Source: a virus (lineage: Duplodnaviria; Caudoviricetes). From it: DNA of 55,809 bases. The position numbers were made by a program, and so were the translations under genes. The stretch spans positions 1 to 55,809 of the IMG/VR virus record IMGVR_UViG_3300003690_000041. One strand, written 5' to 3'. How positions within the stretch are numbered: the stretch's first letter is position 1; the number at the start of each line of letters is the position of its first letter. A model generated the notes under the pieces. It worked only from the letters and a program-made list of their open reading frames with translations. It made no database searches and was not told the origin of the DNA. Shown piece by piece: positions 1-55,809 of the stretch.

Positions 1-1180
1 GAGCTTCACCAAAATTTACACGTCGTCCTGTATTAGCATCAATATAATATTCATATCCATTATCATCTGTTAGAATTTGTTCTCCCTTAGGCCCAACGTT
101 TGAAGGAGGATCAGGTATCCCATCATCGAACCCTTTTCTTTTCAAGAACTCCCCAGGGTTGTCTATGTAAGCCTGCTGGTCTTCGGGCGACATATCCAGT
201 CTAGACAGGAAGTCCTGCCTTTTTTTGTCAGTCCCTGCAAACAACCTGTCATATCCTGGGACATTGGGAGGAGGAGGTTGAGGGAGGGGAGGTTGAGTTC
301 CACGAAGATCCGATACGAACTGCGTTGGGTTGGCAAGAAGCTCATCGAGTGCGCCTGCTTTGTATCCCGTAGCACCAAAGCTGAATAGGTTGGGGTTTTC
401 TAATTGGAATTTATCAAAGAAAGTACGATCATCTCCTGAGAGTTTAGAGAGGGCATCCTGAAACTTATTTAGCGTACTCCCAGGAGTTCCCACACCACCG
501 GGAGTATCTTGACGAGGAAAAGGAACAGTCAATTTGCTAGCTGTTGGTTTGGGAGAGGAGTTGGTCGGGTCAAAAACATCCGTGACCTGACTCCCTGCAC
601 CAGGAGGAATAGCACCACCTCTACCCGTAGGAGGGGGAGGGGAAACTTCACCAACAGGTACACGTTTTTTTGTCTTAGCATCAAAATAATATCTATTTCC
701 ATTTGCATCTCTTCGAATTGGTTCTCCATTAGGCCCAACGGTTGAAACAGGATCAGTTGTCCCACCACCATCGCCACCGGGTGGAGGAGGAGGAGGAGGA
801 GGAGGAGGCCCACCTGCCGCATGAATTTGTTCTGGTGTCCAGCCTTTGGACACCAGTGCCCAGTAGTCAGTTGCCATACGAATACGTTCTGGTGTCCAGT
901 AGTCAGTTCCGTCACCGGGAGGAGGCTGACCGCCGGGAGGAGGGGGGGGAGGAGGTTGAGTGACGCCACCAGGAGGGGGAGGATCATCAGGGATCTTGAA
1001 ATAATCCTTTGTCCACGCCAACCACTCCTCAAATTCCCCTCCTTTTCGATCGAACTCCGCTAATCCGCCATGTCTATTGGCAAGACTGATGAAGTCGGCT
1101 TCCGACAGGGCGTTGAGGCGATGCTCGCCAATCCCGTTAGCTTTCAGTATCTTCTTTTTGATTTGCTCTGAGAGTGCCAT
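1..1180 (-). CDS. N-terminal part of giant proline-rich repeat protein (runs off the left edge; probably the same gene as 52090-55809)
   Basis: ATG at 1180 (MALSEQIKKK...); my translation stays open to base 1; polyproline runs and the same GPNGEPIxxDxxGxxYYxDAxT module as the right-end ORF. Absent from the ORF track because it has no stop in the window. Confidence 0.8.
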   Translation of the reverse strand, partial: MALSEQIKKKILKANGIGEHRLNALSEADFISLANRHGGLAEFDRKGGEFEEWLAWTKDYFKIPDDPPPPGGVTQPPPPPPPGGQPPPGDGTDYWTPERIRMATDYWALVSKGWTPEQIHAAGGPPPPPPPPPPGGDGGGTTDPVSTVGPNGEPIRRDANGNRYYFDAKTKKRVPVGEVSPPPPTGRGGAIPPGAGSQVTDVFDPTNSSPKPTASKLTVPFPRQDTPGGVGTPGSTLNKFQDALSKLSGDDRTFFDKFQLENPNLFSFGATGYKAGALDELLANPTQFVSDLRGTQPPLPQPPPPNVPGYDRLFAGTDKKRQDFLSRLDMSPEDQQAYIDNPGEFLKRKGFDDGIPDPPSNVGPKGEQILTDDNGYEYYIDANTGRRVNFGEA

Positions 1181-1183
1181 AGT

Positions 1184-1594
1184 TTAAGCCACATGAGAAG
1201 ACGAGTAATAGTCAAAGGCCACATCTTGTGGTTTACGAGTGTCCGTATCGAGATGGAGGAACGACTTACCGATGCCGATTCGTCTAAATCCTGCGCCCAT
1301 AGCCGCATTGCACAAACCGAACCTGGACCCAGAACTCTTGATGCTCAAATCAACTGCGTGTCCGACTTCTTCTTCTCCGTCATCAATATCAGCAGGGACG
1401 TGGGCGCTGCTATCCACGCCACCGACCGCTTTGTTATGATCTACGCATCTGATACCTGATGTGATGGCAATCGGGCCGTGGATATCTCTCATCATCTGGA
1501 GACGGTCTACGAGAGCCAATGATATATTGTCAGATCCACATCCACAGGAACATGCAAATTCACTACGGCTGAAATTAGCAGTCAAATCGCCCAT
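1184..1594 (-). CDS. Peptidase M15A-family endolysin (zinc D-Ala-D-Ala peptidase fold)
   Basis: NFSRSEFACSCGCG, ITSGIRC..HNKAVGG..SSAH, GHAVD, RIGIGKSFLHLD motifs typical of Peptidase_M15_3. Confidence 0.88.
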   Translation of the reverse strand: MGDLTANFSRSEFACSCGCGSDNISLALVDRLQMMRDIHGPIAITSGIRCVDHNKAVGGVDSSAHVPADIDDGEEEVGHAVDLSIKSSGSRFGLCNAAMGAGFRRIGIGKSFLHLDTDTRKPQDVAFDYYSSSHVA

Positions 1595-1752
1595 TATTTA
1601 CTCACCGATGCAATTTTATTGTCCATTTGATGAGAGAGCAGGACGGCAACAGATTTATCCAGGGAGTCCACCCTGCGTTCAATATATGCCACATACGCAA
1701 GGGTGAGAGTAACGAGAAGCAACAGGACGTTCTCTTTGAATGATTTGGTCAT
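1594..1752 (-). CDS. Small single-TM protein, possible holin or lysis accessory (52 aa)
   Basis: Own translation MTKSFKENVLLLLVTLTLAYVAYIERRVDSLDK...; stop overlaps the endolysin ATG. Confidence 0.5.
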   Translation of the reverse strand: MTKSFKENVLLLLVTLTLAYVAYIERRVDSLDKSVAVLLSHQMDNKIASVSK

Positions 1753-2309
1753 AATGCCTTATCCATATGTTTAATTACCTTATAACCCATCGTCAGGATG
1801 AATCCGATGATAAAGGCAGCAGAGATATACACGATAGCTGTGTCTGAGAATTGTAGATGGTGCATGATTGCGATAAATGAATTGAGTGGATCGCCCGGAA
1901 TCAATCCACGTTGCTGTAACTTATCGTATACCTCCAATCCCTCATCCAGTGTCCACGCACCAGCCGAAATCCCCCCTAATCCAAACCCATTTTTTACGCT
2001 ATTCTTAAGCGTACGTTGGTCCATACCACGGAACTTTTCCCTTTGCTTCTCCAACTGTTGACGTTTTCGCTCATCAATCGTTTTTTTTCTCGCTTTTCCC
2101 TGCTTGAGACGTTCCTCACGATGTGTTCGAATCAACCGATCAGCCGATTCTATACGCTCCGTGAGCAACTTCTGAGCCTTCGCCTTCGCGGTCTTGCTCA
2201 GAACCCCCGATTTTATCGCCTCTCGTAGCTCCTCCACTTTCATTCGCTCGAAGGGCTTGTTCATGTCCATCAAACCCACTCTGGTCCCTGATAAGGGTAT
2301 ACACCCCAA
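1749..2309 (-). CDS. Hypothetical membrane protein (coiled coil plus C-terminal TM); start uncertain
   Basis: Charged helical N-terminus and hydrophobic C-terminal segment, in the lysis region. Confidence 0.55.
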   Translation of the reverse strand: MGCIPLSGTRVGLMDMNKPFERMKVEELREAIKSGVLSKTAKAKAQKLLTERIESADRLIRTHREERLKQGKARKKTIDERKRQQLEKQREKFRGMDQRTLKNSVKNGFGLGGISAGAWTLDEGLEVYDKLQQRGLIPGDPLNSFIAIMHHLQFSDTAIVYISAAFIIGFILTMGYKVIKHMDKAL

Positions 2310-2342
2310 TCAATAAATGAACGATCCAGGCAATGAAAAGCA

Positions 2343-2573
2343 TTATCTACCCACGATCTCATATTTACGCAAATATTGCCATAGAGTATTTGCGCCTGTC
2401 ACAGCGGCAACAGCAAGCACCAGGGATATCTCTACGGACAGACCCACCTGGACAAGCACCCCGGCGACGATACCTTGACTGCTGGCCCACCCACCACCCT
2501 TGGCGCTTTTGAACCACCCAACCTTCCCCATTGCCAAGCGCCCTATTTCAAGGATCTGCTTTGCATCAGGCAT
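2343..2573 (-). CDS. Putative holin-like membrane protein
   Basis: Two hydrophobic segments; GGGGAGG RBS before ATG 2573; upstream of the endolysin. Confidence 0.5.
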   Translation of the reverse strand: MPDAKQILEIGRLAMGKVGWFKSAKGGGWASSQGIVAGVLVQVGLSVEISLVLAVAAVTGANTLWQYLRKYEIVGR

Positions 2574-2617
2574 CTTCTTGTTCCTCCCCTTTAAGACCAA
2601 GGATATTACGTCGATAC

Positions 2618-2809
2618 TTACGCCACTTCAGAAGTCTCTTTGGATACTTTATCAGACTTTTTAGGCGATCCATTCTGCATCTCCTTTGGCGGTTCAATCA
2701 TCTCTTTGAGAAGAGAAATTTGCCCATTAACAAAGTTAATGTTGCCCATCATCTGCGCCTTTGTCTCTTCTAACTCCTCAACTTTCTTCTTCATCTCTTC
2801 TTTGGTCAT
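2618..2809 (-). CDS. Small coiled-coil hypothetical protein
   Basis: 63-aa ORF co-oriented with the late operon. Confidence 0.6.
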   Translation of the reverse strand: MTKEEMKKKVEELEETKAQMMGNINFVNGQISLLKEMIEPPKEMQNGSPKKSDKVSKETSEVA

Positions 2810-2895
2810 TATATCACATCCGTTATGTTAATCATACATGACTGCGTTTTAAAATCTGCCACATTGTCGCCCCAATTCCTTCGCTATCGCCAATG

Positions 2896-3159
2896 TTATC
2901 CTTCTGCGCCAAAATCAGCAGGTTCTGTAGGGACACCCCTTTCATAATTTCGCACCAGCTTGCTGATTACATTCCACACATACACAACAAGCTCATCTTC
3001 TGTAGCATCTCTGCCTAAATCCAGTTTGCTACGCCCCAACCATGCTGCAGAACGGGCAAGGCTGGCATTGGTAATTGTCGGCAAGGAACCTACCGCATAA
3101 TTTTTATTCAAATCGCTGTTGTTGAAAAAGTCCCGTATCCGCTGCTTGGTCACAGCCAT
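2896..3159 (-). CDS. Hypothetical protein downstream of the tail fibre
   Basis: 87-aa ORF in the late operon. Confidence 0.6.
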   Translation of the reverse strand: MAVTKQRIRDFFNNSDLNKNYAVGSLPTITNASLARSAAWLGRSKLDLGRDATEDELVVYVWNVISKLVRNYERGVPTEPADFGAEG

Positions 3160-3230
3160 CTTATGCCGCCTTTTCTAAAGTTTGAACACCCATGCAGTTT
3201 GGATGGTCAGCATATTGCCATCTGTTCCTC

Positions 3231-6200
3231 CTACGCTGCCAGTAGTTTTTGAACCTGCATTTCAAGCTGATTAATGCGTGTTTCGTACCCTTCTTTTATC
3301 ACCATAATGTCTTCATAGTTCTGCCAAACAGCACCATTTAGCGCCATTACGTGACGAGAGATATTCCACATTCCACCCTCTTTCACTGGTGCGCCTAAGA
3401 TTTTCATGTCCACCAGTTCTGGTTCATGAATCGTGACAAACTCATCCCACCGACTCTGCACGTATCCGTCGGCACCATTTCTGGCTCTTACCATCTCAAA
3501 ACCACGAACAATGTGCCTATCATTGATCTCATCGGTCAATGCAACAAGGGTGGTATTGGTGAGGTGCATTTGACCGTCTTCATCAACCATCATTCGGGTC
3601 ACCATAGACCCGTCGACCTGTGCCCGTATCGCAAACACATTTCCGTCAGCATTTATATTAGCCAATGCGTTAGAGCCGTTGTGTTCAGCGATAGCAAAAT
3701 TGACCAACCCTACAGCCCCAGCGTTGCTTTTTGACGTACTTGCCGTTCCGCCCTGCGCAGAAAACTGAAGAACAGTAGTAAAAACAGCATCCTCACCATA
3801 CGCAGCGATATTTAATCCACCCAAGGTGGCACTGTTTTTACTAAACCGTGCATAACTATCTGTCTCCATAGCGAAATCTATGTGATTGCTTGTAAGTCCA
3901 TGCGCAATATCGCTGGACTTGAAATTGAGGATTTCGTCGTCATTGGCATCTTGATTAATGGTCATACCTACAGTCATATTAGCGTTGGCAATCTCCGTTC
4001 CCATATAAACGGTTCCTGCTGCACTGATACGCATAGAACGAAGATTTCCAGCATAAAAGTCTAATGTATCTACGCTGTGGTCATATTGTACGCGGCCCTG
4101 TTTGGGTGTTCCCGTTGCGTCTGCAAAATAAAGCGCACTGGACTCTCCGGTTCCTGTAACTAGGGTGATACCTGATTGCGCTGACCCACCCCCAATAATT
4201 AAATCATCCGCAAGAGCGTCAAATCCTAGTTCTGTTCCACCAATAGCAAGCTGAGAACCGATGAACATATCTTTAGCACACCCAATACCACCATCGGTGT
4301 GAATAGATCCTGTCACGGTAGATGTGCTGTCTGTGGCGTCATCAATGCTCAGAACGCCCGATCCTGTAATGGTCGATGCGGTGAGGACTGTAAGGGCAGA
4401 AGTCCCTGCCACCGTCAGCCCAGCAGCACCAGCAAGTATCAGGTCATCGATAGATGCATCCCACAACATATGAGCACTTGCTGTAGCCCCGAAGAACTTG
4501 ACATCGTACCCAGCATCGTCCACACCCACCGTGACGGTACTATTAAACTGAGAAGTGCCTGAAGCCGTAAGAACTGTAAGGGCAGAAGTCCCCGCCACCG
4601 TCAAGCCAGCAGCTCCGGCAAGTATCAGGTCATCAGCCGACTCATCCCAGAGGAGGTGTGCGCCTGCTGTGGCACCGAAAAATTGAACGTCGTGACCTGT
4701 ATCGTTAACGCCCACGGTCAGGGTATTTGTCAATACAGAAGTCCCTGCCACCGTCAGCCCAGCAGCACCGACAAGTTTTAGATCATCAGCAGACGCATCC
4801 CACAGACAGTATGCCCCCGATGTAGCCCCGAAGAACTTGACATCGTACCCAGTATTATCCACGCCCACCGTGACGGTACTATTAAACTGAGAAGTGCCTG
4901 AAACCGTTGTAACTGTAAGAGCAGATGTCCCCGCCACCGTCAACCCAGCAGCGCCAGCAAGTATCAGATCATCAGCCGACTCATCCCACAGACAGTAAGC
5001 ACTTGCTGTATCCCCGAAGAATTTAACATCGTATCCAGTACCATCCACGCCCACTGTGACGGTACTATTAAACTGAGAAGCACCTGAAGCCGTAAGAGTA
5101 GTCCCCACAATCGCAGCAAACGAACCAGCCGCGACAGAAGCAGCACCGATAACGGTTCCATCAATAGCACCACTGTTGATGTCCACATTAGTCATTTCAT
5201 GGGTGTTAAAGTCAATCTCAACAGCACCATCACCGCCAAAGGTTAGCTTTCCGGCAGAGTGCGTCAACGTCACGTCACCGCCATCCCAGTTGAACACCGC
5301 ACCTGTAGCAATCAACAAGTCATCGCCCAAATAAATATCCTTAGCTACACCTAACCCTCCGTCAGTGTGTATAGAGCCTGTCGTAGCCGATGAGCTGTCG
5401 GTGGTGTCGTCAATGCTTAAAACGCCCGATCCCGTAACGGTCGTTGCGGTCAGATTAATGGCACCGCCTGACGTAATCGTCAAGTCGGTGTCATCACCTT
5501 CGATCTTTTCACCTGAACCAAAGGTAACACCCACGTTGGCAGGGACAACCACATCAGTCGTTGCAGTCAACTTAATGTCACCACCTGATGTCACTGTCAA
5601 GTCGGTGTTATCGCCTTCGATCTTTTCACCTGAACCAAAGGTAACACCCACGCTGGTAGGGACAATCACATCAGTAACGGCAGTCAAATTGATGGCACCA
5701 CCCGATGTAATTGTCAAGTCAGTATTGTCCCCCTCGATCTTCTCGCCTGAACCAAAGGTAACACCCACGCTGGTAGGGACAATCACATCAGTGACTGCCG
5801 TCAAGTTGATAGCACCACCCGATGTAATTGTCAAGTCAGTGTCATCGCCTTCGATCTTTTCACCTGAACCAAAAGTGACACCGACGTTGGCAGGGACAAC
5901 CACATCAGTCGTTGCGGTCAGATTAATGTCACCACCTGATGTCACTGTCAAATCAGTGTTATCACCCTCGATCTTTTCGCCCGTACCAAAGGTAACACCC
6001 ACATTAGCTGGTATTACTACATCAGTAACTGCCGTTAAGTTGATGGCACCACCCGATGTCACTGTCAAGTCAGTGTTATCACCTTCAATTTTCTCACCTG
6101 AACCAAAAGTGACACCCACGTTGGCTGGTATTACTACATCAGTCACGGCAGTCAAATTGATAGCACCACCTGATGTCACTGTCAAGTCAGTGTTATCACC

Positions 6201-7490
6201 TTCGATCTTTTCACCTGTTCCAAAGGTAATGCCTACGCTGGTAGGGACCACAATATCTGTTGTTGCCGTTAGATTAATCGCTCCACCAGAGGTAACGGTA
6301 AGGTCGGTGTTATCACCCTCGATCTTTTCTCCTGTACCGAATGTAAGACCGATATTTGCAGGGATAATTACATCACCAGCGGCGCAAGTCAGGTTAATAT
6401 TGTTACCTGAGTTAATGGTAAGATCGGTGCCATCCGAAGACAGGTGTTCGCCGCCGCCAGCATCAAACAGATAAAGTTGCGCCGCCCCCGCAAGGACAAG
6501 ATCGTCCGTGCTCTCATCCCATAACATATACGCACCTGAAGTGGCACCAAATACCTGGAAATCATGTCCTGTCCCGTTTGATCCTACTGTCAGGGTGTTT
6601 GTCAATGCCACAGCACCGCCAAGTGTCAAAGTACCGCCAATCGTGGCAGCATCGGCAAAGAAGTTGGACCATCGTGTTCCCGTAACACCAAGGCTCACAT
6701 CAGAATCTGTCGTAGGCTGGAAAGCACCATTGAGCAATTGCACCTGAGACACTGGCGCACCCGATGTATCGGCTAAGTAGAAGTCCATCCTCGCAACTTC
6801 AGCCCCTGCTGTATCAGCCAATACGATGACATTGATACGAGCAAACTCGTTCTGTGCATCTGCTGCATCAGGCATTTTCCATACAACACCAATACCTGAC
6901 GAAGTATCCGTCATATTTCCGTCGCCGTCAGGATTCCATTCCAGAGAGAGGATATCGACAACAGATGCTGCTGCTGCTTCTCTCGTCAACAAAGTATTAA
7001 TGGTGTTACCAGACAGGTCATATCCAAGTTCAAGCACCGTGCCCATTGTACCAGCAACGAGAGCAGACAGATCATATCGTGAATCTTCAGACGCATCAGA
7101 AGCGTCCGTCATCGTCACGTCAAAGTCTGCCAATATGGTGACATTTCCTCCGTCATCGTCGGCACGAAACCGCAGCTTCAGCCCGTCGCCATCTTGTCCC
7201 ACGTTATCCGAGGGGTCAAGCTGGTATATGTATTGGGTAAGGACTCCTCCTCCTCCTGCTGTGGTATCTTCTTTGGTCTTCAAACCAATATATGTCTGTC
7301 CCTGGTTCATCACCATAATACCATCAGAAGAGGTGTAGTCGACGTTGTTCTCGTCAATATTCTGACCGTTATACGTAGAGATGATATGTGTAGTGGTATC
7401 CGTTATTGGCGCTGCCGTCATAGTTGCGCCAGCAACAGGAAGCGTGCCCTGAGAACTCATAGAGGCCATAGGTTCATCCTTTCGAGCCAT
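3231..7490 (-). CDS. Long tail fibre / receptor-binding protein with internal repeats (start may be 7469)
   Basis: About 1,410 aa, G/T/D/A-rich beta-type repeats, C-terminal coiled coil, located after the tail genes. Confidence 0.8.
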   Translation of the reverse strand: MARKDEPMASMSSQGTLPVAGATMTAAPITDTTTHIISTYNGQNIDENNVDYTSSDGIMVMNQGQTYIGLKTKEDTTAGGGGVLTQYIYQLDPSDNVGQDGDGLKLRFRADDDGGNVTILADFDVTMTDASDASEDSRYDLSALVAGTMGTVLELGYDLSGNTINTLLTREAAAASVVDILSLEWNPDGDGNMTDTSSGIGVVWKMPDAADAQNEFARINVIVLADTAGAEVARMDFYLADTSGAPVSQVQLLNGAFQPTTDSDVSLGVTGTRWSNFFADAATIGGTLTLGGAVALTNTLTVGSNGTGHDFQVFGATSGAYMLWDESTDDLVLAGAAQLYLFDAGGGEHLSSDGTDLTINSGNNINLTCAAGDVIIPANIGLTFGTGEKIEGDNTDLTVTSGGAINLTATTDIVVPTSVGITFGTGEKIEGDNTDLTVTSGGAINLTAVTDVVIPANVGVTFGSGEKIEGDNTDLTVTSGGAINLTAVTDVVIPANVGVTFGTGEKIEGDNTDLTVTSGGDINLTATTDVVVPANVGVTFGSGEKIEGDDTDLTITSGGAINLTAVTDVIVPTSVGVTFGSGEKIEGDNTDLTITSGGAINLTAVTDVIVPTSVGVTFGSGEKIEGDNTDLTVTSGGDIKLTATTDVVVPANVGVTFGSGEKIEGDDTDLTITSGGAINLTATTVTGSGVLSIDDTTDSSSATTGSIHTDGGLGVAKDIYLGDDLLIATGAVFNWDGGDVTLTHSAGKLTFGGDGAVEIDFNTHEMTNVDINSGAIDGTVIGAASVAAGSFAAIVGTTLTASGASQFNSTVTVGVDGTGYDVKFFGDTASAYCLWDESADDLILAGAAGLTVAGTSALTVTTVSGTSQFNSTVTVGVDNTGYDVKFFGATSGAYCLWDASADDLKLVGAAGLTVAGTSVLTNTLTVGVNDTGHDVQFFGATAGAHLLWDESADDLILAGAAGLTVAGTSALTVLTASGTSQFNSTVTVGVDDAGYDVKFFGATASAHMLWDASIDDLILAGAAGLTVAGTSALTVLTASTITGSGVLSIDDATDSTSTVTGSIHTDGGIGCAKDMFIGSQLAIGGTELGFDALADDLIIGGGSAQSGITLVTGTGESSALYFADATGTPKQGRVQYDHSVDTLDFYAGNLRSMRISAAGTVYMGTEIANANMTVGMTINQDANDDEILNFKSSDIAHGLTSNHIDFAMETDSYARFSKNSATLGGLNIAAYGEDAVFTTVLQFSAQGGTASTSKSNAGAVGLVNFAIAEHNGSNALANINADGNVFAIRAQVDGSMVTRMMVDEDGQMHLTNTTLVALTDEINDRHIVRGFEMVRARNGADGYVQSRWDEFVTIHEPELVDMKILGAPVKEGGMWNISRHVMALNGAVWQNYEDIMVIKEGYETRINQLEMQVQKLLAA
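4390..5080 (-). repeat. Second coding repeat family (TVGVDxTGYDVKFFGATxxAYxLWDxSADDLILAGAAGLTVAGTS) x4, plus a copy near 6480-6600
   Basis: Visible in the translation. Confidence 0.88.
5441..6452 (-). repeat. 117-bp (39-aa) tandem coding repeat GEKIEGDNTDLTVTSGGAINLTAxTDVVxPxxVGVTFG(S/T): 7 full, 1 partial, 1 degenerate
   Basis: Visible in the translation; synonymous differences between copies. Confidence 0.92.
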
Positions 7491-7804
7491 GCGGTTAGTT
7501 CCATCTCAGCCTGCTTCTTCCTCTCCCTGCTAATCTGTGCCTGAGCACGCAACGTATTTGCCTTTGCCATGTGCATCTTATGTAATACGTCTGTGTCTCC
7601 CGTTTCACGCGCCCGTTCAACCAGTCTATCTGCCTCTGCGTGCATCTGTTTCTCCATAGCATCCTGCACTACCATTTCACTATATCTCTCCAGGCATACC
7701 CTCCTCTGCTGAAGCCACCGATCCTGTGACTCAGGGATCTGGTCGGCAAAGTATCCGGGCTGAATTCTGTCCAACGCGGTCTTATATTGAGTCAACTGTT
7801 TCAT
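7457..7804 (-). CDS. Hypothetical protein
   Basis: 115-aa ORF tightly packed in the operon. Confidence 0.6.
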   Translation of the reverse strand: MKQLTQYKTALDRIQPGYFADQIPESQDRWLQQRRVCLERYSEMVVQDAMEKQMHAEADRLVERARETGDTDVLHKMHMAKANTLRAQAQISRERKKQAEMELTAWLERMNLWPL

Positions 7805-7806
7805 GT

Positions 7807-9396
7807 CTACTCTGCTGGTGTGTAGATTATTTGATACCCTTTAAGCTCAAACTCTTCTGTCCCCTGCCATTGAGGGGACACCGTCTGTGCCGTCCTGTTC
7901 ACAAATGCTCTGGTGATATCTGTCGCCTCCCCACCCCACGTATTGCCCTCATCCCATTTTTGACCGGAGTTCCACGTAACGGCAGCGCCAATAAATAAAT
8001 TCTCTGAACGAGAAGCCAGCCTTCCCTCGTTGAGGAAAGCGGTGAACTCGATTGTTTGACTCCCTGACTTAGTAATAAAATGCGTGAGGACAGCGTGGAT
8101 CGTCTTGTCCAGATTAGGGGTACCCAGATCATTAGGAGACATCGTAATTTTCCAGTTAATATCCGTGCCGTCATCCTTTATCTGGTTTTTGTCGTTACCC
8201 TGATGCACATATCCGTCAGACGAACCAAACATATCATATTCTACATTTGATGTCACCCATGTAGTAGCATAATTGATAGTGTCGGCGGGGGTGTCAAACC
8301 ATACATCGCCCGTTTCCCAGTCATATACCAGGACACGATTATGTCCTGTGGCATGACCCTCAGAGGAAACCAATGTCCTCACCTGATGATCTTTCCTTCG
8401 TATGAAACTGACGGCATTTGGCAACCTTGCTTCGTTGAGGTCATTCCATTCAGACTGTATCCCTGCTGTCATCAGTTCAAAAGAGAAATCAGGACGGACA
8501 ATATATGCTCCATCTTCTGCTATGATCCATGTGCCAAAATTGGGATTATGGAGGATGCCCATACGGGAAACAGGGTTGAACGATCCCGTCAACTCTCTCT
8601 CTGGCGTCGCTTCAATAAATCCTGCTTGCATAGCAAAGCTGACAAGATGAAGCCCATCTGTCTTTACTACGCCCAACAAACTATTCTGACCACTCCCTAC
8701 ATTGACACCACCGAGGATGTCTGCCCCATCTTCTTGAACTTCATACTTGTTATCAGCAGGCCACGTATTGACATCAATGCCGAGAGATCCCTGGACGACA
8801 TCAGGCCACCGTAAGCGCGTAGGATGCACCACAGCACTACCTCCTTCCACTTCTGTGGTGCGCATAACAACGACCATATTCTTGTGCACCACCAAATCCC
8901 TACACGTAGTCCACGGCACGTCAGCCAACGCTGTGGCATTGCCAGACCCGCTATATGTCCACGTTTCGTCCGAGTCATTGGTGCCCAGAAGCTGATTTTT
9001 TATAAAAGCAAATTTTACGTGGCTATTCTGGCTGTCTGCATTGATCGTCAAAGTGCCGATGATGTCTGTCCGTGTCGTGCCATCATCGGTATATATTTTC
9101 GACCCTGCCACTTCTATGTTGACAGTGGTGCCATTTTTAAACTTCGCCTGCGCAAGGCCTACGATGGCTTTAGCAGTAGAAGACTCTGTGATCTGTGATG
9201 AATTATATTTGGAATACCCAAACCTGCGAACCGCAGCACCCCTCTCTGTGATATTCACATTAGACAATATCTCTGCATTTTCAGGGGACAGACGCCTATC
9301 GGGGTAGTAGACGCTATTCTGTCCCCTGATCTGCACGACAGGAGAAGGAGTAACTCCTGGTTGTGGAGTTACTTCGACAGGGGGAATGCTCGCCAT
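7807..9396 (-). CDS. Putative tail nozzle / head-stabilisation protein (P22 gp10 or T7 gp12-like position)
   Basis: 529 aa, beta-rich, N-terminal NAEILSNVNITERGAAVRRFG, directly after an adaptor-like gene. Confidence 0.6.
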   Translation of the reverse strand: MASIPPVEVTPQPGVTPSPVVQIRGQNSVYYPDRRLSPENAEILSNVNITERGAAVRRFGYSKYNSSQITESSTAKAIVGLAQAKFKNGTTVNIEVAGSKIYTDDGTTRTDIIGTLTINADSQNSHVKFAFIKNQLLGTNDSDETWTYSGSGNATALADVPWTTCRDLVVHKNMVVVMRTTEVEGGSAVVHPTRLRWPDVVQGSLGIDVNTWPADNKYEVQEDGADILGGVNVGSGQNSLLGVVKTDGLHLVSFAMQAGFIEATPERELTGSFNPVSRMGILHNPNFGTWIIAEDGAYIVRPDFSFELMTAGIQSEWNDLNEARLPNAVSFIRRKDHQVRTLVSSEGHATGHNRVLVYDWETGDVWFDTPADTINYATTWVTSNVEYDMFGSSDGYVHQGNDKNQIKDDGTDINWKITMSPNDLGTPNLDKTIHAVLTHFITKSGSQTIEFTAFLNEGRLASRSENLFIGAAVTWNSGQKWDEGNTWGGEATDITRAFVNRTAQTVSPQWQGTEEFELKGYQIIYTPAE

Positions 9397-9399
9397 CTT

Positions 9400-10701
9400 T
9401 TATTGACCTTTAGCAAGCCCAGAATGAACCCCTCTGATCCAGGGGTGCCTGGGCAAATTGACAGGACCAAGCTGCACGTCAGCGAACTGCTGTACCAGAT
9501 TAGGCTTCGGGTCAATCCACGACCTGTATTCTCTCATCCGTTCTGTGAACATATTGCCAAATGATTTTGCGTAGTCAGGCTTACCAAAGGCGGGAAGCAC
9601 TTCTTCAGCACCTCCATAATCCAAAAGGTCATGGAAGTCATCATCAAATTCAGGCCAGTCTTCGTCATGGACGAGATCGGGCTTATAGGCCATTGCTGAT
9701 AGCGTATAGGTGATGTCTGCGTCAGGGATAGGAAAGAATCCTACCCACTGGTAGGTAGGAGAGGCAACCCACGAAGGGATAACGGAAAGAGTATTACTTC
9801 CTGAATCTGTCACTGTCACATTGCCCGTCCACGCTGCTACCCCATCGTTTCTTGTCTTGACGATACGCTCAATGGAATCATACGTCTGCGTCGTTGTCAC
9901 CGAGGTGACGCCATTCATATCATTCTTCTCTCTGACAAGATTGCCATTGAGGAGACCGACAACAGTTAATTTATATGTACTGTTGTCGCTGGCAGAAGAA
10001 GACACAAAAGAGATAGTAGTAGCAGCAGACGAAGGCTGCGCCTGGACACCAAATTTACCCGCGTGGTAATAATATTCAGGAGATCCCCTGTCTGTATTGC
10101 CTGGATACGACTTATGGAAATCCGTCTGTGTAATATTGATCAGAGGGCGAGTGTTGGTGGGATCATCGAAGTTGACATCCGCTTTGGCATATAGAGGAAG
10201 ACCCGATACGATAGACCCTGTGCCGTTGGTAGAACCAGCAGAGAAACCCAACAGAGTATATGCGTCATTGGATACCGCGACAATAGTGACCTCAGAAGAG
10301 AACCCATAGGTGTTAGAGGATATCTTCACCTTACCAGACGAATCAGCAACGGTGATCAAATTCGTTTGACTGTTGATGTCTGAGGACACCTGAGAGGCTG
10401 ATAGCGTTCCTGCTGTCAGCGTCACCGTCTGGTTCGTGCCGTTGTCTACTTGTATGGTCAACTTATCGTTGGAATCAGCGGCGACGACATAGTTCTCCGA
10501 CACAGAACCAGTAACAGATGCTTGTGCAGGTGCCGTGACGTTGAAGATGAAGTCCCTCTTACGCATCTCCTGGTTAGTAGATGCTAACACACGGCGATAG
10601 GTATTGTTTATTCCTGCCTTCGCCATCACTTCAGCATCGCCACCAGCACCCTGTGACCCTAAGTTCAACAGCCTCGTCTGATGTTCAAGGAAATCAGGCA
10701 T
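9400..10701 (-). CDS. Putative head-tail adaptor with inserted Ser/Thr-rich beta domains
   Basis: N-terminal INNTYRRV and C-terminal FPIPDADITYTL..YKPDL..DWPEFDDDFHDLL resemble podovirus adaptors; synteny. Confidence 0.55.
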   Translation of the reverse strand: MPDFLEHQTRLLNLGSQGAGGDAEVMAKAGINNTYRRVLASTNQEMRKRDFIFNVTAPAQASVTGSVSENYVVAADSNDKLTIQVDNGTNQTVTLTAGTLSASQVSSDINSQTNLITVADSSGKVKISSNTYGFSSEVTIVAVSNDAYTLLGFSAGSTNGTGSIVSGLPLYAKADVNFDDPTNTRPLINITQTDFHKSYPGNTDRGSPEYYYHAGKFGVQAQPSSAATTISFVSSSASDNSTYKLTVVGLLNGNLVREKNDMNGVTSVTTTQTYDSIERIVKTRNDGVAAWTGNVTVTDSGSNTLSVIPSWVASPTYQWVGFFPIPDADITYTLSAMAYKPDLVHDEDWPEFDDDFHDLLDYGGAEEVLPAFGKPDYAKSFGNMFTERMREYRSWIDPKPNLVQQFADVQLGPVNLPRHPWIRGVHSGLAKGQ

Positions 10702-10704
10702 AGC

Positions 10705-11511
10705 CTATCCCTTCTTTGAGCGTTTCCCTTTTGAGGGCTGTGATACATCAAGAACTTCGGGTAGGTCTTGTCCGACAGAAATTACATTCTTCTCTGCCTC
10801 TTCGTTCTCTTGCTGAAGCTCTACAGCCTGAAAAAGTGTCTCTCTCTCTTCCAAAGGCATACCACCCAATTGCTGCATAAGCATCCGTGTGGCCTCTTGA
10901 GGGTTCGTAGGCATTGTATTGGAATTGATCTCGTTGCCACCGAACTTGCTTGCCATCGCCTCAAACGCCTTCTCGATAGACGAAAGGAGGCCCGCCTCTG
11001 AACGCGTGCGCTGATCTTCTACGCTGTCCATCAGCCTCTCCTTGCGAGCAGGGCCATCTGTGCGCACCACAAAAGCAATACGGAATTCCCACAGATGATA
11101 CATAGGCTGCTCATCACCAGACAGTTCCTGGTTTTCGTCAGCCTCTTTCTTGGAGATAATAGAACCCCTCTCGTTACGTCCCCTCTCCCCTGCGCAGGTG
11201 CCGTGATACCGGATGATCAGCCCGTCATCTTCGCTGAGGACTTCTTCGTCATCACCCTTCCGAGTGAATACCCTGGAAGTCAACCCAGCCTCACGAAGCG
11301 ACTGAGGCAGCCCAGTGAACTCTTCTACCCACGTATGCTCAGGAGGGTGATACGTATCAGACAATTCGGTGTTCAAAGACTCCAGCTTACGATAGATAAT
11401 TGTCCCCGTCTGCTCTTCTGTGAGGACCAATTCTTCGAACAGACCACGACGGTGTCCCTTGATAGTGTTCACTTCCAACGCTTCTGCTTGTGAATCTAAT
11501 ACGACAGGCAT
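10705..11511 (-). CDS. Hypothetical protein
   Basis: 268-aa ORF with AAGGAG RBS. Confidence 0.7.
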   Translation of the reverse strand: MPVVLDSQAEALEVNTIKGHRRGLFEELVLTEEQTGTIIYRKLESLNTELSDTYHPPEHTWVEEFTGLPQSLREAGLTSRVFTRKGDDEEVLSEDDGLIIRYHGTCAGERGRNERGSIISKKEADENQELSGDEQPMYHLWEFRIAFVVRTDGPARKERLMDSVEDQRTRSEAGLLSSIEKAFEAMASKFGGNEINSNTMPTNPQEATRMLMQQLGGMPLEERETLFQAVELQQENEEAEKNVISVGQDLPEVLDVSQPSKGKRSKKG

Positions 11512-11523
11512 GACATACTCCTT

Positions 11524-11841
11524 CTAAATGGTGTAACCCCAAACAGTGATCTGACAATCGGATGACGATGCCGATATTTTACCTATGGCAGCAGCGCCCT
11601 TTCCGCACGGGACGACTATTTCACCCGATGCAAATGGCAGACCTTCTACCGATACATCTTTTTTCCCTTCCCACAAAATAGTTCCAGCAGGCGATTCAAC
11701 TGTCCATACAGAATCAGCATCCCCATGTCCTGATATCCCCGTAATAACATATGTATGATCTGCATCAGCAGCCTGCGTTGCGGTAGCTCCACTATTCGTC
11801 CCTGCTGCCGTTGCGCTGAATACCTGATTTTGACCTACCAT
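11524..11841 (-). CDS. Hypothetical protein, possibly virion-associated
   Basis: 105 aa, GGAGG RBS. Confidence 0.65.
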   Translation of the reverse strand: MVGQNQVFSATAAGTNSGATATQAADADHTYVITGISGHGDADSVWTVESPAGTILWEGKKDVSVEGLPFASGEIVVPCGKGAAAIGKISASSSDCQITVWGYTI

Positions 11842-11850
11842 AATATCCTC

Positions 11851-12252
11851 CTATCTTAATTGAATATAAAATCCAAGAAGATTCGCATAAACAGTCGCAT
11901 CCGTAGTCTTCCCGCTTACAAACACGCCAGGATTAACAAGTATGTGTAAAGAAGTAAAAGTATACACACCAAAGCGCACAAGGGCATCTTCAAGCAAGGT
12001 CTCGGCTACTACTACTGAACTGTCGCTGGTCGTTTCATAAATAATCACTTCTGCATCTGTTGCATCAGACACATCTTTGTTCGCTCGAAGACTTAACGCC
12101 GTGATACAAAATTGCATCCCTGCTCTTGGACGGAAAAAATTGTACGCGGTGTCAGGGGTATCCATTTTCTGGAATGACACCAAATCAGAAGGAGTAACAA
12201 TTTCTGTTCCATCAGAGGCCACCGATGGGGTTCTGGGAACAAACTCGATCAT
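11851..12252 (-). CDS. Hypothetical protein
   Basis: 133 aa, ATGA-type overlap with the upstream gene. Confidence 0.6.
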   Translation of the reverse strand: MIEFVPRTPSVASDGTEIVTPSDLVSFQKMDTPDTAYNFFRPRAGMQFCITALSLRANKDVSDATDAEVIIYETTSDSSVVVAETLLEDALVRFGVYTFTSLHILVNPGVFVSGKTTDATVYANLLGFYIQLR

Positions 12253-12539
12253 GTCCTTTGCTCCACGAATTCAATAACACGAACATCTGCCGTTCCTGTC
12301 GATACAATGCCATAGATATCACCACGGTAGAAAAACTGGTGATGCTCGCCTCCTTCGAATTCCCACTTCATCTTAATACCGGGGTCGAGAGCTATACCCG
12401 AAGCAACAGTCACCCCACTTCCATCACCTATACGCACTACCTGTGCGGAGTTATTCTCGATGATAAGGGAAATGCGTTTATAGTTCTTTACTGCAATAGC
12501 AGTTGCTGTGGTTCCTACGCTGACAGCAGCAGTAGACAT
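12249..12539 (-). CDS. Hypothetical small beta-rich protein
   Basis: 96 aa, coupled to its neighbours. Confidence 0.6.
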   Translation of the reverse strand: MSTAAVSVGTTATAIAVKNYKRISLIIENNSAQVVRIGDGSGVTVASGIALDPGIKMKWEFEGGEHHQFFYRGDIYGIVSTGTADVRVIEFVEQRT

Positions 12540-13453
12540 TATTTCACTCCACAGATGTCCAGCATATGCTTGAGCCTGTGTTGGTAGGTGTGGTTGCCCC
12601 TGACCAGTTCATGTCCCTTCTTTGCTATCTCTTCCCTCTCCGTCGAGTGGTTCAAGTAATATGTCGCCTTATCTATTGCTTCGTTTACTCCATCATACAC
12701 GATAAAATGCTCGTCAGGAACAAAGCCCACATCCTCATACCCTTCCTGGTCCCCGTTGGACATCATCGCTGTCCCCGTAGACATCACTTCAAAGAATCGC
12801 ATATTGAGGTCGTCGCGTATGCTCACATTAAAACCCAGACGGGACCTAATATAACGCACCGCCATGTCTTCCCAGAAGCCACTGATGGTGAGCCACGAAT
12901 CAGGGAATGCCTTGAACATAGCATCCAGGTAATTGATCCTGTTATGGTATCCAGGCTCATCAGGTGGGTCTTGCATAAAACCCACAAAGGCGAGATCGTG
13001 CTGTTTCTCCAGCCCCCTGTCTCCACAGTGGTGGTCTTTCTCTGGATGCACCATCATCTCGCTGTAATTGGGGTGAGCAGGGGGGTGACACGCCAACGGC
13101 AACCAAAAGGCTTTCTCTATACCATCTTCGCGCATCTTTACAGCACCCGCCTTTTGCGCCGTAAATACGTAATCGAAGTCTCTGGCCCACGATAACCTCC
13201 TGTCATAGCCGAGGTGTGTGTCTATCAACCATATGGCATTGGGCTTGGGAGGTGTCCAGTCGATATCGTCGCGTCCGTCATCTATCTGTATGTTCAGAAC
13301 ATGTTCTGAGACATTGATACCGGGACGAGAATACCTCTTCATCTCCAGTCCCATTCCGTGACCGTGACCACGGATGTCTCTCAAGGCGTCCCAGACCAGG
13401 ACACCCGTGCCGTTATTTCTTACCTCTGCATTATAGAAAAGGCCTATAGACAT
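12539..13453 (-). CDS. Glycosyltransferase, CgeB / Glyco_trans_1_2-like (GT-B)
   Basis: WLPLAC, DLAFVG, DLNMRFFEVMSTG, EREEIAKKGHELV..HTYQHR motifs. Confidence 0.85.
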   Translation of the reverse strand: MSIGLFYNAEVRNNGTGVLVWDALRDIRGHGHGMGLEMKRYSRPGINVSEHVLNIQIDDGRDDIDWTPPKPNAIWLIDTHLGYDRRLSWARDFDYVFTAQKAGAVKMREDGIEKAFWLPLACHPPAHPNYSEMMVHPEKDHHCGDRGLEKQHDLAFVGFMQDPPDEPGYHNRINYLDAMFKAFPDSWLTISGFWEDMAVRYIRSRLGFNVSIRDDLNMRFFEVMSTGTAMMSNGDQEGYEDVGFVPDEHFIVYDGVNEAIDKATYYLNHSTEREEIAKKGHELVRGNHTYQHRLKHMLDICGVK

Positions 13454-14691
13454 GGCGTAGCGACAACCCCGAAGTTGCCACCGTAGAACTCACTATGGTC
13501 TTCAACAGACCATCCTGCGGTAGTCAGTATGTTAGTAAGGCTTTGCGGTGTGAAAGCATGGACATGGGTATAGTCCACGATCATCGTGTCAAGGCGAGAT
13601 ACATCAGGGGTGGTGATCACCATATGACCATCATCCTTCAATACCCTGCGCCATTCTGTCAATGCCTCTATGGGGTCTATGAGATGTTCAAATACGTGGA
13701 GGGCGACGATGTAGTCGACGCAATGGTCTTGCATAGGGATATTCAATCCATCAGCGGTAATATTGGGATTAGCGCCCAGCGTCTTCTGCCTTCCTGACCC
13801 TGTCTCATTTATCTTCCGCTGGTCTACGCCAATTAACCCCTCAATACGGTCATTCCCGCATCCTACATTTAACCCTCTTCCCTCTCCAAATAATTCGATA
13901 TGGGCATTCGCCCACTCTCTCTCCTCATCAAATCGTTCTGTATTAGGAATAGGATTATAGGGGATAGTCTTGGAACACAGCGTGTCATACCACTTCCTGA
14001 CACCGTGTCTACGTATAAGGGCGTTATTTGTCATGTCCTGATGATTGAAGCTGTCCCAGCCAGGACGCACCCTACGGCCCGTCTGCTGGCCTATATGATG
14101 AAGATAGCAGCTTCTCTGAACAATCAACTTATATCCTGCGTCTATGATCTTTATCGACCAGTCAAAATCATCCCCTCCCGGCAGGGTCTCATCCAACCCG
14201 CCAATCTCTTTGAGCAAATCCGTGCGTATGATCACACAGAAACCAATCAACAAAGTGGATTCATGAATCATAGGTAATTTGATATTCCATAGGTTCTGTG
14301 ACCCCATCACAAAATTGCTCACAGGACCGACTGCCCCCACAGAAGGATCTGAGAAAGGCTGAACCATCTTACGCCAAAATCCTCCATCATTCGGCAGGAA
14401 GACTACATCATCGTTCAACAAACAAACAAAAGGGGTGTCGCAGTTCTTCAAAGCGAGGTTATGTGCAGCCATCCATCCCAGATTAGTCCCCGCGTGGATG
14501 ACATCAATTTCTCCGAAGTCCGTCCCTGCTACCGCCTCATCCAAATACTGACGAGTGGTGTCCAAACCGTCGTTGTTGATGACTGTGAGGTGATACGGAA
14601 ATTCAGTATAACGAACCAACGAGTTGAGACAATCATTCAACTGCTTGGGGTTACGGTAAGTGGGTATTTGTATTGTGACAATCGGGTCCAT
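13444..14691 (-). CDS. GT2 glycosyltransferase fused to a class I SAM methyltransferase
   Basis: IQIPTY..CLNSL, LLNDD, IGGLDE..DDFDWS (GT2); LNVGCG, HVFEHL..ALTEWRRVLK.DG (MTase). Confidence 0.88.
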   Translation of the reverse strand: MDPIVTIQIPTYRNPKQLNDCLNSLVRYTEFPYHLTVINNDGLDTTRQYLDEAVAGTDFGEIDVIHAGTNLGWMAAHNLALKNCDTPFVCLLNDDVVFLPNDGGFWRKMVQPFSDPSVGAVGPVSNFVMGSQNLWNIKLPMIHESTLLIGFCVIIRTDLLKEIGGLDETLPGGDDFDWSIKIIDAGYKLIVQRSCYLHHIGQQTGRRVRPGWDSFNHQDMTNNALIRRHGVRKWYDTLCSKTIPYNPIPNTERFDEEREWANAHIELFGEGRGLNVGCGNDRIEGLIGVDQRKINETGSGRQKTLGANPNITADGLNIPMQDHCVDYIVALHVFEHLIDPIEALTEWRRVLKDDGHMVITTPDVSRLDTMIVDYTHVHAFTPQSLTNILTTAGWSVEDHSEFYGGNFGVVATPCL

Positions 14692-14692
14692 A

Positions 14693-15223
14693 TCAAGCCT
14701 TTATAATAGCCATAGCGCCACAGGACTCATCCGATGTCCTAAGAGGGAGCCAGTGGTAATCGTTGATAAAATCAATAATTGCTTCTGTCATCGTAGGTCC
14801 TTCTTCCATCTCTTTCTTCGGGTAGTTGGCAAGACCATTATATCCATTGTGGAATCCGTTTGTGTCTTTGAAGGCTACGGTATCGTGCATACAGATGACG
14901 GCACCTTCTCTGGTGTACTTGTCCAGGGCTTCCAATTCTTTCTTCAGCGTCCACCCATTGTGATCGGTATCCACAATAGCAAATTCAATCTCCGTGTTCC
15001 CCTGTATCTCCAGGTAAGAAACACCCGTTATCCATTCGACATTATCAAGCCGTTTGATATGATCTGGACACTTTCCGATATCTATCGCCACCACAGGAAC
15101 CATCGAAGCAAGAGCTTTTGTGTTCTTCCCTCCTGCTGCACCCAGTTCCAGCACCCACGAAGGCTTATGTGTCTCGATCAGTTCTTTCACATTTAAATTC
15201 TTATCCCAATGCCCCTGGAACAT
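14693..15223 (-). CDS. Class I SAM methyltransferase (Methyltransf_24-like)
   Basis: VLELGAAGG, AIVDTDH, GAVICMHDT motifs. Confidence 0.8.
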   Translation of the reverse strand: MFQGHWDKNLNVKELIETHKPSWVLELGAAGGKNTKALASMVPVVAIDIGKCPDHIKRLDNVEWITGVSYLEIQGNTEIEFAIVDTDHNGWTLKKELEALDKYTREGAVICMHDTVAFKDTNGFHNGYNGLANYPKKEMEEGPTMTEAIIDFINDYHWLPLRTSDESCGAMAIIKA

Positions 15224-15393
15224 AACATCTCCATATATTCAGGATCGCCCGCAAACATCGTGCATACATCTTCTTCGTCTAATGCTTTTATCAAACAAGT
15301 CTGACATAAGTTGTAATCCTTGACCCCCGGCTTACCGTGGTTGATCTGCACATGAAAGCCGCCGTCAGCATCACAGCGAAAACAGGGACTCAC
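15193..15393 (-). CDS. Small Cys-rich hypothetical protein
   Basis: CxxC...CxxC; overlaps its neighbours. Confidence 0.45.
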   Translation of the reverse strand: MSPCFRCDADGGFHVQINHGKPGVKDYNLCQTCLIKALDEEDVCTMFAGDPEYMEMLCSRGIGIRI

Positions 15394-16217
15394 ACAACCT
15401 CCATATATCGCTCGTATGCTTCCGGGTTCTCTTTTCTGTTCCTCTCATAAGCCTGTTCTCCAAACCAACGGGGCCTATGTGCCGCGTGCATCGTTTTCAC
15501 CGATGTGTCCATATATCTCGGAATACCACTTTGGTGACACCGGACACAGAACATCCAGTCTTCACCACACCCCGTCGAATAAAACCAAGGCTTACCAAGC
15601 TGACGGAATACACTCATATTGAACAATACCACGCCAGCACCAAAGCCCAGAGAGCCACCTATGTCTTCGCCACCTATAAGCTGGTCCTTCGGGTAATCCA
15701 ATACCTGATCGCTCTTGTAAACAATGCCCTTTTCTTCATATACTTCACGGACACGATAGATGACAGGAAGGACAGGCTCTCTGGAGGTGAAAGCCAATGC
15801 AGCACATACGGGCTTATTGTGTCTCCATAGACGCAAGAACATCGACCAGTCAAAGAGCATATCATCGTCCCACATCAACAGCCATTCATACCCTTCTGTA
15901 AGGGCAGACTCTACAAGGCGCTCGCGAGCAAGACCAGGGAGGGAAAGTCCTCCCTGGTTGCATTGCCCAAATTCAAATATCACATCATCTTTCAGGGTGA
16001 TCTCAGCGCCTGCATCGTGGTAGAGGTCGAGCTTCCGTAGGCCATTCAATGCGTCTACCTGCATTGCAGAGCCGTGGTTGTCACCGATCCAATTGAGCCA
16101 TTCGCAGCGTTCCTGCAACCTACCCAAATAGTGACACATCTCAAAATATCTGGGATATGTATTCACATCTGGACCATTATACCACGGGAAGCCCAGCATC
16201 ACCTTTACTCGCCTCAT
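15390..16217 (-). CDS. GT-A fold glycosyltransferase (GT2-like)
   Basis: WLLMWDDDM (DxD), GFGAGVVLF..VF, GEDWMFC motifs. Confidence 0.82.
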   Translation of the reverse strand: MRRVKVMLGFPWYNGPDVNTYPRYFEMCHYLGRLQERCEWLNWIGDNHGSAMQVDALNGLRKLDLYHDAGAEITLKDDVIFEFGQCNQGGLSLPGLARERLVESALTEGYEWLLMWDDDMLFDWSMFLRLWRHNKPVCAALAFTSREPVLPVIYRVREVYEEKGIVYKSDQVLDYPKDQLIGGEDIGGSLGFGAGVVLFNMSVFRQLGKPWFYSTGCGEDWMFCVRCHQSGIPRYMDTSVKTMHAAHRPRWFGEQAYERNRKENPEAYERYMEVV

Positions 16218-16363
16218 CCGTAAATCGCCTTCCAGAGGTCTTTAGCCTCTTTTTCAGATAAACCACCGCCCCTATCTTTGTTCCTGATCCAGGCAAGGAC
16301 TGCTTTCATCGTCGGATCAACGACTTTCACCGTTGCTTTTTTGGCGAGTTTGACTTTAGCCAT
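16214..16363 (-). CDS. Small basic hypothetical protein (49 aa)
   Basis: Own translation MAKVKLAKKATVKVVDPTMKAVLAWIRN...; stop overlaps the next ATG. Confidence 0.5.
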   Translation of the reverse strand: MAKVKLAKKATVKVVDPTMKAVLAWIRNKDRGGGLSEKEAKDLWKAIYG

Positions 16364-16375
16364 TCGATCTTTCCC

Positions 16376-16807
16376 CTATTTGATGAGACCCAACCAGCGC
16401 ACCTTCATGTAGTCCCAGAAGGTGGTCTGTGTTGCTCGCTTATACCTGTGCCCCTTATGCTTGGAGTACCTATCCGTGCCATTAGACCAAAACAGGGAAC
16501 GAGGATTGCCATCCTTTACGCACGTATTACACCGCATTAGTTCCCTGCCGTCCAAATCAGCATCTACTGGTCGGATAAACCAAAAGAAGCAACTGTTGTA
16601 CAGCTTGCTATACACAGGCTCTATCATATCCAACTGCTGCTTTGTTTCCTGGAACTCAAAGCCCAGCGCCTGATATCTCTGATATAGGTCTTGATATTTA
16701 GTCTTCCAATCGGTGGTATCAAAGGTAGAGCCATTCCCAGAGTTAAGCGCATGTAGCTCGTCTTTGGATACCACCGATGGAAAACTAACTTTTGGTCCCA
16801 TACTCAT
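16376..16807 (-). CDS. Hypothetical protein
   Basis: 143-aa ORF in the operon. Confidence 0.6.
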   Translation of the reverse strand: MSMGPKVSFPSVVSKDELHALNSGNGSTFDTTDWKTKYQDLYQRYQALGFEFQETKQQLDMIEPVYSKLYNSCFFWFIRPVDADLDGRELMRCNTCVKDGNPRSLFWSNGTDRYSKHKGHRYKRATQTTFWDYMKVRWLGLIK

Positions 16808-16810
16808 CTT

Positions 16811-17239
16811 TTACATAGCCCTCACCCAACTACGAAAATACGTATTCGCGCTGGTAGTGATGGTTTCCAAAGCAATCACAGGGCCATACGTGTCGTCAAG
16901 GCCTGTGCTGTTGACGCCGAGGCTGGCTACTTCGCCAGGACCACAAGCGTCGTCAAGCGTCAGCGTGACAAAGCTGCCCACACCAAAGGCAAGCGTAGAG
17001 GCAGCATACCCGGAAAAGATCACTCGACCGGATGCCGTATCAGCGATGTCTTCAGCAGCAATACCAGCGAAAGAACGGCGATTGTTGTCTTGCGACAATA
17101 CCGCGTTGTTCCCGTTGACAGAAGCTGCAAGTGTGCAGATAGACACCGCATTGCCCGTGGTGAGGGTTTGTCCCGCCACGTTTGTTACGTCGCCATACAT
17201 CACTTCAGCGCCTGATTCATTGACCACAGCGGTCTGCAT
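16811..17239 (-). CDS. Putative capsid decoration/cement protein
   Basis: Small-residue-rich, directly after the major capsid gene; AGIAAEDIA motif; AGGAGG RBS. Confidence 0.6.
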   Translation of the reverse strand: MQTAVVNESGAEVMYGDVTNVAGQTLTTGNAVSICTLAASVNGNNAVLSQDNNRRSFAGIAAEDIADTASGRVIFSGYAASTLAFGVGSFVTLTLDDACGPGEVASLGVNSTGLDDTYGPVIALETITTSANTYFRSWVRAM

Positions 17240-17266
17240 AATTTACCTCCTAAACAACATAATCAA

Positions 17267-18262
17267 TTAGGTTACTCCTGTCAGCTTGCCCAGCTTGCGC
17301 CGATTGTTTGCAAGCATATTACCCATGAAGAGGATCTGTGTCACCAACGAGTCCTGGTTGACGGGCTTCTGCAAGCCGTCATCAGCCTGGGTGAAGTTGG
17401 CATCTTCGTGGACATACAGGAAAAGGTGGTTCAGATTGAGCACGTAGACCGTCCCAGAAGTGCAATAATCAGACCAGATGAAGTCAGACCCCTTAAACTT
17501 GAGGACGTTGATACCTGCATCTGCACCGCCTGCGGGGTTCTGCTCATAGCGCACCTGTGGCTGGAGCAGGGCCTCATACGACTCATGAATGGTTCGTGTC
17601 GTAACGAGCAAGTTGGGGCTTGAGTCCGTGCCCTCTGCTCCTTGCGAACACTGGTTCCAGACAGACCGCATCTTGGGAACCAAGTTTACCGCTGCTGCAC
17701 CCACAGAAGCAGCCACCTTGTTGGCCCACGCAGTATTTGCGGTAGGCACAGAAGCGTAGCTGGTAGTCCCTGTGACTGTTTCAATGGCAGCTTCCAATCC
17801 AGTAATATTCTTGGAGGCATTGCCAGTTCCATCAGAATACATCCCTGTGGTGATCACATCGTTGAGAGACTTCGCTGCATTGTTCAGTCGCTCATCCAGC
17901 AAGCCAAAGAGCCTGGACTCATTGGACTTGTTGACACGCATCTCGCGTCCTGAGATGACCACAGAGGCAGAGTATTGCTTCCAGGCGAACATACCCGATG
18001 TCTGCGTCTGCTTACGCGTGACATCTAGAGCATCGAGATCCTCATAGGATTTCGCCGTTCCATTCTTTGCGTAATCAATGCTGATACGCATACGTTCACC
18101 GCCGTCAACGATTTTCAACTGCCCACCAGCACGCATACGTCGCGTCAATGGTGAAGCATCAAAGATGGTGTCCTGCACCACCCCTGTCATCATCGTGTTT
18201 TCGAGGGTAGACGCCAGAAGAGAACGAATAGTCCTGGTATCGGTAGTGTCTGTATTAGCCAT
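17267..18262 (-). CDS. Major capsid protein
   Basis: 331 aa after the scaffold; DGGERMRISIDY, YSDGTGN..K.ITGL and terminal NNRRKLGKLTGV are typical of this MCP class. Confidence 0.85.
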   Translation of the reverse strand: MANTDTTDTRTIRSLLASTLENTMMTGVVQDTIFDASPLTRRMRAGGQLKIVDGGERMRISIDYAKNGTAKSYEDLDALDVTRKQTQTSGMFAWKQYSASVVISGREMRVNKSNESRLFGLLDERLNNAAKSLNDVITTGMYSDGTGNASKNITGLEAAIETVTGTTSYASVPTANTAWANKVAASVGAAAVNLVPKMRSVWNQCSQGAEGTDSSPNLLVTTRTIHESYEALLQPQVRYEQNPAGGADAGINVLKFKGSDFIWSDYCTSGTVYVLNLNHLFLYVHEDANFTQADDGLQKPVNQDSLVTQILFMGNMLANNRRKLGKLTGVT

Positions 18263-18273
18263 TGCTAATAACC

Positions 18274-19200
18274 CTATCTATTGATAGAAGTCTCCGCAGC
18301 ACGGCGAGCTTTGGACATTACATCAGAAATTCGAGCAAACCCTTTGGGCTTACTGACCTCTTTGTAATCGTCAGGATTATAGAGGTCAGGGAATGTCTCC
18401 CCGCCAGCATTCCGCATACCAACGGTTCCGTTGATAGCCTGCCGAACACGCTGACCATTGTTTGCCTTGAACTCCTTGATCGCTTCGTTGCGCCCCTGCT
18501 GACTAGCAGAGGATATCAAAGCATCGAAATGCGACAACTTATACAGGTCTTCAAAAGTGAGGTTTTGCTCGTTGACGAGGCGGTTGTAGTATGGCTGCAT
18601 ATTGTCTTTAGCCGTCTGGTTGATATTGAACGTATCACCATCCAAAGAGCCGAAGTCATCACCAAAACGAGCCACGGCAGCTTTGTTGGTCTCTGTCACC
18701 TGCTCAGAACGGGCCATCTCATCCAACTCATCTTGTCGGACATATCCGTTTGTTCTCAGGTAGGCATCAAGCAACTCGATCTGCGCGGGGTCTACATTGG
18801 CGAGGTTTTCGGCAACAGGATCAGGCTCTGCATCCATTTCTGCTGTCACCTCATCACGCAACGCTTCCACTTCAGCAATTGAATCCCGTAGCTGACGCTG
18901 CAACGACTCGTTCTGATTTCCTTGTACAAAGTCGCGCTGCATACCACGGACAACTTCGTAAGCGTTATCGCCTAACTGCTCACGGACTTCCCTCAATACA
19001 GTGTCAATACCCGGACGCCCGGAAGAGGTATTCTCGCCTCCAGAACCACCTTCAGCATCCTCGTCGGCACCTTCGCCATCTTGTGGGGTTGTTTCGGTTT
19101 CCTGGTCTTCGGTTTCACTCACTTGATCCTCGACCTGTCCTTTCATCTCTGCGACGGTTTCAAGGACTTCTGGAGCGACCTGAAGGGGAATATGATTCAT
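18274..19200 (-). CDS. Putative capsid scaffolding protein
   Basis: Acidic helical protein directly upstream of the MCP. Confidence 0.65.
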   Translation of the reverse strand: MNHIPLQVAPEVLETVAEMKGQVEDQVSETEDQETETTPQDGEGADEDAEGGSGGENTSSGRPGIDTVLREVREQLGDNAYEVVRGMQRDFVQGNQNESLQRQLRDSIAEVEALRDEVTAEMDAEPDPVAENLANVDPAQIELLDAYLRTNGYVRQDELDEMARSEQVTETNKAAVARFGDDFGSLDGDTFNINQTAKDNMQPYYNRLVNEQNLTFEDLYKLSHFDALISSASQQGRNEAIKEFKANNGQRVRQAINGTVGMRNAGGETFPDLYNPDDYKEVSKPKGFARISDVMSKARRAAETSINR

Positions 19201-19210
19201 TGTATATCTC

Positions 19211-19678
19211 CTACTGAATACGCTTCACTTTGAACGCTTTTTTCGTATTAGACTCATTGTCTACGTGGCGTCCACTCTTTCTTACACCGCCCTCCTTGTT
19301 CAAGAAAGCGATAGGCTGATTATCTTTGTATTCTCTGGCTTTTTCTTGTTTACGCTGAACATCGGAATGACTGATACCCTGTGGGTTGCTCTGCCCAATA
19401 GCGTACTTCTCTACGTTGCGAGCACCACCCTTCTTGTCTCCTGCTTCTACCACATCCATAGCCTTCATGACTTGCTGTCGGTGCCTCTTGCCGTGGATAT
19501 CAACTCCCAAGCCTTCGTCATAATAGGACTCCTGAATCTGCACGTTACGCGTAAAGGAAAACTGATAATGCGCAAACCCACCACAAGAGCACGGCTTGGG
19601 CATCCTCCTGGCTTCAAAAGGAACAATATGGTCTTCTACGGTGTCACAGAATTCACAGTAGTATTCGTAATTAGGCAT
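19211..19678 (-). CDS. FmdB-like zinc-ribbon protein
   Basis: MPNYEYYCEFC...KPCSCG; common between portal and scaffold. Confidence 0.7.
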   Translation of the reverse strand: MPNYEYYCEFCDTVEDHIVPFEARRMPKPCSCGGFAHYQFSFTRNVQIQESYYDEGLGVDIHGKRHRQQVMKAMDVVEAGDKKGGARNVEKYAIGQSNPQGISHSDVQRKQEKAREYKDNQPIAFLNKEGGVRKSGRHVDNESNTKKAFKVKRIQ

Positions 19679-19720
19679 TATCCCCCCAGTTTTTTCGTTC
19701 ATTGGTAGTATTCATGACCA

Positions 19721-20092
19721 TTATGCCTTCTTTGTCCCCGGACGATACCTAGCTCTCCTTCTGCGCTTCAGGGTTTCTATTTCCCTTTCAAGGATTTCTT
19801 TGTCCCGCAACCCCTTTTGGCGCATGGCTTCTCTATTTTTCCTTGTTATATCTTTGGATTCTCCAGGACCTGGATAGGCTTCCAGTAATCTTCTCATCCG
19901 TTTATCGGCACCCGTACTATCTCCAGGAGCTATCAAATGACCCCACTTGCCTTTGGTTTTTCTGCCAAAGGTTTTGTGCAATTCCGTCCTGACGCCTTTG
20001 CGTCTTTTTGCGCGGGTCTTATCTCTTTTAGCTGTCTTAAACCTTCTGTTCCTCCTAACTTCTTCACTCAAAATTTCTTCACCCAAACCCAT
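19721..20092 (-). CDS. Basic hypothetical protein
   Basis: 123 aa, K/R-rich, AAGGAG RBS. Confidence 0.6.
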   Translation of the reverse strand: MGLGEEILSEEVRRNRRFKTAKRDKTRAKRRKGVRTELHKTFGRKTKGKWGHLIAPGDSTGADKRMRRLLEAYPGPGESKDITRKNREAMRQKGLRDKEILEREIETLKRRRRARYRPGTKKA

Positions 20093-20110
20093 TTGCTCTC
20101 TCCTTAGACA

Positions 20111-22180
20111 TTACTGACCTCCTCCTTCGCTACGCACAGCAGCCTCTCCCTGTCGTCCTGCCGTATTGGGACTTTGACTCAACTGCTGCGGATTGAGGCT
20201 CTGGTTGCCACCAAGGGGTCCGAAGTCACCGCCACCCGATAACGTCTTGAAAGCCTCTACGGTCTGCGCCAGTCTTAGGGGATCATCCATTACATCACGG
20301 ATATTCTGCTCAAACTCACTCTCCGAAGCAGGCAACAGGGTCTCCGGGTCTCTGATGTCAAAGCCTCTGCGTAACAGAAGCTCCAACGCCTTGACGATAT
20401 TGGGAGGGGGCATACCTAACTGGAGATGTGCCGGGATAGAGCCGACGAGAATATTGTATAGATCCAACCAGTTTTTTCGTTCAACGGCTTTCGCTTGCCT
20501 ACGGGGAGAGACTTCAATTCGAAACTGGTACTGGCCTTTGGCGACTTCTTCGGTGACTTCAGCAAATCGCCAAGTGCGTGGATCAATAAGAAACTGTCTC
20601 TCTGGGAGGAACTGCTGATGTAACTGCCAAAATTTCTCCGCTGTCTCAATTTGCATATGCTCAAAGCGTTGGACACGAGCATCCTCTCTGGCAGAGTTCC
20701 TCTTCTCTATGATGCTCGACTCCGTGGCTGTCTCTGCGGTGATGCTACTCTGTGGCTGTGGCGTCCCCGCCGTCCTGTCAAAGAAATTCATGATCTGACC
20801 GATGAAATTCTGTTTGTCACTTTGCACATCAAAGAAAGGAAGGGGGATGACAGGAGGACCCTGCTTGGTAGACAGACCAGGGACTCCATAAGCAGACTCT
20901 CCTGGTGCGTTGATCACCTGATCGAACTCGTCTTTACTCATCAGATCGCTGTCATACAACCACATATTCTTACTCTTACGCATCGTATATAGAGCAGAAT
21001 CAAAAAACTCGTTGACCAACTGCTGGATATTGTCAGCACCAGCCAATGCCAGGACAGGCTTGTTGAGCCATGTCTTCACGTTATCCTGGAATTTGAGCAT
21101 GACAGCAGGGTAGTCGTTCAAGAACTTATAAGGCCATTCCTCGTCGTGGCGTAGCAATTTATTATGCCCTTCCGCAATGGTGATCAGCAAATGCCTGTTC
21201 TTATTACCACTCACCGGGAAGTCCCGCGCCCATATCTCCCACCCTTCCAGCATAGCAAAGTCGTTGAAAGAGCTATTCTGCGCCTTCCTCCACTCTTTCT
21301 CTCCTATGTGTGACAGCCGATGTCGAGAGGCCAAGTCCCTCGTATTCTTGAAAGTAGGCTGTCTCTTCCACCAATACAAAGGAGCACGAATGCGGAAAGC
21401 AAGCCATCGCGCATCCCTCATACTCATACCTGCAAAAGGGTCCATCACGAAGTCATCGGGTGCCCACCGATTGCCAAAAGGAGCCTCCCACTTGATCCTC
21501 GTATCTACAGCGGGCTGCTCCATATCTGTCAATGCTTCGTGATGCCTGATATGCTCTTCGGTGATCTCTACTATCTCAGGGTGTAAGCTGGGGGTCTGCA
21601 ACAAGACCATATGTGCTTCGATATGTGCTTCGTGGTCCTGCCATACGGTAGGACGGGTAATCGTCCCGATCATAATAGCATTGTTTTCCATATCGGGGTC
21701 ATCAATGACGATAGTGCTCGCATCGGTGACAAAGAGGTCTCCCTGGTTCTCCACCACGGCATTCCAACCCAACTTCTTGATGGCATACGGAAGAAGGAAA
21801 GCATCCAGAGCCATCATATCGTCTTGCTCTATCTGCTTGGTATGGTCATACCAGTAGTTGGCCTGCCTCTGCACCACATCAGTACCATCCACACTGGCAG
21901 CATTTTCTGGCCCTACCATAAACTCCGGGTTCCTGTCCAGCATATTCGCCTTAGACTGGTCGACCCAAGCAAACACCATAGACCCTTTGACACGCTGCAC
22001 ATTGTCAGGACCCATATCCTCCAGGTCTTTCTCTCTCAACCCGTGGGGGATATTATTGTATAACTTGACGACACGAGCACCCGCTTTCATATATGGGTCT
22101 GCCCACTCCTGGGCAAGGGCTATCTGACCCCTCCAGAAAGATACCCTCTCTTCATCATTAGTAGGATAATGATCAAGCAT
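20111..22180 (-). CDS. Portal protein
   Basis: 689 aa directly after TerL; AETATESSI motif and size of podovirus-type portals. Confidence 0.8.
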   Translation of the reverse strand: MLDHYPTNDEERVSFWRGQIALAQEWADPYMKAGARVVKLYNNIPHGLREKDLEDMGPDNVQRVKGSMVFAWVDQSKANMLDRNPEFMVGPENAASVDGTDVVQRQANYWYDHTKQIEQDDMMALDAFLLPYAIKKLGWNAVVENQGDLFVTDASTIVIDDPDMENNAIMIGTITRPTVWQDHEAHIEAHMVLLQTPSLHPEIVEITEEHIRHHEALTDMEQPAVDTRIKWEAPFGNRWAPDDFVMDPFAGMSMRDARWLAFRIRAPLYWWKRQPTFKNTRDLASRHRLSHIGEKEWRKAQNSSFNDFAMLEGWEIWARDFPVSGNKNRHLLITIAEGHNKLLRHDEEWPYKFLNDYPAVMLKFQDNVKTWLNKPVLALAGADNIQQLVNEFFDSALYTMRKSKNMWLYDSDLMSKDEFDQVINAPGESAYGVPGLSTKQGPPVIPLPFFDVQSDKQNFIGQIMNFFDRTAGTPQPQSSITAETATESSIIEKRNSAREDARVQRFEHMQIETAEKFWQLHQQFLPERQFLIDPRTWRFAEVTEEVAKGQYQFRIEVSPRRQAKAVERKNWLDLYNILVGSIPAHLQLGMPPPNIVKALELLLRRGFDIRDPETLLPASESEFEQNIRDVMDDPLRLAQTVEAFKTLSGGGDFGPLGGNQSLNPQQLSQSPNTAGRQGEAAVRSEGGGQ

Positions 22181-23729
22181 CCTCTAACTCCTGTAAATGC
22201 TGGTCCACATCAACAATCATATCCTCGACAACAGGGACATAATAGGCTCTTCGCGGGTTCAATCCTGGGTTCATAATCCTCTTCCTGATATCTCCCATCG
22301 TCATCACCTGACCCCTGACGGGGTGTGCAAACCTGTTCGGTGCCACAGCACCCATCGCATAATATCTGGTGTCGTCGCACGGGTGGTCCTCCTGCCGTGT
22401 GTTCATATCTTCTTTGGGATTGTCCTCGTCACCGTCAAAGACGGCATTCATCATACAACGCTCGAAATTCAAACACTCAGGGCTGTAATACATATGAGGA
22501 TGGCGCACCATATCGCCATCACCATTCTTCCTATACGCCAGGAGGTCTTTCAAAAACCTCCACCCCGCCAGCCTGTTCTTATTAGCCATTTCCAGACGAA
22601 GGCCCGCTTCCCTACGGAACACATCACTGGTCATCCTGTCCATAGGGTTGCCACCAGCCTCTGCCCGCGTATAGAAGATAGACGTATCAGCAAATACCCT
22701 CTCCGGCTTCCTACCACGCGTGACAGGGTGGTTCTCTACCATATCCCTGATCCTACCAGCATATTCACTGAGCCACAACCCCTTGCCATACCATTCCCCA
22801 ATCCTATAGCTCACATTCCTGCCCTCATGCTCCCCAAAGCCCCACAGCCCGAAGCTGGTATAGTCGTTCTCCCCGTAATCCAGGCTACCGTAAAGTTTCC
22901 AGTCGTCTGGCAACACCCCGCGATCAAACATCTCCCCATAGTCTTTACAATGAATCTTCGGATCAAACAAGGGAAAAAACTTCCCAAAGAAGACATTGAA
23001 GTTGCCATACAGCCACGCCTGCTCCAATTGCTCGTTACCCTCACAAGCCTCCCGCACAGTCCCAGGATACCCCGGATTGGCCTCCAACAACTTCTTGTTC
23101 TCCCACAAAGTGCTCCTCAGAAACATACGCGTGCGCACAGTCCCCATATCAGGATCTTTGATCTTTATGATCTCACCACCAGGATGGGCAGGATCATCAG
23201 GGATCTTGAAATAATCCTTTATCCATGCCAACCCAGCACCACCAGGATTTCCCGTGCTCCTAATACGCAATGGAACACCCTTTGCCCCCGTCCTATTCGT
23301 AGCCTTCATCCTCTTATAAGGACCCCCAGAAGGCCAATGCGGAAGCTCGTCATATCCAATCCACGCATAAGAAAGACCCAGATGCTTCTCCGCATCGCTG
23401 TCCATAGCCATATGAAAAAACTCAAGTTGAGCACCACCAGCAAAACGCCACCGCGCAGGAGGACCTTCCCGGAAATCACTGTTAGGCCACATCGTCAGAA
23501 ACAACTCCTTGCTCCTATCAATCAATTCCCTAAACTGACTAAACGTCCTCCTAAACAACACTCCCTTCCAAGCCTTACCATGCTCCACCACGTCAGCAGC
23601 GAAATCCATCAATAACCAGTCACTCTTACCACCACCACGATTACCACCACCAAACAACTCGTCAACCACATAACGAGCATCCAACGCATCCACCTGAAAC
23701 CCATCCTGTGGCTCCCACTGATCAGCCAT
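22173..23729 (-). CDS. terL: Terminase large subunit
   Basis: Walker A GGNRGGGKS, Walker B WIGYDE, coupling motif STGNPGG, nuclease SLDYG and EDHPCDDTRY. Confidence 0.93.
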   Translation of the reverse strand: MADQWEPQDGFQVDALDARYVVDELFGGGNRGGGKSDWLLMDFAADVVEHGKAWKGVLFRRTFSQFRELIDRSKELFLTMWPNSDFREGPPARWRFAGGAQLEFFHMAMDSDAEKHLGLSYAWIGYDELPHWPSGGPYKRMKATNRTGAKGVPLRIRSTGNPGGAGLAWIKDYFKIPDDPAHPGGEIIKIKDPDMGTVRTRMFLRSTLWENKKLLEANPGYPGTVREACEGNEQLEQAWLYGNFNVFFGKFFPLFDPKIHCKDYGEMFDRGVLPDDWKLYGSLDYGENDYTSFGLWGFGEHEGRNVSYRIGEWYGKGLWLSEYAGRIRDMVENHPVTRGRKPERVFADTSIFYTRAEAGGNPMDRMTSDVFRREAGLRLEMANKNRLAGWRFLKDLLAYRKNGDGDMVRHPHMYYSPECLNFERCMMNAVFDGDEDNPKEDMNTRQEDHPCDDTRYYAMGAVAPNRFAHPVRGQVMTMGDIRKRIMNPGLNPRRAYYVPVVEDMIVDVDQHLQELEDA

Positions 23730-24403
23730 TACTTCTTACCCCCAAACATATCCTCGGCTATCTTATGCGGATCAGGCTGCACAGCCTTTGATACCTTACT
23801 TTTGGTCATATCTTCAGCAGCACGCACATCCCCTAACTTACCCATCCTATCACCCCTCTGAACCCTCGCCTGCTCAAAATCCTTTGGACCCAATCCCTCC
23901 AACTGCGTCTTCCAATTTGCCAAATCTTTCTTCAACTTAGATATATCCCCCGCGTCCATCTCCACCAACCTACTTTTGCCAGTGAAAAATTCACGCCAAC
24001 TACGCGCACTAAATGTCTCCCCACGGGACCTAATCAACCCGTCCAACTCCGCCTCCAATATCGTTATATCAGCACGATCCGAAGCCCTATTCCCCCCGGG
24101 CCACCTATGGTGCACCTCCTCCTCAAAACCACGTAACCGATCCAAACTCTTATTCGGACGAATAGCCGCCCTCGCAGTATTTCTCTGCCTCACACCCTTA
24201 TCCAATATACCCTTAGCCACCCTATCAAAACCCTTGCCAAACACACCCAACGGTCCACCCAATCCAGGGTCCACCATACCCTCACCACCACCAAACACCA
24301 CATCTCCAAAAACACCACCAACAGTATCACCCAACAAACCAACACTCAACTCACGCATACCCTTACTAAAAGCATCCGTCATACGAGTATCCAAGACAGG
24401 CAT
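23729..24403 (-). CDS. Hypothetical protein
   Basis: 224 aa, stop coupled to the TerL start. Confidence 0.65.
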   Translation of the reverse strand: MPVLDTRMTDAFSKGMRELSVGLLGDTVGGVFGDVVFGGGEGMVDPGLGGPLGVFGKGFDRVAKGILDKGVRQRNTARAAIRPNKSLDRLRGFEEEVHHRWPGGNRASDRADITILEAELDGLIRSRGETFSARSWREFFTGKSRLVEMDAGDISKLKKDLANWKTQLEGLGPKDFEQARVQRGDRMGKLGDVRAAEDMTKSKVSKAVQPDPHKIAEDMFGGKK

Positions 24404-24406
24404 ATC

Positions 24407-24961
24407 CTAACTCCCATAAACAGGATACAAATATGGCATCAAATCACAAAACAAACGCAACTTACTCTTATGCAACTTCCAAGCAGGAGGAGGAGAACCC
24501 ACATATTCAGACTCTTCCCTAAACTCCTTACCAGGAACCCACCCATATGCCACCATAGTCCGAACAGTAGAACGCATATCCTTCCTGTCCACACGAATAG
24601 GAACCTCACCCTGATGAACCAATACATACACATCAGGAGTCGACCGATGCTTCGCATTTACATACAAATCCGTCCACCGACTCAAACTCGTCTTCACCTC
24701 AACAGTCTTAGGCAATCCCAATATATCCGTCCCACTATCCCTACTAACATATATCTCCCTGTCAATCTTACCACCAGTCAAATATGCAACCATAGACTCA
24801 CCCAACAAACCCACATAATGATTCACCCAACCCATATTAGCAAACTTTATACTCCTCTCCTGATACGACCGCTTACCAACATTCTGCTTACGTGCCAAAT
24901 CTTCCAAAAAATCACACTCTACCTCATCCAACAAAACAACATTAGAACATAACTTCTTCAT
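24407..24961 (-). CDS. Hypothetical protein, possible PD-(D/E)XK-like fold
   Basis: GLLGE...D.GTD...VEVKT motif; GGAGGG RBS before ATG 24961. Confidence 0.55.
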   Translation of the reverse strand: MKKLCSNVVLLDEVECDFLEDLARKQNVGKRSYQERSIKFANMGWVNHYVGLLGESMVAYLTGGKIDREIYVSRDSGTDILGLPKTVEVKTSLSRWTDLYVNAKHRSTPDVYVLVHQGEVPIRVDRKDMRSTVRTMVAYGWVPGKEFREESEYVGSPPPAWKLHKSKLRLFCDLMPYLYPVYGS

Positions 24962-25300
24962 CAAACCCTCCCGAAGACTATACGACACATCAAACAGAGA
25001 AAACGGTAACAGTTCGGTAACAGCTTGAGACCTCAATTGGGTGGGATAGTACCCCCAATGACGCAACCAACATAATAACCATTACAATAGAAAAAACCAA
25101 ATAATTAAAAAATTCCGGGGGGAGTAAGTACCAATGGGAATCGCGACCGCCGGGGGTGCCTACCCCCTCTGGGGTGTGTCGCTGGCGTGGTGGAACGAAA
25201 TGATAGTGATCTCCTGTGGTATTTGCCATGTGTGTACTGTATGGGTTTGCCCATAGAACATGCCAGAACATGTTCTGGCTATTGGACCAAAAGAAAGGCA

Positions 25301-25331
25301 TTGACAAAGGAAAACAATTTCTTTTTATTAT
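25301..25331 (+). promoter_or_regulatory. Sigma70-type promoter for the isolated plus-strand gene
   Basis: TTGACA at 25301 with an AT-rich -10 region (TTTATT/TATTAT). Confidence 0.55.
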
Positions 25332-25396
25332 ACCTTAGTTGGATTGTTCTTTCTCAATTAAATAGGGTTTTTGGTTAACAAGACAAGGAGTAACGC

Positions 25397-26200
25397 ATGT
25401 CAATGTTAATCGAATCCATCCAGAGTGTAGTTGATTTTTGGAACACAAGCCCGGATAAGGCAAAGCAAACGGCTTTCGGAAAGTTGATCTTTGATACCTA
25501 TTTTGGGAGCGTCAAGATGGGTATGGCGTACGCTGGCATTTTTCTTCTTTTGGCTGTTAGGTCTAATAAAGCTAAAGGCGAAAACATCACAGCGTACGCC
25601 TCCGAAGTAGGTTTCTCTGACCTTGCACCAAACACAATACAAGATGCCTATAAAATTGCCCGTGACAATTTTAACATACTGGGCGATTATGAAAAGGTTT
25701 CCCTTGTAATGAGCAAAGACATTGTGCTTGCAAAGTTTTTTGGTGCAAGATTTTCTCCTAAGAGTCAAAAACTTTTCGTACCTAAGTCCAAGGGCGATAA
25801 GGCGAAATACTTGACTAAAAAGGGAGCCTTGAACACCAAGGGACTAGAGATAATGAGAGATGCTTATCTGAACAAGGTCAATGAAAAACTGGATGGGAAA
25901 GGGACACAACGGTCTCAAAAGAGTACGCAGCGTTATCTTAACTCTTTTGGACCTAAGAAAGGTGGTTCCAGGGGTCCTGATTCAACAAAGAACCAAAACA
26001 AGAAAAAAGATCCTTCCCTTGATGCGTTTCAACATGTGGCTGAAGCAATCGCTCAATTAGACAAAATGGACACACTGGACGAAGATGAAACATCTAGCCT
26101 TGTGCAATCCATTGAAACATTGTGTGATATCGTTTGTGAATGTGCCGATCCTGTTGTAAAACGTACCGAATTACTGAAAAGATTAAAACAGGCTAGCTAG
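25397..26200 (+). CDS. Stand-alone hypothetical protein (own promoter and terminator)
   Basis: 267 aa, AAGGAG RBS, opposite strand to its neighbours. Confidence 0.8.
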   Translation: MSMLIESIQSVVDFWNTSPDKAKQTAFGKLIFDTYFGSVKMGMAYAGIFLLLAVRSNKAKGENITAYASEVGFSDLAPNTIQDAYKIARDNFNILGDYEKVSLVMSKDIVLAKFFGARFSPKSQKLFVPKSKGDKAKYLTKKGALNTKGLEIMRDAYLNKVNEKLDGKGTQRSQKSTQRYLNSFGPKKGGSRGPDSTKNQNKKKDPSLDAFQHVAEAIAQLDKMDTLDEDETSSLVQSIETLCDIVCECADPVVKRTELLKRLKQAS

Positions 26201-26238
26201 TTCAGCAGTTAACCGGTTAACCGAACCCTATTTAATTT

Positions 26239-26271
26239 AAAAACCCCTCTCAAATTGAGAGGGGTTTTTTT
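26239..26271 (+). terminator. Intrinsic terminator (possibly bidirectional)
   Basis: AAAAACCCCTCTCAA-A-TTGAGAGGGGTTTTTTT. Confidence 0.88.
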
Positions 26272-26619
26272 GTGCCTATTCCACAAGCTCACCTAATACA
26301 AGCGTATTTACAGAACATGTTCTGTATGAAGTCTCAACCCCGTGATTTTTGATAGATTGCATCATATATTCCACTTTTTTGGTCAATAACGTCACACTAC
26401 TATTAGACAAACTATCTATTCCGTGTCACTATCGGCTACTATCGGACCAATATCGGCATATCCCCACTTTTTGACCCACAAAAGCACACAGCCAAAATCT
26501 ACAAACCGTGTGCTTAATTGTGTTATCTGTGTGCGATCGTTCTACTATCGTGTTGTGTGTGTGCATCGGTTTTCATTGTGTATTCGGTTAATTATATGGC
26601 TACACAGCTATGCTGTCGC

Positions 26620-27258
26620 TTATTGTGGTGTGTGTGTATTTGCTATTGAGAGGGGATATTGTTTCTTTACAGGTAGTTGTGTTATTATGTGATCGGGAGT
26701 ATAGGGGGTTTCATCTGGTGTTTGTATGGGTGTATCAGTGTCTTGAATCGCACCTGTAGGGCGGGTCTCAGAGGAGTGTTGGCTGTCTTCTTGTTCTGTA
26801 AATTCTGCTTCTGTGGCTTGTTGTTGTAGTTGGTTTCTCTCCAGTCTACGCTCCAGCCATTTCTTATAGTTCTTGGGTGCTTGTGGAGGTAGTTGAGGTG
26901 GTTTGAGTTCGATTTCCTGTGTGATAAGTTGTTTCTGACCAAAGGCTTGATTTCGTGTTCTTTCGAGTATCCAAGACTTGGCTTGCCATCCTTTGTCTCC
27001 GTCTCTGATCTCGTTTACCAGTTTGATCTCACCTATTGCTTTTGCTTCTTCTACTCTATCTTTGAAGTTGGTGTATTTGGTTTTCTCTCCGGAGGAGTAG
27101 TCTTCTTCTGCTTTGCGTAGCCAGTGGTAATATGTGTGTTCACGGATACCGCCAGCGAGACACGCTGTCTTGATATAGTGTCCTTTCTCTATTACAGAGC
27201 ATATGCGTCCGAGCATCGTCTGTGTAATGGTTATTTTACCGTGTGTTATGGAGGGCAT
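26620..27258 (-). CDS. terS: Putative terminase small subunit (HTH)
   Basis: IKTACLAGGIREHTYYHWL HTH and WQAKSWILER motif; upstream of the TerL operon. Confidence 0.65.
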   Translation of the reverse strand: MPSITHGKITITQTMLGRICSVIEKGHYIKTACLAGGIREHTYYHWLRKAEEDYSSGEKTKYTNFKDRVEEAKAIGEIKLVNEIRDGDKGWQAKSWILERTRNQAFGQKQLITQEIELKPPQLPPQAPKNYKKWLERRLERNQLQQQATEAEFTEQEDSQHSSETRPTGAIQDTDTPIQTPDETPYTPDHIITQLPVKKQYPLSIANTHTPQ

Positions 27259-27640
27259 GTCCTTGCCTTTTGGAAAGGGCTTCAAGGTATGCGAACAAGG
27301 CTGGAACAGCAGGCGTATGCGCATCGGCACACACGCACCGTTTAGTTACATACCCGCACGCCTTACATATGGCAGACGTATGCGCATCGACTGGCTTCTG
27401 CCAGACATCTATTGCTTCTCGCAAGGATCGGTGTTGTTTCTTGTAGGGAAACGAAGAAAGCCCTTCTTTATTGGAATGGGCTTCAAGGTAGTCGAGTCTG
27501 TCTGAGTCTTTAAGGGCTTCTGCCAGCCTTCGTTGCAAAGTTTGGCGCTCTGTCTCCAGACGAATGATGTCGTTGACATATACATCTATCTCCTCTACTA
27601 AGTCCAACTCAAGTTGGGGTTTATTGGTACGTGTCTTCAT
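27236..27640 (-). CDS. Hypothetical protein
   Basis: AGGAG RBS before ATG 27640; coiled coil and Cys motifs. Confidence 0.55.
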   Translation of the reverse strand: MKTRTNKPQLELDLVEEIDVYVNDIIRLETERQTLQRRLAEALKDSDRLDYLEAHSNKEGLSSFPYKKQHRSLREAIDVWQKPVDAHTSAICKACGYVTKRCVCADAHTPAVPALFAYLEALSKRQGHALHNTR

Positions 27641-27667
27641 ACTGCCTGATCTCCTAGGGAGACTTGT

Positions 27668-27777
27668 AATATACAAAAGTCTGTAAATGCGTCAATCTAT
27701 CACAAAACTATCACAAAACTATCACAAAACTATCACATAGACGTATAAACGATAAGGAGGTTAAGCAAAAATGTCAA
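27668..27777 (-). promoter_or_regulatory. Two leftward sigma70-like promoters
   Basis: TTGACA-17-TATCGT (27777-27749) and TTGACG-16-TATATT (27695-27668). Confidence 0.55.
27697..27737. repeat. 11-bp tandem repeat CTATCACAAAA x3.7
   Basis: Seen directly; intergenic. Confidence 0.92.
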
Positions 27778-27802
27778 CGGCTTTCTGACTGCCTTTGCAC
27801 AC

Positions 27803-28123
27803 CTACCCAGTCCTGCCTCGTTTCAACCCTGATTTTTCCCCACCTGCTACGACTGCAAGTATCTTGTTTTGCGCTTGCGCCAGTTCATATCTGATATTCT
27901 TTGGAACCCTATTCCACCTCTCGGCAACGAGAACAATACGTTCAGCTACACGGTCAGCCCTCTCGCCGACAGGCATGAAACTCCACGCATTGCCCATCGG
28001 ATCACCAGAGAGGGCGTGTATCCGCGCATCCAGAGCAGGAGTAGACATCTTTGGAAGCGCACCGAATTCTTCTACCCGTTTGTCTATCATCTCAACAAAA
28101 CCCATCACCATCTCTCCTTTCAA
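27803..28123 (-). CDS. Hypothetical protein (start may be 28108)
   Basis: AAGGAG RBS. Confidence 0.55.
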   Translation of the reverse strand: MKGEMVMGFVEMIDKRVEEFGALPKMSTPALDARIHALSGDPMGNAWSFMPVGERADRVAERIVLVAERWNRVPKNIRYELAQAQNKILAVVAGGEKSGLKRGRTG

Positions 28124-28135
28124 TTAATTCAGGCA

Positions 28136-28465
28136 TCACGCCTCCACAAGGATAACAGGTGCATCATAGTCTGCGGGCATCTGTGTCTCTATGACGGGGA
28201 TGCCCTTGTAGACAACCTTACTGAACGTAGGTCGGTCTTCTACCTCTTCTGCCGGATATTCTTCGGGATGATCCTCTTCGCTCGTCTGAGGGGACGTGAG
28301 AGCCGTGTAGACCCTATACGCTGGTGGCACCAGTTCAATGACAGCTATCTTCTTGCCCTCCTGCTCCGCCAACTGCACCTCACGGCGCACCCAAGTGATG
28401 ATCGGTGTATCCTTGACGAAAGGCCACTCGTAATCTGTGAATGTGTTGCCATTATGTATGTTCAT
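28136..28465 (-). CDS. Hypothetical protein
   Basis: AGGAGG RBS, 109 aa. Confidence 0.65.
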   Translation of the reverse strand: MNIHNGNTFTDYEWPFVKDTPIITWVRREVQLAEQEGKKIAVIELVPPAYRVYTALTSPQTSEEDHPEEYPAEEVEDRPTFSKVVYKGIPVIETQMPADYDAPVILVEA

Positions 28466-28569
28466 ACAACCTCCTATGTTATGGTGATACCTAGGGGACC
28501 CCTAACTTTCCGGTAGGTATCACCACGCTGTATCACGTTAATTTACAGTAGTTTAAGGAAAAAAAAGAC

Positions 28570-28598
28570 TTGACAAAAGTGTAATATTTTGTTATATT
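28570..28598 (+). promoter_or_regulatory. Strong early promoter
   Basis: A-tract, TTGACA-17-TATATT with extended -10 TG. Confidence 0.8.
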
Positions 28599-28602
28599 AT
28601 GG

Positions 28603-29465
28603 TAGTTCAGGAATTTCACTCAATTAGCCCTGAACTATTTTACTACTTAATTGAGCCTCTCAATCAAGTTCGGTGACTGGAGTGTTATTCCAGAACATGT
28701 TCTGAGCGAGAAAATAATCAAAGGTTTTCTTCTGGTCTTCTCCTGACAATGAAGATCAAGCCTCTCCCTGCCTGAACAGGGAAGAGGCTGACAGGGATAG
28801 TCACAAGGGATGTTCACCCATCACCCTGTGATACCCATCACCTAATGAGATGCTTGGTGGCAGGAAGCCAGCAACGGGTGCATTACCTCTGCATATGTGG
28901 CTGTGAGACAACCAAACCGTGACGATGACACCATCTCTAACCCCTCGCCCAAGATGGCTATGGCGAAAAAAGGGCTTGAAAAGCCCAGAGGCGACGATGG
29001 ATAGCACAGGGTTCAATCCACAGTGAGCGCAACCTCAACATATATCAGAGCAGGATGCAAGGCATTAGTATGAGATGCCATACGACCTCCCTTTATGGGA
29101 GCCGACCTGAAGCAACCAAAATGGAGAGTGCCAATAATGGGCACGATCTCTCGCTTAACACGACAGGAGCCGCAAATCCCGTCCATCTCTCCTTCTGACA
29201 ACAGACCTATCGGGGCAACGGATGCGACTAGCAACCGCAATAACCAACTGGTCCCAGAACATGTTCTGATGGCAAAGGAAGAGAGGATGCGGAGCAGGCC
29301 CAACCCAGTGAGATGAGCGAGCATAGTGAATCCTAATCTCGACCCGTTCAATCGGGGGTGTGGAAACGTCGAAATGCCCCACAAGTCAGCACCTTCTTGT
29401 GGTGTGGGGTGTTGAAACAGGGACTCCTTCAGAACTTGTTCTGATCCCTGTGGACTAACGCTGAT
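28603..29465 (+). ncRNA. Candidate large structured non-coding RNA or leader
   Basis: About 860 nt without a convincing RBS-led ORF; many hairpins, e.g. AGCCTCTCCCTG/CAGGGAAGAGGCT and GGGCTT-GAAA-AGCCC. Confidence 0.45.
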
Positions 29466-29484
29466 AAAAAACAAGGAGATTCAC

Positions 29485-29718
29485 ATGAAAATGATGCAAA
29501 CCACGATCAGCCGAGGCGATGGGCAAGACGATGAAGTGCTTGCGACACACAAGGGCATCAAGCCTAAGCGCGTCACCTTATCAGTGGACAACGGTGACGG
29601 ATTCGGGTGGCAAGACGTTTACACCACCCAGACACTGTATTATGAAGCCGAACTGTTCGCCATCAAGAAATTCCTCAAACAGCATCCCGATGCCGTCTAC
29701 TGCGAATCCTTTGCATAG
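29485..29718 (+). CDS. Early hypothetical protein
   Basis: AAGGAG RBS. Confidence 0.7.
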   Translation: MKMMQTTISRGDGQDDEVLATHKGIKPKRVTLSVDNGDGFGWQDVYTTQTLYYEAELFAIKKFLKQHPDAVYCESFA

Positions 29719-29728
29719 GAGATTCACA

Positions 29729-30007
29729 ATGAGAACAACCAAAGCGATGTCTTTTCTTAAGAAAGACATTGCATTTGCCCTCGATGTCGCAGAAACGAAA
29801 GCCTTGTTGCTTAAACAGGCCAACCACGCGCGAGAAGTTTCGGAGCAGGCATTTCACATGGGCGACACCGAAGACGGGCATCGTTGGTATATCGCCTACA
29901 TCACATTTGCCTACGCTGCTGACCGCCCCTGGAACAGCAGATTGTTTCAGGACATCGCTTCATACGGTAACCTCAGCCGATGGGGTTACTTTGACAGCGC
30001 TCGATAG
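29729..30007 (+). CDS. Early hypothetical protein
   Basis: AGGAG RBS before ATG 29729. Confidence 0.65.
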   Translation: MRTTKAMSFLKKDIAFALDVAETKALLLKQANHAREVSEQAFHMGDTEDGHRWYIAYITFAYAADRPWNSRLFQDIASYGNLSRWGYFDSAR

Positions 30008-30075
30008 CCCACATCGCTGTGAAACCCAAGGGGGTGAGTGAAACTGCTCACCCCCTTTTCTATAAGGAGAAGCGA

Positions 30076-30411
30076 ATGACTTCCAAACAAATATCTGCCC
30101 TGAGATCCATCGTAGAGCGTTATGGTGGCACGTATGACAGCACAGACTTCCCTACATCTGGAGGACTTCAAGGGCTTCCAGATGGGTACGTCAGTGGGTG
30201 GGTGAAGAATGGGCTGGGAGAGAATCGCATCTATATTGGTTGCTCGGATATGTTGGAAGAAATGGGATGGGATTCTGTCGTACCCGCCATTTGCGCCAAC
30301 AAAGGATGCGATTATACAACGGGTATGGAACCTGATCAGGACAGAGGATGGTGTGAAGAGTGCAGAACCAACTCAGTACAATCCTGCCTTATACTGGCTG
30401 GGGTTATCTAA
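30076..30411 (+). CDS. Early hypothetical protein with a C-terminal Cys motif
   Basis: AAGGAG RBS; PAIC...C..TTGMEPDQDRGWCEEC..SVQSCL. Confidence 0.7.
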   Translation: MTSKQISALRSIVERYGGTYDSTDFPTSGGLQGLPDGYVSGWVKNGLGENRIYIGCSDMLEEMGWDSVVPAICANKGCDYTTGMEPDQDRGWCEECRTNSVQSCLILAGVI

Positions 30412-30441
30412 GGAGCGATAAGCTCATAAAAAGGAGTTGAT

Positions 30442-30639
30442 ATGTTTGATCCATTCCACACATGGAATGACACAGCATGGGAAGCCATAGAAAACCACGT
30501 TGACGAAACCTTTGACCTAGGGAACCTTGAGCCATTCGAACTCCCGTTTAAATCAATGTGGGATGCCACCGAAAAAGAAATCATTGATCACGCAAAGGAA
30601 ACCGTAAAACGGTATATAGATTCTAGGAGGACAAGATGA
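30442..30639 (+). CDS. Early hypothetical protein
   Basis: AAGGAG RBS. Confidence 0.65.
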   Translation: MFDPFHTWNDTAWEAIENHVDETFDLGNLEPFELPFKSMWDATEKEIIDHAKETVKRYIDSRRTR

Positions 30640-30845
30640 AACAGACCGCAACGGAAACGCACCACAACCGTCAGCTTACTCTAAATCGTATCGACATGTT
30701 ATGCCGGATGCTCACTGTTCAACGATTGCAAACCGATCCTTGGGGGTGGGAGCGCATTCTGGATCGCATCAATAAACTGAACGACACCTACCGCGTGATG
30801 ACTATGTTGGTGAGAACAAATCGCGACAACCCTTTGAAACCATAG
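30636..30845 (+). CDS. Early hypothetical protein
   Basis: AGGAGG RBS, ATGA overlap. Confidence 0.6.
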   Translation: MKQTATETHHNRQLTLNRIDMLCRMLTVQRLQTDPWGWERILDRINKLNDTYRVMTMLVRTNRDNPLKP

Positions 30846-30879
30846 CCATTGTACGCGTGAGATCCAATCATTACATGCT
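30844..30879 (+). ncRNA. Orphan TIGR-like 36-nt guide unit
   Basis: AGCCA-TTGTACGCG-TGAGATCCA-ATCATTACA-TGCT has the same 5+9+9+9+4 layout as the array units. Confidence 0.55.
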
Positions 30880-30922
30880 TGGGGATGAGTGAAACTGCTC
30901 ATCCCCTTTTCTATAAGGAGAT

Positions 30923-31204
30923 ATGATGATGGAAAAAGAATACGCTGAATCAATCGAAAGAACGGGAGCACTCATCGCTTCCTTCGCAGAATTCACCAAT
31001 CTGGCGATGAAGAAACACGGACTCCGACCAGAAGAACTGGTGCGCACGGGGATCACCTTCGCGGCACTCGTAACAATCGCCATGTTCGACCCCAAATACG
31101 GGGAGATAGACAGATTCATCAAGGCTAGTGTGGAGGCGTTTGAAGAGGAGACAAACCTGATAAAGGAAGAATTCGAAACTGTGAGATACTTCTTCGGTAA
31201 ATAG
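30923..31204 (+). CDS. Early hypothetical protein
   Basis: TAAGGAG RBS. Confidence 0.7.
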   Translation: MMMEKEYAESIERTGALIASFAEFTNLAMKKHGLRPEELVRTGITFAALVTIAMFDPKYGEIDRFIKASVEAFEEETNLIKEEFETVRYFFGK

Positions 31205-31218
31205 AGGAGACCCAGAAC

Positions 31219-31314
31219 ATGTTCTCAAAAGCATTCAAGATAATATCGTGGTGGTGCACAATGCTGTGCTTAGGATGGTGTCTGGGGTGGCTACTCGTAT
31301 GGGGCTGCTCGTAA
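31219..31314 (+). CDS. Possible 31-aa hydrophobic W/C-rich peptide
   Basis: GAGGAG RBS; MFSKAFKIISWWCTMLCLGWCLGWLLVWGCS. Confidence 0.4.
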   Translation: MFSKAFKIISWWCTMLCLGWCLGWLLVWGCS

Positions 31315-31329
31315 AGGAGGACGAAGAAT

Positions 31330-31608
31330 ATGAAAGCGATAGAGGAAAACTGTGAGGAAGAGGTATGGATTCACTGGCAAAAGTTGATAAGCCTTGGTGT
31401 TATTCGACAGAAAGAACCAGTTTTCACAATAGTGGATCGCGTTCTCAAAGTAGAGGAGGACGGCGACTACGGTATGGGCAAGACGATGAAGTGCTTGCGA
31501 CACACACTGGAAAACCTGACAGATAGAGAGGATTCACGATGGCACATGCAAAGAAGCATCGACAGGCAGAGAAACTGCTTAAAGATGCTGACCGTACCAC
31601 TTCAGTAG
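31330..31608 (+). CDS. Hypothetical mosaic ORF (ENCE..W..WQK motif)
   Basis: AAGGAGG RBS; shares its motif with 31539 and 31982. Confidence 0.5.
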   Translation: MKAIEENCEEEVWIHWQKLISLGVIRQKEPVFTIVDRVLKVEEDGDYGMGKTMKCLRHTLENLTDREDSRWHMQRSIDRQRNCLKMLTVPLQ

Positions 31609-31796
31609 AAGAGGAAGCGCTACACCTCGAAATGGCGCACGTAAATTGGACGATCATTTACGTAGAAAACTGTGAGAAAGAATGGATTCGCTGGCAAAAG
31701 GGGGAAGACAATGACAGCGACCTGATCACAGTGCACGCATTGCCCATCGGATCAGTGGAGGGCGAACACAAAACAGATAGGGAGGATTCACGATGA
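31539..31796 (+). CDS. Hypothetical mosaic ORF
   Basis: GAGG RBS; N-terminus paralogous to 31793-31969. Confidence 0.5.
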   Translation: MAHAKKHRQAEKLLKDADRTTSVEEEALHLEMAHVNWTIIYVENCEKEWIRWQKGEDNDSDLITVHALPIGSVEGEHKTDREDSR

Positions 31797-31969
31797 CACA
31801 CGCAGAGAAGCATCGACAAGCAGAGAAACTGCTTAAAGATGTGGAGCGTACCAGACGGATGCATGAGAACAAACGTCGGCACTATTCAGTTGTCAAAGAA
31901 CAGACCTTCTGGAGCTACTTCGATCAGCACCACTCCCACCTGACAACGGCTATGCTCACGTGCCAGTAA
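31793..31969 (+). CDS. Hypothetical protein (58 aa)
   Basis: GGGAGG RBS; MTHAEKHRQAEKLLKD. Confidence 0.5.
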   Translation: MTHAEKHRQAEKLLKDVERTRRMHENKRRHYSVVKEQTFWSYFDQHHSHLTTAMLTCQ

Positions 31970-31981
31970 AAGGAGATTGAT

Positions 31982-32230
31982 ATGTTGAACAGTAAAGACG
32001 AGAACAGCATCATCGCTTACCACCACCTACTCGACTTCTGTGTCAAGGTGGAAGTGGGGATGGTAAACATCGCACAGACGAAAGAACGCATCATATATGC
32101 CATTGCAACCGAAGAAGAGCCACACGTTGTTCAGTTTCTGGAACAGGCCCTGGAATACGTGGAAAACTGTGAGATCGAGTGGCTCAAGTGGCAGAAGGAG
32201 GGAGACCGTGTATCCGCAAATGGATATTGA
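31982..32230 (+). CDS. Hypothetical protein
   Basis: AAGGAG RBS. Confidence 0.65.
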   Translation: MLNSKDENSIIAYHHLLDFCVKVEVGMVNIAQTKERIIYAIATEEEPHVVQFLEQALEYVENCEIEWLKWQKEGDRVSANGY

Positions 32231-32393
32231 CGACAACCTGATCACAGTGTTCGAAGTGGCGCGTCTTACCCTACGGTCACGCATGATACATCAGATAATA
32301 GCAGAGGAACTGGACCTGTCTGATGAAGCGATGGCTGAATTGCAATTCTACACCGAAACAGTTCTGGAAAAGGAGGAACGAAGGGAGAGATAA
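32220..32393 (+). CDS. Hypothetical protein (start uncertain)
   Basis: Acidic ORF with IAEELDLSDE. Confidence 0.5.
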   Translation: MDIDDNLITVFEVARLTLRSRMIHQIIAEELDLSDEAMAELQFYTETVLEKEERRER

Positions 32394-32411
32394 CCAACCG
32401 GGGGGACTTAC

Positions 32412-32440
32412 AATATAACACATATCCCTCTATAAGTCAA
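32412..32440 (-). promoter_or_regulatory. Antisense sigma70-like promoter inside the early operon
   Basis: TTGACT-17-TATATT with extended -10 TG on the minus strand. Confidence 0.6.
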
Positions 32441-32480
32441 GTAGTTAAACCAGAACATGTTCTGATGAAAGGAGAAACAC

Positions 32481-32885
32481 ATGCAACTGGAGATGGCACG
32501 GCTGGCGCTTGAAAGCGCACTCTACGAACACAGACAGAAGATCATCGAGATAAACGATGAAGAACTGTCTCTGTGTGAACGCCTACTCAGACGCTTTGAC
32601 ATGCTGGACGAAGACAAAGCGTACGTGGGCAGAGAATATGATGACGATTTCCGCCCCAAAAAGGGAGACATTGTGCGAGCCAAAGAGATAGGAACAGAGG
32701 GCGAGATGGGAGGCAGACTACCCTCTGGGTTCGCAATCATCCACTCAATAGAAGAGAAAACACTACACCTCGAATGGCTGTGGGGAAGCAAGGTATTCAC
32801 GGGCGGGAGAACCCCCGGAGAGACCAACTGGAATTCCGTCAAAGAAGAACTTTTTCATATCATGCGGTCAAATTTATCGACATAA
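32481..32885 (+). CDS. Hypothetical protein
   Basis: AAGGAG RBS. Confidence 0.7.
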   Translation: MQLEMARLALESALYEHRQKIIEINDEELSLCERLLRRFDMLDEDKAYVGREYDDDFRPKKGDIVRAKEIGTEGEMGGRLPSGFAIIHSIEEKTLHLEWLWGSKVFTGGRTPGETNWNSVKEELFHIMRSNLST

Positions 32886-32899
32886 AGGAGAGCACTCAC

Positions 32900-34345
32900 A
32901 TGGCAACAACATCAAACAACACGCAGACCGTGACTGTCCAAGCAGCAGCGAAGGAACTGGAAGAAGCCCTCAAGCTCCGTGCCCATGACCAGCAGAACAT
33001 CCTGTTTGAGGGGCCACGGATCATTCTCCCGGCTCATTACCGCAACAACCCCCTCGCTGCCGTGAAGGACATCGAAGAGTATTACGACCACCTGGAAGAC
33101 GATGTCGAGTCTCGCTTTACTGTGATCGGACACCCCTCGGACACCCTGAACGCCTTCACCAAAGGCATCGAGTCCACCTTCGGGACAATTACGGGATCGT
33201 CACACACCGTCAATACCCTGATCGGCCCGATGAAGATCCCCGGTCAGTCCCGGTCTATCCAGATCGGGTATGACGAGACCCTGACCGTCCCTTACGGGAA
33301 CATCAAAGTTCCGGGGCTTCCTGTCTCCCTCAACGTGAACGTGAAGGACAACCACGGCAACCCGATGGAAAGTATGCTACTGGTCCAGGCCAACTTCAAA
33401 GCCATCTACCAGCCTCTGGTGGACGACATTGAAACGAATACCCGCAAATGGCTCACCGAGAAGCCCATCTTCCTGCACAAAAGCATTGACTCTGCGTACA
33501 AGTTCCTCAACTTCTCCGGCTTCGATCCCGAAAGCATCATCTATTCCAGGAATGAACAGAAAGACCTGGATGCGCTGGTGTATGCCCTTATCAGGGACCA
33601 GAGTGGGTGGGAAGAAGAAGGTCTTCGGTTCCGTCGTACCATCCTGTTAACAGGCGAATACGGTGTTGGCAAGACGGCAGCAGCAGCTATCATCGCACAG
33701 ATGTGTCAGAAATATGGGAAGACATTCATTATGGTGCGTCCCGGCGACGACATCGTGATGGCCTTCAATGCAGCGATGACCTATCCTTCCTGTGTGGTCT
33801 TCTTCGAAGATGTGGACCAAGAACTCTCTGGTGCTCGCGATGAACGCGTCAATGCCATCCTCAACACCATTGACGGGGTGCTGTCGAAAGATGCAGAGGT
33901 GATGACTATTCTGACGACCAACCACCCTGATCGCATCCAGAAACCTATGATGCGATCAGGAAGGATCGACAGCGTGATCAAGCTGGGTAGCGTAGATGAC
34001 CGCGTGATGGGTGGGATCGTGGACTACCACTGCAAGAAAACGGATGACTCCATCAACATCGAAGACCTACTTCGCGTTGCTGACGGGTTCCCTCCTGCCT
34101 TCCTAGTGGAGATGTGCAAGCGTGCCAAGCTGTATGTGGGACGCGGTGGAATCATCAAGCAAGAGGATCTGGTCGATGCGATCAAGTCCCTGTACTCGCA
34201 ATACAAGATGATGCGTGCTGACGAAGTGGAGTTCACTTCACCCATCGACACCACCCTGAAGACGCTGGTGAAGGACACAGTGTCAGAGGTTGTCGAGAGC
34301 CAGTTCGAAGAGTTCGACTTCTTCGAAGCAGTCCGAGAGAATTAA
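32900..34345 (+). CDS. AAA+ ATPase (classic AAA clade)
   Basis: Walker A LLTGEYGVGKT, Walker B VVFFEDVD, LNTIDG, TTNHPDRI..MMRSGRID. Confidence 0.9.
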   Translation: MATTSNNTQTVTVQAAAKELEEALKLRAHDQQNILFEGPRIILPAHYRNNPLAAVKDIEEYYDHLEDDVESRFTVIGHPSDTLNAFTKGIESTFGTITGSSHTVNTLIGPMKIPGQSRSIQIGYDETLTVPYGNIKVPGLPVSLNVNVKDNHGNPMESMLLVQANFKAIYQPLVDDIETNTRKWLTEKPIFLHKSIDSAYKFLNFSGFDPESIIYSRNEQKDLDALVYALIRDQSGWEEEGLRFRRTILLTGEYGVGKTAAAAIIAQMCQKYGKTFIMVRPGDDIVMAFNAAMTYPSCVVFFEDVDQELSGARDERVNAILNTIDGVLSKDAEVMTILTTNHPDRIQKPMMRSGRIDSVIKLGSVDDRVMGGIVDYHCKKTDDSINIEDLLRVADGFPPAFLVEMCKRAKLYVGRGGIIKQEDLVDAIKSLYSQYKMMRADEVEFTSPIDTTLKTLVKDTVSEVVESQFEEFDFFEAVREN

Positions 34346-34360
34346 ACCTCCACCACCACC

Positions 34361-34398
34361 GCCCCCCTGCCTATTCCCCTACGGGGCAGGGGGGCTTT
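34361..34398 (+). terminator. Putative terminator after the AAA ATPase
   Basis: GCCCCCCTGCC...GGCAGGGGGGC followed by a short T run. Confidence 0.6.
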
Positions 34399-34422
34399 AA
34401 GCTCCCCACGAAAGGAGAAACA

Positions 34423-34599
34423 ATGAGATGCGTGAAGAAAGGAGACCTCGTAGAACGTGTCTCCAATGACAAAGCACACGCCATGGTGTCCACGGGAGGA
34501 TGGGCATATTGTCCAAAAAATAAATGGAAACGAAGGAGAGGCAATGGGAGAAGTAGTCCTGAAAAAAGAGGGAAGAGTCAGGTTCGTAAGGGGGAATAG
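34423..34599 (+). CDS. Small hypothetical protein (58 aa)
   Basis: AAGGAG RBS; MRCVKKGDLVERVSNDKA...GWAYCPKNKWK. Confidence 0.6.
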   Translation: MRCVKKGDLVERVSNDKAHAMVSTGGWAYCPKNKWKRRRGNGRSSPEKRGKSQVRKGE

Positions 34600-34720
34600 G
34601 TATCGGGTGTATGTCGGGGACGATATGGTATGGGAGATCCTTTTCTCTGGTCTCCCGGCATTCATGGAAGGGCTGAAAATATTCAGAGAACATGTTCTGA
34701 TGGAGGAACAAGATGGATAA
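34544..34720 (+). CDS. Small hypothetical protein
   Basis: AAGGAG RBS before ATG 34544. Confidence 0.5.
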   Translation: MGEVVLKKEGRVRFVRGNRYRVYVGDDMVWEILFSGLPAFMEGLKIFREHVLMEEQDG

Positions 34721-34991
34721 AATACCTGCTGAAATTACCAAAGGAGAGATGTTCGTTTACAAGTGGCAAATGTCTATGCTCGGACACTTCTTCACCCTGC
34801 TGGCAAATGCTATGGCACGGGCAGATCCGGGTAACAGCGACAAGCTGATGCTTGCATACCCTGAAGAAATGGCAGCGATGATTCTCTTCAGGGAAGAAGA
34901 AGGATGGTGGCCTGATGCCTGTGTGCGTATCAAAGAAAGGATGGATTATGAGTACCCCAATGCAAAAAGAAGCCCTGAAAGAAGCGTTTGA
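34713..34991 (+). CDS. Hypothetical protein
   Basis: GGAGG RBS; GHFFTLLANAMARADPGN..KL..AYPE. Confidence 0.7.
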   Translation: MDKIPAEITKGEMFVYKWQMSMLGHFFTLLANAMARADPGNSDKLMLAYPEEMAAMILFREEEGWWPDACVRIKERMDYEYPNAKRSPERSV

Positions 34992-35418
34992 TGTCCTTGG
35001 AGAACAAGGTGACAACGAATCCATGGCTGCTATTGTCAAGCTCAGAATCATATTTAACAAAACACTGGACCAACCAGAGCGTACGAACATAGCCATCACA
35101 GCTTTTCAAAGCCTGCAAGAAGACAATATCCTGGAAAATCACGGTATTCACGATGTCGATGTAGTGATACCGGACGGATGGGGAAAGAAAGAGTATGTCA
35201 TCTGTGGTGGCTGTGACGAAAGGATGGAAGAATCCAGCGCATATTATTCTGAACGTGGAGACGAATACTATTGCGGAAACTGCTATGCTGAATACTACAC
35301 CTCCTGCGATGCTTGCGGGGATGAGTTAGACCGCGACAATGATGTTCACTACGTAGGAGAGAAAGAACTTTGTGAGTCATGCTACGAAGACAAAAAGGAG
35401 GAAGCACCATGGCTCTGA
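34948..35418 (+). CDS. Hypothetical protein with tandem CxxC zinc-binding motifs
   Basis: CGGC, CGNC, CDAC, CESC. Confidence 0.65.
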   Translation: MSTPMQKEALKEAFDVLGEQGDNESMAAIVKLRIIFNKTLDQPERTNIAITAFQSLQEDNILENHGIHDVDVVIPDGWGKKEYVICGGCDERMEESSAYYSERGDEYYCGNCYAEYYTSCDACGDELDRDNDVHYVGEKELCESCYEDKKEEAPWL

Positions 35419-35771
35419 CACAAGGAGACCTCGACCATTTCATTGGCACCACACAGTGGTTCAAGCATTTTCTCGGATATCTATACACCGAAGGCGTCCG
35501 GCACGTAGCAGAGGAGGGAGAGGCTTATTGGCTGCTGGACGCCATCTTTTCGTGGCAGACCCCTACGCTCAAGAGCTACGAGCATCAGTTCTGGAGCCTT
35601 ACAGTGACCCTTGAGGACGAAACAAGGAATGCCACGCTTCAATGTGTGTCTGACACCCTTCCATATGGGGAAATTTTAGCGACACAAGAGATAGGATACA
35701 CAGATTTCCCTATGGACCACATTGAACTGTGGTTCGCCAACAACGTGCTGTATTTACCTTCGGAACATTGA
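35409..35771 (+). CDS. DUF6876-like protein
   Basis: LDHFIGT, YTEGV..VAE..EAYWLLDAI, IGYTDFP, VLYLPSEH. Confidence 0.75.
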   Translation: MALTQGDLDHFIGTTQWFKHFLGYLYTEGVRHVAEEGEAYWLLDAIFSWQTPTLKSYEHQFWSLTVTLEDETRNATLQCVSDTLPYGEILATQEIGYTDFPMDHIELWFANNVLYLPSEH

Positions 35772-35772
35772 T

Positions 35773-36003
35773 ATGATCACCGAATACTTCATCCAAATCA
35801 ATACAAGAGGATACCTCGCAATGACATGCTGTATTTGTGAAGAAGAGATCGAAGTGGAACCCCTGTCGGGGTGGAGTGAAGGATACAACGCCGACCCAGT
35901 GGTGCCTGAAGGTAGGTGCTGTAACAACTGCGACGCAGACGTGGTAGTGCCAGAGAGGATGCGCCGTGTTATGCAAGGCAAGCCACAGCGCACACACCTG
36001 TAA
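35773..36003 (+). CDS. Small Cys-rich hypothetical protein
   Basis: CCIC...GYNADPV..GRCCNNC..VVPER. Confidence 0.65.
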   Translation: MITEYFIQINTRGYLAMTCCICEEEIEVEPLSGWSEGYNADPVVPEGRCCNNCDADVVVPERMRRVMQGKPQRTHL

Positions 36004-36011
36004 AGGAGGAG

Positions 36012-36215
36012 ATGATGGTGGAAGCAAAGAAGGGACTGAAAGAAGCTGTTGACTTCGTGCATGAGCAAAAAGATTCTGTGGAAATCACACAGGACGCGAA
36101 GGGAAACTACAAGTTCATCGTCAAAGCATACTTCAACCCAGACCAAGAAAAGGAGACCCTGCTCAGAGTGAAACGAATCATGAAATCGCTGAACAAAGAC
36201 TTCAGCAACATGTAA
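36012..36215 (+). CDS. Hypothetical protein
   Basis: AAGGAGG RBS. Confidence 0.65.
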   Translation: MMVEAKKGLKEAVDFVHEQKDSVEITQDAKGNYKFIVKAYFNPDQEKETLLRVKRIMKSLNKDFSNM

Positions 36216-36248
36216 TGCGCATACATATGCGCATAGGAGACAGACATC

Positions 36249-36623
36249 ATGTATGAAGAAGACACCTTAATAGCCAAAGAAGAAGTCATTGATATGATGA
36301 AAAGTAAACACTTAAACTCCTGGCTTTTGATAGGTGCTGGACCCGATGGAACAGCACACGCCATCTACGGAGACAGGAGGTCGATTGCCTACTCTTTCAT
36401 CAAATCATTATCCATCATTCCCGGACTACAGGAACTGCTGGAAAAGGCATTGGAGGCTGCTATGGAGACAATAAAAGAATGCGGTTCCCTCATGGAGGTA
36501 AACGAGCAGGAGCAGGAAGGCCTAATCCGTGGAATGAAAGACTTCACAAAATCACACTTAGAGTCCCAGAAAGGATTTATAACAGACTGGTCAAGCGTGC
36601 AGAGTCCAAAGGGCAAGGACTGA
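36249..36623 (+). CDS. Hypothetical protein
   Basis: AGGAG RBS; 3' part overlaps the RHH ORF. Confidence 0.6.
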   Translation: MYEEDTLIAKEEVIDMMKSKHLNSWLLIGAGPDGTAHAIYGDRRSIAYSFIKSLSIIPGLQELLEKALEAAMETIKECGSLMEVNEQEQEGLIRGMKDFTKSHLESQKGFITDWSSVQSPKGKD

Positions 36624-36670
36624 GCTACACCGTAGTAGAAATACTGAATCGTATCTCAAAATTCCTATAA
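36479..36670 (+). CDS. Ribbon-helix-helix (Arc/CopG-like) DNA-binding protein
   Basis: HGGKRAGAGRP leader, KITLRVP beta strand and two helices. Confidence 0.65.
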   Translation: MRFPHGGKRAGAGRPNPWNERLHKITLRVPERIYNRLVKRAESKGQGLSYTVVEILNRISKFL

Positions 36671-36683
36671 GGAGACAAAAAAG

Positions 36684-37208
36684 ATGACAGCATCAAAAGA
36701 TGAAAGACCAAAAAACTACACCTTCTTCGGTGGTGTACGTGTTCCTGTCCCGAAATGGTTGGCTGTGGACCTCGCTGTTGCACGCCAATATTCAAACATG
36801 ACCCGTCCACAGGTCTGTAATATGATCAATGACGCCAATGGAAGACATCCGACTAATGGGGCACTCTCTTCTATCGAAAGCGGTAAGACGAAAAAGATAG
36901 GGAAATTGCTGTTGAACGGAGTGATTCAGTTCATCGCCAACTTTGGCCCCCCTAAATTGGCGGAAAATGTAGACAAATATGAGGATGCTGATGTCGTCAA
37001 AGTGAAGAAGTATGAAGCCTTCGCTGAAATTGAGACGCTCGAAAAAAAAGTCAATGAATCTGAAGATCGGCTGGACAGGATGTTCGCTGCTTTTGAAGAC
37101 CTGGATGCCGACGAACAACAGATCATATGCACTCTGACAGAAAGACTTGCAAAGGCCAGCAAGGTGTCTGCTGCTGTCCAAGAGTTCACGGAGAAACACA
37201 CGGCATAA
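36684..37208 (+). CDS. XRE-family HTH regulator
   Basis: ARQYSNMTRPQV...ALSSIESGK; TAAGGAG RBS. Confidence 0.65.
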   Translation: MTASKDERPKNYTFFGGVRVPVPKWLAVDLAVARQYSNMTRPQVCNMINDANGRHPTNGALSSIESGKTKKIGKLLLNGVIQFIANFGPPKLAENVDKYEDADVVKVKKYEAFAEIETLEKKVNESEDRLDRMFAAFEDLDADEQQIICTLTERLAKASKVSAAVQEFTEKHTA

Positions 37209-37278
37209 CCGTGTATATTATGAGACCCATATCGTGTGTGTGAACCGTTATGCCTATGAGACCCAGACTGTTCATGTG
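37207..37278 (+). ncRNA. TIGR-like mini-array (two 36-nt units)
   Basis: AACCG-N9-TGAGACCCA-N9-TGTG twice, in register. Confidence 0.75.
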
Positions 37279-37288
37279 AAAATAATCC

Positions 37289-37318
37289 TTGACATGGAGG
37301 TCCATGTGTGTGTATCAT
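37289..37318 (+). promoter_or_regulatory. Sigma70-like promoter upstream of the main array
   Basis: TTGACA-18-TATCAT. Confidence 0.55.
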
Positions 37319-37725
37319 GAAGCACACTAAAAAATAGGTTGCCGATAAACTTGATATTATATATCTTTAATATCGCAGAATTAAGAGCCAATAGTAAAAA
37401 GGGTGTCAAGTCCCTTCGGCAACTATTGGCTCTTTTTCTGTTTCATAAGGAGGAACTGTGGCTCTCCTCAATAAAAACGCCACCGTATCGGCTACGTTAC
37501 AGCGCCTTGACCCTCGATGGGTCTCGCCTAATACCACGGGGGGGGATATGCGCATGTACCATGAAGTCTAACATGTACAACATTTACCTCTTCCTGCAAT
37601 TAATGGATAGCGAAGCAGGGATAGCGAAGCGTGGGGTACATGTACCATGAGTAAGACGGTAAGGGAAGAAAAGTATTTCCTTACCTTTTTACATGAAAAA
37701 AATTAGGTCGGTTCTGAGAAAAGAA

Positions 37726-38159
37726 AACCGTTCTCCTAATGAGACCCACCCTTTACATGTGAACCATTTTACTCATGAGACCCGTCATTTTTATGTGAAC
37801 CATCTTACTTACCAACCCAACCTCAGGTGTGAACCATAGCCTTTATGTGAACCATATGCCTTATGAGACCCGTCATTTTTATGTGAACCATTTTACCTAT
37901 GTGAACCATAGCCTTTATGTGAACCATAAATCTCTTGAGACCCGTCACATAAATGTGAACCTTTTGCCCAACGTGAACCGAAGCTTGAATGAGTCCCAGA
38001 GCCAGCATGTGAACCGTCAAACAAGTGAGAACCAAAGTGTGTGTGTGCTTAACCGTTAAGCATTATGTGACCCAGAGGTATCATGTGAACCATACTCATC
38101 TTGATACCTATATTTATTATGTGAGCCAGTAACCGTTTGAGAACCAGTTATCGAATGCG
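37726..38159 (+). ncRNA. TIGR-like tandem interspaced guide-RNA array (24 spacers, mostly 9 nt; 18-nt period)
   Basis: Two repeat types, TGTGAACCR and TGAGACCCR, separated by variable 9-mers; ends in TGCG 33 nt before a Nop/IS110-fold gene. Confidence 0.85.
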
Positions 38160-38192
38160 TTTTCCCAGAACATGTTCTGAAAGGAGAAAGAC

Positions 38193-39032
38193 ATGCAAGA
38201 GAAAGAGATCAGGCTGATAATAGACAGCTTCTATTCCATCCAGCACCTGCGCATAGAAATAGGCAACAGAATGAAGATGCTGGTGCGAGACTACCCAGAA
38301 GAAGTAACGGAAGAAAAAGCAGGTGAGTTACACGAAATGATCAGTGGCAACCTGATTCGTACAGAAAAAGAGATAGAGAAAAGGGTGCGTGCTTTTATCA
38401 AACCACTACCCCTCTACCAACTGTGGCTCAAGCCACACGTAAAAGGGATAGCTGAATTGCTGGGTGGTGCCCTCATTGCTGCCATTGAAGACATCGGTAA
38501 ATTTGACACGGTGTCCAAGCTGTGGATATATTGTGGCATAGGGCTAAAGCCTGCCCTGGACAAAGAAGGTAACCCATTACTCGATGGGGATGGCAACATC
38601 CTATATGAGATACAGCGCAAGAAGAAAGGAGAAAAGATAAACTACTCCCCTTTCCTGAAAACCCTGTGCTGGAAGATAGGGGAATCATTCGTGAAGACAG
38701 GGACGCGTGGGTTCTACGGGGATATGTATAAGAAATACAAAGAAAGGGAGACAAGGAAACAAGCAAGAGCAGGTGTTCAGATCGTTGCTGAAGGGGATGC
38801 ACAAAAGCTCAGGAAGGAGGGGAAGAAAGCAATAGGTAAGGCACACATACATAACAGGGCCAGGAGAAAGGCTGTTAAACTGTTCCTGAGCCACCTATGG
38901 GAGGTATGGAGAGAGATAGAAGGGTTGCCCACGCGTGTCCCCTATGTGATAGAGCATCAGCCTGACACGGGAGTGACACATCATTACATTGATCCACCGG
39001 GGTGGCATCTGGAAAAAGATAAGGGAGACTAA
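38193..39032 (+). CDS. TasA-like RNA-guided protein (coiled coil plus Nop / IS110 C-terminal-like domain, no nuclease domain)
   Basis: VKGIAELLGGALIAAIEDIGKFDTVSKLWIYCG, YSPFLK, YGDMYKKYK, HIHNRARRKAVKLFLSHLWEVWR; no N-terminal DEDD/RuvC or HNH; adjacent to the array. Confidence 0.8.
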   Translation: MQEKEIRLIIDSFYSIQHLRIEIGNRMKMLVRDYPEEVTEEKAGELHEMISGNLIRTEKEIEKRVRAFIKPLPLYQLWLKPHVKGIAELLGGALIAAIEDIGKFDTVSKLWIYCGIGLKPALDKEGNPLLDGDGNILYEIQRKKKGEKINYSPFLKTLCWKIGESFVKTGTRGFYGDMYKKYKERETRKQARAGVQIVAEGDAQKLRKEGKKAIGKAHIHNRARRKAVKLFLSHLWEVWREIEGLPTRVPYVIEHQPDTGVTHHYIDPPGWHLEKDKGD

Positions 39033-39198
39033 AAATGGCAGGGACATAGGCAGAACTTCCTGCTAATGACAGCTTGAAGAAAATTCTGTCAGTTTTTATT
39101 CCGGTCTGTCACCAGTTGCATTTTTCTTAGAAAAATCTTGCGTTATACGTCCTCACTCAAACCCATTCGGTTTTATGCAATCAACCAAGGAGAGAGCA

Positions 39199-39462
39199 AT
39201 GGAAAACGTCATGAGCTACGATGAAGCGTTAGAGAAATATAGGAGAGGTGCTGGAACGATGATCACTGGTCCAAACGTCAGTCTGAAAGAATGGGCGCGT
39301 ATCGTGGACGTTAAATTGTCCTTTGCCTACGAGTTGTCCCGACACAACCGCATCGAGGGGATGTTCCGGGTGGGAAAGTTCATCCGGGTGAATTTGCCTG
39401 CTTTTTTTGCAGCAAAAGGCATTGAGCCATGGAATGACACAGCAGAGGAGCTTACCGAATGA
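39199..39462 (+). CDS. Excisionase-like (HTH_17/MerR-type) DNA-binding protein
   Basis: SLKEWARIVDVKLSFAYELSRHNRIEGMFRVGKFIRV. Confidence 0.7.
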   Translation: MENVMSYDEALEKYRRGAGTMITGPNVSLKEWARIVDVKLSFAYELSRHNRIEGMFRVGKFIRVNLPAFFAAKGIEPWNDTAEELTE

Positions 39463-39953
39463 AAGAATACATCATCACCTCAACAGAAGAGACGGAAGAT
39501 GTGAGCGTCACGGTGAAGAGGAAGGACGAAGACGGACACGCCGTCCTATATGATATGCCTCACATCATATACCATTCACCCACTGGGCTGGAGTATGGAT
39601 ACGGGGGGTCAGGACCAGCAGACCTCGCCCTGTCTATCCTGGCAGACTTCTTTGAAGAAGAGCCACCGCGTCGCACACACAGTAAGTTCTACGACTTCAA
39701 CCCTCGGTGGATAGAATGTCAGGTGTGCGAAGGGCGTGGCTCTACCAGAGCATCTGCGACTTCGACTACTGAGACCTGCTCTGACTGTGATGGAGAGGGA
39801 GGAAGGAGCAAGTCCTGGTATTGCTGGATCAACCACCAGGATTTCAAGTGGGACTTCATCGCAAAGATGGACAGAAATGAAGGGTTCGTCATCAAGGACA
39901 CCGATATCAAACAGTGGCTTTCTACGCGCGTGAGCGAGAAAACTGTTTCTTGA
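39459..39953 (+). CDS. DUF6166-like protein with an inserted DnaJ-type zinc finger
   Basis: HSPTGLEYGYGGSGPADLALSIL and HQDFKWDFIA flank CQVCEGRG..CSDCDGEG. Confidence 0.7.
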   Translation: MKEYIITSTEETEDVSVTVKRKDEDGHAVLYDMPHIIYHSPTGLEYGYGGSGPADLALSILADFFEEEPPRRTHSKFYDFNPRWIECQVCEGRGSTRASATSTTETCSDCDGEGGRSKSWYCWINHQDFKWDFIAKMDRNEGFVIKDTDIKQWLSTRVSEKTVS

Positions 39954-39978
39954 CAACGGGAAATGTATTTCGTATATT
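39950..39978 (+). promoter_or_regulatory. Sigma70-like promoter, probably giving a leaderless MTase mRNA
   Basis: TTGACA-17-TATATT; ATG begins 6 nt after the -10. Confidence 0.6.
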
Positions 39979-39983
39979 GGGGT

Positions 39984-40508
39984 ATGCAGAAATACCAGAT
40001 CATATATGCTGATCCCCCGTGGTCAGTAGGTGCGACCAATCAGAATCCCAGTGGTCGCCGTCACGTATCACCCTACCTTGCGATGCGACAATGTGACATC
40101 TTTGATCTGGATGTAGTTTCGCTTTCGCACACGGACTGTTGCCTGTTCCTATGGGCGACAGCCCCCCTCCTTCCTGAAGCGATCTATGCCCTCAAAGCCT
40201 GGGGCTTTGAATACAAGACCGTTGCCTTTACGTGGGTGAAGAAGAACAAGAAAGCATCCTCTTGGTTTTGGGGTATGGGATCGTGGACCCGGAGTAATCC
40301 TGAATACTGTTTACTTGGTATGAAGGGTTCGCCTAAAAGAGTATCCAGAAAAATTCATTCCGTAATAGACACACCCATCGAAGCTCATAGCAAGAAGCCA
40401 GATAGTGTGCGTGATAAAATCGTTGAATTATGTGGTGATGTGCCACGCATAGAGCTTTTTGCGCGAGAAAAAATTTCAGGGTGGAATTCATGGGGAAACG
40501 AGGTATGA
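39984..40508 (+). CDS. MT-A70-family adenine methyltransferase
   Basis: IIYADPPW, LFLWAT, AWGFEYKT..FTWVK, GMGSWTRSNPE, HSKKPD, RIELFAR. Confidence 0.92.
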   Translation: MQKYQIIYADPPWSVGATNQNPSGRRHVSPYLAMRQCDIFDLDVVSLSHTDCCLFLWATAPLLPEAIYALKAWGFEYKTVAFTWVKKNKKASSWFWGMGSWTRSNPEYCLLGMKGSPKRVSRKIHSVIDTPIEAHSKKPDSVRDKIVELCGDVPRIELFAREKISGWNSWGNEV

Positions 40509-40618
40509 CCTATCCACCACCGGGAGGAGTCTCCTGATTCGCCCTTGGGGTGTGCTCCCGGTGCGTGTTGACATGTCGCACCCCAAGGGTTTAATCTCAG
40601 AACATGTTCTGAAAGGAG

Positions 40619-40855
40619 GTGAAGACGTTGGGCAAAATCAGAGATGCACGCCAGTCCAAAGGGTTGACCACCCATCAAGTAGCAGAATATATCAGTTCAA
40701 CAGATCGAGTGGTTAATATGTGGGAAGCAAAAGACACCGTGCCTTTTCTGCGTCCTGCCCTCTTGCTGTCCAAGTTGTACGGCATCCCCGTCAAAGAGAT
40801 GTGCGCGTGGGAAGATGGGGACAACAGCCTCAAGGTGCCACGCTGTCAAAGCTAA
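40619..40855 (+). CDS. Cro-like XRE HTH protein
   Basis: IRDARQSKGLTTHQVAE...WE...LSKLYGI; AAGGAGG RBS; TTGACA promoter at 40568. Confidence 0.75.
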   Translation: MKTLGKIRDARQSKGLTTHQVAEYISSTDRVVNMWEAKDTVPFLRPALLLSKLYGIPVKEMCAWEDGDNSLKVPRCQS

Positions 40856-40856
40856 T

Positions 40857-40917
40857 GGGAAGGGCGCGTAGAAGTGGGGAAAGCAACAGGGAGTGCGCGT
40901 CCTTCCCTTTTCTATTT
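40857..40917 (+). terminator. Putative terminator
   Basis: GGGAAGGGCGCGTA...TGCGCGTCCTTCCC followed by TTTT. Confidence 0.55.
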
Positions 40918-40949
40918 TTGTGTTAACATGGATATAAGGAGAAATAAGA

Positions 40950-41786
40950 ATGATCCGTGGTAAAGAACCCACCAACGAATTTGTCAACCATCCCGAAGGA
41001 CGCTTCTCTGGTATCGTGTATGCGTGGAAGTTCATGGGAGATAAGACAGACCAGTGGGGAAATGAAAAGAAACGGGCTATGCTCAGAATTGAATCGTCTG
41101 ACTGTATCATTGGTGAGTCGGACACAGAGAATGAAGAGCTACTCGGCCTACCCTTTACTGCTGCTATCTTCCACAGTATTTCTTTCGGTAATCATACGAG
41201 CAGAAAAGGCACCTATGTGCCGATGATGCAAAAGATTCGGGAGGTTATCACAGACCACACCCTCACCGATGACGAGTGGTATAACTTTGACCCGTGGGAA
41301 CTGATGGATGTGCGTGTGCGCTACCGTGTAACACACACGCCAAAAGATGACGGCAATGGGGTATGGGTCAACTGTGAGATCCTTGAAAGGCAGGATGACC
41401 AGACGATAGGAGACCGTGTAAACGAGATAGATATCAAGGAACCCCCAGAGGAGGAAGCGCCAGAGTCACAGAGAAGCGGTTCGGCTCCATCCAAACCAAA
41501 GGACAGGGGCAGAAAACCGCCCCTTCCTGGGACTATGAAGCCCTCTATAGACCAAAGGAAGATTGATTACGCCAAAGAAGTGGTCCGTCTGTGCGTGGAC
41601 AATAACTTGTACACGGAAGAGAACGCTACGGATATCAACGGATGGCTGGACGAACACGACTTATCTGTCCGTGAATTCGAAGACTGGTATGGCCCAGCAG
41701 AAGCCATGATGAAGGAAAAAGGCATCGCATTACCCACGGCAGAGGTCCATCCTCTGTCCCAATCATACGACGACCTACCTTTCTGA
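40950..41786 (+). CDS. Putative single-stranded DNA-binding protein
   Basis: Beta-rich N-terminus and acidic tail ending DDLPF; in the replication module. Confidence 0.6.
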   Translation: MIRGKEPTNEFVNHPEGRFSGIVYAWKFMGDKTDQWGNEKKRAMLRIESSDCIIGESDTENEELLGLPFTAAIFHSISFGNHTSRKGTYVPMMQKIREVITDHTLTDDEWYNFDPWELMDVRVRYRVTHTPKDDGNGVWVNCEILERQDDQTIGDRVNEIDIKEPPEEEAPESQRSGSAPSKPKDRGRKPPLPGTMKPSIDQRKIDYAKEVVRLCVDNNLYTEENATDINGWLDEHDLSVREFEDWYGPAEAMMKEKGIALPTAEVHPLSQSYDDLPF

Positions 41787-41823
41787 ATGACCAAATCAGC
41801 TTTAAACTGGACAGGAGAACAGC

Positions 41824-42390
41824 GTGAATCAACCAGCGGTGCAAAGCGTGGACTCGGTACAGACGATGTATGAACGGGCGTTGGATCACATAGTAGGGAT
41901 ACAAGCAAACAGGATAGCTCTGGGTCTTGATCTGATCAAGATAGAAGAGGCAAGGGCGTGGGGTGATCTGGGCTTTGGCTCCTTCGCACAATTATGCGCA
42001 GCCCCCATTCCCTCCGGGGGACTGGGACTCCAAAGCAGGGTTCGTCAGACCACTATGCAGGTCGCTCGCGTCTTTGTCCTCGATATGAAGCAGCGTCCAG
42101 CAGACCTTGTGCACATCTCTTTCTCCAACCTACAGCTACTGGTCCCCTTCGTAACAGTGGATAATATCAAAGACATACTGTCCGATGCCCTCGCTCTGTC
42201 TGCTAACGATGTGCGGGAGAACAGGGACAAGGGCAAATATGGGGGAAAAGAAGAACCTATGGATGCAAAGACCAAGCCATCGGGGGCCAAGCGTGACCTA
42301 ACAATGGAATGTCCTGTGTGTAAGGAGAGAATACATATGACTATCCACGGAATACAGGGTAATGCTGTCATTGATGTGGAGGCCTTCTGA
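41824..42390 (+). CDS. Hypothetical protein
   Basis: AGGAG RBS; WGDLGFGSFAQLC and a C-terminal CPVC. Confidence 0.7.
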   Translation: MNQPAVQSVDSVQTMYERALDHIVGIQANRIALGLDLIKIEEARAWGDLGFGSFAQLCAAPIPSGGLGLQSRVRQTTMQVARVFVLDMKQRPADLVHISFSNLQLLVPFVTVDNIKDILSDALALSANDVRENRDKGKYGGKEEPMDAKTKPSGAKRDLTMECPVCKERIHMTIHGIQGNAVIDVEAF

Positions 42391-42803
42391 TGGCTGGTCG
42401 TTCTGCAAAAAGAAAAGGCACCAGAGTTGAGAGAGATTTTGTCAACAAGGCAAAATCACAGGGGCTTGATAGCCATCGAGTCCCCGGCTCTGGTGCCTTT
42501 ATAGGCTTGCCTGGAGACATATATATCGAAGGGCAAAGGTGTGAGTGCAAGGCAAGGAAGAACGGCTTTGCTATGATGGAGAGGTGGCTCAAGGGCAACG
42601 ATGTCCTACTGCTCAAGCCTGACTTCAAGCCAGAGATGGTGGTGATGTGGTGGGACGATTGGATACAGATGCTCAAGGAGTTGAAAGAGTATCGTGAGTT
42701 TCTATTAGGTCCAATTTCTGCGGTCTCCACAAAAGAGGAGGCTGAAGAAATCAAAGATTTGGAAGGAGGTTTTGATGGACAAGATCCTACCGAACAACAT
42801 TGA
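42390..42803 (+). CDS. Holliday junction resolvase-like PD-(D/E)XK nuclease
   Basis: KRKGTRVERD, RVPGSGA, GDI, CECKARK. Confidence 0.8.
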   Translation: MAGRSAKRKGTRVERDFVNKAKSQGLDSHRVPGSGAFIGLPGDIYIEGQRCECKARKNGFAMMERWLKGNDVLLLKPDFKPEMVVMWWDDWIQMLKELKEYREFLLGPISAVSTKEEAEEIKDLEGGFDGQDPTEQH

Positions 42804-44055
42804 AGTAGAGCGTGCTGTTCTAGGAGCCTGTCTGATCGGAGGGACACAGACTGTCAAAGAAGTGAACGCCCGCCTGGGAGGGGGCGTTGCTTTTTATAAC
42901 ACACACCATAAACTCATCTTCCGTGCTCTCAACGAATGCGCAGAAGAAGGGATACCCATAGACATCCTCAGCATAACAAACAAGCTGTCGTCTATCGGTC
43001 AACTGGAAGAAGTGGGCGATGTAGTATATATCACAGGCTTGTCGTCAGAGATAGCCACCACATCATTTACCGACTACCACTGTGATATGCTCGTAGAAGA
43101 TTACAACAGACGCAGGTTCATCATGAACCAAGAGAGCCTTATTTACAAAGCATACGAAAAGATGGAAGGAGTGGAAGACCTATATGCGCAAGGCCGTATG
43201 GAAATTGACCTTGATGTTAGGGATCATGCTGACACGATGTCTTCTGTCGTGTCTCAAGTCGCTGATGAAGCTGAACTCGCTTTCGAAAATCCCGATTCAT
43301 ACAGAGGAATCCCTACAGGCATACCGTACCTGGACTTACTTCTCGACGGGTGGCAAAAAGAAGAGCTTATCGTTGTCGCATCGAGACCTTCAGTAGGAAA
43401 GACGGCGCTGGCTCTATGGTCTGCCAGACACGCCAAAGGACCCGTGTATTTTGTCTCTGTGGAAATGTCCAAACGTATGGTAGGACTTCGCCTACTGGCA
43501 GCAGAGGTACGTGTACCATCCAACCTACTACGTGCAGGACAATTTTCTGGCGATGAATTCATGCGCATCAAAGATGGCAGGGAAAGGCTACAGGCCCTAC
43601 AGATATATATTGACGACAGGATACGATCCCCTGACCTCATCGTCAAAGAGGCAGCGAAAATGGCCCGTGACTATAACATACGGGCCATTTTTGTCGACTA
43701 CTTACAACTGCTGGAGTCGCCACAGTTGGCGAAGGGGTCCACCAGAGAGAGGGAGGTCGCTGCTATCTCTTCGGCTATGAAACATATGGCTAAGGACCTC
43801 GGTATCCCCACCATCCTACTCTGCCAGCTAAACAGACAGGTAGAGTATTCAAATAGGAGACCGCAGAAATCGGACCTACGTGACAGCGGGTCCATAGAAC
43901 AGGACGCTGATGTAATTATCTTCTTGCATCCGGTGACAGACACCGATATTGTTGAGTTGATAGTGGACAAGAACAGGAATGGACCTACGGGGTTGCAGAG
44001 GGTGCGGTATGTGAAGGAGACAGGTGCCTTCCTTGAACTTACAGCATCATATTAG
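42772..44055 (+). CDS. dnaB: Replicative DNA helicase
   Basis: PNNIEVERAVLG, ASRPSVGKT, SVEM, VDYLQL, QLNR, SDLRDSGSIEQDAD, KNRNGPTG. Confidence 0.96.
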   Translation: MMDKILPNNIEVERAVLGACLIGGTQTVKEVNARLGGGVAFYNTHHKLIFRALNECAEEGIPIDILSITNKLSSIGQLEEVGDVVYITGLSSEIATTSFTDYHCDMLVEDYNRRRFIMNQESLIYKAYEKMEGVEDLYAQGRMEIDLDVRDHADTMSSVVSQVADEAELAFENPDSYRGIPTGIPYLDLLLDGWQKEELIVVASRPSVGKTALALWSARHAKGPVYFVSVEMSKRMVGLRLLAAEVRVPSNLLRAGQFSGDEFMRIKDGRERLQALQIYIDDRIRSPDLIVKEAAKMARDYNIRAIFVDYLQLLESPQLAKGSTREREVAAISSAMKHMAKDLGIPTILLCQLNRQVEYSNRRPQKSDLRDSGSIEQDADVIIFLHPVTDTDIVELIVDKNRNGPTGLQRVRYVKETGAFLELTASY

Positions 44056-44064
44056 GAGACTGAC

Positions 44065-44268
44065 ATGGCATTCAAAGATATGATATTCAAGACATGGCTC
44101 AAGAGGCCATGCACTCGGTGCGAGACAAAAGAGCACCTGGAAGGGGTGTGCTGGCGACACACCAAACTGTATTACATTAGGACAGGGGAGAAATTGAAGA
44201 CCAACTTTGCCAGACATCCTCTCCTGTGTAAAGAATGCTTAAGCCATGTATTATCACTGGCCCATTGA
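44065..44268 (+). CDS. Small Cys-rich hypothetical protein
   Basis: AGGAG RBS; CTRC...CKEC. Confidence 0.55.
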   Translation: MAFKDMIFKTWLKRPCTRCETKEHLEGVCWRHTKLYYIRTGEKLKTNFARHPLLCKECLSHVLSLAH

Positions 44269-44313
44269 AAGAAGTCAGAACATGTTCTGGAGATAAGAAG
44301 AGGGGAAGAGAAA

Positions 44314-47300
44314 TTAAATATTATATCCAAGCTCGCGGTATTTCTGACGAATCCTTTGAATCTTATCGCGATACCTGTACACCTTGCTTCTCTCCGCCTC
44401 CTCAACATCCACCTGTATAGCCTTGATACCAAAGACCTCACCCAGAATCTGAGAAGCACCCTGTCCCTTACGCGCCTTATCCGCAAACCTATGCATCTTA
44501 CCCAGAGGGGGAAACAATGTCTCCATAGCGTGCTGCGCCTTGCGAGACACTTTTATATCTGTCCCACCGACACCCGTTTCCATGGGCTGTCCTGCAAACT
44601 TCTCTATCGGTCGGTCAAGGAAGATAGAGTAGCCCCTACCCCCTTCACCCATAGCCCACTCAAAGGGCAGCTTCACAAAAGGAGAGAGGCTCGACAGGGC
44701 ATCCTGCCAGTTCATTCTGTTCAGGTCCTGAAAAGGATAGTTCGGGTTGATAAACACTGGCTGGAGGCCTGTCGGGACAGACTGTGCCCCCGTCACCTTA
44801 GCCATCACGTCGTCAAAGGTCTGGTTCATCGTCTGCACGAAGTCAGCGACCTCTTTAGGTGCTCGCACCGCGTGTAACTCCTGGAAGTAATCCGGTGTAG
44901 GCACATCCCTCCAGTCTTCCGATAAACTCTCTATAGCGTCAATAGGCTTACCCGTCATAGCAGCGTACCTGCCGGGGTTCTCAAAGATAGCCTGAAACTG
45001 GAGGGGTATGTTCTTGCGCATCCACGTATAGAAAGGAACAAACGCTTTCATAATCTCACGCTCAAACTGCGTAAGCTCACCATAGTCAAACAGGTATTTC
45101 TTCACACTCAACGCTGCCTCTTCCGCGCTCATCCCGTCACCAATCTTCTGTATCCAATGGGCCAGCCGTGCATGACTCTCCACCTTCTCGCCTATCCGTC
45201 TGTTGAACTGTAAGACAGGGTTGTTCACGCCAAAGGCCTTGTTGAGCAGACCAAGGGCGTCCCTCTCTCTCGCTGTCTCCGACACCCCCTTGAGCAACTC
45301 CCTGCGTGTGGTGTCTTTGCCTTCAACAGAACGGATCACCCTGTCCAGGGTGTCCCCCTTGGCATTGCTCACATCAGCGAGGTATTTGTCAAAGCCACTC
45401 TTCCCTCCCTTTTTCCACAGGTTGCCAAATACCTCTGCCTCTACTTGCTCAGGGATGTCAGAGGTGAACAGACCACGCTCTACCACCTTGAACCTACGGG
45501 CAGCACGGATGATGTCCTGGCCCTTCAATACCTCGTCACCGACCTTGAGGCTGATATTGTCTCCCTTGCCAAAGACAAGGGCAAGGGCTTTGGCGTAAGG
45601 GGCAGGATTGGGGACCATCAAGCCACCCACCTTCTTGAACCCTACGCCAGCCAGCATATTATTGAAGATATTGGACTGCATATTCCTGGCGTGATATCCA
45701 GGAGAGGCCAATGCCCACCCTTTCCACGGCATCTGCATCGTGCGCATCATATTGAAGAACTGCTTGGTCTCGTCGTGCCTGTTGGACATGATATTGTCAG
45801 CGAGATTCAATTCATCAATGAACTGACGGGGCAACACATATGCGGGATTGACGTTGAAGGGGTTGACAGCCTCGCTCTTGCTGAACTTCACGACATCATC
45901 GACTCCCTGCTTGATAGCCTCTATCCCGTCATCCGTGGTCTTGGACACCGTATATACGATGCCCTCGTCATCCATAAACCGTGTCCCCTTCTTCAGCTTT
46001 GCCACACTGGTCATATCAGTCACCTCACCCATCGTCCCACGGAACGGCCTCCACGCACTATACCCTATCTCTCCCAATGAATTACGAAACGACTCCGCCT
46101 GCTCAAATAACTGACGCCCCGTGTCATCTCCAAATTCAGACATCAACTCATCCAAGGACTTACCACTGCCACCCTTCTTCATCGTTTCCAACAACTGGGG
46201 ATCTACGATCTTGTAAGATACGCTGGGATCAGACAATACCGAGTCAATAAACCGCTGTGTCGCCCGCGCACGCACAGACTCCAGACCACGGAGGGCAAAC
46301 TGTGCGCCGGGGTCCAACTCCGTGCCAATAGAAGCGACCACCCGATGCTCCAGGGTATTCAGTTTCTTCGCCTTCGTAAAGATAGGCGCTGCCTGTCCCA
46401 GCTTGGCTGCTTCCTGTGCTACACTGTCGGAGAACTCAAACAACTGGTCCTCTTCAGGCAGTCCCAACTTAGCCATCAGGCTCTTATGCTTGCGTACAGA
46501 AGTTGCACCCCCATACCGTCCAGGTGCATAATCTGCACGTAGGATACCCTCGTCAAATATACCCCCCTGCAATTCCTTGTCTGCCAGATCCTTGTATGCC
46601 CCCCTGAAAGCCTGAAACTTACCCTGTAGGTGTTCCATCAAACGGGGGTCTCCCGCTGTCACATCACGCAAGATAGCCTCAAAATGATCAGGGGTCTTGT
46701 CCAGATACAGGCCCAGGAACTTGGACTCCGTAGGCGACAGATTGGACCTCAATTGGACGGCAAGGTCTCGGATCTCTACGGCACCCTCTGCCACGGCACC
46801 CTCTCTCTCGCTCAGGCCACCCAGGAATTTGTCCACAGACTCTTGCATACGTGGGTGCTTGCGTGCCAGTTCCTGCAATTCGAAATGGGGCACCAGTTTC
46901 CTACCTAGAGCACCTCTCACTCCTTTGATCCCAGGAAGATCCACGAAGGGCATCGCCAGGGACTTAATACCGCCCCCTGCGAGGCGAAGTCCTGCTCCAC
47001 CCAACCATGTGGTAGGGTCTAAAACAACGTCTAAGACGAAGCCTGCTGCTGCTGTGGCGTATTCGTTGTGTCGACCATCCTCAAAAGGGGCGAATTCAGC
47101 CCTCTCCAGCACATCACGGAAGGAAGCACGCGTAGGGTCGACACCCGTAAGCGCCAGAGCATCCGCCTCATCAACAAAGGGAAGCGCATTCAAGAACTCA
47201 GCACTCGCCCGCTTCAGCGCCTCTTTGCCATTACCCGTCCTCTGTAACTCCAAGGCAGCACCCGCTGTGGTGAACTGACCAATCTGTAGAAGGTCGAACA

Positions 47301-47592
47301 GCGGGTGAGTAAACGTCTTCAGCGCCTCGCCCGTCCTGTCCCACACGCTACCCAGCGCCTGGACAAACCCCTCTGGGTTGTCCAGCATCTGGTCAAAGCG
47401 ACCTCCCTGTAACTCCTGTTCCAGGGCATCGTCACCAATGGCACGACGTAGCTGCCTCTCTCCCCTGATAGAAGCATTTCGTGCAGCACGCATAGCCCTG
47501 CGCTGCCTAATAGTAAGAGGAGCAGTAAAGAAATCTGTCTCCTGCTGTTGCTCCAGGTCTTTTGCTACCATGTCAGAGAAGTCTTCAGGCAT
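44314..47592 (-). CDS. Large putative internal virion (ejection) protein
   Basis: 1092 aa, helical; SPGYHARN and KKYLFDYGELTQFER..FVPFYTWMRKNIP motifs; last gene of the late operon. Confidence 0.65.
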   Translation of the reverse strand: MPEDFSDMVAKDLEQQQETDFFTAPLTIRQRRAMRAARNASIRGERQLRRAIGDDALEQELQGGRFDQMLDNPEGFVQALGSVWDRTGEALKTFTHPLFDLLQIGQFTTAGAALELQRTGNGKEALKRASAEFLNALPFVDEADALALTGVDPTRASFRDVLERAEFAPFEDGRHNEYATAAAGFVLDVVLDPTTWLGGAGLRLAGGGIKSLAMPFVDLPGIKGVRGALGRKLVPHFELQELARKHPRMQESVDKFLGGLSEREGAVAEGAVEIRDLAVQLRSNLSPTESKFLGLYLDKTPDHFEAILRDVTAGDPRLMEHLQGKFQAFRGAYKDLADKELQGGIFDEGILRADYAPGRYGGATSVRKHKSLMAKLGLPEEDQLFEFSDSVAQEAAKLGQAAPIFTKAKKLNTLEHRVVASIGTELDPGAQFALRGLESVRARATQRFIDSVLSDPSVSYKIVDPQLLETMKKGGSGKSLDELMSEFGDDTGRQLFEQAESFRNSLGEIGYSAWRPFRGTMGEVTDMTSVAKLKKGTRFMDDEGIVYTVSKTTDDGIEAIKQGVDDVVKFSKSEAVNPFNVNPAYVLPRQFIDELNLADNIMSNRHDETKQFFNMMRTMQMPWKGWALASPGYHARNMQSNIFNNMLAGVGFKKVGGLMVPNPAPYAKALALVFGKGDNISLKVGDEVLKGQDIIRAARRFKVVERGLFTSDIPEQVEAEVFGNLWKKGGKSGFDKYLADVSNAKGDTLDRVIRSVEGKDTTRRELLKGVSETARERDALGLLNKAFGVNNPVLQFNRRIGEKVESHARLAHWIQKIGDGMSAEEAALSVKKYLFDYGELTQFEREIMKAFVPFYTWMRKNIPLQFQAIFENPGRYAAMTGKPIDAIESLSEDWRDVPTPDYFQELHAVRAPKEVADFVQTMNQTFDDVMAKVTGAQSVPTGLQPVFINPNYPFQDLNRMNWQDALSSLSPFVKLPFEWAMGEGGRGYSIFLDRPIEKFAGQPMETGVGGTDIKVSRKAQHAMETLFPPLGKMHRFADKARKGQGASQILGEVFGIKAIQVDVEEAERSKVYRYRDKIQRIRQKYRELGYNI

Positions 47593-49169
47593 TATTTCCC
47601 TCCTCCTTCCCGAAATTCGATTTTTTTAATCTCTCTCAGATCCGCCTTAGTCAGTCCCTCCGGCTTTTCAGGCTTCTTAGGCTTCTTAGGCTTCGTAGGC
47701 TTAGGCTGCTTATAACGTTTCTTAAACTCCTTCATAGGGACAATCTCTGGCCCTTTCATTTTGCGTGGCCCTTTTACGAATACACGGTCCAACTCAGCAG
47801 GTGGTGTATAAGTGCGTTTAAGGCCAAGGAATTCTATTTCATCCCTGATCAATGCAGCCACTCCCCATTTGGTCTGCCGTTTATTAATCTCTTCATTTGT
47901 TATGCCCATCCTTCGTGCCTTATTTTTCAAATCATCAATCGTATTACTGCTCATAAATTTTCTCATACTCCCGGCGTCTTCAAAGTCACCAACAACCCAA
48001 TTAATATCACTTTTACGAGCTTGACTCGCAGCACCCCTGGCAAAGATTTCCTCTTCTCTGGACCGATATTTTGGTCCCTTTTTAGGTTTAGGAGGGACTC
48101 TACTACTACCTGGCTGCCTACTTTTGGACCCCGATCCTGCTGTGAGTTGGCGAGGCGGACCTTTCTTTATCAAGTCTTGGGCTTCTTTTACGGATTCAGC
48201 CAAGTCTTGTGGAGTAGGGATCTGGAAATTGCCTGCTTTAGAAGATGTTCCTGGAAATCTTTCAGGTGCTTCTGGAGATTTGGCACCCCCCCGAGGGAAA
48301 AGAGTCTTTGTTCGTTTATAGGCAGGGTCCGTCGGAAGAAAATCCCTCTTCGCCGCCATCCTACCACCCAAAGCCACAGTTAAAGCAAGGACAGCAGCAT
48401 CTTCTACGCTAATATCATCCCCCCTAGCCAACTGACCAACCGCATTTGTCAAAAAACTAGATCCCGAATCATTCAATGCCTGTATTACTCGGCTATCGTG
48501 GAGGCCCTCTATCGCTGCTCTATACAGCTTTTTACGTCTTCGGCCTGTAGTAGACCTAGCCAGTCTATTAAGTACTTTAGGAACTATTTTAGCAGGTAGG
48601 CCTTTGGCTCCCCCAACAAAACCTCCTAGAATTTCGGCGGGATTTACTTCTTGTCCTGTTATTCCTTCAAAAACAGTCTGGACTAAAGGGAGTATATTAG
48701 GCGTAAATTCAGACGTATCAACACCTTTTGCCGTAGACTCAGTAAGTCCTAAATTTTGGGCCACCTCAAGGCCATGACCCAGTATATTGGCAGGGCTTAT
48801 AGCGCCTCCGGTTAAACCGCCAATAGCCCCTTCAGCACCCCCCAATACAGCAGAACCAAATTTCCCCAGTCTTGCAGGACCAGGAGAAATAGAGCCTGTA
48901 CGTTCAGGGTCAGGAGGACCCGACAATCCATATGAGGATATAGATTGCCCCATAATCCTGCTCTGCGTTATCTCAGGTATGTCATATCGTAAGTTGGCTT
49001 CCGTTATGATAGCCCGAATTATCTGATCTTGCTCTGCAACCCGATCAGGTAGAGAAGGCGATGGTGGTCCGATAGCAACTCCCAATGGAGGAAACTCTTT
49101 CGCAATATATTTTCTGAGCGTCTCAATTTCAACGTCAGACAACCGCATTCTCCTAAGTTGAAGAGGCAT
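47592..49169 (-). CDS. Hypothetical protein, possibly internal virion
   Basis: 525 aa, Gly-rich amphipathic segments and a basic tail. Confidence 0.65.
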   Translation of the reverse strand: MPLQLRRMRLSDVEIETLRKYIAKEFPPLGVAIGPPSPSLPDRVAEQDQIIRAIITEANLRYDIPEITQSRIMGQSISSYGLSGPPDPERTGSISPGPARLGKFGSAVLGGAEGAIGGLTGGAISPANILGHGLEVAQNLGLTESTAKGVDTSEFTPNILPLVQTVFEGITGQEVNPAEILGGFVGGAKGLPAKIVPKVLNRLARSTTGRRRKKLYRAAIEGLHDSRVIQALNDSGSSFLTNAVGQLARGDDISVEDAAVLALTVALGGRMAAKRDFLPTDPAYKRTKTLFPRGGAKSPEAPERFPGTSSKAGNFQIPTPQDLAESVKEAQDLIKKGPPRQLTAGSGSKSRQPGSSRVPPKPKKGPKYRSREEEIFARGAASQARKSDINWVVGDFEDAGSMRKFMSSNTIDDLKNKARRMGITNEEINKRQTKWGVAALIRDEIEFLGLKRTYTPPAELDRVFVKGPRKMKGPEIVPMKEFKKRYKQPKPTKPKKPKKPEKPEGLTKADLREIKKIEFREGGGK

Positions 49170-49212
49170 ATCATACTCCTATTTTCACGTAAAGCATCAG
49201 GATCGCCGTTGC

Positions 49213-50067
49213 TTATTCTCCTGTTGTTTTTCTCCCAAATATTTTTCTTGTTGGTTCTGATCCTTTGTATGGTAAGACTTCTACTTTACAGCCCTTTTGT
49301 ATAAATTGAGACAACTCCAACATATCATTATTGAACATTCTAACACATCCATGCGAAATAAATCCTTGGTTAATAAATTTTTCTTTTTCTTTAATCACTT
49401 TATCGGGTTCATACTGACCATGAATTAAAAACGGATTTCTATCTTTATAAAAAGATAAAGACATACGCATTTTAAAAGGCCCTTCTTGCCTTGGACCAGT
49501 TGGTCTTTTCTGTATCTGTATAATCTCCCCAATACCAGTAGGGGTGAAATATTTTTCCCCGTATCGCTTGCCAGTAATATCGCCTGTGCCAACATGGTAA
49601 CCACGAACCTCATTTCCTTGCTCATCTAAAAGACGCATCGTATTAGTATTCGGATCAATTACTATTGAGTACAAACCTTGAGGATCAGCAAGGTCTTGCA
49701 ATGCTTTTTGTGTAAAAGTAGTAACCGAATCCTCGGAAACGTTTCCAACTTGTTCTTCCGTCATTTCTTTTAGACGAGCAACAACAGGGTCAAGAGGCAA
49801 GTCAGAACTTTCCAACCTAACATCTTCAGGTTGAGGAAGTTCTACAGGTAATTGTAATCGCACCTTTGGTCGTATTAATATTTTATCAAGTCCAATATTG
49901 CTTGGAGTAATCTCTGTGTCTTCAGGGAAGACTATTACTAATTCTTCTTCAAGTGGGATTGATGGACGTATTTGATCAAGTCCAATATTACTTGGAGTAA
50001 TTTCTATGTCTTCAGGGAAATCTTCTGACTTAATTCCTTCAAGTGGGATTGATGGACGTATCGAGTC
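49213..50067 (-). CDS. L,D-transpeptidase (YkuD) domain, probably translated as a +1 frameshift extension of 50066-51838
   Basis: FTPTG, LIHG...ISHGCVRM catalytic motif; the frame is open upstream to 50103 with no ATG/GTG/TTG before 49863. Confidence 0.8.
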   Translation of the reverse strand, partial: DSIRPSIPLEGIKSEDFPEDIEITPSNIGLDQIRPSIPLEEELVIVFPEDTEITPSNIGLDKILIRPKVRLQLPVELPQPEDVRLESSDLPLDPVVARLKEMTEEQVGNVSEDSVTTFTQKALQDLADPQGLYSIVIDPNTNTMRLLDEQGNEVRGYHVGTGDITGKRYGEKYFTPTGIGEIIQIQKRPTGPRQEGPFKMRMSLSFYKDRNPFLIHGQYEPDKVIKEKEKFINQGFISHGCVRMFNNDMLELSQFIQKGCKVEVLPYKGSEPTRKIFGRKTTGE

Positions 50068-50080
50068 AAAGAAACCTCCC
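50065..50080 (-). promoter_or_regulatory. prfB-type programmed +1 frameshift signal
   Basis: GGG AGG TTT CTT TGA C: internal SD, 3-nt spacer, CTT-TGA-C. Confidence 0.72.
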
Positions 50081-51838
50081 CGACCCTTGCTGAAGGTCAG
50101 TTTTTATGGTGTCTGGTTGAATACTTGATGGCGATGGAGGACCCTGTGGTAGTTCACTTGATGGCGATGGAGGACCCTGTGGTAGTTCAGGAGAGCCAGG
50201 AAGTAGGCGGTTCTCCTGATCAGGAATTGTCTGGGGTTTAGAAGGTATCCTGAGACCTGTATCCGGCTTAGGGATACGCTTCATCTTTTCCTCGTCGTGT
50301 ATATTATCCAATACGCTCCTAGCGTAGTCTACGTGTGCTGGTTCATCTTGTGATTGTTTAGTAGTCAAGTCAAGAATGTTTTCTTTCTCAATCCTTACAG
50401 ATGGAAACTTATCGGCGTGGGTGTCCACGTACTGACTCGCCAAATCAAACAGTTTCTGTGCCACAGCAAAACTCATATCATGGTGTTGTGAAGAAGAAGC
50501 CATATTGAAAATACTGTCTCTCATAGCCTGTCTATCTTCGGAAGTAAAGTCTTTACCCTGTGCTATCATCTGATCAATTCTACTCTTCCACCCCTGTGAC
50601 CCAATGAATTTATTCCTTGCTGTGTCTCCTTCGGGGTCATTAGATGATGGCGGTCTGAGTGTCTCTATTAACTGGCTATGATATTTTTCCCTCTCGGCGG
50701 CACGCATTCCAGAATCAGGAAAAAGGTTACCAGCAGTAGCATCCCAGCGAAGCAACGCGTTTGTTATTTTTTCTTCTGTGGTATACTTTCTCATCTCAGC
50801 AGCACGACTTAACATTTTTGCTTCTTCAGCACTTCCCACTTTGATTTGATCAGGAGATTTATCAATACCCAATGAAAGAAGTGCCGCTGCTTGATATGAC
50901 CATTGATTATCGGCAGCCAGAAAAGTAGCTATTCTCAATCCCCTATCCGTCGCATTCTTGTAAGCAGATAGTTCAGTCTCACGAAGATTTTTGTCAAGAG
51001 TAAATTGAGTCAATGCATCATCTGTTTCCCTCTCATATAAGGCCCGGTCTCTTGTAGCCTTGATCAATTCTCTCTGTGTGGGCTTTTCTGTAGTTTCAAG
51101 CAGTAACCCTAAAGCATCAGGATCTTTACTGATTTGTTTCAATTTAGTGAAGAAATCAGCCTCTTTTTCATCAACAGCAGCAACAATAAGATCATTCAAA
51201 TAACCTATATCTTCGTCTGTTACATGCTTTCTTTCCTCTGAAGAAAAGAAATCCTCGATATTAACATTAGGACGCCCTGATTGTATTGCCGTGACAATCA
51301 TTTTCTCTTTTGCGTCAGCAATAAATAACGACCTTTTTTTAGCCATTGCATTCCGTTGTCTATTTGCTTCCTCAGGAGTAATGAAATTACTGAATTCCAT
51401 CCGTTGCACAAGATCGAGAAACGTATCCCATTCTCCTGCTTTCAAAGCCTCGGTTTTACGCCTCTCCGCTAAATCCCTCTCCCCCAACAGGCCCTGACGC
51501 TGCTGCTCTGCGAACTGTGCCTCCTTTACATTGCGCTTCTGTTCGCCTCGAATGCCAGCAGTAATACCCTTAGACAAACCAGTCCCCAGAGCAGCACCAA
51601 ATTCAGCACCTTTGCGACCTTTGACCAACGCACCAATACCAGTCCCGATCAACGGAGCCAGAATAGCAGCCCACTTCAACTTACCGCCAGAGTCAAATAA
51701 TTGGTCTGCTTTGACGCTAGCAGGTATCCCCGACTGCGCAGGGGCAGCCTGTGTCGGTGGAACCTGTGGAAGTATGTTCTGGGTAGGAGACTGAGGCTGA
51801 AGCTGAGTCTGAGTCTGAGTAGGAGGATTAGACGCCAT
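50066..51838 (-). CDS. Putative internal virion (ejection) protein
   Basis: 590 aa; Gly-rich hydrophobic N-terminal segment and helical body; AAGGAG RBS. Confidence 0.7.
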   Translation of the reverse strand: MASNPPTQTQTQLQPQSPTQNILPQVPPTQAAPAQSGIPASVKADQLFDSGGKLKWAAILAPLIGTGIGALVKGRKGAEFGAALGTGLSKGITAGIRGEQKRNVKEAQFAEQQRQGLLGERDLAERRKTEALKAGEWDTFLDLVQRMEFSNFITPEEANRQRNAMAKKRSLFIADAKEKMIVTAIQSGRPNVNIEDFFSSEERKHVTDEDIGYLNDLIVAAVDEKEADFFTKLKQISKDPDALGLLLETTEKPTQRELIKATRDRALYERETDDALTQFTLDKNLRETELSAYKNATDRGLRIATFLAADNQWSYQAAALLSLGIDKSPDQIKVGSAEEAKMLSRAAEMRKYTTEEKITNALLRWDATAGNLFPDSGMRAAEREKYHSQLIETLRPPSSNDPEGDTARNKFIGSQGWKSRIDQMIAQGKDFTSEDRQAMRDSIFNMASSSQHHDMSFAVAQKLFDLASQYVDTHADKFPSVRIEKENILDLTTKQSQDEPAHVDYARSVLDNIHDEEKMKRIPKPDTGLRIPSKPQTIPDQENRLLPGSPELPQGPPSPSSELPQGPPSPSSIQPDTIKTDLQQGSGRFL

Positions 51839-52076
51839 CTTCTTTTCTCTCCTTTAAATCGGCAAGGGTGAGTGTCTGTCGTATCCCTCTGCCTACAGGA
51901 TTATCCATCTCTCCAAGAGATTGTAAAACCATACGGAACCTGTCAGCACGCGTCCTCTTTATCTCTTCAGGAGGCATTTTCTGGAATTCAGGAGATATAC
52001 GAGGCTGTGGCAATGATTCATCTACTGGTTGGTTTCGCAAGAAAGGAAGACTCGGCATATAATACTCATTCGGCAT
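51828..52076 (-). CDS. Hypothetical protein
   Basis: GGGAG RBS before ATG 52076. Confidence 0.55.
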   Translation of the reverse strand: MPNEYYMPSLPFLRNQPVDESLPQPRISPEFQKMPPEEIKRTRADRFRMVLQSLGEMDNPVGRGIRQTLTLADLKERKEDGV

Positions 52077-52089
52077 ATCATACTCCCTA

Positions 52090-55000
52090 TTATATAAGGG
52101 CAGCAGCACCAATAGCACTACCTGCCTGGATTAGTGAATTAAGGAACCCGTTGCCCCCACCGCCAGACTGAGGGATATTTCCGCCAAATGATACATTGCC
52201 AGAAGGGAACAGAGTAGCAAGAGAAAGAGAGGCAAGAGCCATACGCTCTTTGGAGTCTATTTCCACTAACGCATCTATTGCCTTATTTACATGCTGGAAA
52301 TTATTAGGATCAAAATGCTCTGGTTCCATCTGCTGTGTCACAACGTTCCACGTATCATAACTACGGGGAATAAGCCCCATCTCTACGGCTAACTGAGCCA
52401 TCGTCTTGCTACCTGCATCATCCAGTCGGCCCAGTTCCTTTTCTGCCAACTGACGCTGCAACGAATCTGAACTGGCACCAGGGATCGCATCACCGTTAGC
52501 ATCATACACAGCAGCCAACTCAATGCCTCCCAATGCATTGACCGTCCACATCCTCTGTCCGAAAGTGGTATTAAACTGCCTCGCCTCTTCCGTCATAGCT
52601 TGACGTGTGTTGGCAAGGGCATTGGCGACTTTTGAGTGCTCTATTCCGAGAGCCGTAGAAGCCTGTCCTATCTCTGCATTTTGCCTCTGTCTGGTAAGTT
52701 CCAGACCTCTCTCTTCTATCGTAAGCCTACCCTCAAGGACGCCATCTGAATTGGCCTGTTTAGCGAAAGAAATAAAGTCCTCGAAAGCGATCACGCCGTC
52801 GTGGTCAAAGTCAAACTCAGGAGAAAAGTTAGGATCGCCTGCCTGTGATAGATAAGACCCCATAAACTCATCAATAGTGGCTCCGTTACTGGAGCCGAAT
52901 ATCTCCGCTACGCGCATCGAATCAATGGCCTTGTTCTCTCTGATGGCCTCATCAAGGCGTCTGTCTTCCAAAGCAATTCCCTTGTCAGCCTGTGACTTCG
53001 CTTCAAAGAACTGCTCCCTGGACAGGTTGAACGCATTGGCGTTGTCTTTGGCCCTCTGTGCTGCCTCTATGTCGAACTCCCGTCTGTTCTCCAGCAGTCC
53101 GTCTTCTTGCAGGCCCAGACTGACAAGGCCCAAGTCCCTTCTAAGAGCGAAGTCATGCTCTTGCAGGTTCATCCCTCTGGCTTCCAGGTCTTTGCGCAAC
53201 TTCAACTCCTCTTCATTGAGGTTGAGACCTCTCATCTCTGTCCTCTCCCTCAGCTTCAACTCTTCCTGTTTCAACCTCTGGTCTCTGGTGCTCATTGTAG
53301 CAGTAACGCCACCTTTGGGACCAAACACAGCACCCGTCAAATCAGCAGCAGGCAACGTCTGCGTCACCCTACGGAAATTGCCTGAAACAGGATTAAGGTC
53401 AAACCCTGCATTAGCAGCTTTCGTAACAAAATCGTCCGTTAGGGGAGTAACAGGGAATCCCAGAGCCTTTTGCAAAACCTCTACGTCCACCTCTTCACCC
53501 ACCAGAGCACCTGTAAGACCCGATTCCTGCAATCGTCTGAGATCATCTTGCCCCAACAGACTAATCTGTTGACCAATGGCCCCCTGGACAAATCCCCGTG
53601 CTGCCAGTTCAGCCTGTTCTCTGGACTCCTGTGCCCCTATCAAAGCACTAAGGTCTTCACGGCGTCCTTCTCTCATCCTCTGTGTCTTTTCCCGTGCCAA
53701 AGCAGACTCTTCTGCCAACTGTTGCTGCCCAATGGTCCCCAGGAGGCGCGTAGCATTGCCTGAGCCACCTTCTCCCGATATACCCACCAAACGGGACACC
53801 TGATCTCTGAGGGCGTCAGATCGCGTCTTGATCTCTGTGAGACGTGTGGCAAATTCAGTCGCTATCTGTGCATCTACTGTCCCTATCCCTATCTCTTTAG
53901 CAATATCACCGATTTTCGTTTCCATAAGTGAACGAGGATCTCTACCAAATACTTTTGCATTTTGCATTTTGCCTTCGGCGTCCTTACCAATACCTCCGTA
54001 AATTTTTCCTGGTGTAAGATCAGCCTGTGCTTGCACAGCAGAGGCTGTGTCTCCCCTTAATCCTGCAAGACCACCCTCTTGTCCTGCTCCCGTAAAGGGT
54101 GTTTTTATAGGGTCTACCACTCCGACCTTTTCACCTTCGGTCTCTACACCTTCGATCTTTTCACCAGGAATTCTAAATTCTTTTACCAATTTATCCCCTG
54201 TTCCAACGTTAACTTTTGTGCTTCCTATGTTACCAATATCCAAATTATCGGTATCCAAATCAGGCTCAGTCCCTACACCACCTACACCCAATCCAGGAGC
54301 AGTCCCTGGTTTATCTACTACCGGGATTCCAAGCACACGGCTTGGTTGGGTGACAACTGGAGTAGGAACTGTTGCTGTCTGTGCAGGTAAGGATGTACGA
54401 ATTGAGATAACGTTTCCATCTTCATCAAGCTGTGGAACAGGTGGAACAGGTGGAACAGGAAGAGGCTGTTGACCAAATATAGCGCCACCTCTACCCGCAT
54501 AGGTAGTAAAAGGAGAAGGAGGGGGTTTGGTCGGGTCAAAAACACCCGCAACCTGACCTCCTGCACCAGGACCCGCAGCAGGCAGATCCGGCTTGCCTAC
54601 AGGGTATTGAGCTTTGAGACTCCCTTGTACAGGAAAAGGCTGTACGCCACCGGGAGGAGGTTGAGTCCCATCACCACCATCACCACCAGGAGGAGGTTGA
54701 CGACTACCAGGAACAGGTACACGGTTTCCTTTAGCATCAATATAATATTTATATCCACCTTCATAGTCTGTTAGAATTGGTTCTCCATTAGGCCCAACGG
54801 TTGGAGCTTCACTAACAATTACACTTTCTTTTGTCTTAGCATCAATATAATATCTATTTCCATATTCATCTGTTTGAATTAGTTCTCCATTAGGCCCAGT
54901 AGTTGAAGCAGGATCAGTTGTCCCACCATCACCACCGAGGGGAGGGGGAGGAGGTTGAGTCCCACCATCACCACCGGGAGGGGGTTGAGTCCCACCATCA

Positions 55001-55809
55001 CCACCGGGAGGAGGTTGAGTCCCATCACCACCGGGAGGAGGTTGAGTCCCATCACCACCATCACCACCAGGAGGAGGGGAAGGGTGAGGAGTTTTTGGAA
55101 CGTTACCAACATTTACACGTTGTCCTGTAATTTTATTAATATAAAATGTAAATCCATATTCATCTGTTTGAATTGGTTCTCCATTAGGCCCAACGGTTGA
55201 AGGAGGATCAGTTGTCCCACCACCAGGAGGAGGAGGAGGTTGACCAACATTTACACGTTGTCCTGTATTAGCATCAATATAATATTTATATCCACTATCA
55301 TCTGTTAGAATTGGTTCTCCATTAAGCCCAACGTTTGAAGCAGGATCAGTTGTCCCACTACCAGGAGGAGGAGGAGGAGGAGGTTGAGTCCCACCGTCAC
55401 CACCAGGAGGAGGAGGAGGGGGTTGAGTCCCACCATCACCACCAGGAGGAGGCGGAGTAGCCTGCCAGTCCGGATGCGTATAGCCGCCAGCGTTGTCGTC
55501 CTGGTATCCACCAGACTCCTGTATGTATTTCCGATACCCCTCCATACCTCCCTTGTCGTAGGCCTGCTGGGCACCTGCCTGAGTAAAGCCACCCGGCACG
55601 GTGCTGTCACCAAGGCCACTGGGAGGTCCAACATTCGTGACGGTTATGTTGGTTGGTTGCCCACCGTCACCACCAGGAGGAGGAGGGGGGGGAGCCACAG
55701 CACCACCAACAGAAAAAGGTGGTTGACCACCAGGAAAAGGAACAGACGATAAAGGGGGGTAAGTCCCACCGTCACCACCGGGAGGAGGAGGAGGGGGGGG
55801 TTGAGTCCC
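52090..55809 (-). CDS. C-terminal part of the giant proline-rich protein (open to the right edge), putative ejection protein
   Basis: Frame open from 55809 to the stop at 52090; PPPPGGDGGTQ repeats, four copies of a ~30-aa module, coiled coil, EF-hand-like motif, Gly-rich hydrophobic tail. Confidence 0.8.
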   Translation of the reverse strand, partial: GTQPPPPPPPGGDGGTYPPLSSVPFPGGQPPFSVGGAVAPPPPPPGGDGGQPTNITVTNVGPPSGLGDSTVPGGFTQAGAQQAYDKGGMEGYRKYIQESGGYQDDNAGGYTHPDWQATPPPPGGDGGTQPPPPPPGGDGGTQPPPPPPPGSGTTDPASNVGLNGEPILTDDSGYKYYIDANTGQRVNVGQPPPPPGGGTTDPPSTVGPNGEPIQTDEYGFTFYINKITGQRVNVGNVPKTPHPSPPPGGDGGDGTQPPPGGDGTQPPPGGDGGTQPPPGGDGGTQPPPPPLGGDGGTTDPASTTGPNGELIQTDEYGNRYYIDAKTKESVIVSEAPTVGPNGEPILTDYEGGYKYYIDAKGNRVPVPGSRQPPPGGDGGDGTQPPPGGVQPFPVQGSLKAQYPVGKPDLPAAGPGAGGQVAGVFDPTKPPPSPFTTYAGRGGAIFGQQPLPVPPVPPVPQLDEDGNVISIRTSLPAQTATVPTPVVTQPSRVLGIPVVDKPGTAPGLGVGGVGTEPDLDTDNLDIGNIGSTKVNVGTGDKLVKEFRIPGEKIEGVETEGEKVGVVDPIKTPFTGAGQEGGLAGLRGDTASAVQAQADLTPGKIYGGIGKDAEGKMQNAKVFGRDPRSLMETKIGDIAKEIGIGTVDAQIATEFATRLTEIKTRSDALRDQVSRLVGISGEGGSGNATRLLGTIGQQQLAEESALAREKTQRMREGRREDLSALIGAQESREQAELAARGFVQGAIGQQISLLGQDDLRRLQESGLTGALVGEEVDVEVLQKALGFPVTPLTDDFVTKAANAGFDLNPVSGNFRRVTQTLPAADLTGAVFGPKGGVTATMSTRDQRLKQEELKLRERTEMRGLNLNEEELKLRKDLEARGMNLQEHDFALRRDLGLVSLGLQEDGLLENRREFDIEAAQRAKDNANAFNLSREQFFEAKSQADKGIALEDRRLDEAIRENKAIDSMRVAEIFGSSNGATIDEFMGSYLSQAGDPNFSPEFDFDHDGVIAFEDFISFAKQANSDGVLEGRLTIEERGLELTRQRQNAEIGQASTALGIEHSKVANALANTRQAMTEEARQFNTTFGQRMWTVNALGGIELAAVYDANGDAIPGASSDSLQRQLAEKELGRLDDAGSKTMAQLAVEMGLIPRSYDTWNVVTQQMEPEHFDPNNFQHVNKAIDALVEIDSKERMALASLSLATLFPSGNVSFGGNIPQSGGGGNGFLNSLIQAGSAIGAAALI

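Follow-up and report, generated by a model that had tools for sequence, protein, structure and literature searches.

The window analysed here, the whole 55.8-kb viral record IMGVR_UViG_3300003690_000041, derives from a marine phage that, judging from its genes and repeats, appears to carry a TIGR-TasA RNA-guided system, and several kilobases from its arrays it holds real TIGR-derived solo units with a putative guide function. Two such elements lie at the 3′ ends of small early genes, and the reading that we favour by a modest degree is that both are genuine TIGR guide pieces and that one of them, at 30844–30879, is an intact one-unit "array". A preliminary description of this DNA had proposed that single guides are distributed outside arrays; at the level of sequence the proposal holds for this complete unit, for a further unit inside the small-terminase (terS) gene and for a solo unit in a relative, but not for the second early-gene element, which comprises only 23 nucleotides. 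Taken as a set of sequence patterns, these observations suggest that guides may be scattered singly through a genome.

Results

The phage encodes a TasA-like protein of 279 amino acids (38193..39032, + strand), assigned by sequence similarity and containing a Nop-type domain only. Searching PDB sequences with this protein returned 9mty_A (E 2.1e-23, chain residues 151–323) and the TasH chain 21kl_A (E 5.4e-09); it also matches PHROG 4285 (3e-42), while a Pfam search with E up to 0.01 returned no family, and no nuclease domain was detected in the PDB, Pfam and PHROG comparisons. We found 332 relatives of the protein, many of them with PF02371. Directly upstream of tas lies the main dual-repeat TIGR array (37726..38159, + strand), with repeats of the form TG[AT]GA[AC]CC[AG], spacers of 9 nt and two phase breaks, and metagenome contigs indicate that units have been gained or lost there between strains. 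A two-unit mini-array (37207..37278, + strand) consists of AACCG-N9-TGAGACCCA-N9-TGTG, present twice. This combination of a Tas protein and canonical arrays on the same strand as the early-gene elements counted in favour of reading the latter as part of a guide system. A search of the window against Rfam gave no family, and no close phage relative emerged from INPHARED, from IMG/VR searched with the Tas, ORF 30076 and AAA-ATPase proteins, or from hairpin pattern scans of IMG/VR and of the JGI metagenomes.

The complete solo unit (30844..30879, + strand) has the sequence AGCCA-TTGTACGCG-TGAGATCCA-ATCATTACA-TGCT, exactly as first described and at the same position. It is composed of a 5′ half-edge AGCCA (30844–30848), spacer A TTGTACGCG (30849–30857), the loop TGAGATCCA (30858–30866), spacer B ATCATTACA (30867–30875) and a 3′ half-edge TGCT (30876–30879), and thus fits the 5+9+9+9+4 layout of a 36-nt dual-repeat tigRNA. 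Every box C/D anchor is kept, in the pattern ..CCA-N9-TG....CCA-N9-TG.., and 18 of the 18 repeat positions are in states typical of the family, the compensatory pair included. Among relatives, edges covary, AACCA occurring with TGTG and AGCCA with TGCG or TGCT; position 2 of the 5′ half-edge and position 3 of the 3′ half-edge form A-T in 34, G-C in 45 and G-T in 5 windows, and the edge pair of the complete unit is G-C, matching this covariation. Chimeric edges in locus L165 indicate that the pairing is made within one unit. Likewise, what appear at first to be mismatches in this unit are family-typical alleles: AGCCA..TGCT is also found in arrays at two loci (L004 and L164), loops with ATCCA are present in L161, L165 and L168, and AGCCC accompanies TGAAACCCA in L164 and L167.

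The surroundings of the unit read CCAT immediately before AGCCA and T immediately after TGCT, followed by an 11-bp hairpin and a run of T; hence it starts with a 5′-truncated edge and ends with a 3′-truncated edge and a terminator, which is the layout published for array ends. Neither edge is full, and the unit is single, with no adjoining unit in any scan. Its first nucleotide is base 2 of the TAG that closes a small early ORF of 69 amino acids with no family (30636..30845, + strand), and an in-frame insertion of 12 nt after 30808, seen in three runs, is consistent with this ORF being a real coding gene. The distance to the Tas gene, given earlier as about 7 kb, is 7.3 kb as measured from 30879 to the start of tas at 38193; the two early-gene elements are upstream of tas, at 7.3 kb and 8.2 kb, on the same strand of the same replicon, with about 15 ORFs in between, so that neither is directly upstream or downstream of it. 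The 36-nt units fold no better than shuffled sequences, a result that is uninformative because RNAs held by protein are not expected to do so. The phage occurs in sequencing data from 16 studies, and no RNA runs containing it were listed among them.

The second early-gene element (30006..30028, + strand) was also reported correctly in both string and position as a partial unit, with a 5′ half-edge AGCCC, spacer A ACATCGCTG and the loop TGAAACCCA. It lacks spacer B and the 3′ half-edge, which leaves it exactly 13 nt (9+4) short of the complete unit; it reads CCC (or CCA with an 8-nt spacer) and then TG....CCA, without the 3′ TG. Scored as a full 36-nt unit on the relatives-only model described below it reaches only 5.4 bits. 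The second base of the TAG that ends ORF 29519..30007 is also its first base; this is a small early ORF of 92 amino acids and no family when counted from the ATG at 29729 (29729..30007, + strand). Most likely, 30006–30028 is the relic of a sister unit from which spacer B and the 3′ half-edge have been lost; with the first 23 nt of a unit only, it cannot serve as a guide in its present form. The existence of such a sister indicates that units of this kind decay, which counts against function.

Both elements had been said to begin at the upstream stop codon, as the mini-array does, and this is what we find: they start at the second base of a TAG, and the AACCG of the mini-array, at 37207, falls within the TAA stop of ORF 36684..37208. 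With the register taken from the mini-array, a loop-like 9-mer lies exactly 15 nt past the start of the stop codon at 3 of 319 mechanically defined ORF ends (0.18 expected), and the three are the mini-array and the two early-gene elements. The claim that the same hairpin follows both is borne out as well. An intrinsic-terminator-like hairpin with an 11-bp stem (30881..30906, + strand) starts 1 nt past the complete unit and leads into TTTTCT and then the ribosome-binding site of the next gene; its second copy (30030..30055, + strand) follows the truncated unit. Together they belong to a 41-nt repeat (30030–30070 and 30881–30921; repeat family D14) that is 95% identical, stem and T-run included, and this module of hairpin and ribosome-binding site occurs in two copies only. 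A scan for sigma-70-like promoters, the sole type considered, found none at 30056–30075 or 30907–30928, and no homologue of the cassette was present in the 2.57 Mb of loci compared. When the two copies are aligned, repeats and hairpin are identical at 50 of 56 positions and spacer A at 2 of 9 (Fisher p = 7e-5), the same contrast between repeat and spacer as in arrays.

The placement of both elements, each with its start exactly at a stop codon and its end at a terminator, also fits the idea, raised in the preliminary description, that they act in cis: TasA would bind box C/D motifs that early mRNAs carry in their 3′ UTRs, cut at the stop codon or mask the terminator, and in this way tune stability or read-through. 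The truncated copy retains a perfect half-edge and loop, which would be enough for one Tas protomer, and SpTasH is described as cleaving pre-tigRNA autonomously (PMC13421893); however, Tas is described as a dimer on one 36-nt RNA that uses both repeats (PMC12045711), the complete unit is missing in three of four variants whose neighbouring genes are unchanged, and neither the unit embedded in terS nor the relative's solo unit before a gene would be explained. We therefore regard such cis-acting sites as improbable.

Whether the early-gene elements exceed chance depends on the model used. With a matrix derived from the 24 array repeats of the window itself, the complete unit scores 12.47 bits, the array units scoring at least 19.9, and shuffles give 0.63 matches per window at that score and 13.8 at the score of the truncated unit. 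On a relatives-only model, trained on 68 units from nine related loci and including the edge base-pair covariation, the complete unit scores 23.2 bits, a value reached in 1 of 500 shuffles and falling among the scores of the array units in the window (19–25 bits), and the corresponding half model gives the truncated unit 19.2 bits, which none of 300 shuffles reaches. The scan of a 5+9+9+9+4 layout against shuffled controls that had been suggested at the outset thus goes against the unit with the first matrix and in its favour with the second model. Across 1.57 Mb of other Tas loci, the relatives-only model found no match of at least 18 bits on the strand opposite to tas. Furthermore, outside the arrays we find just two instances of the box C/D skeleton CCN-N9-TGNGANCCN-N9-TG, at 30846 (+) and 26782 (−), where 0.07 would be expected, and two or more occurrences were obtained in 1 of 200 shuffles (p = 0.005).

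These numbers bear on the reading that the elements are short TIGR-like motifs lying by chance beside a duplicated terminator. One-mismatch 9-mers are indeed common (TGAGACCCA with at most one mismatch has 29 matches against 17 expected, so that 9-mers alone are not beyond chance), TGAGATCCA is found again within a coding region at 30101, the window-derived matrix scores at chance level, and the elements were spotted by eye beside a conspicuous repeat; yet the relatives-only and half models, the empty opposite strand, the skeleton test and the stop-codon register all weigh against chance resemblance, which is already disfavoured and which we consider highly improbable.

A third solo unit, which escaped the preliminary description, lies on the − strand at 26749..26784 and reads AGCCA-ACACTCCTC-TGAGACCCG-CCCTACAGG-TGCG. 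It is in frame within the C-terminal tail (residues 183–194 of 236) of the product of gene 26620..27330, a terminase small subunit by its match to PHROG 4102 over residues 35–143. Its scores are 19.63 bits on the window matrix, where 0.0025 matches are expected, and 24.9 bits on the relatives-only model. In the nearest relative a solo unit (L003:523-558) stands before a gene, 9.5 kb from its own tas, and scores 19.2 bits on the matrix of that locus's array (1 of 200 shuffles). A skeleton match in a relative, G001:44-75, falls in apparent coding sequence at a contig end.

Matrices specific to each locus, which have extra columns and also failed on the window's own solo units, gave an isolated match in 3 of 34 other Tas loci (L009, L041 and L057); this is about the rate that the threshold allows by chance, so that solo units are no general rule. 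No solo unit was found in L164, which is fairly closely related and has an upstream flank of 8.8 kb, and in the closer metagenome relatives (L160–L168, mostly short contigs) units were found only beside tas. A pattern scan of IMG/VR for TGTGAACC-edged units returned 71 loci, and the notion that dispersed singletons are common was rejected, as the majority turned out to be collagen-like coding repeats with a 9-nt period, read on the opposite strand; a Tas relative is encoded by only nine of the loci L091–L159.

The complete unit varies within the population. In contigs from three of four marine runs (X2, X5 and X6, from three studies), 30855–30927 is swapped for 19 nt; the exchanged segment runs from the final 3 nt of spacer A through loop, spacer B, 3′ half-edge and hairpin to the ribosome-binding site, and the contigs retain the 5′ AGCCA and 6 nt of spacer A. 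With most of it absent in three of four variants, the unit is either dispensable or recent, and its 5′ part stands without the rest. Different upstream sequence abuts position 30053 in X6 and position 30075 in X5, so that the joints and loose ends in metagenome contigs, at 30053, 30075 and 30854/30928, place the module at the borders of indels. Searches for targets gave no site in the window (at most two mismatches, 24 units, two geometries), no exact site in IMG/VR, and two matches in genomes totalling 596 Gb, one in a Proteobacteria MAG and one in an Oscillospiraceae MAG, which is the chance level.

It is possible, though in our view doubtful, that the early-gene elements are inert relics, that is, fragments of array ends that recombined together with a terminator between the junctions of a hyperplastic early region and that now only terminate transcription and provide no guide. 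The nearly identical module at two junctions that are both breakpoints of strain variation, the truncation of one copy, the lack of full edges and the negative target searches are all compatible with this, and there is a precedent in the PeSLs, intergenic stem-loop modules at indel borders (PMC4122927). It accounts less well for the family-typical state of all repeat positions in the complete unit, compensatory pair included, and for a stop-codon register common to three gene ends; likewise, a spacer A that differs at 7 of 9 positions between closely similar flanks is not what duplication and drift predict, hairpins that lack a sigma-70-like promoter do not follow the PeSL definition, and only two copies are present.

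Discussion

Our preferred reading, that of genuine guide pieces with one intact unit, is best judged against the systems already described. The repeats of dual-repeat tigRNAs have UG (box D) at their start and CCA (box C) at their end, the spacers are 9 nt long, and arrays open on a 5′-truncated edge and close on a 3′-truncated one and a rho-independent terminator; they usually have 5–15 units, the analysis covered 5-kb flanks of tas, and processing of minimised arrays was seen only where the edge repeats were full (Faure 2025, PMC12045711). The solo unit shares the 36-nt architecture, the UG and CCA anchors and the covarying edge pair, and the phage encodes a Tas of the same family on the same strand. 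In contrast to those arrays, here there is one unit, 7.3 kb from tas and joined to an unrelated gene's stop codon, full edges are lacking on both sides, and one copy is truncated. TasA is reported to act as an RNA-guided repressor in reporter assays, with guides upstream, downstream or within coding sequence, in regions encoding disordered protein; the arrays are nonetheless described as "surrounding tas loci", and the intragenic units lie inside tas and are mostly of the stem-loop type (Xu 2026 preprint, 10.64898/2026.09.09.750476). The phage is similar in the flexible positions of its candidate guides, including one within a coding sequence (terS), and different in that its single dual-repeat units are at or inside unrelated genes (early ORFs and terS) and 7–11 kb away. 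The main texts of Faure 2025 and Xu 2026 contain neither the word "orphan" nor solo units kilobases from tas.

Two further comparisons are informative. The PeSL cassettes of T4-like phages are reportedly the subject of work by Arbiol in 2010. They are described as cassettes of a terminator stem-loop and an early promoter that shuffle T4-like early genes (Comeau, Arbiol and Krisch 2014, PMC4122927). The phage module resembles them as a small repeated stem-loop element between small early genes at indel borders of close strains; unlike them, it has no detected promoter (in a sigma-70-like scan only), exists in two copies and bears a TIGR repeat on its 5′ side. Orphan and mini CRISPR arrays hold guide units away from effector genes that are used, if at all, in trans; they belong to a different system with a different repeat logic, and the likeness to solo TIGR units is by analogy only.

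If the complete unit serves as a guide, it would be transcribed at the tail end of the mRNA of the gene upstream, and a TasA dimer would then assemble on the box C/D anchors, where the covarying G-C would pair the 5′ AGCCA with the 3′ UGCU, together with the loop UGAGAUCCA. The RNA might be trimmed to a 36-nt tigRNA either by the C-terminal loop of Tas or by host RNases, and the complex would be predicted to sit on an 18-bp DNA site and to block transcription there with no cutting. Cleavage of edge repeats by Tas is attributed to a C-terminal Tyr/His dyad. In alignment, Y251 of the phage protein corresponds to Y289 of SpTasH, the enzyme with autonomous pre-tigRNA cleavage, while D258 stands opposite H296, and H263 is invariant across 15 close relatives; D258 in place of the SpTasH histidine makes self-processing uncertain.

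A more ambitious idea, which we think rather unlikely, is that single TasA guides are wired into the transcription programme of the phage and that excision by Tas couples guide biogenesis to decay of the carrier transcript. Were this so, solo units would be carried by early mRNAs on their 3′ ends and by the terS mRNA, a late one, within it, which would make the guides differ by time of infection; excision by Tas at the stop codon would sever the mRNA from its protective terminator hairpin, and processing would have a natural minimal substrate in solo units whose edges are truncated, units from which arrays might even grow.

The questions left open by the authors of the earlier work include the origin and growth of arrays, the definition of a processable unit, and the targets and roles of nuclease-less TasA (PMC12045711; 10.64898/2026.09.09.750476). 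As natural minimal substrates with truncated edges, solo units offer a direct test of the rule that a full edge is needed, and finders centred on arrays and restricted to the surroundings of tas would undercount guides. Their presence/absence polymorphism, together with their truncated copies, offers a glimpse of how units arise and disappear. If the solo units are expressed from early and late operons, the supply of guides would be timed by the programme of the phage; if they are not expressed, they would be informative fossils of array turnover.

Results

The 55,809-base window, which is the entire IMG/VR record, has an estimated completeness of 76%; the minus strand carries its structural genes, and small genes form a plus-strand block from ~25.4 to 44 kb. 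A 279-aa protein encoded at 38193–39032(+) is a Tas, as indicated by sequence matches to solved TIGR-Tas proteins: in sequence searches its Nop-type part matches 9mty_A over chain residues 151–323 (E 2.1e-23), and TasH (21kl_A and others) is matched at E 5.4e-09. A Pfam search at E up to 0.01 returned no family, and the PHROG match is family 4285, an IS110-like ‘transposase’. Because of its length, and because no nuclease domain was matched, we class this protein as TasA-like. Directly upstream of tas lies the main dual-repeat TIGR array (37726–38159(+)), in which 9-nt repeats, TG[AT]GA[AC]CC[AG], alternate with 9-nt spacers. A two-unit mini-array (37207–37278(+)) has a first half-edge, AACCG, that begins within the TAA stop codon of ORF 36684–37208.

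These arrays vary among marine metagenome runs. In the main array, run X6 has 18 nt inserted after 37789/37790 and run X3 has a 130-nt replacement, with 24 nt in place of 37768–37897; strain indels by whole steps in this array are direct evidence for the natural gain and loss of units. In the mini-array, run X5 carries two 1-nt indels 5 nt apart, one a deletion and the other an insertion, in spacer A of the first unit (37212–37220), such that the 9-nt length is kept in what is non-coding DNA. Furthermore, in the tas-proximal part of the main array (38075–38110) the ‘repeat’ TGATACCTA comes close to the reverse complement of GAGGTATCA, a spacer that lies two steps farther upstream (an 18-mer test gave 1 mismatch), and this stretch could form a hairpin.

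Outside the arrays, the preliminary description had reported two guide-like units, a complete one at 30844–30879(+) (unit 30844) and a partial one at 30006–30028(+) (unit 30006), each starting at an upstream stop codon and followed by the same hairpin. All of this holds: the strings and coordinates are correct, both units start at base 2 of a TAG (ORFs 30636–30845 and 29519–30007), and the hairpin belongs to a 41-nt repeat with 95% identity between the two sites. With its 11-bp stem and T-run, this hairpin ranks first among the region’s terminator-like sites, and its folding is much better than that of shuffled sequence. Unit 30844 consists of a 5′-truncated edge, spacer A, loop, spacer B and a 3′-truncated edge, with 1 nt before the terminator; since published arrays likewise start with a 5′-truncated edge and finish with a 3′-truncated edge and a rho-independent terminator (Faure 2025, PMC12045711), it is by layout a one-unit array. 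Unit 30006 ends after the loop, 1 nt before the hairpin, and lacks exactly 13 nt relative to unit 30844, namely spacer B (9) and the half-edge (4); its simplest reading is as a sister unit that has decayed. Between the two copies the module of half-edge, loop and hairpin is identical at 50/56 positions and spacer A at 2/9 (Fisher p = 7e-5). An exact 33-nt repeat occurs at 29519–29551 and 31474–31506; all four marine runs compared skip 29519–29551, so this copy is either specific to the record or an assembly artefact, and for the ORF ending at 30007 a start at 29729 is more likely than one at 29519.

Whether unit 30844 stands out from chance depends on the scoring model. Taken by themselves, the 9-mers lack significance: when at most one mismatch is allowed, TGAGACCCA gives 29 matches versus 17 expected, and one such match, TGAGATCCA, sits within a gene at 30101. 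On a matrix built from the window’s 24 array repeats, unit 30844 scores 12.47 bits and the array units at least 19.9, and a shuffled window contains 0.63 hits at the score of unit 30844 and 13.8 at that of the partial unit. The preliminary description had set its own proposal against the frequency of equal-scoring hits in shuffled sequence, and with this matrix such hits do occur, which by that criterion would count against the finding. This verdict is reversed by a skeleton test, by the edge alleles of related arrays and by a model built from relatives only. Specifically, the box C/D skeleton CCN-N9-TGNGANCCN-N9-TG, with the arrays excluded, matches only at 30846(+) and 26782(−), where shuffles predict 0.07 matches and contain two or more in 1/200 cases. 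Related arrays have two edge alleles, TGTGAACCA and TGCGAGCCA, and within a unit the base at position 2 of the 5′ half-edge and the one at position 3 of the 3′ half-edge covary (A-T in 34, G-C in 45 and G-T in 5 windows); in the chimeric edges of one related locus, L165, the covarying pair forms inside one unit. This pair is the same as the extra edge pair of TasR, ‘supported by covariation’ in the TasR account of Faure 2025 (PMC12045711). In unit 30844 (AGCCA...TGCT) the pair is G-C, and this unit shares its ends with the arrays of Tas loci L004 and L164; ATCCA loops are found in L161, L165 and L168. Because there are two covarying alleles, the window-derived matrix undervalues unit 30844.

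The relatives-only model has a term for the covarying pair, and its training set was 68 in-phase units of 9 related loci, none of them from the window. It gives unit 30844 23.2 bits, within the 19–25 bits of the window’s true units and eighth of all plus-strand positions. Only 1/500 shuffles score as high. Unit 30006 scores 5.4 bits as a full unit; on a half version of the model (half-edge, N9, loop) it scores 19.2 bits versus 16.7 for the mini-array units, with 0/300 shuffles as high, and its combination of AGCCC and TGAAACCCA is that of the L164 and L167 arrays. On the non-tas strand of other Tas loci (1.57 Mb) the model finds nothing of 18 bits or more. In a test independent of the models, a loop-like 9-mer lies exactly 15 nt past the start of the stop codon at 3/319 mechanical ORF ends versus 0.18 expected, and the three are the mini-array and both orphans. 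A chance resemblance, to which the window-derived matrix left room, is in our judgment very improbable.

A third solo unit, AGCCA-ACACTCCTC-TGAGACCCG-CCCTACAGG-TGCG at 26784–26749(−), is detected both by the window matrix (19.63 bits; 0.0025 expected) and by the relatives-only family model (24.9 bits). It lies on the strand opposite to tas, in frame within the C-terminal tail of the small terminase (terS; residues 183–194 of 236), beyond the conserved domain (residues 35–143), and in run X5 its spacer A has a +1/−1 indel pair that leaves the length unchanged. Likewise, the only syntenic relative found, L003 (Tas 51% identical; AAA-ATPase, helicase and other genes in common), carries its array on the downstream side of tas, built with the same edge, TGTGAACCA, and has an isolated intergenic unit, AACCA-TATTGACAA-TGACACCCA-CATTACTTT-TGTG, 9.5 kb upstream of tas (L003:523–558; G001:5793–5828 in the whole record). 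This unit scores 19.2 bits on L003’s own array matrix (1/200 shuffles as high) and is followed by a near-full edge and then the next gene’s ribosome-binding site, with no terminator; the whole L003 record has 8 forward, 0 reverse and 0 control skeleton matches. Solo units are not general at Tas loci: locus-specific matrices find them at 3/34, which is chance level, and scans of L164 found none.

A pattern scan of IMG/VR appeared to reveal many phages with widely dispersed singletons, a lead that we rejected. Most of the hits (among loci L091–L159) show a 9-nt periodic ‘CC’ and come from large phages in which the other strand encodes collagen-like Gly-X-Y repeats; a Tas relative is encoded at only 9 of the loci. 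Seen from the opposite strand, Gly-X-Y repeats fit the TIGR dual-repeat skeleton and score highly on unit matrices; that they can be mistaken for arrays calls for caution with TIGR finders that rely on motifs.

Seawater metagenomes commonly contain the phage (20 runs from 16 studies, none recorded as RNA), and contigs of four runs (X2, X3, X5 and X6) were compared with window positions 26000–39100. In X2, X5 and X6, from three studies, 30854 is joined to 30928 via 19 other letters; these variants retain TAG-CCATTGTAC and lack everything from the final 3 nt of spacer A to the ribosome-binding site, with the loop, spacer B, TGCT and the hairpin in between. This joint was not seen in the X3 contigs. 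Near 30006, the sequence differs up to 30053 (X6) and 30075 (X5). Both orphan junctions are gene-shuffling hot spots, and unit 30844 is dispensable or recent. The orphans might be inert relics on a cassette like those described for PeSL (PMC4122927); a scan for sigma-70-like promoters at the orphan hairpins found no PeSL-type promoter part. We consider this reading a serious one, though less probable than a working guide.

Other repeats are also present. A 14-bp perfect palindrome, CAGAACATGTTCTG, has about ten copies, one imperfect (25264, 26311, 28691, 29255, 31213, 32451, 34686, 38166, 40598 and 44276), mostly a few bases upstream of the ribosome-binding sites of plus-strand genes, tas among them, and is probably an operator, promoter element or RNA hairpin of the early programme. 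Small early genes at 31510–31853 and 31659–32258 are tandem paralogs (90 nt at 87%, and 51 and 36 nt at 75–76% identity). At 27694–27737, where the minus- and plus-strand blocks diverge, the intergenic DNA contains 3.7 copies of an 11-nt unit, CTATCACAAAA, which look like iterons or operators.

Discussion

The TIGR-Tas system itself is already known. We found no published description of dual-repeat units that stand singly, kilobases away from tas, and are either fused to the stop codons of unrelated genes or placed inside terS; ‘orphan’ has 0 occurrences in the texts of Faure 2025 (PMC12045711) and the Xu 2026 preprint (10.64898/2026.09.09.750476), and the supplements and TIGRSafari may list such units.

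Several observations count against a guide function for unit 30844. In the TasR and TasH experiments of Faure 2025, only those minimised arrays that had full edges were processed; searches of the window, IMG/VR and genomes found no target; three of the four runs lack most of the unit; and solo units are not general among Tas loci. The preliminary description had also offered that the orphans are Tas sites acting in cis on the phage’s mRNA, which we regard as improbable. The anatomy, family fit, strand, terminator and stop-codon register of unit 30844 are matters of observation; that it is a working guide we put at slightly better than even.

As a guide, unit 30844 would form the 3′ tail of the mRNA of the early gene upstream and end at the terminator. 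Its two repeat modules may be clamped by a TasA dimer, and cuts between U and AGCCA and between UGCU and U would yield a 36-nt tigRNA. The trimming agent could be host RNases or the Tas C-terminal loop, as in SpTasH, for which trimming through Y289/H296 of this loop is described (PMC13421893); in the window’s Tas the Tyr position is occupied by Y251 and the His position by D258, with the invariant H263 nearby. The target geometry in Faure 2025 is an 18-bp site with one spacer on each strand, and TasA blocks transcription in the reporter assays of the Xu 2026 preprint. By analogy, the complex formed by this phage’s Tas and the solo guide would bind such an 18-bp site, one spacer per strand, and transcription there would be blocked.

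Follow-up and report, generated by a model that had tools for sequence, protein, structure and literature searches.

TIGR arrays are defined by two alternating repeats of 8–12 nt separated by spacers of 9 nt (PMC12045711). According to the same account, each repeat has UG (box D) at its start and CCA (box C) at its end, one further base pair, backed by covariation, forms in the edge repeat, and cut edge repeats stand at the array ends. TIGR-Tas systems, including the nuclease-free TasA proteins of phages, were published there in 2025 with a list of 20,096 tas loci; TasA pulls down tigRNAs of 36 nt, and partner genes that recur from locus to locus were not seen in that survey. Y289 and H296 are the residues with which TasH cleaves its own precursor (PMC13421893), and a 2026 preprint (10.64898/2026.09.09.750476) describes a Tyr/His dyad as common to dual-repeat systems in general. 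The same preprint describes MbTasA, which represses a targeted reporter and shifts target DNA, and a TasA structure with both spacers paired to opposite strands has been described as well (10.64898/2026.08.11.744272). MbTasA and PlTasA (10.64898/2026.08.11.744272) are nuclease-free proteins described as binding target DNA through both spacers.

The locus considered here lies in the record IMGVR_UViG_3300003690_000041, and the window is the whole of that record, a contig of 55,809 bp from a tailed phage whose ORFs include a major head protein, large and small terminase subunits, a DnaB-type helicase, a RusA resolvase and an MT-A70 methyltransferase. Among the described systems, it resembles the dual-repeat TIGR-TasA system of Flavonifractor plautii (FpTIGR, PMC12045711), in that both are phage-carried and pair a solo protein of coiled coil and Nop domain with an adjacent array of alternating edge and loop repeats, 9-nt spacers, box D UG, box C CCA and cut-edge ends. 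The array here differs in lying upstream of the gene, in being split in two and in containing four edge–edge spacers, and FpTasA is likened to the phage protein by description rather than by sequence. PlTasA works with a stem-loop array (10.64898/2026.08.11.744272), whereas the phage locus has a dual-repeat array. We consider the locus very probably to be a dual-repeat TIGR-TasA system of a marine tailed phage, with an RNA-guided mechanism drawn from its relatives. The family is a known one, published in 2025 and covered by a curated NCBI model, and the locus adds a member to it rather than a new system: one well-resolved example, in a complete genome, of a phage TIGR-TasA system, with nothing that alters what is known of the TIGR-Tas family. 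The split array, the edge–edge half units and a shifted histidine in the protein would be its departures, as far as these can be read from sequence alone.

Two arrays of edge and loop repeats

The two arrays and the gene lie on the same strand:

37726..38159, plus strand: main TIGR array of 434 nt with 25 repeats and 24 spacers (direct reading, motif scan and Tandem Repeats Finder)
37207..37280, plus strand: second TIGR array of two perfect canonical 36-nt units (direct reading and motif scan)
38193..39032, plus strand: tasA, an ORF of 279 aa with an ATG start and AAAGGAG 7 nt upstream, 33 nt after the main array

A preliminary description of the main array had reported 434 nt with an 18-nt period, two repeat types and 24 spacers, and on these figures direct reading, Tandem Repeats Finder (periods of 18, 36 and 72 nt) and the motif scan agree. 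The two 36-nt units that it quoted (AACCG...TGTG and AGCCA...TGCG) are present letter for letter, and the distance of 33 nt that it gave between array and ORF is correct (38159 against the ATG of 38193..39032). The motif scan returned 21 repeat cores at 18-nt steps, each with no more than two mismatches from TGTGAACC or TGAGACCC; the count of 25 repeats adds two cut end edges and two degenerate copies (37812 and 38044). The exact 8-mer TGTGAACC occurs 11 times on the plus strand of the 55.8-kb genome, always between 37239 and 38084, and not once on the minus strand, a clustering in the array region that is far beyond chance.

The main array is bounded by a 5'-cut edge (AACCG) at its start and a 3'-cut edge (TGCG) at its end, which identifies TGTGAACCR as the edge repeat; TGAGACCCR is the loop repeat. 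Both open with TG (box D) and close with CCR (box C), and the edge repeat pairs U3 with A6, whereas A3 and C6 of the loop repeat do not pair. Cut edge repeats stand at both ends of both arrays. In box D, box C and edge pair, the published anatomy is matched, in line with the original assignment of the array as TIGR-Tas-like. The same distinction between repeat classes is widespread in relatives: in 31 of 40 regular repeat runs, positions 3 and 6 can pair in exactly one of the two alternating classes, as C–G in 21, U–A in 6, U–G in 2 and C/A by consensus in 2.

The small array is regular throughout. It begins two letters inside the stop codon of the ORF 36684..37208 and proceeds through a cut edge AACCG, a spacer, the loop TGAGACCCA, a spacer, the edge TGTGAACCG, a spacer, a second loop TGAGACCCA and a last spacer to a cut edge TGTGAA, with exact repeat cores at 37221, 37239 and 37257 in 18-nt steps. 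Two alternating repeats on the tas strand are thus fully present in the small array and are interrupted by four breaks of alternation in the main array. The layout given in the preliminary description, with 24 spacers parsed into 36-nt units, holds in outline; these four breaks and the second array at 37207–37280 had been overlooked.

With E for an edge, L for a loop, and l and x for degenerate or hybrid copies, the main array reads E' L E L E l E E L E E E L E E L E L E x E L E L E'. This parses into ten edge–loop–edge units of 36 nt (one of them degenerate at 34 nt, and one of 40 nt) and four edge–spacer–edge half units, with spacers at 37837, 37891, 37909 and 37963. Within 37828–37979, a block of 72 nt is duplicated. 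Individual repeats are also altered: the loop at 37812 has lost box D, the edge at 38044 carries a 3-nt insertion, and hybrid repeats stand at 38026, 38066 and 38138. The hybrids at loop positions read TGAGAACC (twice) and TGTGACCC (once), and all lack the 3–6 pair. The spacers in the 5' half are T-rich and similar to one another, and include two identical pairs.

As read from the sequence, the four edge–edge half units do not fit the 36-nt unit and are unseen in the relatives that were examined. In one chain of the main array, three of nine adjacent repeat pairs are same-type neighbours, whereas 17 arrays of relatives have none among 143 adjacent pairs, a count that sets aside four rows (L019 and L020) in which the loop differs from the edge by one letter and which alternate by eye. 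More broadly, a narrow motif picked up arrays at 12 of 80 viral loci coding for a relative, all on the tas strand; its silence at the other 68 does not mean that arrays are absent from them. The closest relatives found (L163, L164 and L169, at 55% identity) have the same edge repeat, TGTGAACCA, and a different loop repeat. One of these, L164, carries its own internal duplication of 72 nt, and it has an array in common with L163, with spacers that differ by single letters. A scan for arrays with both repeats of the phage returned 43 loci, and the matches inspected were either coding repeats of collagen-like type with a period of 9 nt or isolated chance matches.

A nuclease-free Tas protein

The preliminary description had proposed a Tas-like, nuclease-less protein of Nop/IS110 fold, to be examined by structure prediction and profile comparison, and both approaches returned the Tas family. 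The protein matches the NCBIfam model NF052498.1 (TIGR_Tas_endo, an equivalog model) at 183.7 bits against a cutoff of 100 (E 4.3e-54). The IS110 model NF033542.1 reaches 16 bits against a cutoff of 140, and the sole Pfam match is PF02371 (IS110 C-terminal), at 13.9 bits against a cutoff of 21.3, with no nuclease domain; PHROG 4285 labels the family 'transposase'. Searched against PDB sequences, the protein matches TasR (9mty_A, E 2.1e-23), from an entry titled as TIGR-TasR with tigRNA and target DNA, and TasH (E 5.4e-9). With a profile of 45 relatives, these matches strengthen to E 7.8e-59 for TasR 9mty and E 2.4e-29 for TasH, and the IS621 recombinase appears at E 2.5e-6.

The AlphaFold model (pLDDT 94.2, pTM 0.88) consists of two long helices (2–33 and 40–69) that form a coiled-coil hairpin over residues 2–69, followed by a mostly helical RNA-binding domain of Nop type. 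The best ten Foldseek rows are all TasR or TasH. Structural alignment with VIA-align gave Z 21.2 for TasR (rmsd 2.1, 202 residues aligned), Z 20.2 for TasH (rmsd 3.5, 236 aligned) and Z 14.3 for the IS621 and ISCro4 recombinases. Matches to Nop proteins are middling (Prp31 3siv_K, Z 8.4 with 157 aligned; 9n6v_SB, Z 7.3; Nop5 1nt2_B, Foldseek E 1.2), and the phage protein lacks the extra N-terminal domain, which binds fibrillarin, of the box C/D proteins Nop5 and Nop56/58, proteins that work with an L7Ae/15.5K protein on K-turn RNAs. Thus, TaTasR (PDB 9mty) and SpTasH (PDB 9vzx, 9w03 and 21kl) are the best matches in both sequence and fold, with coiled coil and Nop domain in common, but they carry an N-terminal RuvC or HNH nuclease of ~65–110 residues that the phage protein lacks. 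The first residue of the model is matched to residue 109 in TasR and to residue 66 in TasH, so the phage TasA begins where their nuclease domains end. As modeled, therefore, TasA is a coiled coil plus Nop domain without a RuvC, HNH or DEDD nuclease domain. The IS110/IS621 bridge-RNA recombinases (PDB 8wt6 and 9t56) share the RNA-binding Nop-like domain, as the profile and Z values above indicate; the phage TasA differs from them in having no DEDD catalytic domain and in being accompanied by an array instead of a single bridge RNA.

A model of two copies scored 0.43 against 0.00 for the best control, passing a mark that is reached by 20 of 30 solved pairs and by 1 of 23 single chains. Its interface involves residues 2–64, three runs share at least 95% of contacts, and the pLDDT of the partner is at least 79. 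TasA may therefore dimerize through its coiled coil, with the qualification that the pass is a likeness and may reflect structures already learned by the predictor, since Tas dimers have been solved.

The C-terminal loop of TasA carries Y251 and H263/H264. Y251 aligns with SpTasH Y289 of the processing loop, in a column that is Y in 37 of 45 sequences, whereas the catalytic H296 of SpTasH aligns with D258, in a column that is H in 30 of 45. In all 15 sequences of the close clade, H263 is conserved as part of an HHY motif; one locus, L001, has the HHY motif of this clade together with a regular array. Judging from this alignment, processing of the precursor by TasA itself would not be assured, because the histidine of TasH sits elsewhere in the clade. 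The edge–edge half units and the shifted histidine are small departures that could shed light on the rules by which guides are processed.

Relatives of TasA were recovered by alignment-based scans, unlike scans with the single protein, which found none in the viral and metagenome collections. Among deposited phages, there was no match to the DNA of 37000–39500 and a single distant protein match to TasA, in a Microcystis phage (30% identity). Rfam gave no match within 36900–39300, including the DNA between the two arrays, and PADLOC gave none for the locus.

Variation of the locus across marine metagenomes

Parts of the stretch 36600–39600 are present in at least 20 runs from 16 studies, all of them hydrothermal-vent, seawater or marine metagenomes; no RNA run containing the phage is among the 20 runs listed for this stretch. 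Clues to the host are diffuse: TasA relatives are spread across genomes of many phyla, relatives of the DnaB helicase point to no clear taxon, and capsid relatives are scattered over unrelated phages. The phage ORFs scanned include no integrase. Recurring in many marine metagenomes, the phage offers a usable natural case for the targets of TasA in nature and for the change of an array over time. Published accounts (PMC12045711 among them) name the acquisition of TIGR spacers as a question still to be answered, and population data bear on the related question of how TIGR arrays change over time.

Contigs of four runs from four studies (X2, X3, X4 and X15) were compared. The edge–edge stretches of the main array are also present in contigs of X2, X3 and X4, with few or no differences, and are thus not an assembly fault. 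Differences within the arrays fall at 17 positions among those listed, which are the best-supported subset, with 65 further differences across the comparison beyond them; 15 of the 17 lie in spacers and 2 at the variable ninth letter of a repeat. None falls in the 229 core letters of the 508 array letters, where ~7.7 would be expected if the differences were spread evenly. In the small array as well, the changes listed from other metagenomes are confined to spacers or to the ninth repeat letter. Moreover, three pairs of a 1-nt gain and a 1-nt loss each lie inside a single spacer and keep its length. In tasA, nine of the ten listed differences are synonymous, and the remaining one is A67V. This pattern suggests that the repeats and the TasA protein are under constraint.

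Array length varies too. One X2 contig is longer by 36 nt, joints in X15 go back by 72 and 66 nt, and an X3 form has 130 nt replaced by 24. Alongside the point changes, these differences suggest that the arrays change by duplication and loss of units together with point drift in the spacers. The 72-nt duplicated block, the 36- and 72-nt length differences in the population and the restriction of point changes to spacers lead to a reading in which new TIGR spacers come from duplicated units that drift and not from captured foreign DNA, and the data suggest as much. In addition, one X4 contig follows the locus as far as 38186 and then passes into the opening sequence of ORF 40619, a joint that may represent a form without tasA at the locus.

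The same observations bear on whether the TIGR-TasA system is in decay, with a protein that may work and a main array that is largely the product of duplication and scrambling, those parts no longer serving as useful guides. Such an array could well look like this one, given its four half units, the loop without box D, the 3-nt insertion, the hybrid repeats and the T-rich, mutually similar 5' spacers with two identical pairs, and the possible X4 variant that joins 38186 to the sequence at 40619 would fit a system on its way out. However, decay would not be expected to spare the repeat cores from all 17 listed differences, to balance single-nucleotide gains and losses so that spacer length is preserved, or to leave tasA intact with nearly all of its listed differences synonymous. 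Every hybrid repeat at a loop position lacks the 3–6 pair, as is expected of loops, and the edge–edge blocks themselves have been kept in three other runs. We therefore regard decay as unlikely and retain the reading of a TIGR-TasA system in which repeats and protein are maintained.

Proposed guides, targets and regulatory context

By the example of published relatives, both arrays would be transcribed, and the transcripts would be cleaved within every edge repeat, after TGTG and before AACC. Cleavage would release up to 12 tigRNAs of ~36 nt with the order AACCR, spacer A, loop, spacer B and TGTG, and each TasA dimer would hold one of them. Spacer A would pair with one DNA strand and spacer B with the other over an adjoining site of 18 bp. 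From the 8-nt 3' overhangs and the cleavage rule described in PMC12045711, this site would be expected to read spacer A and then the reverse complement of spacer B. The nuclease-free complex would stay on the DNA and keep a host gene or a competing mobile element from being transcribed, or perhaps from being replicated. MbTasA is described as repressing transcription (10.64898/2026.09.09.750476), and by analogy the same mechanism is proposed for the phage TasA.

The half units could enter this scheme in a different way. If every edge repeat is cut, edge–spacer–edge half units give 18-nt RNAs with a single spacer (AACCR–spacer–TGTG), and two such RNAs might fill the symmetric sites of a TasA dimer in trans. 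That the half units are sources of guides of this kind rather than debris seems to us highly improbable; if true, half-guides acting in trans would let the phage combine them freely.

A nuclease or other effector encoded elsewhere, recruited by TasA, had also been envisaged in the preliminary description, where it appeared as a partner acting in trans. Nothing specific supports this suggestion: the genes beside tasA (39175..40508) are of unknown function apart from the MT-A70 methyltransferase, which leaves room for such a partner, but no nuclease gene adjoining tasA was found among the neighbouring ORFs. Published TasA proteins repress on their own (10.64898/2026.09.09.750476), and constant partners were not seen in the discovery paper (PMC12045711). 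Recruitment is thus hardly to be expected, and repression by the TasA–tigRNA complex itself remains the preferred reading. Finally, the array might be a coding hexapeptide repeat, a case that the preliminary description had named as refuting, beside a remnant of an IS110-type transposase. Short ORFs (48 and 76 aa) with YVNH-like repeated peptides across parts of the array and the name given by PHROG 4285 might lend this idea some color, but it has next to no chance of being right and is refuted as far as the sequence goes. No ORF spans the main array, and neither strand offers an unbroken frame. Single-base gains and losses occur among the population variants, as do changes of 36 or 72 nt. The IS110 score is far below its cutoff with no DEDD domain, and the true coding repeats that the motif scan also picked up are of a very different appearance, with a period of 9 nt.

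The spacers offer some indication of what the TIGR-TasA complex might bind. Their G+C content is 32.3%, compared with 48.4% for the phage, and sets of random 9-mers drawn from the phage average 48.3% (sd 2.9), the lowest of 2000 such sets being 37.7%. As the spacers are AT-rich, the targets are probably AT-rich DNA other than that of the phage itself. Self-targeting was considered and rejected: when the 12 spacer pairs were compared with the phage genome in both half-site orders, no site with two or fewer mismatches was found outside the arrays. Two sites with three mismatches, both in the order considered wrong, are about the number expected by chance. The exact 18-bp targets of two of the 12 guides (units 37981 and 38129) had no match in the viral collection. 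Natural targets are described as generally unknown, since a site of 18 bp has many chance matches (published accounts including PMC12045711). Relatedness among the spacers beyond their composition was not significant, with eight pairs at two or fewer mismatches against 4.2 expected, a number reached in 115 of 2000 shuffles.

Several candidate regulatory elements accompany the arrays:

37289..37318, plus strand: promoter-like site between the arrays, TTGACA, 18 nt, TATCAT, 11 of 12 letters by consensus match only
37385..37443, plus strand: long GC-containing hairpin and T run, ~100 nt downstream of the small array (fold of 37281–37725 and sequence)
37658..37695, plus strand: hairpin and T run resembling a terminator, 30 nt upstream of the main array (scan)
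38166..38179, either strand: perfect 14-bp palindrome CAGAACATGTTCTG, between the main array and the ribosome-binding site of tasA

The 445 nt between the arrays (37281–37725) fold far better than their shuffles (z –5.25). From its sequence, the hairpin at 37385..37443 is likely a terminator, and it is absent from the list of a simple terminator scan. The promoter scan found no clear promoter between the hairpin at 37658..37695 and the main array; downstream, where a terminator would close a typical TIGR array, the main array is followed by tasA instead. The phage genome contains nine exact copies of the palindrome CAGAACATGTTCTG, which is probably a regulatory site used across the phage, separate from the guide array.

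A palindrome repeated across the phage genome

The 14-bp sequence CAGAACATGTTCTG is a perfect palindrome that occurs in the window as nine exact copies and three copies with one mismatch, where chance predicts approximately 3.3 matches at a tolerance of up to three mismatches. In several cases the palindrome directly precedes the ribosome-binding site of a plus-strand gene, including that of tasA, which encodes the nuclease-free Tas protein. CAGAACATGTTCTG probably serves as an operator or transcript signal used phage-wide.

13295, 25264, 26311, 28691, 29255, 32451, 38166, 40598, 44276: exact copies of CAGAACATGTTCTG
29430, 31213, 34686: copies of CAGAACATGTTCTG with one mismatch
ORF 32481, tasA and the HTH gene at 40619 (+): genes with CAGAACATGTTCTG just 5′ of the ribosome-binding site

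A possible form without tasA

The copies at 38166 and 40598 form part of a longer identity, such that 38166–38186 and 40598–40618 share all 21 letters (the palindrome followed by AAAGGAG). One contig from the marine metagenome run X4 carries the array sequence up to 38186 and then jumps to the start of ORF 40619, and the full form is also present in this run, on a 9.7-kb contig. Because of this jump, the full form may coexist with a variant in which tasA, two small ORFs and the MT-A70 methyltransferase are missing.

The region between the arrays and the upstream gene

The segment separating the small and main TIGR arrays (37281–37725) has strong predicted structure (z –5.25) and contains two direct repeats, GATAGCGAAGC and ATGTACCATGA, each present twice. 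The segment also includes one short reading frame:

37459 (within 37281–37725): ORF of 37 codons whose ribosome-binding site is strong

Other runs have single-base insertions at two places, 37378 and the G run at 37537, and these argue against coding in this region. Immediately 5′ of the small array lies ORF 36684..37208, a weak match to HTH proteins; in run X3, 30 nt are inserted in frame at 37187, close to the end of this ORF.

Arrays in relatives and false calls

Two of the loci encoding the closest TasA relatives found, L163 (array at 2983–3336) and L164 (3705–4003), have a common array with identical repeats and with spacers that vary by single letters; the L164 array additionally bears its own internal 72-nt duplication, with one spacer letter changed. 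In motif scans, the TG....CC repeat pattern was matched many times by collagen-like coding repeats of 9-nt period on phage contigs (L120, L122, L123, L162 and others), and such repeats give rise to false TIGR calls.

Elsewhere in the phage genome, the structural gene block includes the following:

within 12539–15223 (–): two glycosyltransferase genes, one with a fused methyltransferase domain
within 12539–15223 (–): a further methyltransferase-like ORF

What the first reader, a model, noticed from the sequence alone, without database searches (positions are those of the whole stretch)
49213..51838. prfB-type +1 frameshift fusing a putative virion protein to an L,D-transpeptidase domain
Seen: the 590-aa ORF ends GGG AGG TTT CTT TGA C. 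The +1 frame from GAC (50067) is open for 284 codons through a duplicated acidic linker into a YkuD domain (HG...SHGCVRM), with no standard start codon in its first 68 codons. Known: prfB autoregulation uses an internal SD, a 3-nt spacer and CTT-TGA-C. Inference: the phage makes a 590-aa form and an ~874-aa form whose ratio depends on host RF2 level. Familiar phage frameshifts are mostly -1 slippery sites, so this cassette is unusual.
Basis: partly seen in the sequence, partly recalled or inferred. Interest (0 to 1): 0.85.

Follow-up and report, generated by a model that had tools for sequence, protein, structure and literature searches.

The report
Phage gene with RF2-type +1 frameshift
An uncultured marine phage seems to copy the frameshift signal that bacteria use to make release factor 2, so that part of a 590-residue late protein is extended with a cell-wall-modifying enzyme domain.

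Summary
On the minus strand a 590-codon ORF (50069-51838) ends GGG AGG TTT CTT TGA C. This has the same phase and spacing as E. coli prfB (AGG GGG TAT CTT TGA C).

The +1 frame opens only 12 codons before the TGA. It then runs 284 codons into a YkuD L,D-transpeptidase domain, and its first ATG/GTG/TTG is codon 69. The 68 start-less codons are real coding sequence: they match the repeated linker modules of homologues from residue 1 (best E 2e-9; reversed control 0.16).

A sequencing indel is very unlikely. Contigs from two independent studies cross the junction with no differences and no gaps.

A 48%-identical relative (L006) has AGGGGG-GGG-CTT-TGA-C at the same junction, although its upstream protein is not detectably related. 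In 22 of 24 related loci the YkuD protein is an ordinary gene with an early ATG.

None of 80 other IMG/VR matches to the 17-mer has this ORF layout. The papers I searched report CUU-stop +1 sites only for prfB, and phage +1 shifty stops only at CCC.

Best reading (about 0.65): a programmed +1 frameshift gives a 590-aa and an 874-aa product. Virion location and dependence on RF2 level are untested.

The parts
50069..51838 (-). ORF1, 590 codons in the 0 frame, ATG start preceded by AAGGAG. It encodes a rapidly evolving protein of unknown family; a Gly-rich hydrophobic stretch near the N-terminus was judged by eye only.
   Evidence: The only homologue is P0002, 59% identical over 86% of the query. 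No Pfam or PHROG family matched.
50075..50081 (-). Internal Shine-Dalgarno-like GGGGAGG. In ORF1 phase it reads (TC)G GGG AGG, and it ends 3 nt before the CTT codon.
   Evidence: E. coli prfB has AGG GGG at the same place. The review notes GG_AGG as a variant of GG_GGG in RF2 genes (PMC5009743 passage).
50072..50074 (-). TTT, the 3-nt spacer. It would be the E-site codon when CTT is in the P site.
   Evidence: It corresponds to TAT in E. coli prfB.
50065..50071 (-). Shift site CTT_TGA_C: the last sense codon of ORF1, its TGA stop (50066-50068) and the 3' C. GAC (50065-50067) is the first +1 codon.
   Evidence: The consensus CTT_TGA_C plus an upstream SD is described for prfB (PMC3711429 passage).
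49216..50067 (-). ORF2, 284 codons in the +1 frame; stop at 49213-49215. No ATG/GTG/TTG in codons 1-68.
   Evidence: Homologues align from residue 1-4 onward.
49879..50061 (-). Tandem 90-nt unit, 2 copies, encoding two ~30-aa linker modules (RP..PL..PED..GLD). It begins at ORF2 codon 3.
   Evidence: The modules match repeated linkers of homologues at E 2e-9, against 0.16 for the reversed control. AlphaFold2 models residues 1-90 with low confidence and no secondary structure.
50123..50189 (-). Perfect 33-nt x2 tandem repeat near the 3' end of ORF1 (ELPQGPPSPSS twice). Copy number varies between strains.
   Evidence: Run X5 has a contig that skips 33 nt at 50122..50156.
49276..49671 (-). YkuD (L,D-transpeptidase fold) catalytic domain, ORF2 residues 133-264.
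   Evidence: Pfam PF03734, E 6.4e-17. Genome search placed it at 49276-49671. Foldseek's top hits are B. subtilis YkuD 4a1i/1y7m, E 2e-10.
49339..49356 (-). Active-site motif S-H-G-C-V-R, ORF2 residues 238-243.
   Evidence: In the 29-sequence alignment S238, C241 and R243 are invariant, and H239 and G240 are at least 90% conserved.
49861..49863 (-). GTG, the first canonical start in the ORF2 frame (codon 69). Gene callers used it to call a 216-aa protein.
   Evidence: P0003, P0029. No SD core precedes it (sequence). It lies inside sequence conserved with homologues.

Best explanation
The two ORFs are decoded as one gene with a programmed +1 ribosomal frameshift of the release-factor-2 (prfB) type.

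Proposed mechanism:
1. A ribosome translating ORF1 reaches the last sense codon, CUU, in the P site, with UGA-C, a weak RF2-only stop, in the A site.
2. The internal SD GGGGAGG lies 3 nt upstream of CUU and pairs with the anti-SD of the translating ribosome.
3. With the weakly pairing UUU as E-site codon, this lets peptidyl-tRNA-Leu slip from CUU to UUU.
4. GAC is then read, and translation continues for 284 codons.

Ribosomes that terminate make the 590-aa protein. Ribosomes that shift make an 874-aa protein. In the long form the same body is followed by a ~90-residue repeat linker modelled without secondary structure and a C-terminal YkuD-fold peptidoglycan enzyme.

What is shown: the cis elements, their phase, the ORF architecture, the absence of an indel, homology from the first +1 codons, and the same cassette in a relative.

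What is inferred: that shifting happens, how efficient it is, that the ratio follows host RF2 activity, and that the products are virion or ejection proteins acting on the host wall at infection.
For: 1. Cassette identity. The window reads GGG AGG TTT CTT TGA C and E. coli prfB reads AGG GGG TAT CTT TGA C, with the same phase and the same 3-nt spacer. Literature passages describe CUU_U, a 3' C and the SD as the conserved RF2 signals.

2. Narrow entry window. The +1 frame opens 12 codons before the TGA. It has no ATG/GTG/TTG until codon 69 after it.

3. The start-less part is coding. ORF2 residues 1-68 match the linker modules of homologues from residue 1. The best E-values are 2.3e-9 (P0038) and 2.5e-9 (P0042); the reversed control gives 0.16. 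phmmer alignments to P0030, P0033, P0034, P0035 and P0036 start at query residue 4.

4. Not an assembly error. X2 record 2 (633 nt, 49527-50159) and X3 record 10 (152 nt, 50025-50175) come from different studies and have 0 differences and 0 gaps. No indel is listed near the junction in any of the 4 runs laid.

5. Conservation. L006 has GCG AGG GGG GGG CTT TGA C at the end of a frame open for 172 codons from the contig edge, and its YkuD ORF is in the +1 frame. Its upstream protein has no BLASTP similarity to ORF1. The proteins called there occur on 12 and 11 contigs.

6. The domain is intact. The catalytic motif and fold are conserved.

7. SD use. 22 of 41 candidate gene starts in the window have an SD core, often AGGAG.

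8. Rarity. 0 of 80 IMG/VR loci with the 17-mer show this architecture.
Against: - There is no expression, reporter or proteomic evidence.
- In 22 of 24 related loci the YkuD protein is an ordinary gene with an ATG within 25 codons of the ORF opening. A fusion is therefore not general to the family.
- No close in-frame fusion of an ORF1 homologue with YkuD was found. The near-length search for ORF1 covered 324-1033 aa and gave only P0002, 531 aa.
- L006 has two ATGs in the +1 frame 12-14 codons upstream of its TGA, so it could initiate independently. The shared CTTTGAC could then partly reflect conserved G-F-D codons in that frame.
- An SD near a gene's end is also what a downstream gene's ribosome-binding site looks like (review passage).
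- A product starting at GTG 49863 would still hold the whole catalytic domain.
- The motif GGAGGNNNCTTTGAC occurs a second time in the window as plain coding sequence.
- The host, its anti-SD and its RF2 are unknown.
Confidence: 0.65

Rival explanations
1. There are two separate proteins. ORF1 terminates at TGA. The YkuD protein starts on its own, either at GTG 49863 (216 aa) or at a non-canonical codon such as ATA (codon 3) or ATT (codon 12). The G-rich SD is then a leftover or working ribosome-binding site for the downstream gene, and its likeness to prfB is coincidence.
For: - Gene callers chose the GTG start (P0003, P0029).
- The YkuD protein is a stand-alone gene in 22 of 24 related loci.
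- SDs at the ends of upstream genes are common in this window, for example before the 1092-aa ORF.
- 19 of 41 candidate starts in the window have no SD core, so lacking one does not exclude the GTG.
- A product starting at GTG would keep the helices and the whole catalytic domain.
Against: - The 68 codons upstream of the GTG are stop-free. They contain a frame-preserving 90-nt duplication.
- They match homologous linker modules starting at residue 1, with E 2e-9 against 0.16 for the reversed control.
- There is no SD core before the GTG.
- ATA lies 13 nt after GGAGG. The GAAGGA before ATT abuts it with no spacer.
- This reading does not explain why L006 keeps AGGGGG-NNN-CTT-TGA-C in exact prfB phase.
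Confidence: 0.2
2. The gene is decaying or recently broken. An ancestral independent YkuD gene with an ATG in the overlap, as in L006, lost its start codon in this lineage. ORF2 is then no longer expressed.
For: L006 has ATGs where the window has none. The window is the outlier among 24 loci.
Against: - ORF2 is intact over 284 codons, with its catalytic residues conserved.
- The same junction is found in contigs of runs from other studies and years.
- The identical 216-aa C-terminal part appears in a second assembly.
- A dead ORF would not be expected to keep a perfect prfB-phase cassette.
Confidence: 0.1
3. The frameshift is a sequencing or assembly artefact. The true genome has a one-base difference, so ORF1 and ORF2 are really a single continuous ORF.
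For: A single-base indel in the 36-nt overlap would fuse the frames. The relatives L004 and L006 have G7 and G8 runs at the junction, where such errors are common.
Against: - The window has only a G4 run at the site.
- Contigs from two other studies cross it with 0 differences and 0 gaps.
- No indel is listed there in 4 runs.
Confidence: 0.03

Closest known systems
Bacterial prfB (release factor 2) autoregulatory +1 frameshift, e.g. E. coli K-12 b2891
   Same: The cis cassette is the same in the same phase: a 6-7-nt SD-like run, a 3-nt spacer (E-site codon), CUU in the P site, a UGA stop and a 3' C. The functional part of the product lies in the +1 frame with no start of its own (passages in PMC3711429 and PMC5009743).
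   Different: - ORF1 here is 590 codons with a conserved homologue, not a ~25-codon leader, so the terminated product is probably functional.
- The product is not RF2, so there is no autoregulatory loop.
- The element is in a phage late-looking gene block.
- The E-site codon is UUU rather than UAU.
Phage structural-gene +1 'shifty stop' extensions: Listeria phages PSA/A118/A500 tsh (CCC_UGA) and lactococcal 936-group MTP-TpeX (CCC.UAG). SPP1 tail protein is cited in the latter paper.
   Same: A phage late gene whose last sense codon before the stop allows a +1 slip. This adds a C-terminal domain to a fraction of the copies. ORF2 has no start of its own (passages in PMC5009743; PMC4759559).
   Different: - The shift codon here is CUU, not CCC.
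- A precisely spaced upstream SD is present. The passages I read do not describe one for those phages.
- The appended domain is an enzyme (YkuD), not an Ig-like or carbohydrate-binding decoration.
YkuD-family L,D-transpeptidases and L,D-carboxypeptidases (B. subtilis YkuD; Bdellovibrio Bd1075; Campylobacter Pgp2; Helicobacter Csd6)
   Same: Pfam PF03734 scores above its cut-off. The H...SHGC.R motif is present. The AlphaFold2 core matches 4a1i/1y7m at E 2e-10 and 7o21, 6xj6 and 4xzz at 1e-5 to 1e-7.
   Different: The domain is encoded by a phage and preceded by a repeat linker modelled without structure. Sequence identity to solved structures is only 13-23%. Whether it cross-links or trims peptidoglycan cannot be told from sequence.
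Virion-associated lysins and internal virion proteins with a wall-active domain (general class described in PhaLP, PMC8310338; T7 gp16 is recalled, not checked here)
   Same: A wall-active domain is attached to a large late-block phage protein. PhaLP lists YkuD among the enzymatic domains of phage lytic proteins, with 10 entries.
   Different: Virion location is not shown here. No PHROG or Pfam family links ORF1 to any known structural protein.

Membership tests
prfB-type (RF2) +1 programmed frameshift cassette | In-frame CUU immediately followed by a UGA stop at the end of ORF1 | tested here: met
   CTT TGA at 50066-50071 (-), in ORF1 phase.
prfB-type (RF2) +1 programmed frameshift cassette | C directly 3' of the UGA (weak termination context) | tested here: met
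   C at 50065. The review passage says the 3' nucleotide is nearly always C.
prfB-type (RF2) +1 programmed frameshift cassette | Shine-Dalgarno-like sequence ending 3 nt upstream of the CUU codon | tested here: met
   GGGGAGG at 50075-50081, spacer TTT. E. coli prfB has AGGGGG and spacer TAT.
prfB-type (RF2) +1 programmed frameshift cassette | The main functional coding sequence continues in the +1 frame without its own initiation codon | tested here: met
   284 codons, first canonical start at codon 69, homology from residue 1.
prfB-type (RF2) +1 programmed frameshift cassette | The gene encodes RF2 itself, so the shift closes an autoregulatory loop; ORF1 is a short leader | tested here: not met
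   ORF2 is a YkuD-domain protein. ORF1 is 590 codons with a 59%-identical homologue. This locus therefore uses the cassette but is not a prfB gene.
prfB-type (RF2) +1 programmed frameshift cassette | Frameshifting shown experimentally and responsive to RF2 level | not testable with these tools
   No reporter, proteomic or RNA data were available. All runs found were DNA contigs.
Phage structural-protein +1 shifty-stop extension (PSA tsh, 936 MTP-TpeX) | +1 slip on the codon 5' of the stop adds a C-terminal domain from an ORF that has no start | tested here: inconclusive
   The architecture fits. The products were not observed.
Phage structural-protein +1 shifty-stop extension (PSA tsh, 936 MTP-TpeX) | Shift codon CCC (proline) before the stop | tested here: not met
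   The codon is CTT. The known cases are CCC_UGA and CCC.UAG.
Phage structural-protein +1 shifty-stop extension (PSA tsh, 936 MTP-TpeX) | Both short and long forms are present in virions | not testable with these tools
   The phage is uncultured and known only as a contig.
YkuD L,D-transpeptidase domain (PF03734) | Profile match above the curated cut-off | tested here: met
   62.9 bits against a 23.4-bit cut-off, covering profile positions 2-146 of 146.
YkuD L,D-transpeptidase domain (PF03734) | Catalytic His and Cys in the conserved H...SHGC.R context | tested here: met
   H216, S238, C241 and R243 are invariant and H239 is at least 90% conserved in 29 sequences. The roles of these residues are recalled from the family literature, not tested.
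YkuD L,D-transpeptidase domain (PF03734) | YkuD beta-sandwich fold | tested here: met
   The AlphaFold2 model has block-mean pLDDT of 67-96 over residues 131-270, mostly about 90 or higher. Top Foldseek hits are 4a1i_A at E 2.3e-10 and 1y7m_A at 5.5e-10.
Virion-associated lysin / internal virion protein | The protein is part of the virion | not testable with these tools
   Context only. The major head protein and large terminase lie on the same strand. There are no family hits for ORF1.

The most novel reading that the evidence does not exclude
A clade of marine phages may attach a peptidoglycan-active YkuD domain to an upstream late protein through interchangeable recoding signals.

- Two lineages (this window and L006) use a full mimic of the host's prfB cassette: SD, 3 nt, CUU_UGA_C.
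- Two others (L004 and the L003/L005/L011 group) have the YkuD ORF in the -1 frame and an in-phase A_AAC_CCY heptamer in the last codons of the upstream ORF.
- More distant relatives use separate genes.

In the prfB-mimic lineages the ratio of short to long protein would read out host RF2 activity. The dose of wall enzyme would then be tuned to the physiological state of the infected cell. Within the literature I searched, this would be the first natural use of the RF2 frameshift cassette outside prfB.
Probability: 0.3. Interest if true: 0.85.

Novelty: new variant of a known kind. Interest (0 to 1): 0.7.

Why it matters
The RF2 frameshift cassette is one of the best understood recoding signals. 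In the sources I read it is treated as private to prfB. The PRFect paper states that all +1 RECODE cases with CUU before a stop are prfB genes.

A phage gene carrying the complete cassette in exact phase would show that a virus can adopt a host regulatory recoding signal. It would do so to set, and possibly to condition on host RF2 activity, the ratio of two forms of a late protein.

It would also add a third type of phage +1 shifty stop, CUU with an SD, beside CCC_UGA and CCC.UAG.

There is a practical point as well. Gene callers split this locus into a 590-aa and a truncated 216-aa protein. Such cassettes are therefore missed in viral metagenome annotation. A phase-aware search for SD-NNN-CTT_TGA_C at ORF ends could find more of them.

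Tried and rejected
Searches that found nothing useful:
- Close relatives in IMG/VR with ORF1 as query: none.
- blastn of the locus and tblastn of P0005 against GenBank phages: no match.
- YkuD alignment against GTDB genome contigs: no relative, so no host hint.
- Function of ORF1: Pfam at E up to 5, PHROGs and the ESM Atlas gave nothing usable. Atlas scores were at most 0.86 and TM at most 0.25, both below the tool's own bars.
- PHROGs on the upstream ORFs of relatives: only the 781-aa protein of L002 gave weak portal or adaptor hits; 9 of 10 proteins had none.
- BLASTP between ORF1 and the upstream ORFs of L004, L005, L006, L008 and L009, and between the N-terminal parts of long YkuD proteins (P0035, P0043 and others) and those ORFs: nothing significant. 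I therefore cannot say that P0035 (769 aa) is an in-frame fusion of an ORF1-like protein.

Ideas tested and set aside:
- Strain variants as a test of selection. 28 of the 40 listed substitutions are non-synonymous. They come from contigs of diverged strains laid at 88% likeness, so I draw nothing from them. I note only that 50084 C>T is synonymous in the ORF1 frame and changes Gly to Asp in the +1 frame.
- RNA structure at the site. The z-score is -1.95, and 7 of 200 shuffles fold at least as well. This is not significant, and a prfB-type shift does not need a structure.
- Alternative genetic code. Reading TGA as sense would extend ORF1 by only 9 codons in frame. 13 of the 41 candidate ORFs I tallied end in TGA, and the window has no tRNA genes. 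Rejected.
- A TTG overlapping the stop (T-T-G at 50067-50069) is in the third frame, which closes after 21 codons. Rejected as a start.
- The P0002 and P0014 proteins stop at ...PPPSSP. This is probably where their contigs break at the 33-nt repeat, so they say nothing about the junction. That is an inference.
- Parts of the stretch without cover in individual runs are not used as evidence.

Not available:
The ENA contigs that encode P0002, P0004, P0005 and P0010 could not be fetched.
- Supplementary files of papers were not opened.
- The claim that a phage prfB-type cassette is not in print rests on searches and on passages read. Subscription journals are not covered.


Full report
WHAT THE WINDOW IS

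The window is a whole IMG/VR virus record of 55,809 bases, classed as linear, with an estimated completeness of 76%. It belongs to a tailed phage.
- PHROGs finds a major head protein at 17267-18262 (E 2.6e-57).
- PHROGs finds a large terminase at 22173-23729 (E 8.5e-21). Both lie on the minus strand.
- Near-identical sequence is held by 20 listed public runs from 16 studies, mostly seawater and marine metagenomes. The probable source is a hydrothermal-vent metagenome.
- G+C is 48%. There are no tRNA genes.
- The finding lies in a minus-strand block. In order it holds a giant Pro/Gly-rich ORF (52090-55809, open at the contig end), a 96-aa ORF, ORF1 (590 aa), ORF2 (YkuD), a 525-aa ORF and a 1092-aa ORF.

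THE OBSERVATION

ORF1 (50066..51838, minus strand, ATG preceded by AAGGAG) ends ...GGG TCG GGG AGG TTT CTT TGA C.
- The +1 frame has a TAA 12 codons upstream of the TGA. From GAC (50067) it is open for 284 codons, down to the stop at 49213-49215.
- The third frame is closed.
- ORF2 has no ATG, GTG or TTG before the GTG at 49863, which is codon 69.
- The near-cognate codons in the first 68 codons (ATA, ATC, ATT) have no suitably spaced SD. ATA at codon 3 lies 13 nt after GGAGG, and the GAAGGA before ATT at codon 12 abuts it.
- ORF2 residues 133-264 match Pfam YkuD at 62.9 bits, against a cut-off of 23.4.
- The linker holds a 90-nt unit twice (49879-50061, 87% matches). ORF1 holds a perfect 33-nt unit twice just upstream (50123-50189).

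IS IT AN ERROR?

I laid Logan contigs of four runs from four studies other than the probable source on 49213-51838.
- X2 record 2 (633 nt) covers 49527-50159 with 0 differences and 0 gaps.
- X3 record 10 (152 nt) covers 50025-50175 with 0 differences and 0 gaps.
- X6 has a contig that covers 50084 with 50 nt to its end. It carries C>T there, which is GGG to GGA in ORF1 phase and so synonymous.
- No inserted or deleted letters are listed between 50060 and 50100 in any of the four runs. The listed indels are elsewhere, and those I checked keep the frame: 33 nt skipped at 50122..50156, and 21 nt inserted after 51737.
- The site has only a G4 run.

An assembly indel is thus very unlikely. These are contigs, not raw reads, so a minority variant cannot be excluded.

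IS THE START-LESS PART OF ORF2 TRANSLATED?

Homology says yes.
- In the library-wide phmmer search, 52 proteins hit at E up to 0.001 and 41 at up to 1e-10. The alignments to P0030, P0033, P0034, P0035 and P0036 begin at query residue 4, and the alignment to P0042 begins at residue 1.
The reversed sequence gives at best 0.16.
- What matches is a ~30-residue module (RP, two residues, PL, then PED, then a GLD-like turn). It is repeated two to six times in the linkers of the relatives.
- In the window the first module begins at codon 3 of ORF2.

Translation must therefore enter this frame inside a stretch of about 14 codons. That stretch holds no canonical start but does hold the cassette.

AlphaFold2, run on the 29-sequence alignment, models residues 1-90 with low confidence and no secondary structure. 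Two helices follow at 94-107 and 120-127, then a confident beta-sandwich from about 134 to 264. The best structural matches are B. subtilis YkuD (4a1i, 1y7m, E about 1e-10), other L,D-transpeptidases, and the L,D-carboxypeptidases Bd1075, Pgp2 and Csd6. The residues S238, C241, R243 and H216 are invariant in the alignment.

COMPARISON WITH prfB

The E. coli K-12 prfB shift region reads CTT AGG GGG TAT CTT TGA CTA. The window reads TCG GGG AGG TTT CTT TGA CTC.
- The SD-like run, the 3-nt spacer, CTT, TGA and the following C are in the same phase.
- Passages I read state that the prfB consensus is CTT_TGA_C with an upstream SD-type stimulator (PMC3711429).
- They also state that CUU_U is the highly conserved shift site, that the base after UGA is nearly always C, that the SD is a major conserved stimulator, that GG_GGG is sometimes GG_AGG, and that weak E-site pairing was proposed to favour the shift (PMC5009743).
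- FSscan models the same 16-nt window: six SD nucleotides, then the E, P and A codons, then one base (PMC2790909).
- This phage uses SD-led initiation. 22 of 41 candidate starts have an SD core, often AGGAG. Its host's ribosomes should therefore pair with the internal SD.

RELATIVES

ORF1 has one detectable homologue, P0002 (531 aa, 59% identity), which probably breaks at the repeat.

The YkuD ORF has many homologues. I examined the junction in 24 loci from IMG/VR and JGI/TARA metagenomes. Some of these are the same contig or near-identical: L011 with L003 and L005; L024 with L002; L020 with L021; L026 to L028; and L017 with L018.
- In 22 of 24 loci an ATG lies within the first 3-25 codons after the frame opens. 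These are ordinary separate genes of 352-789 aa.
- L007 is cut by its contig end.
- L004 has no ATG until codon 68 and only a GTG without an SD at codon 31.

So a fusion is not a general property of the family, and the window is an outlier.

The closest relatives are the informative ones.
- L006 (48% identity, 1,819-nt contig) has a frame open for 172 codons from the contig edge. It ends ...GCG AGG GGG GGG CTT TGA C, and its YkuD ORF is in the +1 frame. That is AGGGGG, three bases, then CTT_TGA_C, the E. coli arrangement.
- L006's upstream protein shows no BLASTP similarity to ORF1. The cassette has therefore been kept while its surroundings diverged beyond recognition.
- The proteins called at L006 occur on 12 and 11 contigs.
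- The caveat is that L006 has two ATGs in the +1 frame 12-14 codons upstream, without an SD. Independent initiation is possible there. Part of the shared CTTTGAC could then reflect G-F-D codons of that frame.

In L004 and in the L003/L005/L011 group the YkuD ORF is in the -1 frame and overlaps the upstream ORF by 76 and 19 nt.
- Both upstream ORFs carry an in-phase X_XXY_YYZ heptamer, A_AAC_CCC or A_AAC_CCT, within their last three codons. L004 also has G_GGG_GGC.
- As a background, 6 of 126 distinct open frames of at least 200 codons in these loci have any such heptamer in the last eight codons, and 2 of the 6 are these two.
- This is a lead for -1 frameshifting in those lineages. It is not a finding.

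CONTROLS FOR CHANCE

- CTTTGAC alone is common in the window: 29 matches against 9.0 expected.
- GGAGGNNNCTTTGAC has two exact matches, where 0.39 are expected at up to one mismatch. The second (47392-47406) is plain coding sequence, GGA GGT CGC TTT GAC, inside the 1092-aa ORF, and the similarity does not extend beyond about 17 nt.
- Of the in-frame CTT_TGA sites that end a frame open for at least 60 codons, only the one at 50068 has the SD and a long +1 ORF.
In the 80 loci returned, none has at least 100 open codons both upstream in the TGA frame and downstream in the +1 frame. Most sit in genes that read the motif as G-G-x-F-D.

MECHANISM AND FUNCTION

I consider a prfB-type +1 shift the best explanation, at about 0.65.
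- The ribosome pauses on UGA-C with CUU in the P site.
- The SD to anti-SD pairing three bases upstream and the weak UUU E-site codon favour re-pairing of tRNA-Leu on UUU.
- GAC is read next.
- The products would be a 590-aa form and an 874-aa form.

By analogy with prfB, the fraction that shifts should rise when RF2 is limiting. For the phage this may simply fix a ratio, or it may couple the dose of enzyme to host physiology. Both are inference.

The role of the long form is also inferred. One possibility is a wall-active enzyme delivered with, or tethered to, a late protein through a flexible repeat linker, as in virion-associated lysins. PhaLP lists YkuD among the lytic-protein domains, with 10 entries.

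ORF1 has no family. Its virion location rests only on the gene block and on synteny: in L003 the order is giant Pro-rich ORF, 399-aa ORF, YkuD, then an 851-aa ORF.

RIVALS

- Independent initiation at GTG 49863 or at a non-canonical codon: 0.2.
- A recently broken gene: 0.1.
- An assembly artefact: 0.03.

The arguments for and against each are in the Rival explanations section.

NOVELTY

- The PRFect paper states that all +1 RECODE cases with CUU before a stop are prfB genes (PMC10274946).
- The phage +1 shifty stops I found in print are CCC_UGA (Listeria phages, PMC5009743) and CCC.UAG (lactococcal 936 phages, PMC4759559).
- Four full-text searches listed no paper that, by its title and abstract, reports a phage gene with the RF2 cassette. 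I read passages only in PMC5009743, PMC3711429, PMC10274946, PMC2790909 and PMC4759559. Subscription journals and supplements were not covered.

I therefore file the finding as a new variant of a known kind. It combines a known cassette with a known strategy, C-terminal extension of a phage late protein by +1 shifting at a stop, and that combination is new.

LIMITS

- No expression data exist for this uncultured phage.
- The host is unknown.
- Only contigs, not raw reads, were laid.

Noticed in passing
window 47392-47406 (-): A second exact GGAGGNNNCTTTGAC lies inside the 1092-aa ORF, read as ordinary codons GGA GGT CGC TTT GAC (G-G-R-F-D). 0.39 matches are expected at up to one mismatch. Similarity to the frameshift site does not extend beyond about 17 nt.
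   Followed up: partly
L004 3121-3142; L005 and L011 3738-3744; L003 about 4738-4744: In the nearest -1-frame relatives the ORF upstream of YkuD ends with an in-phase A_AAC_CCY heptamer. L004 also has G_GGG_GGC. The YkuD frame is open across the stop. Background: 6 of 126 frames of at least 200 codons have any in-phase X_XXY_YYZ in their last 8 codons. This may be -1 frameshifting that fuses the same gene pair.
   Followed up: partly
L008 about 5947-5953: The 642-aa ORF downstream of the YkuD gene ends with an in-phase A_AAA_AAG heptamer, and the next long ORF (697+ aa) overlaps it in the -1 frame.
   Followed up: no
window 52090-55809 (-): A giant ORF, open at the contig end (1239+ aa). It has many PPPGGDGG(T)Q repeats and several repeated modules that hit Pfam WW (E 9.3e-8). 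A related Pro-rich 780-aa ORF holds the same position in L003.
   Followed up: no
window 50122-50156 and 51737: Strain variation that keeps the frame. A contig of run X5 lacks one copy of the 33-nt repeat. Contigs of X5 and X6 carry a 21-nt insertion after 51737. X5 and X6 contigs diverge completely from the window above 50133 and look like the P0002-type variant of ORF1, while the junction side stays alike.
   Followed up: partly
window 49288-50119: One contig of run X3 joins 49288 to 50119, skipping 830 nt. That is almost all of ORF2 plus the shift site. Only 34 nt lie on the shorter side. It may be a chimeric contig or a deletion variant.
   Followed up: no
window 49879-50061 and the linkers of P0035, P0038, P0042 and others: A ~30-residue module (RP..PL..PED..GLD-like) is repeated 2-6 times ahead of the YkuD domain across this phage protein family. 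Its function is unknown, and in the window's protein it is modelled without secondary structure.
   Followed up: partly
whole window: The heptamer CTTTGAC is over-represented: 29 matches against 9.0 expected from shuffles, and no shuffle reached 29. I did not look for the cause.
   Followed up: no
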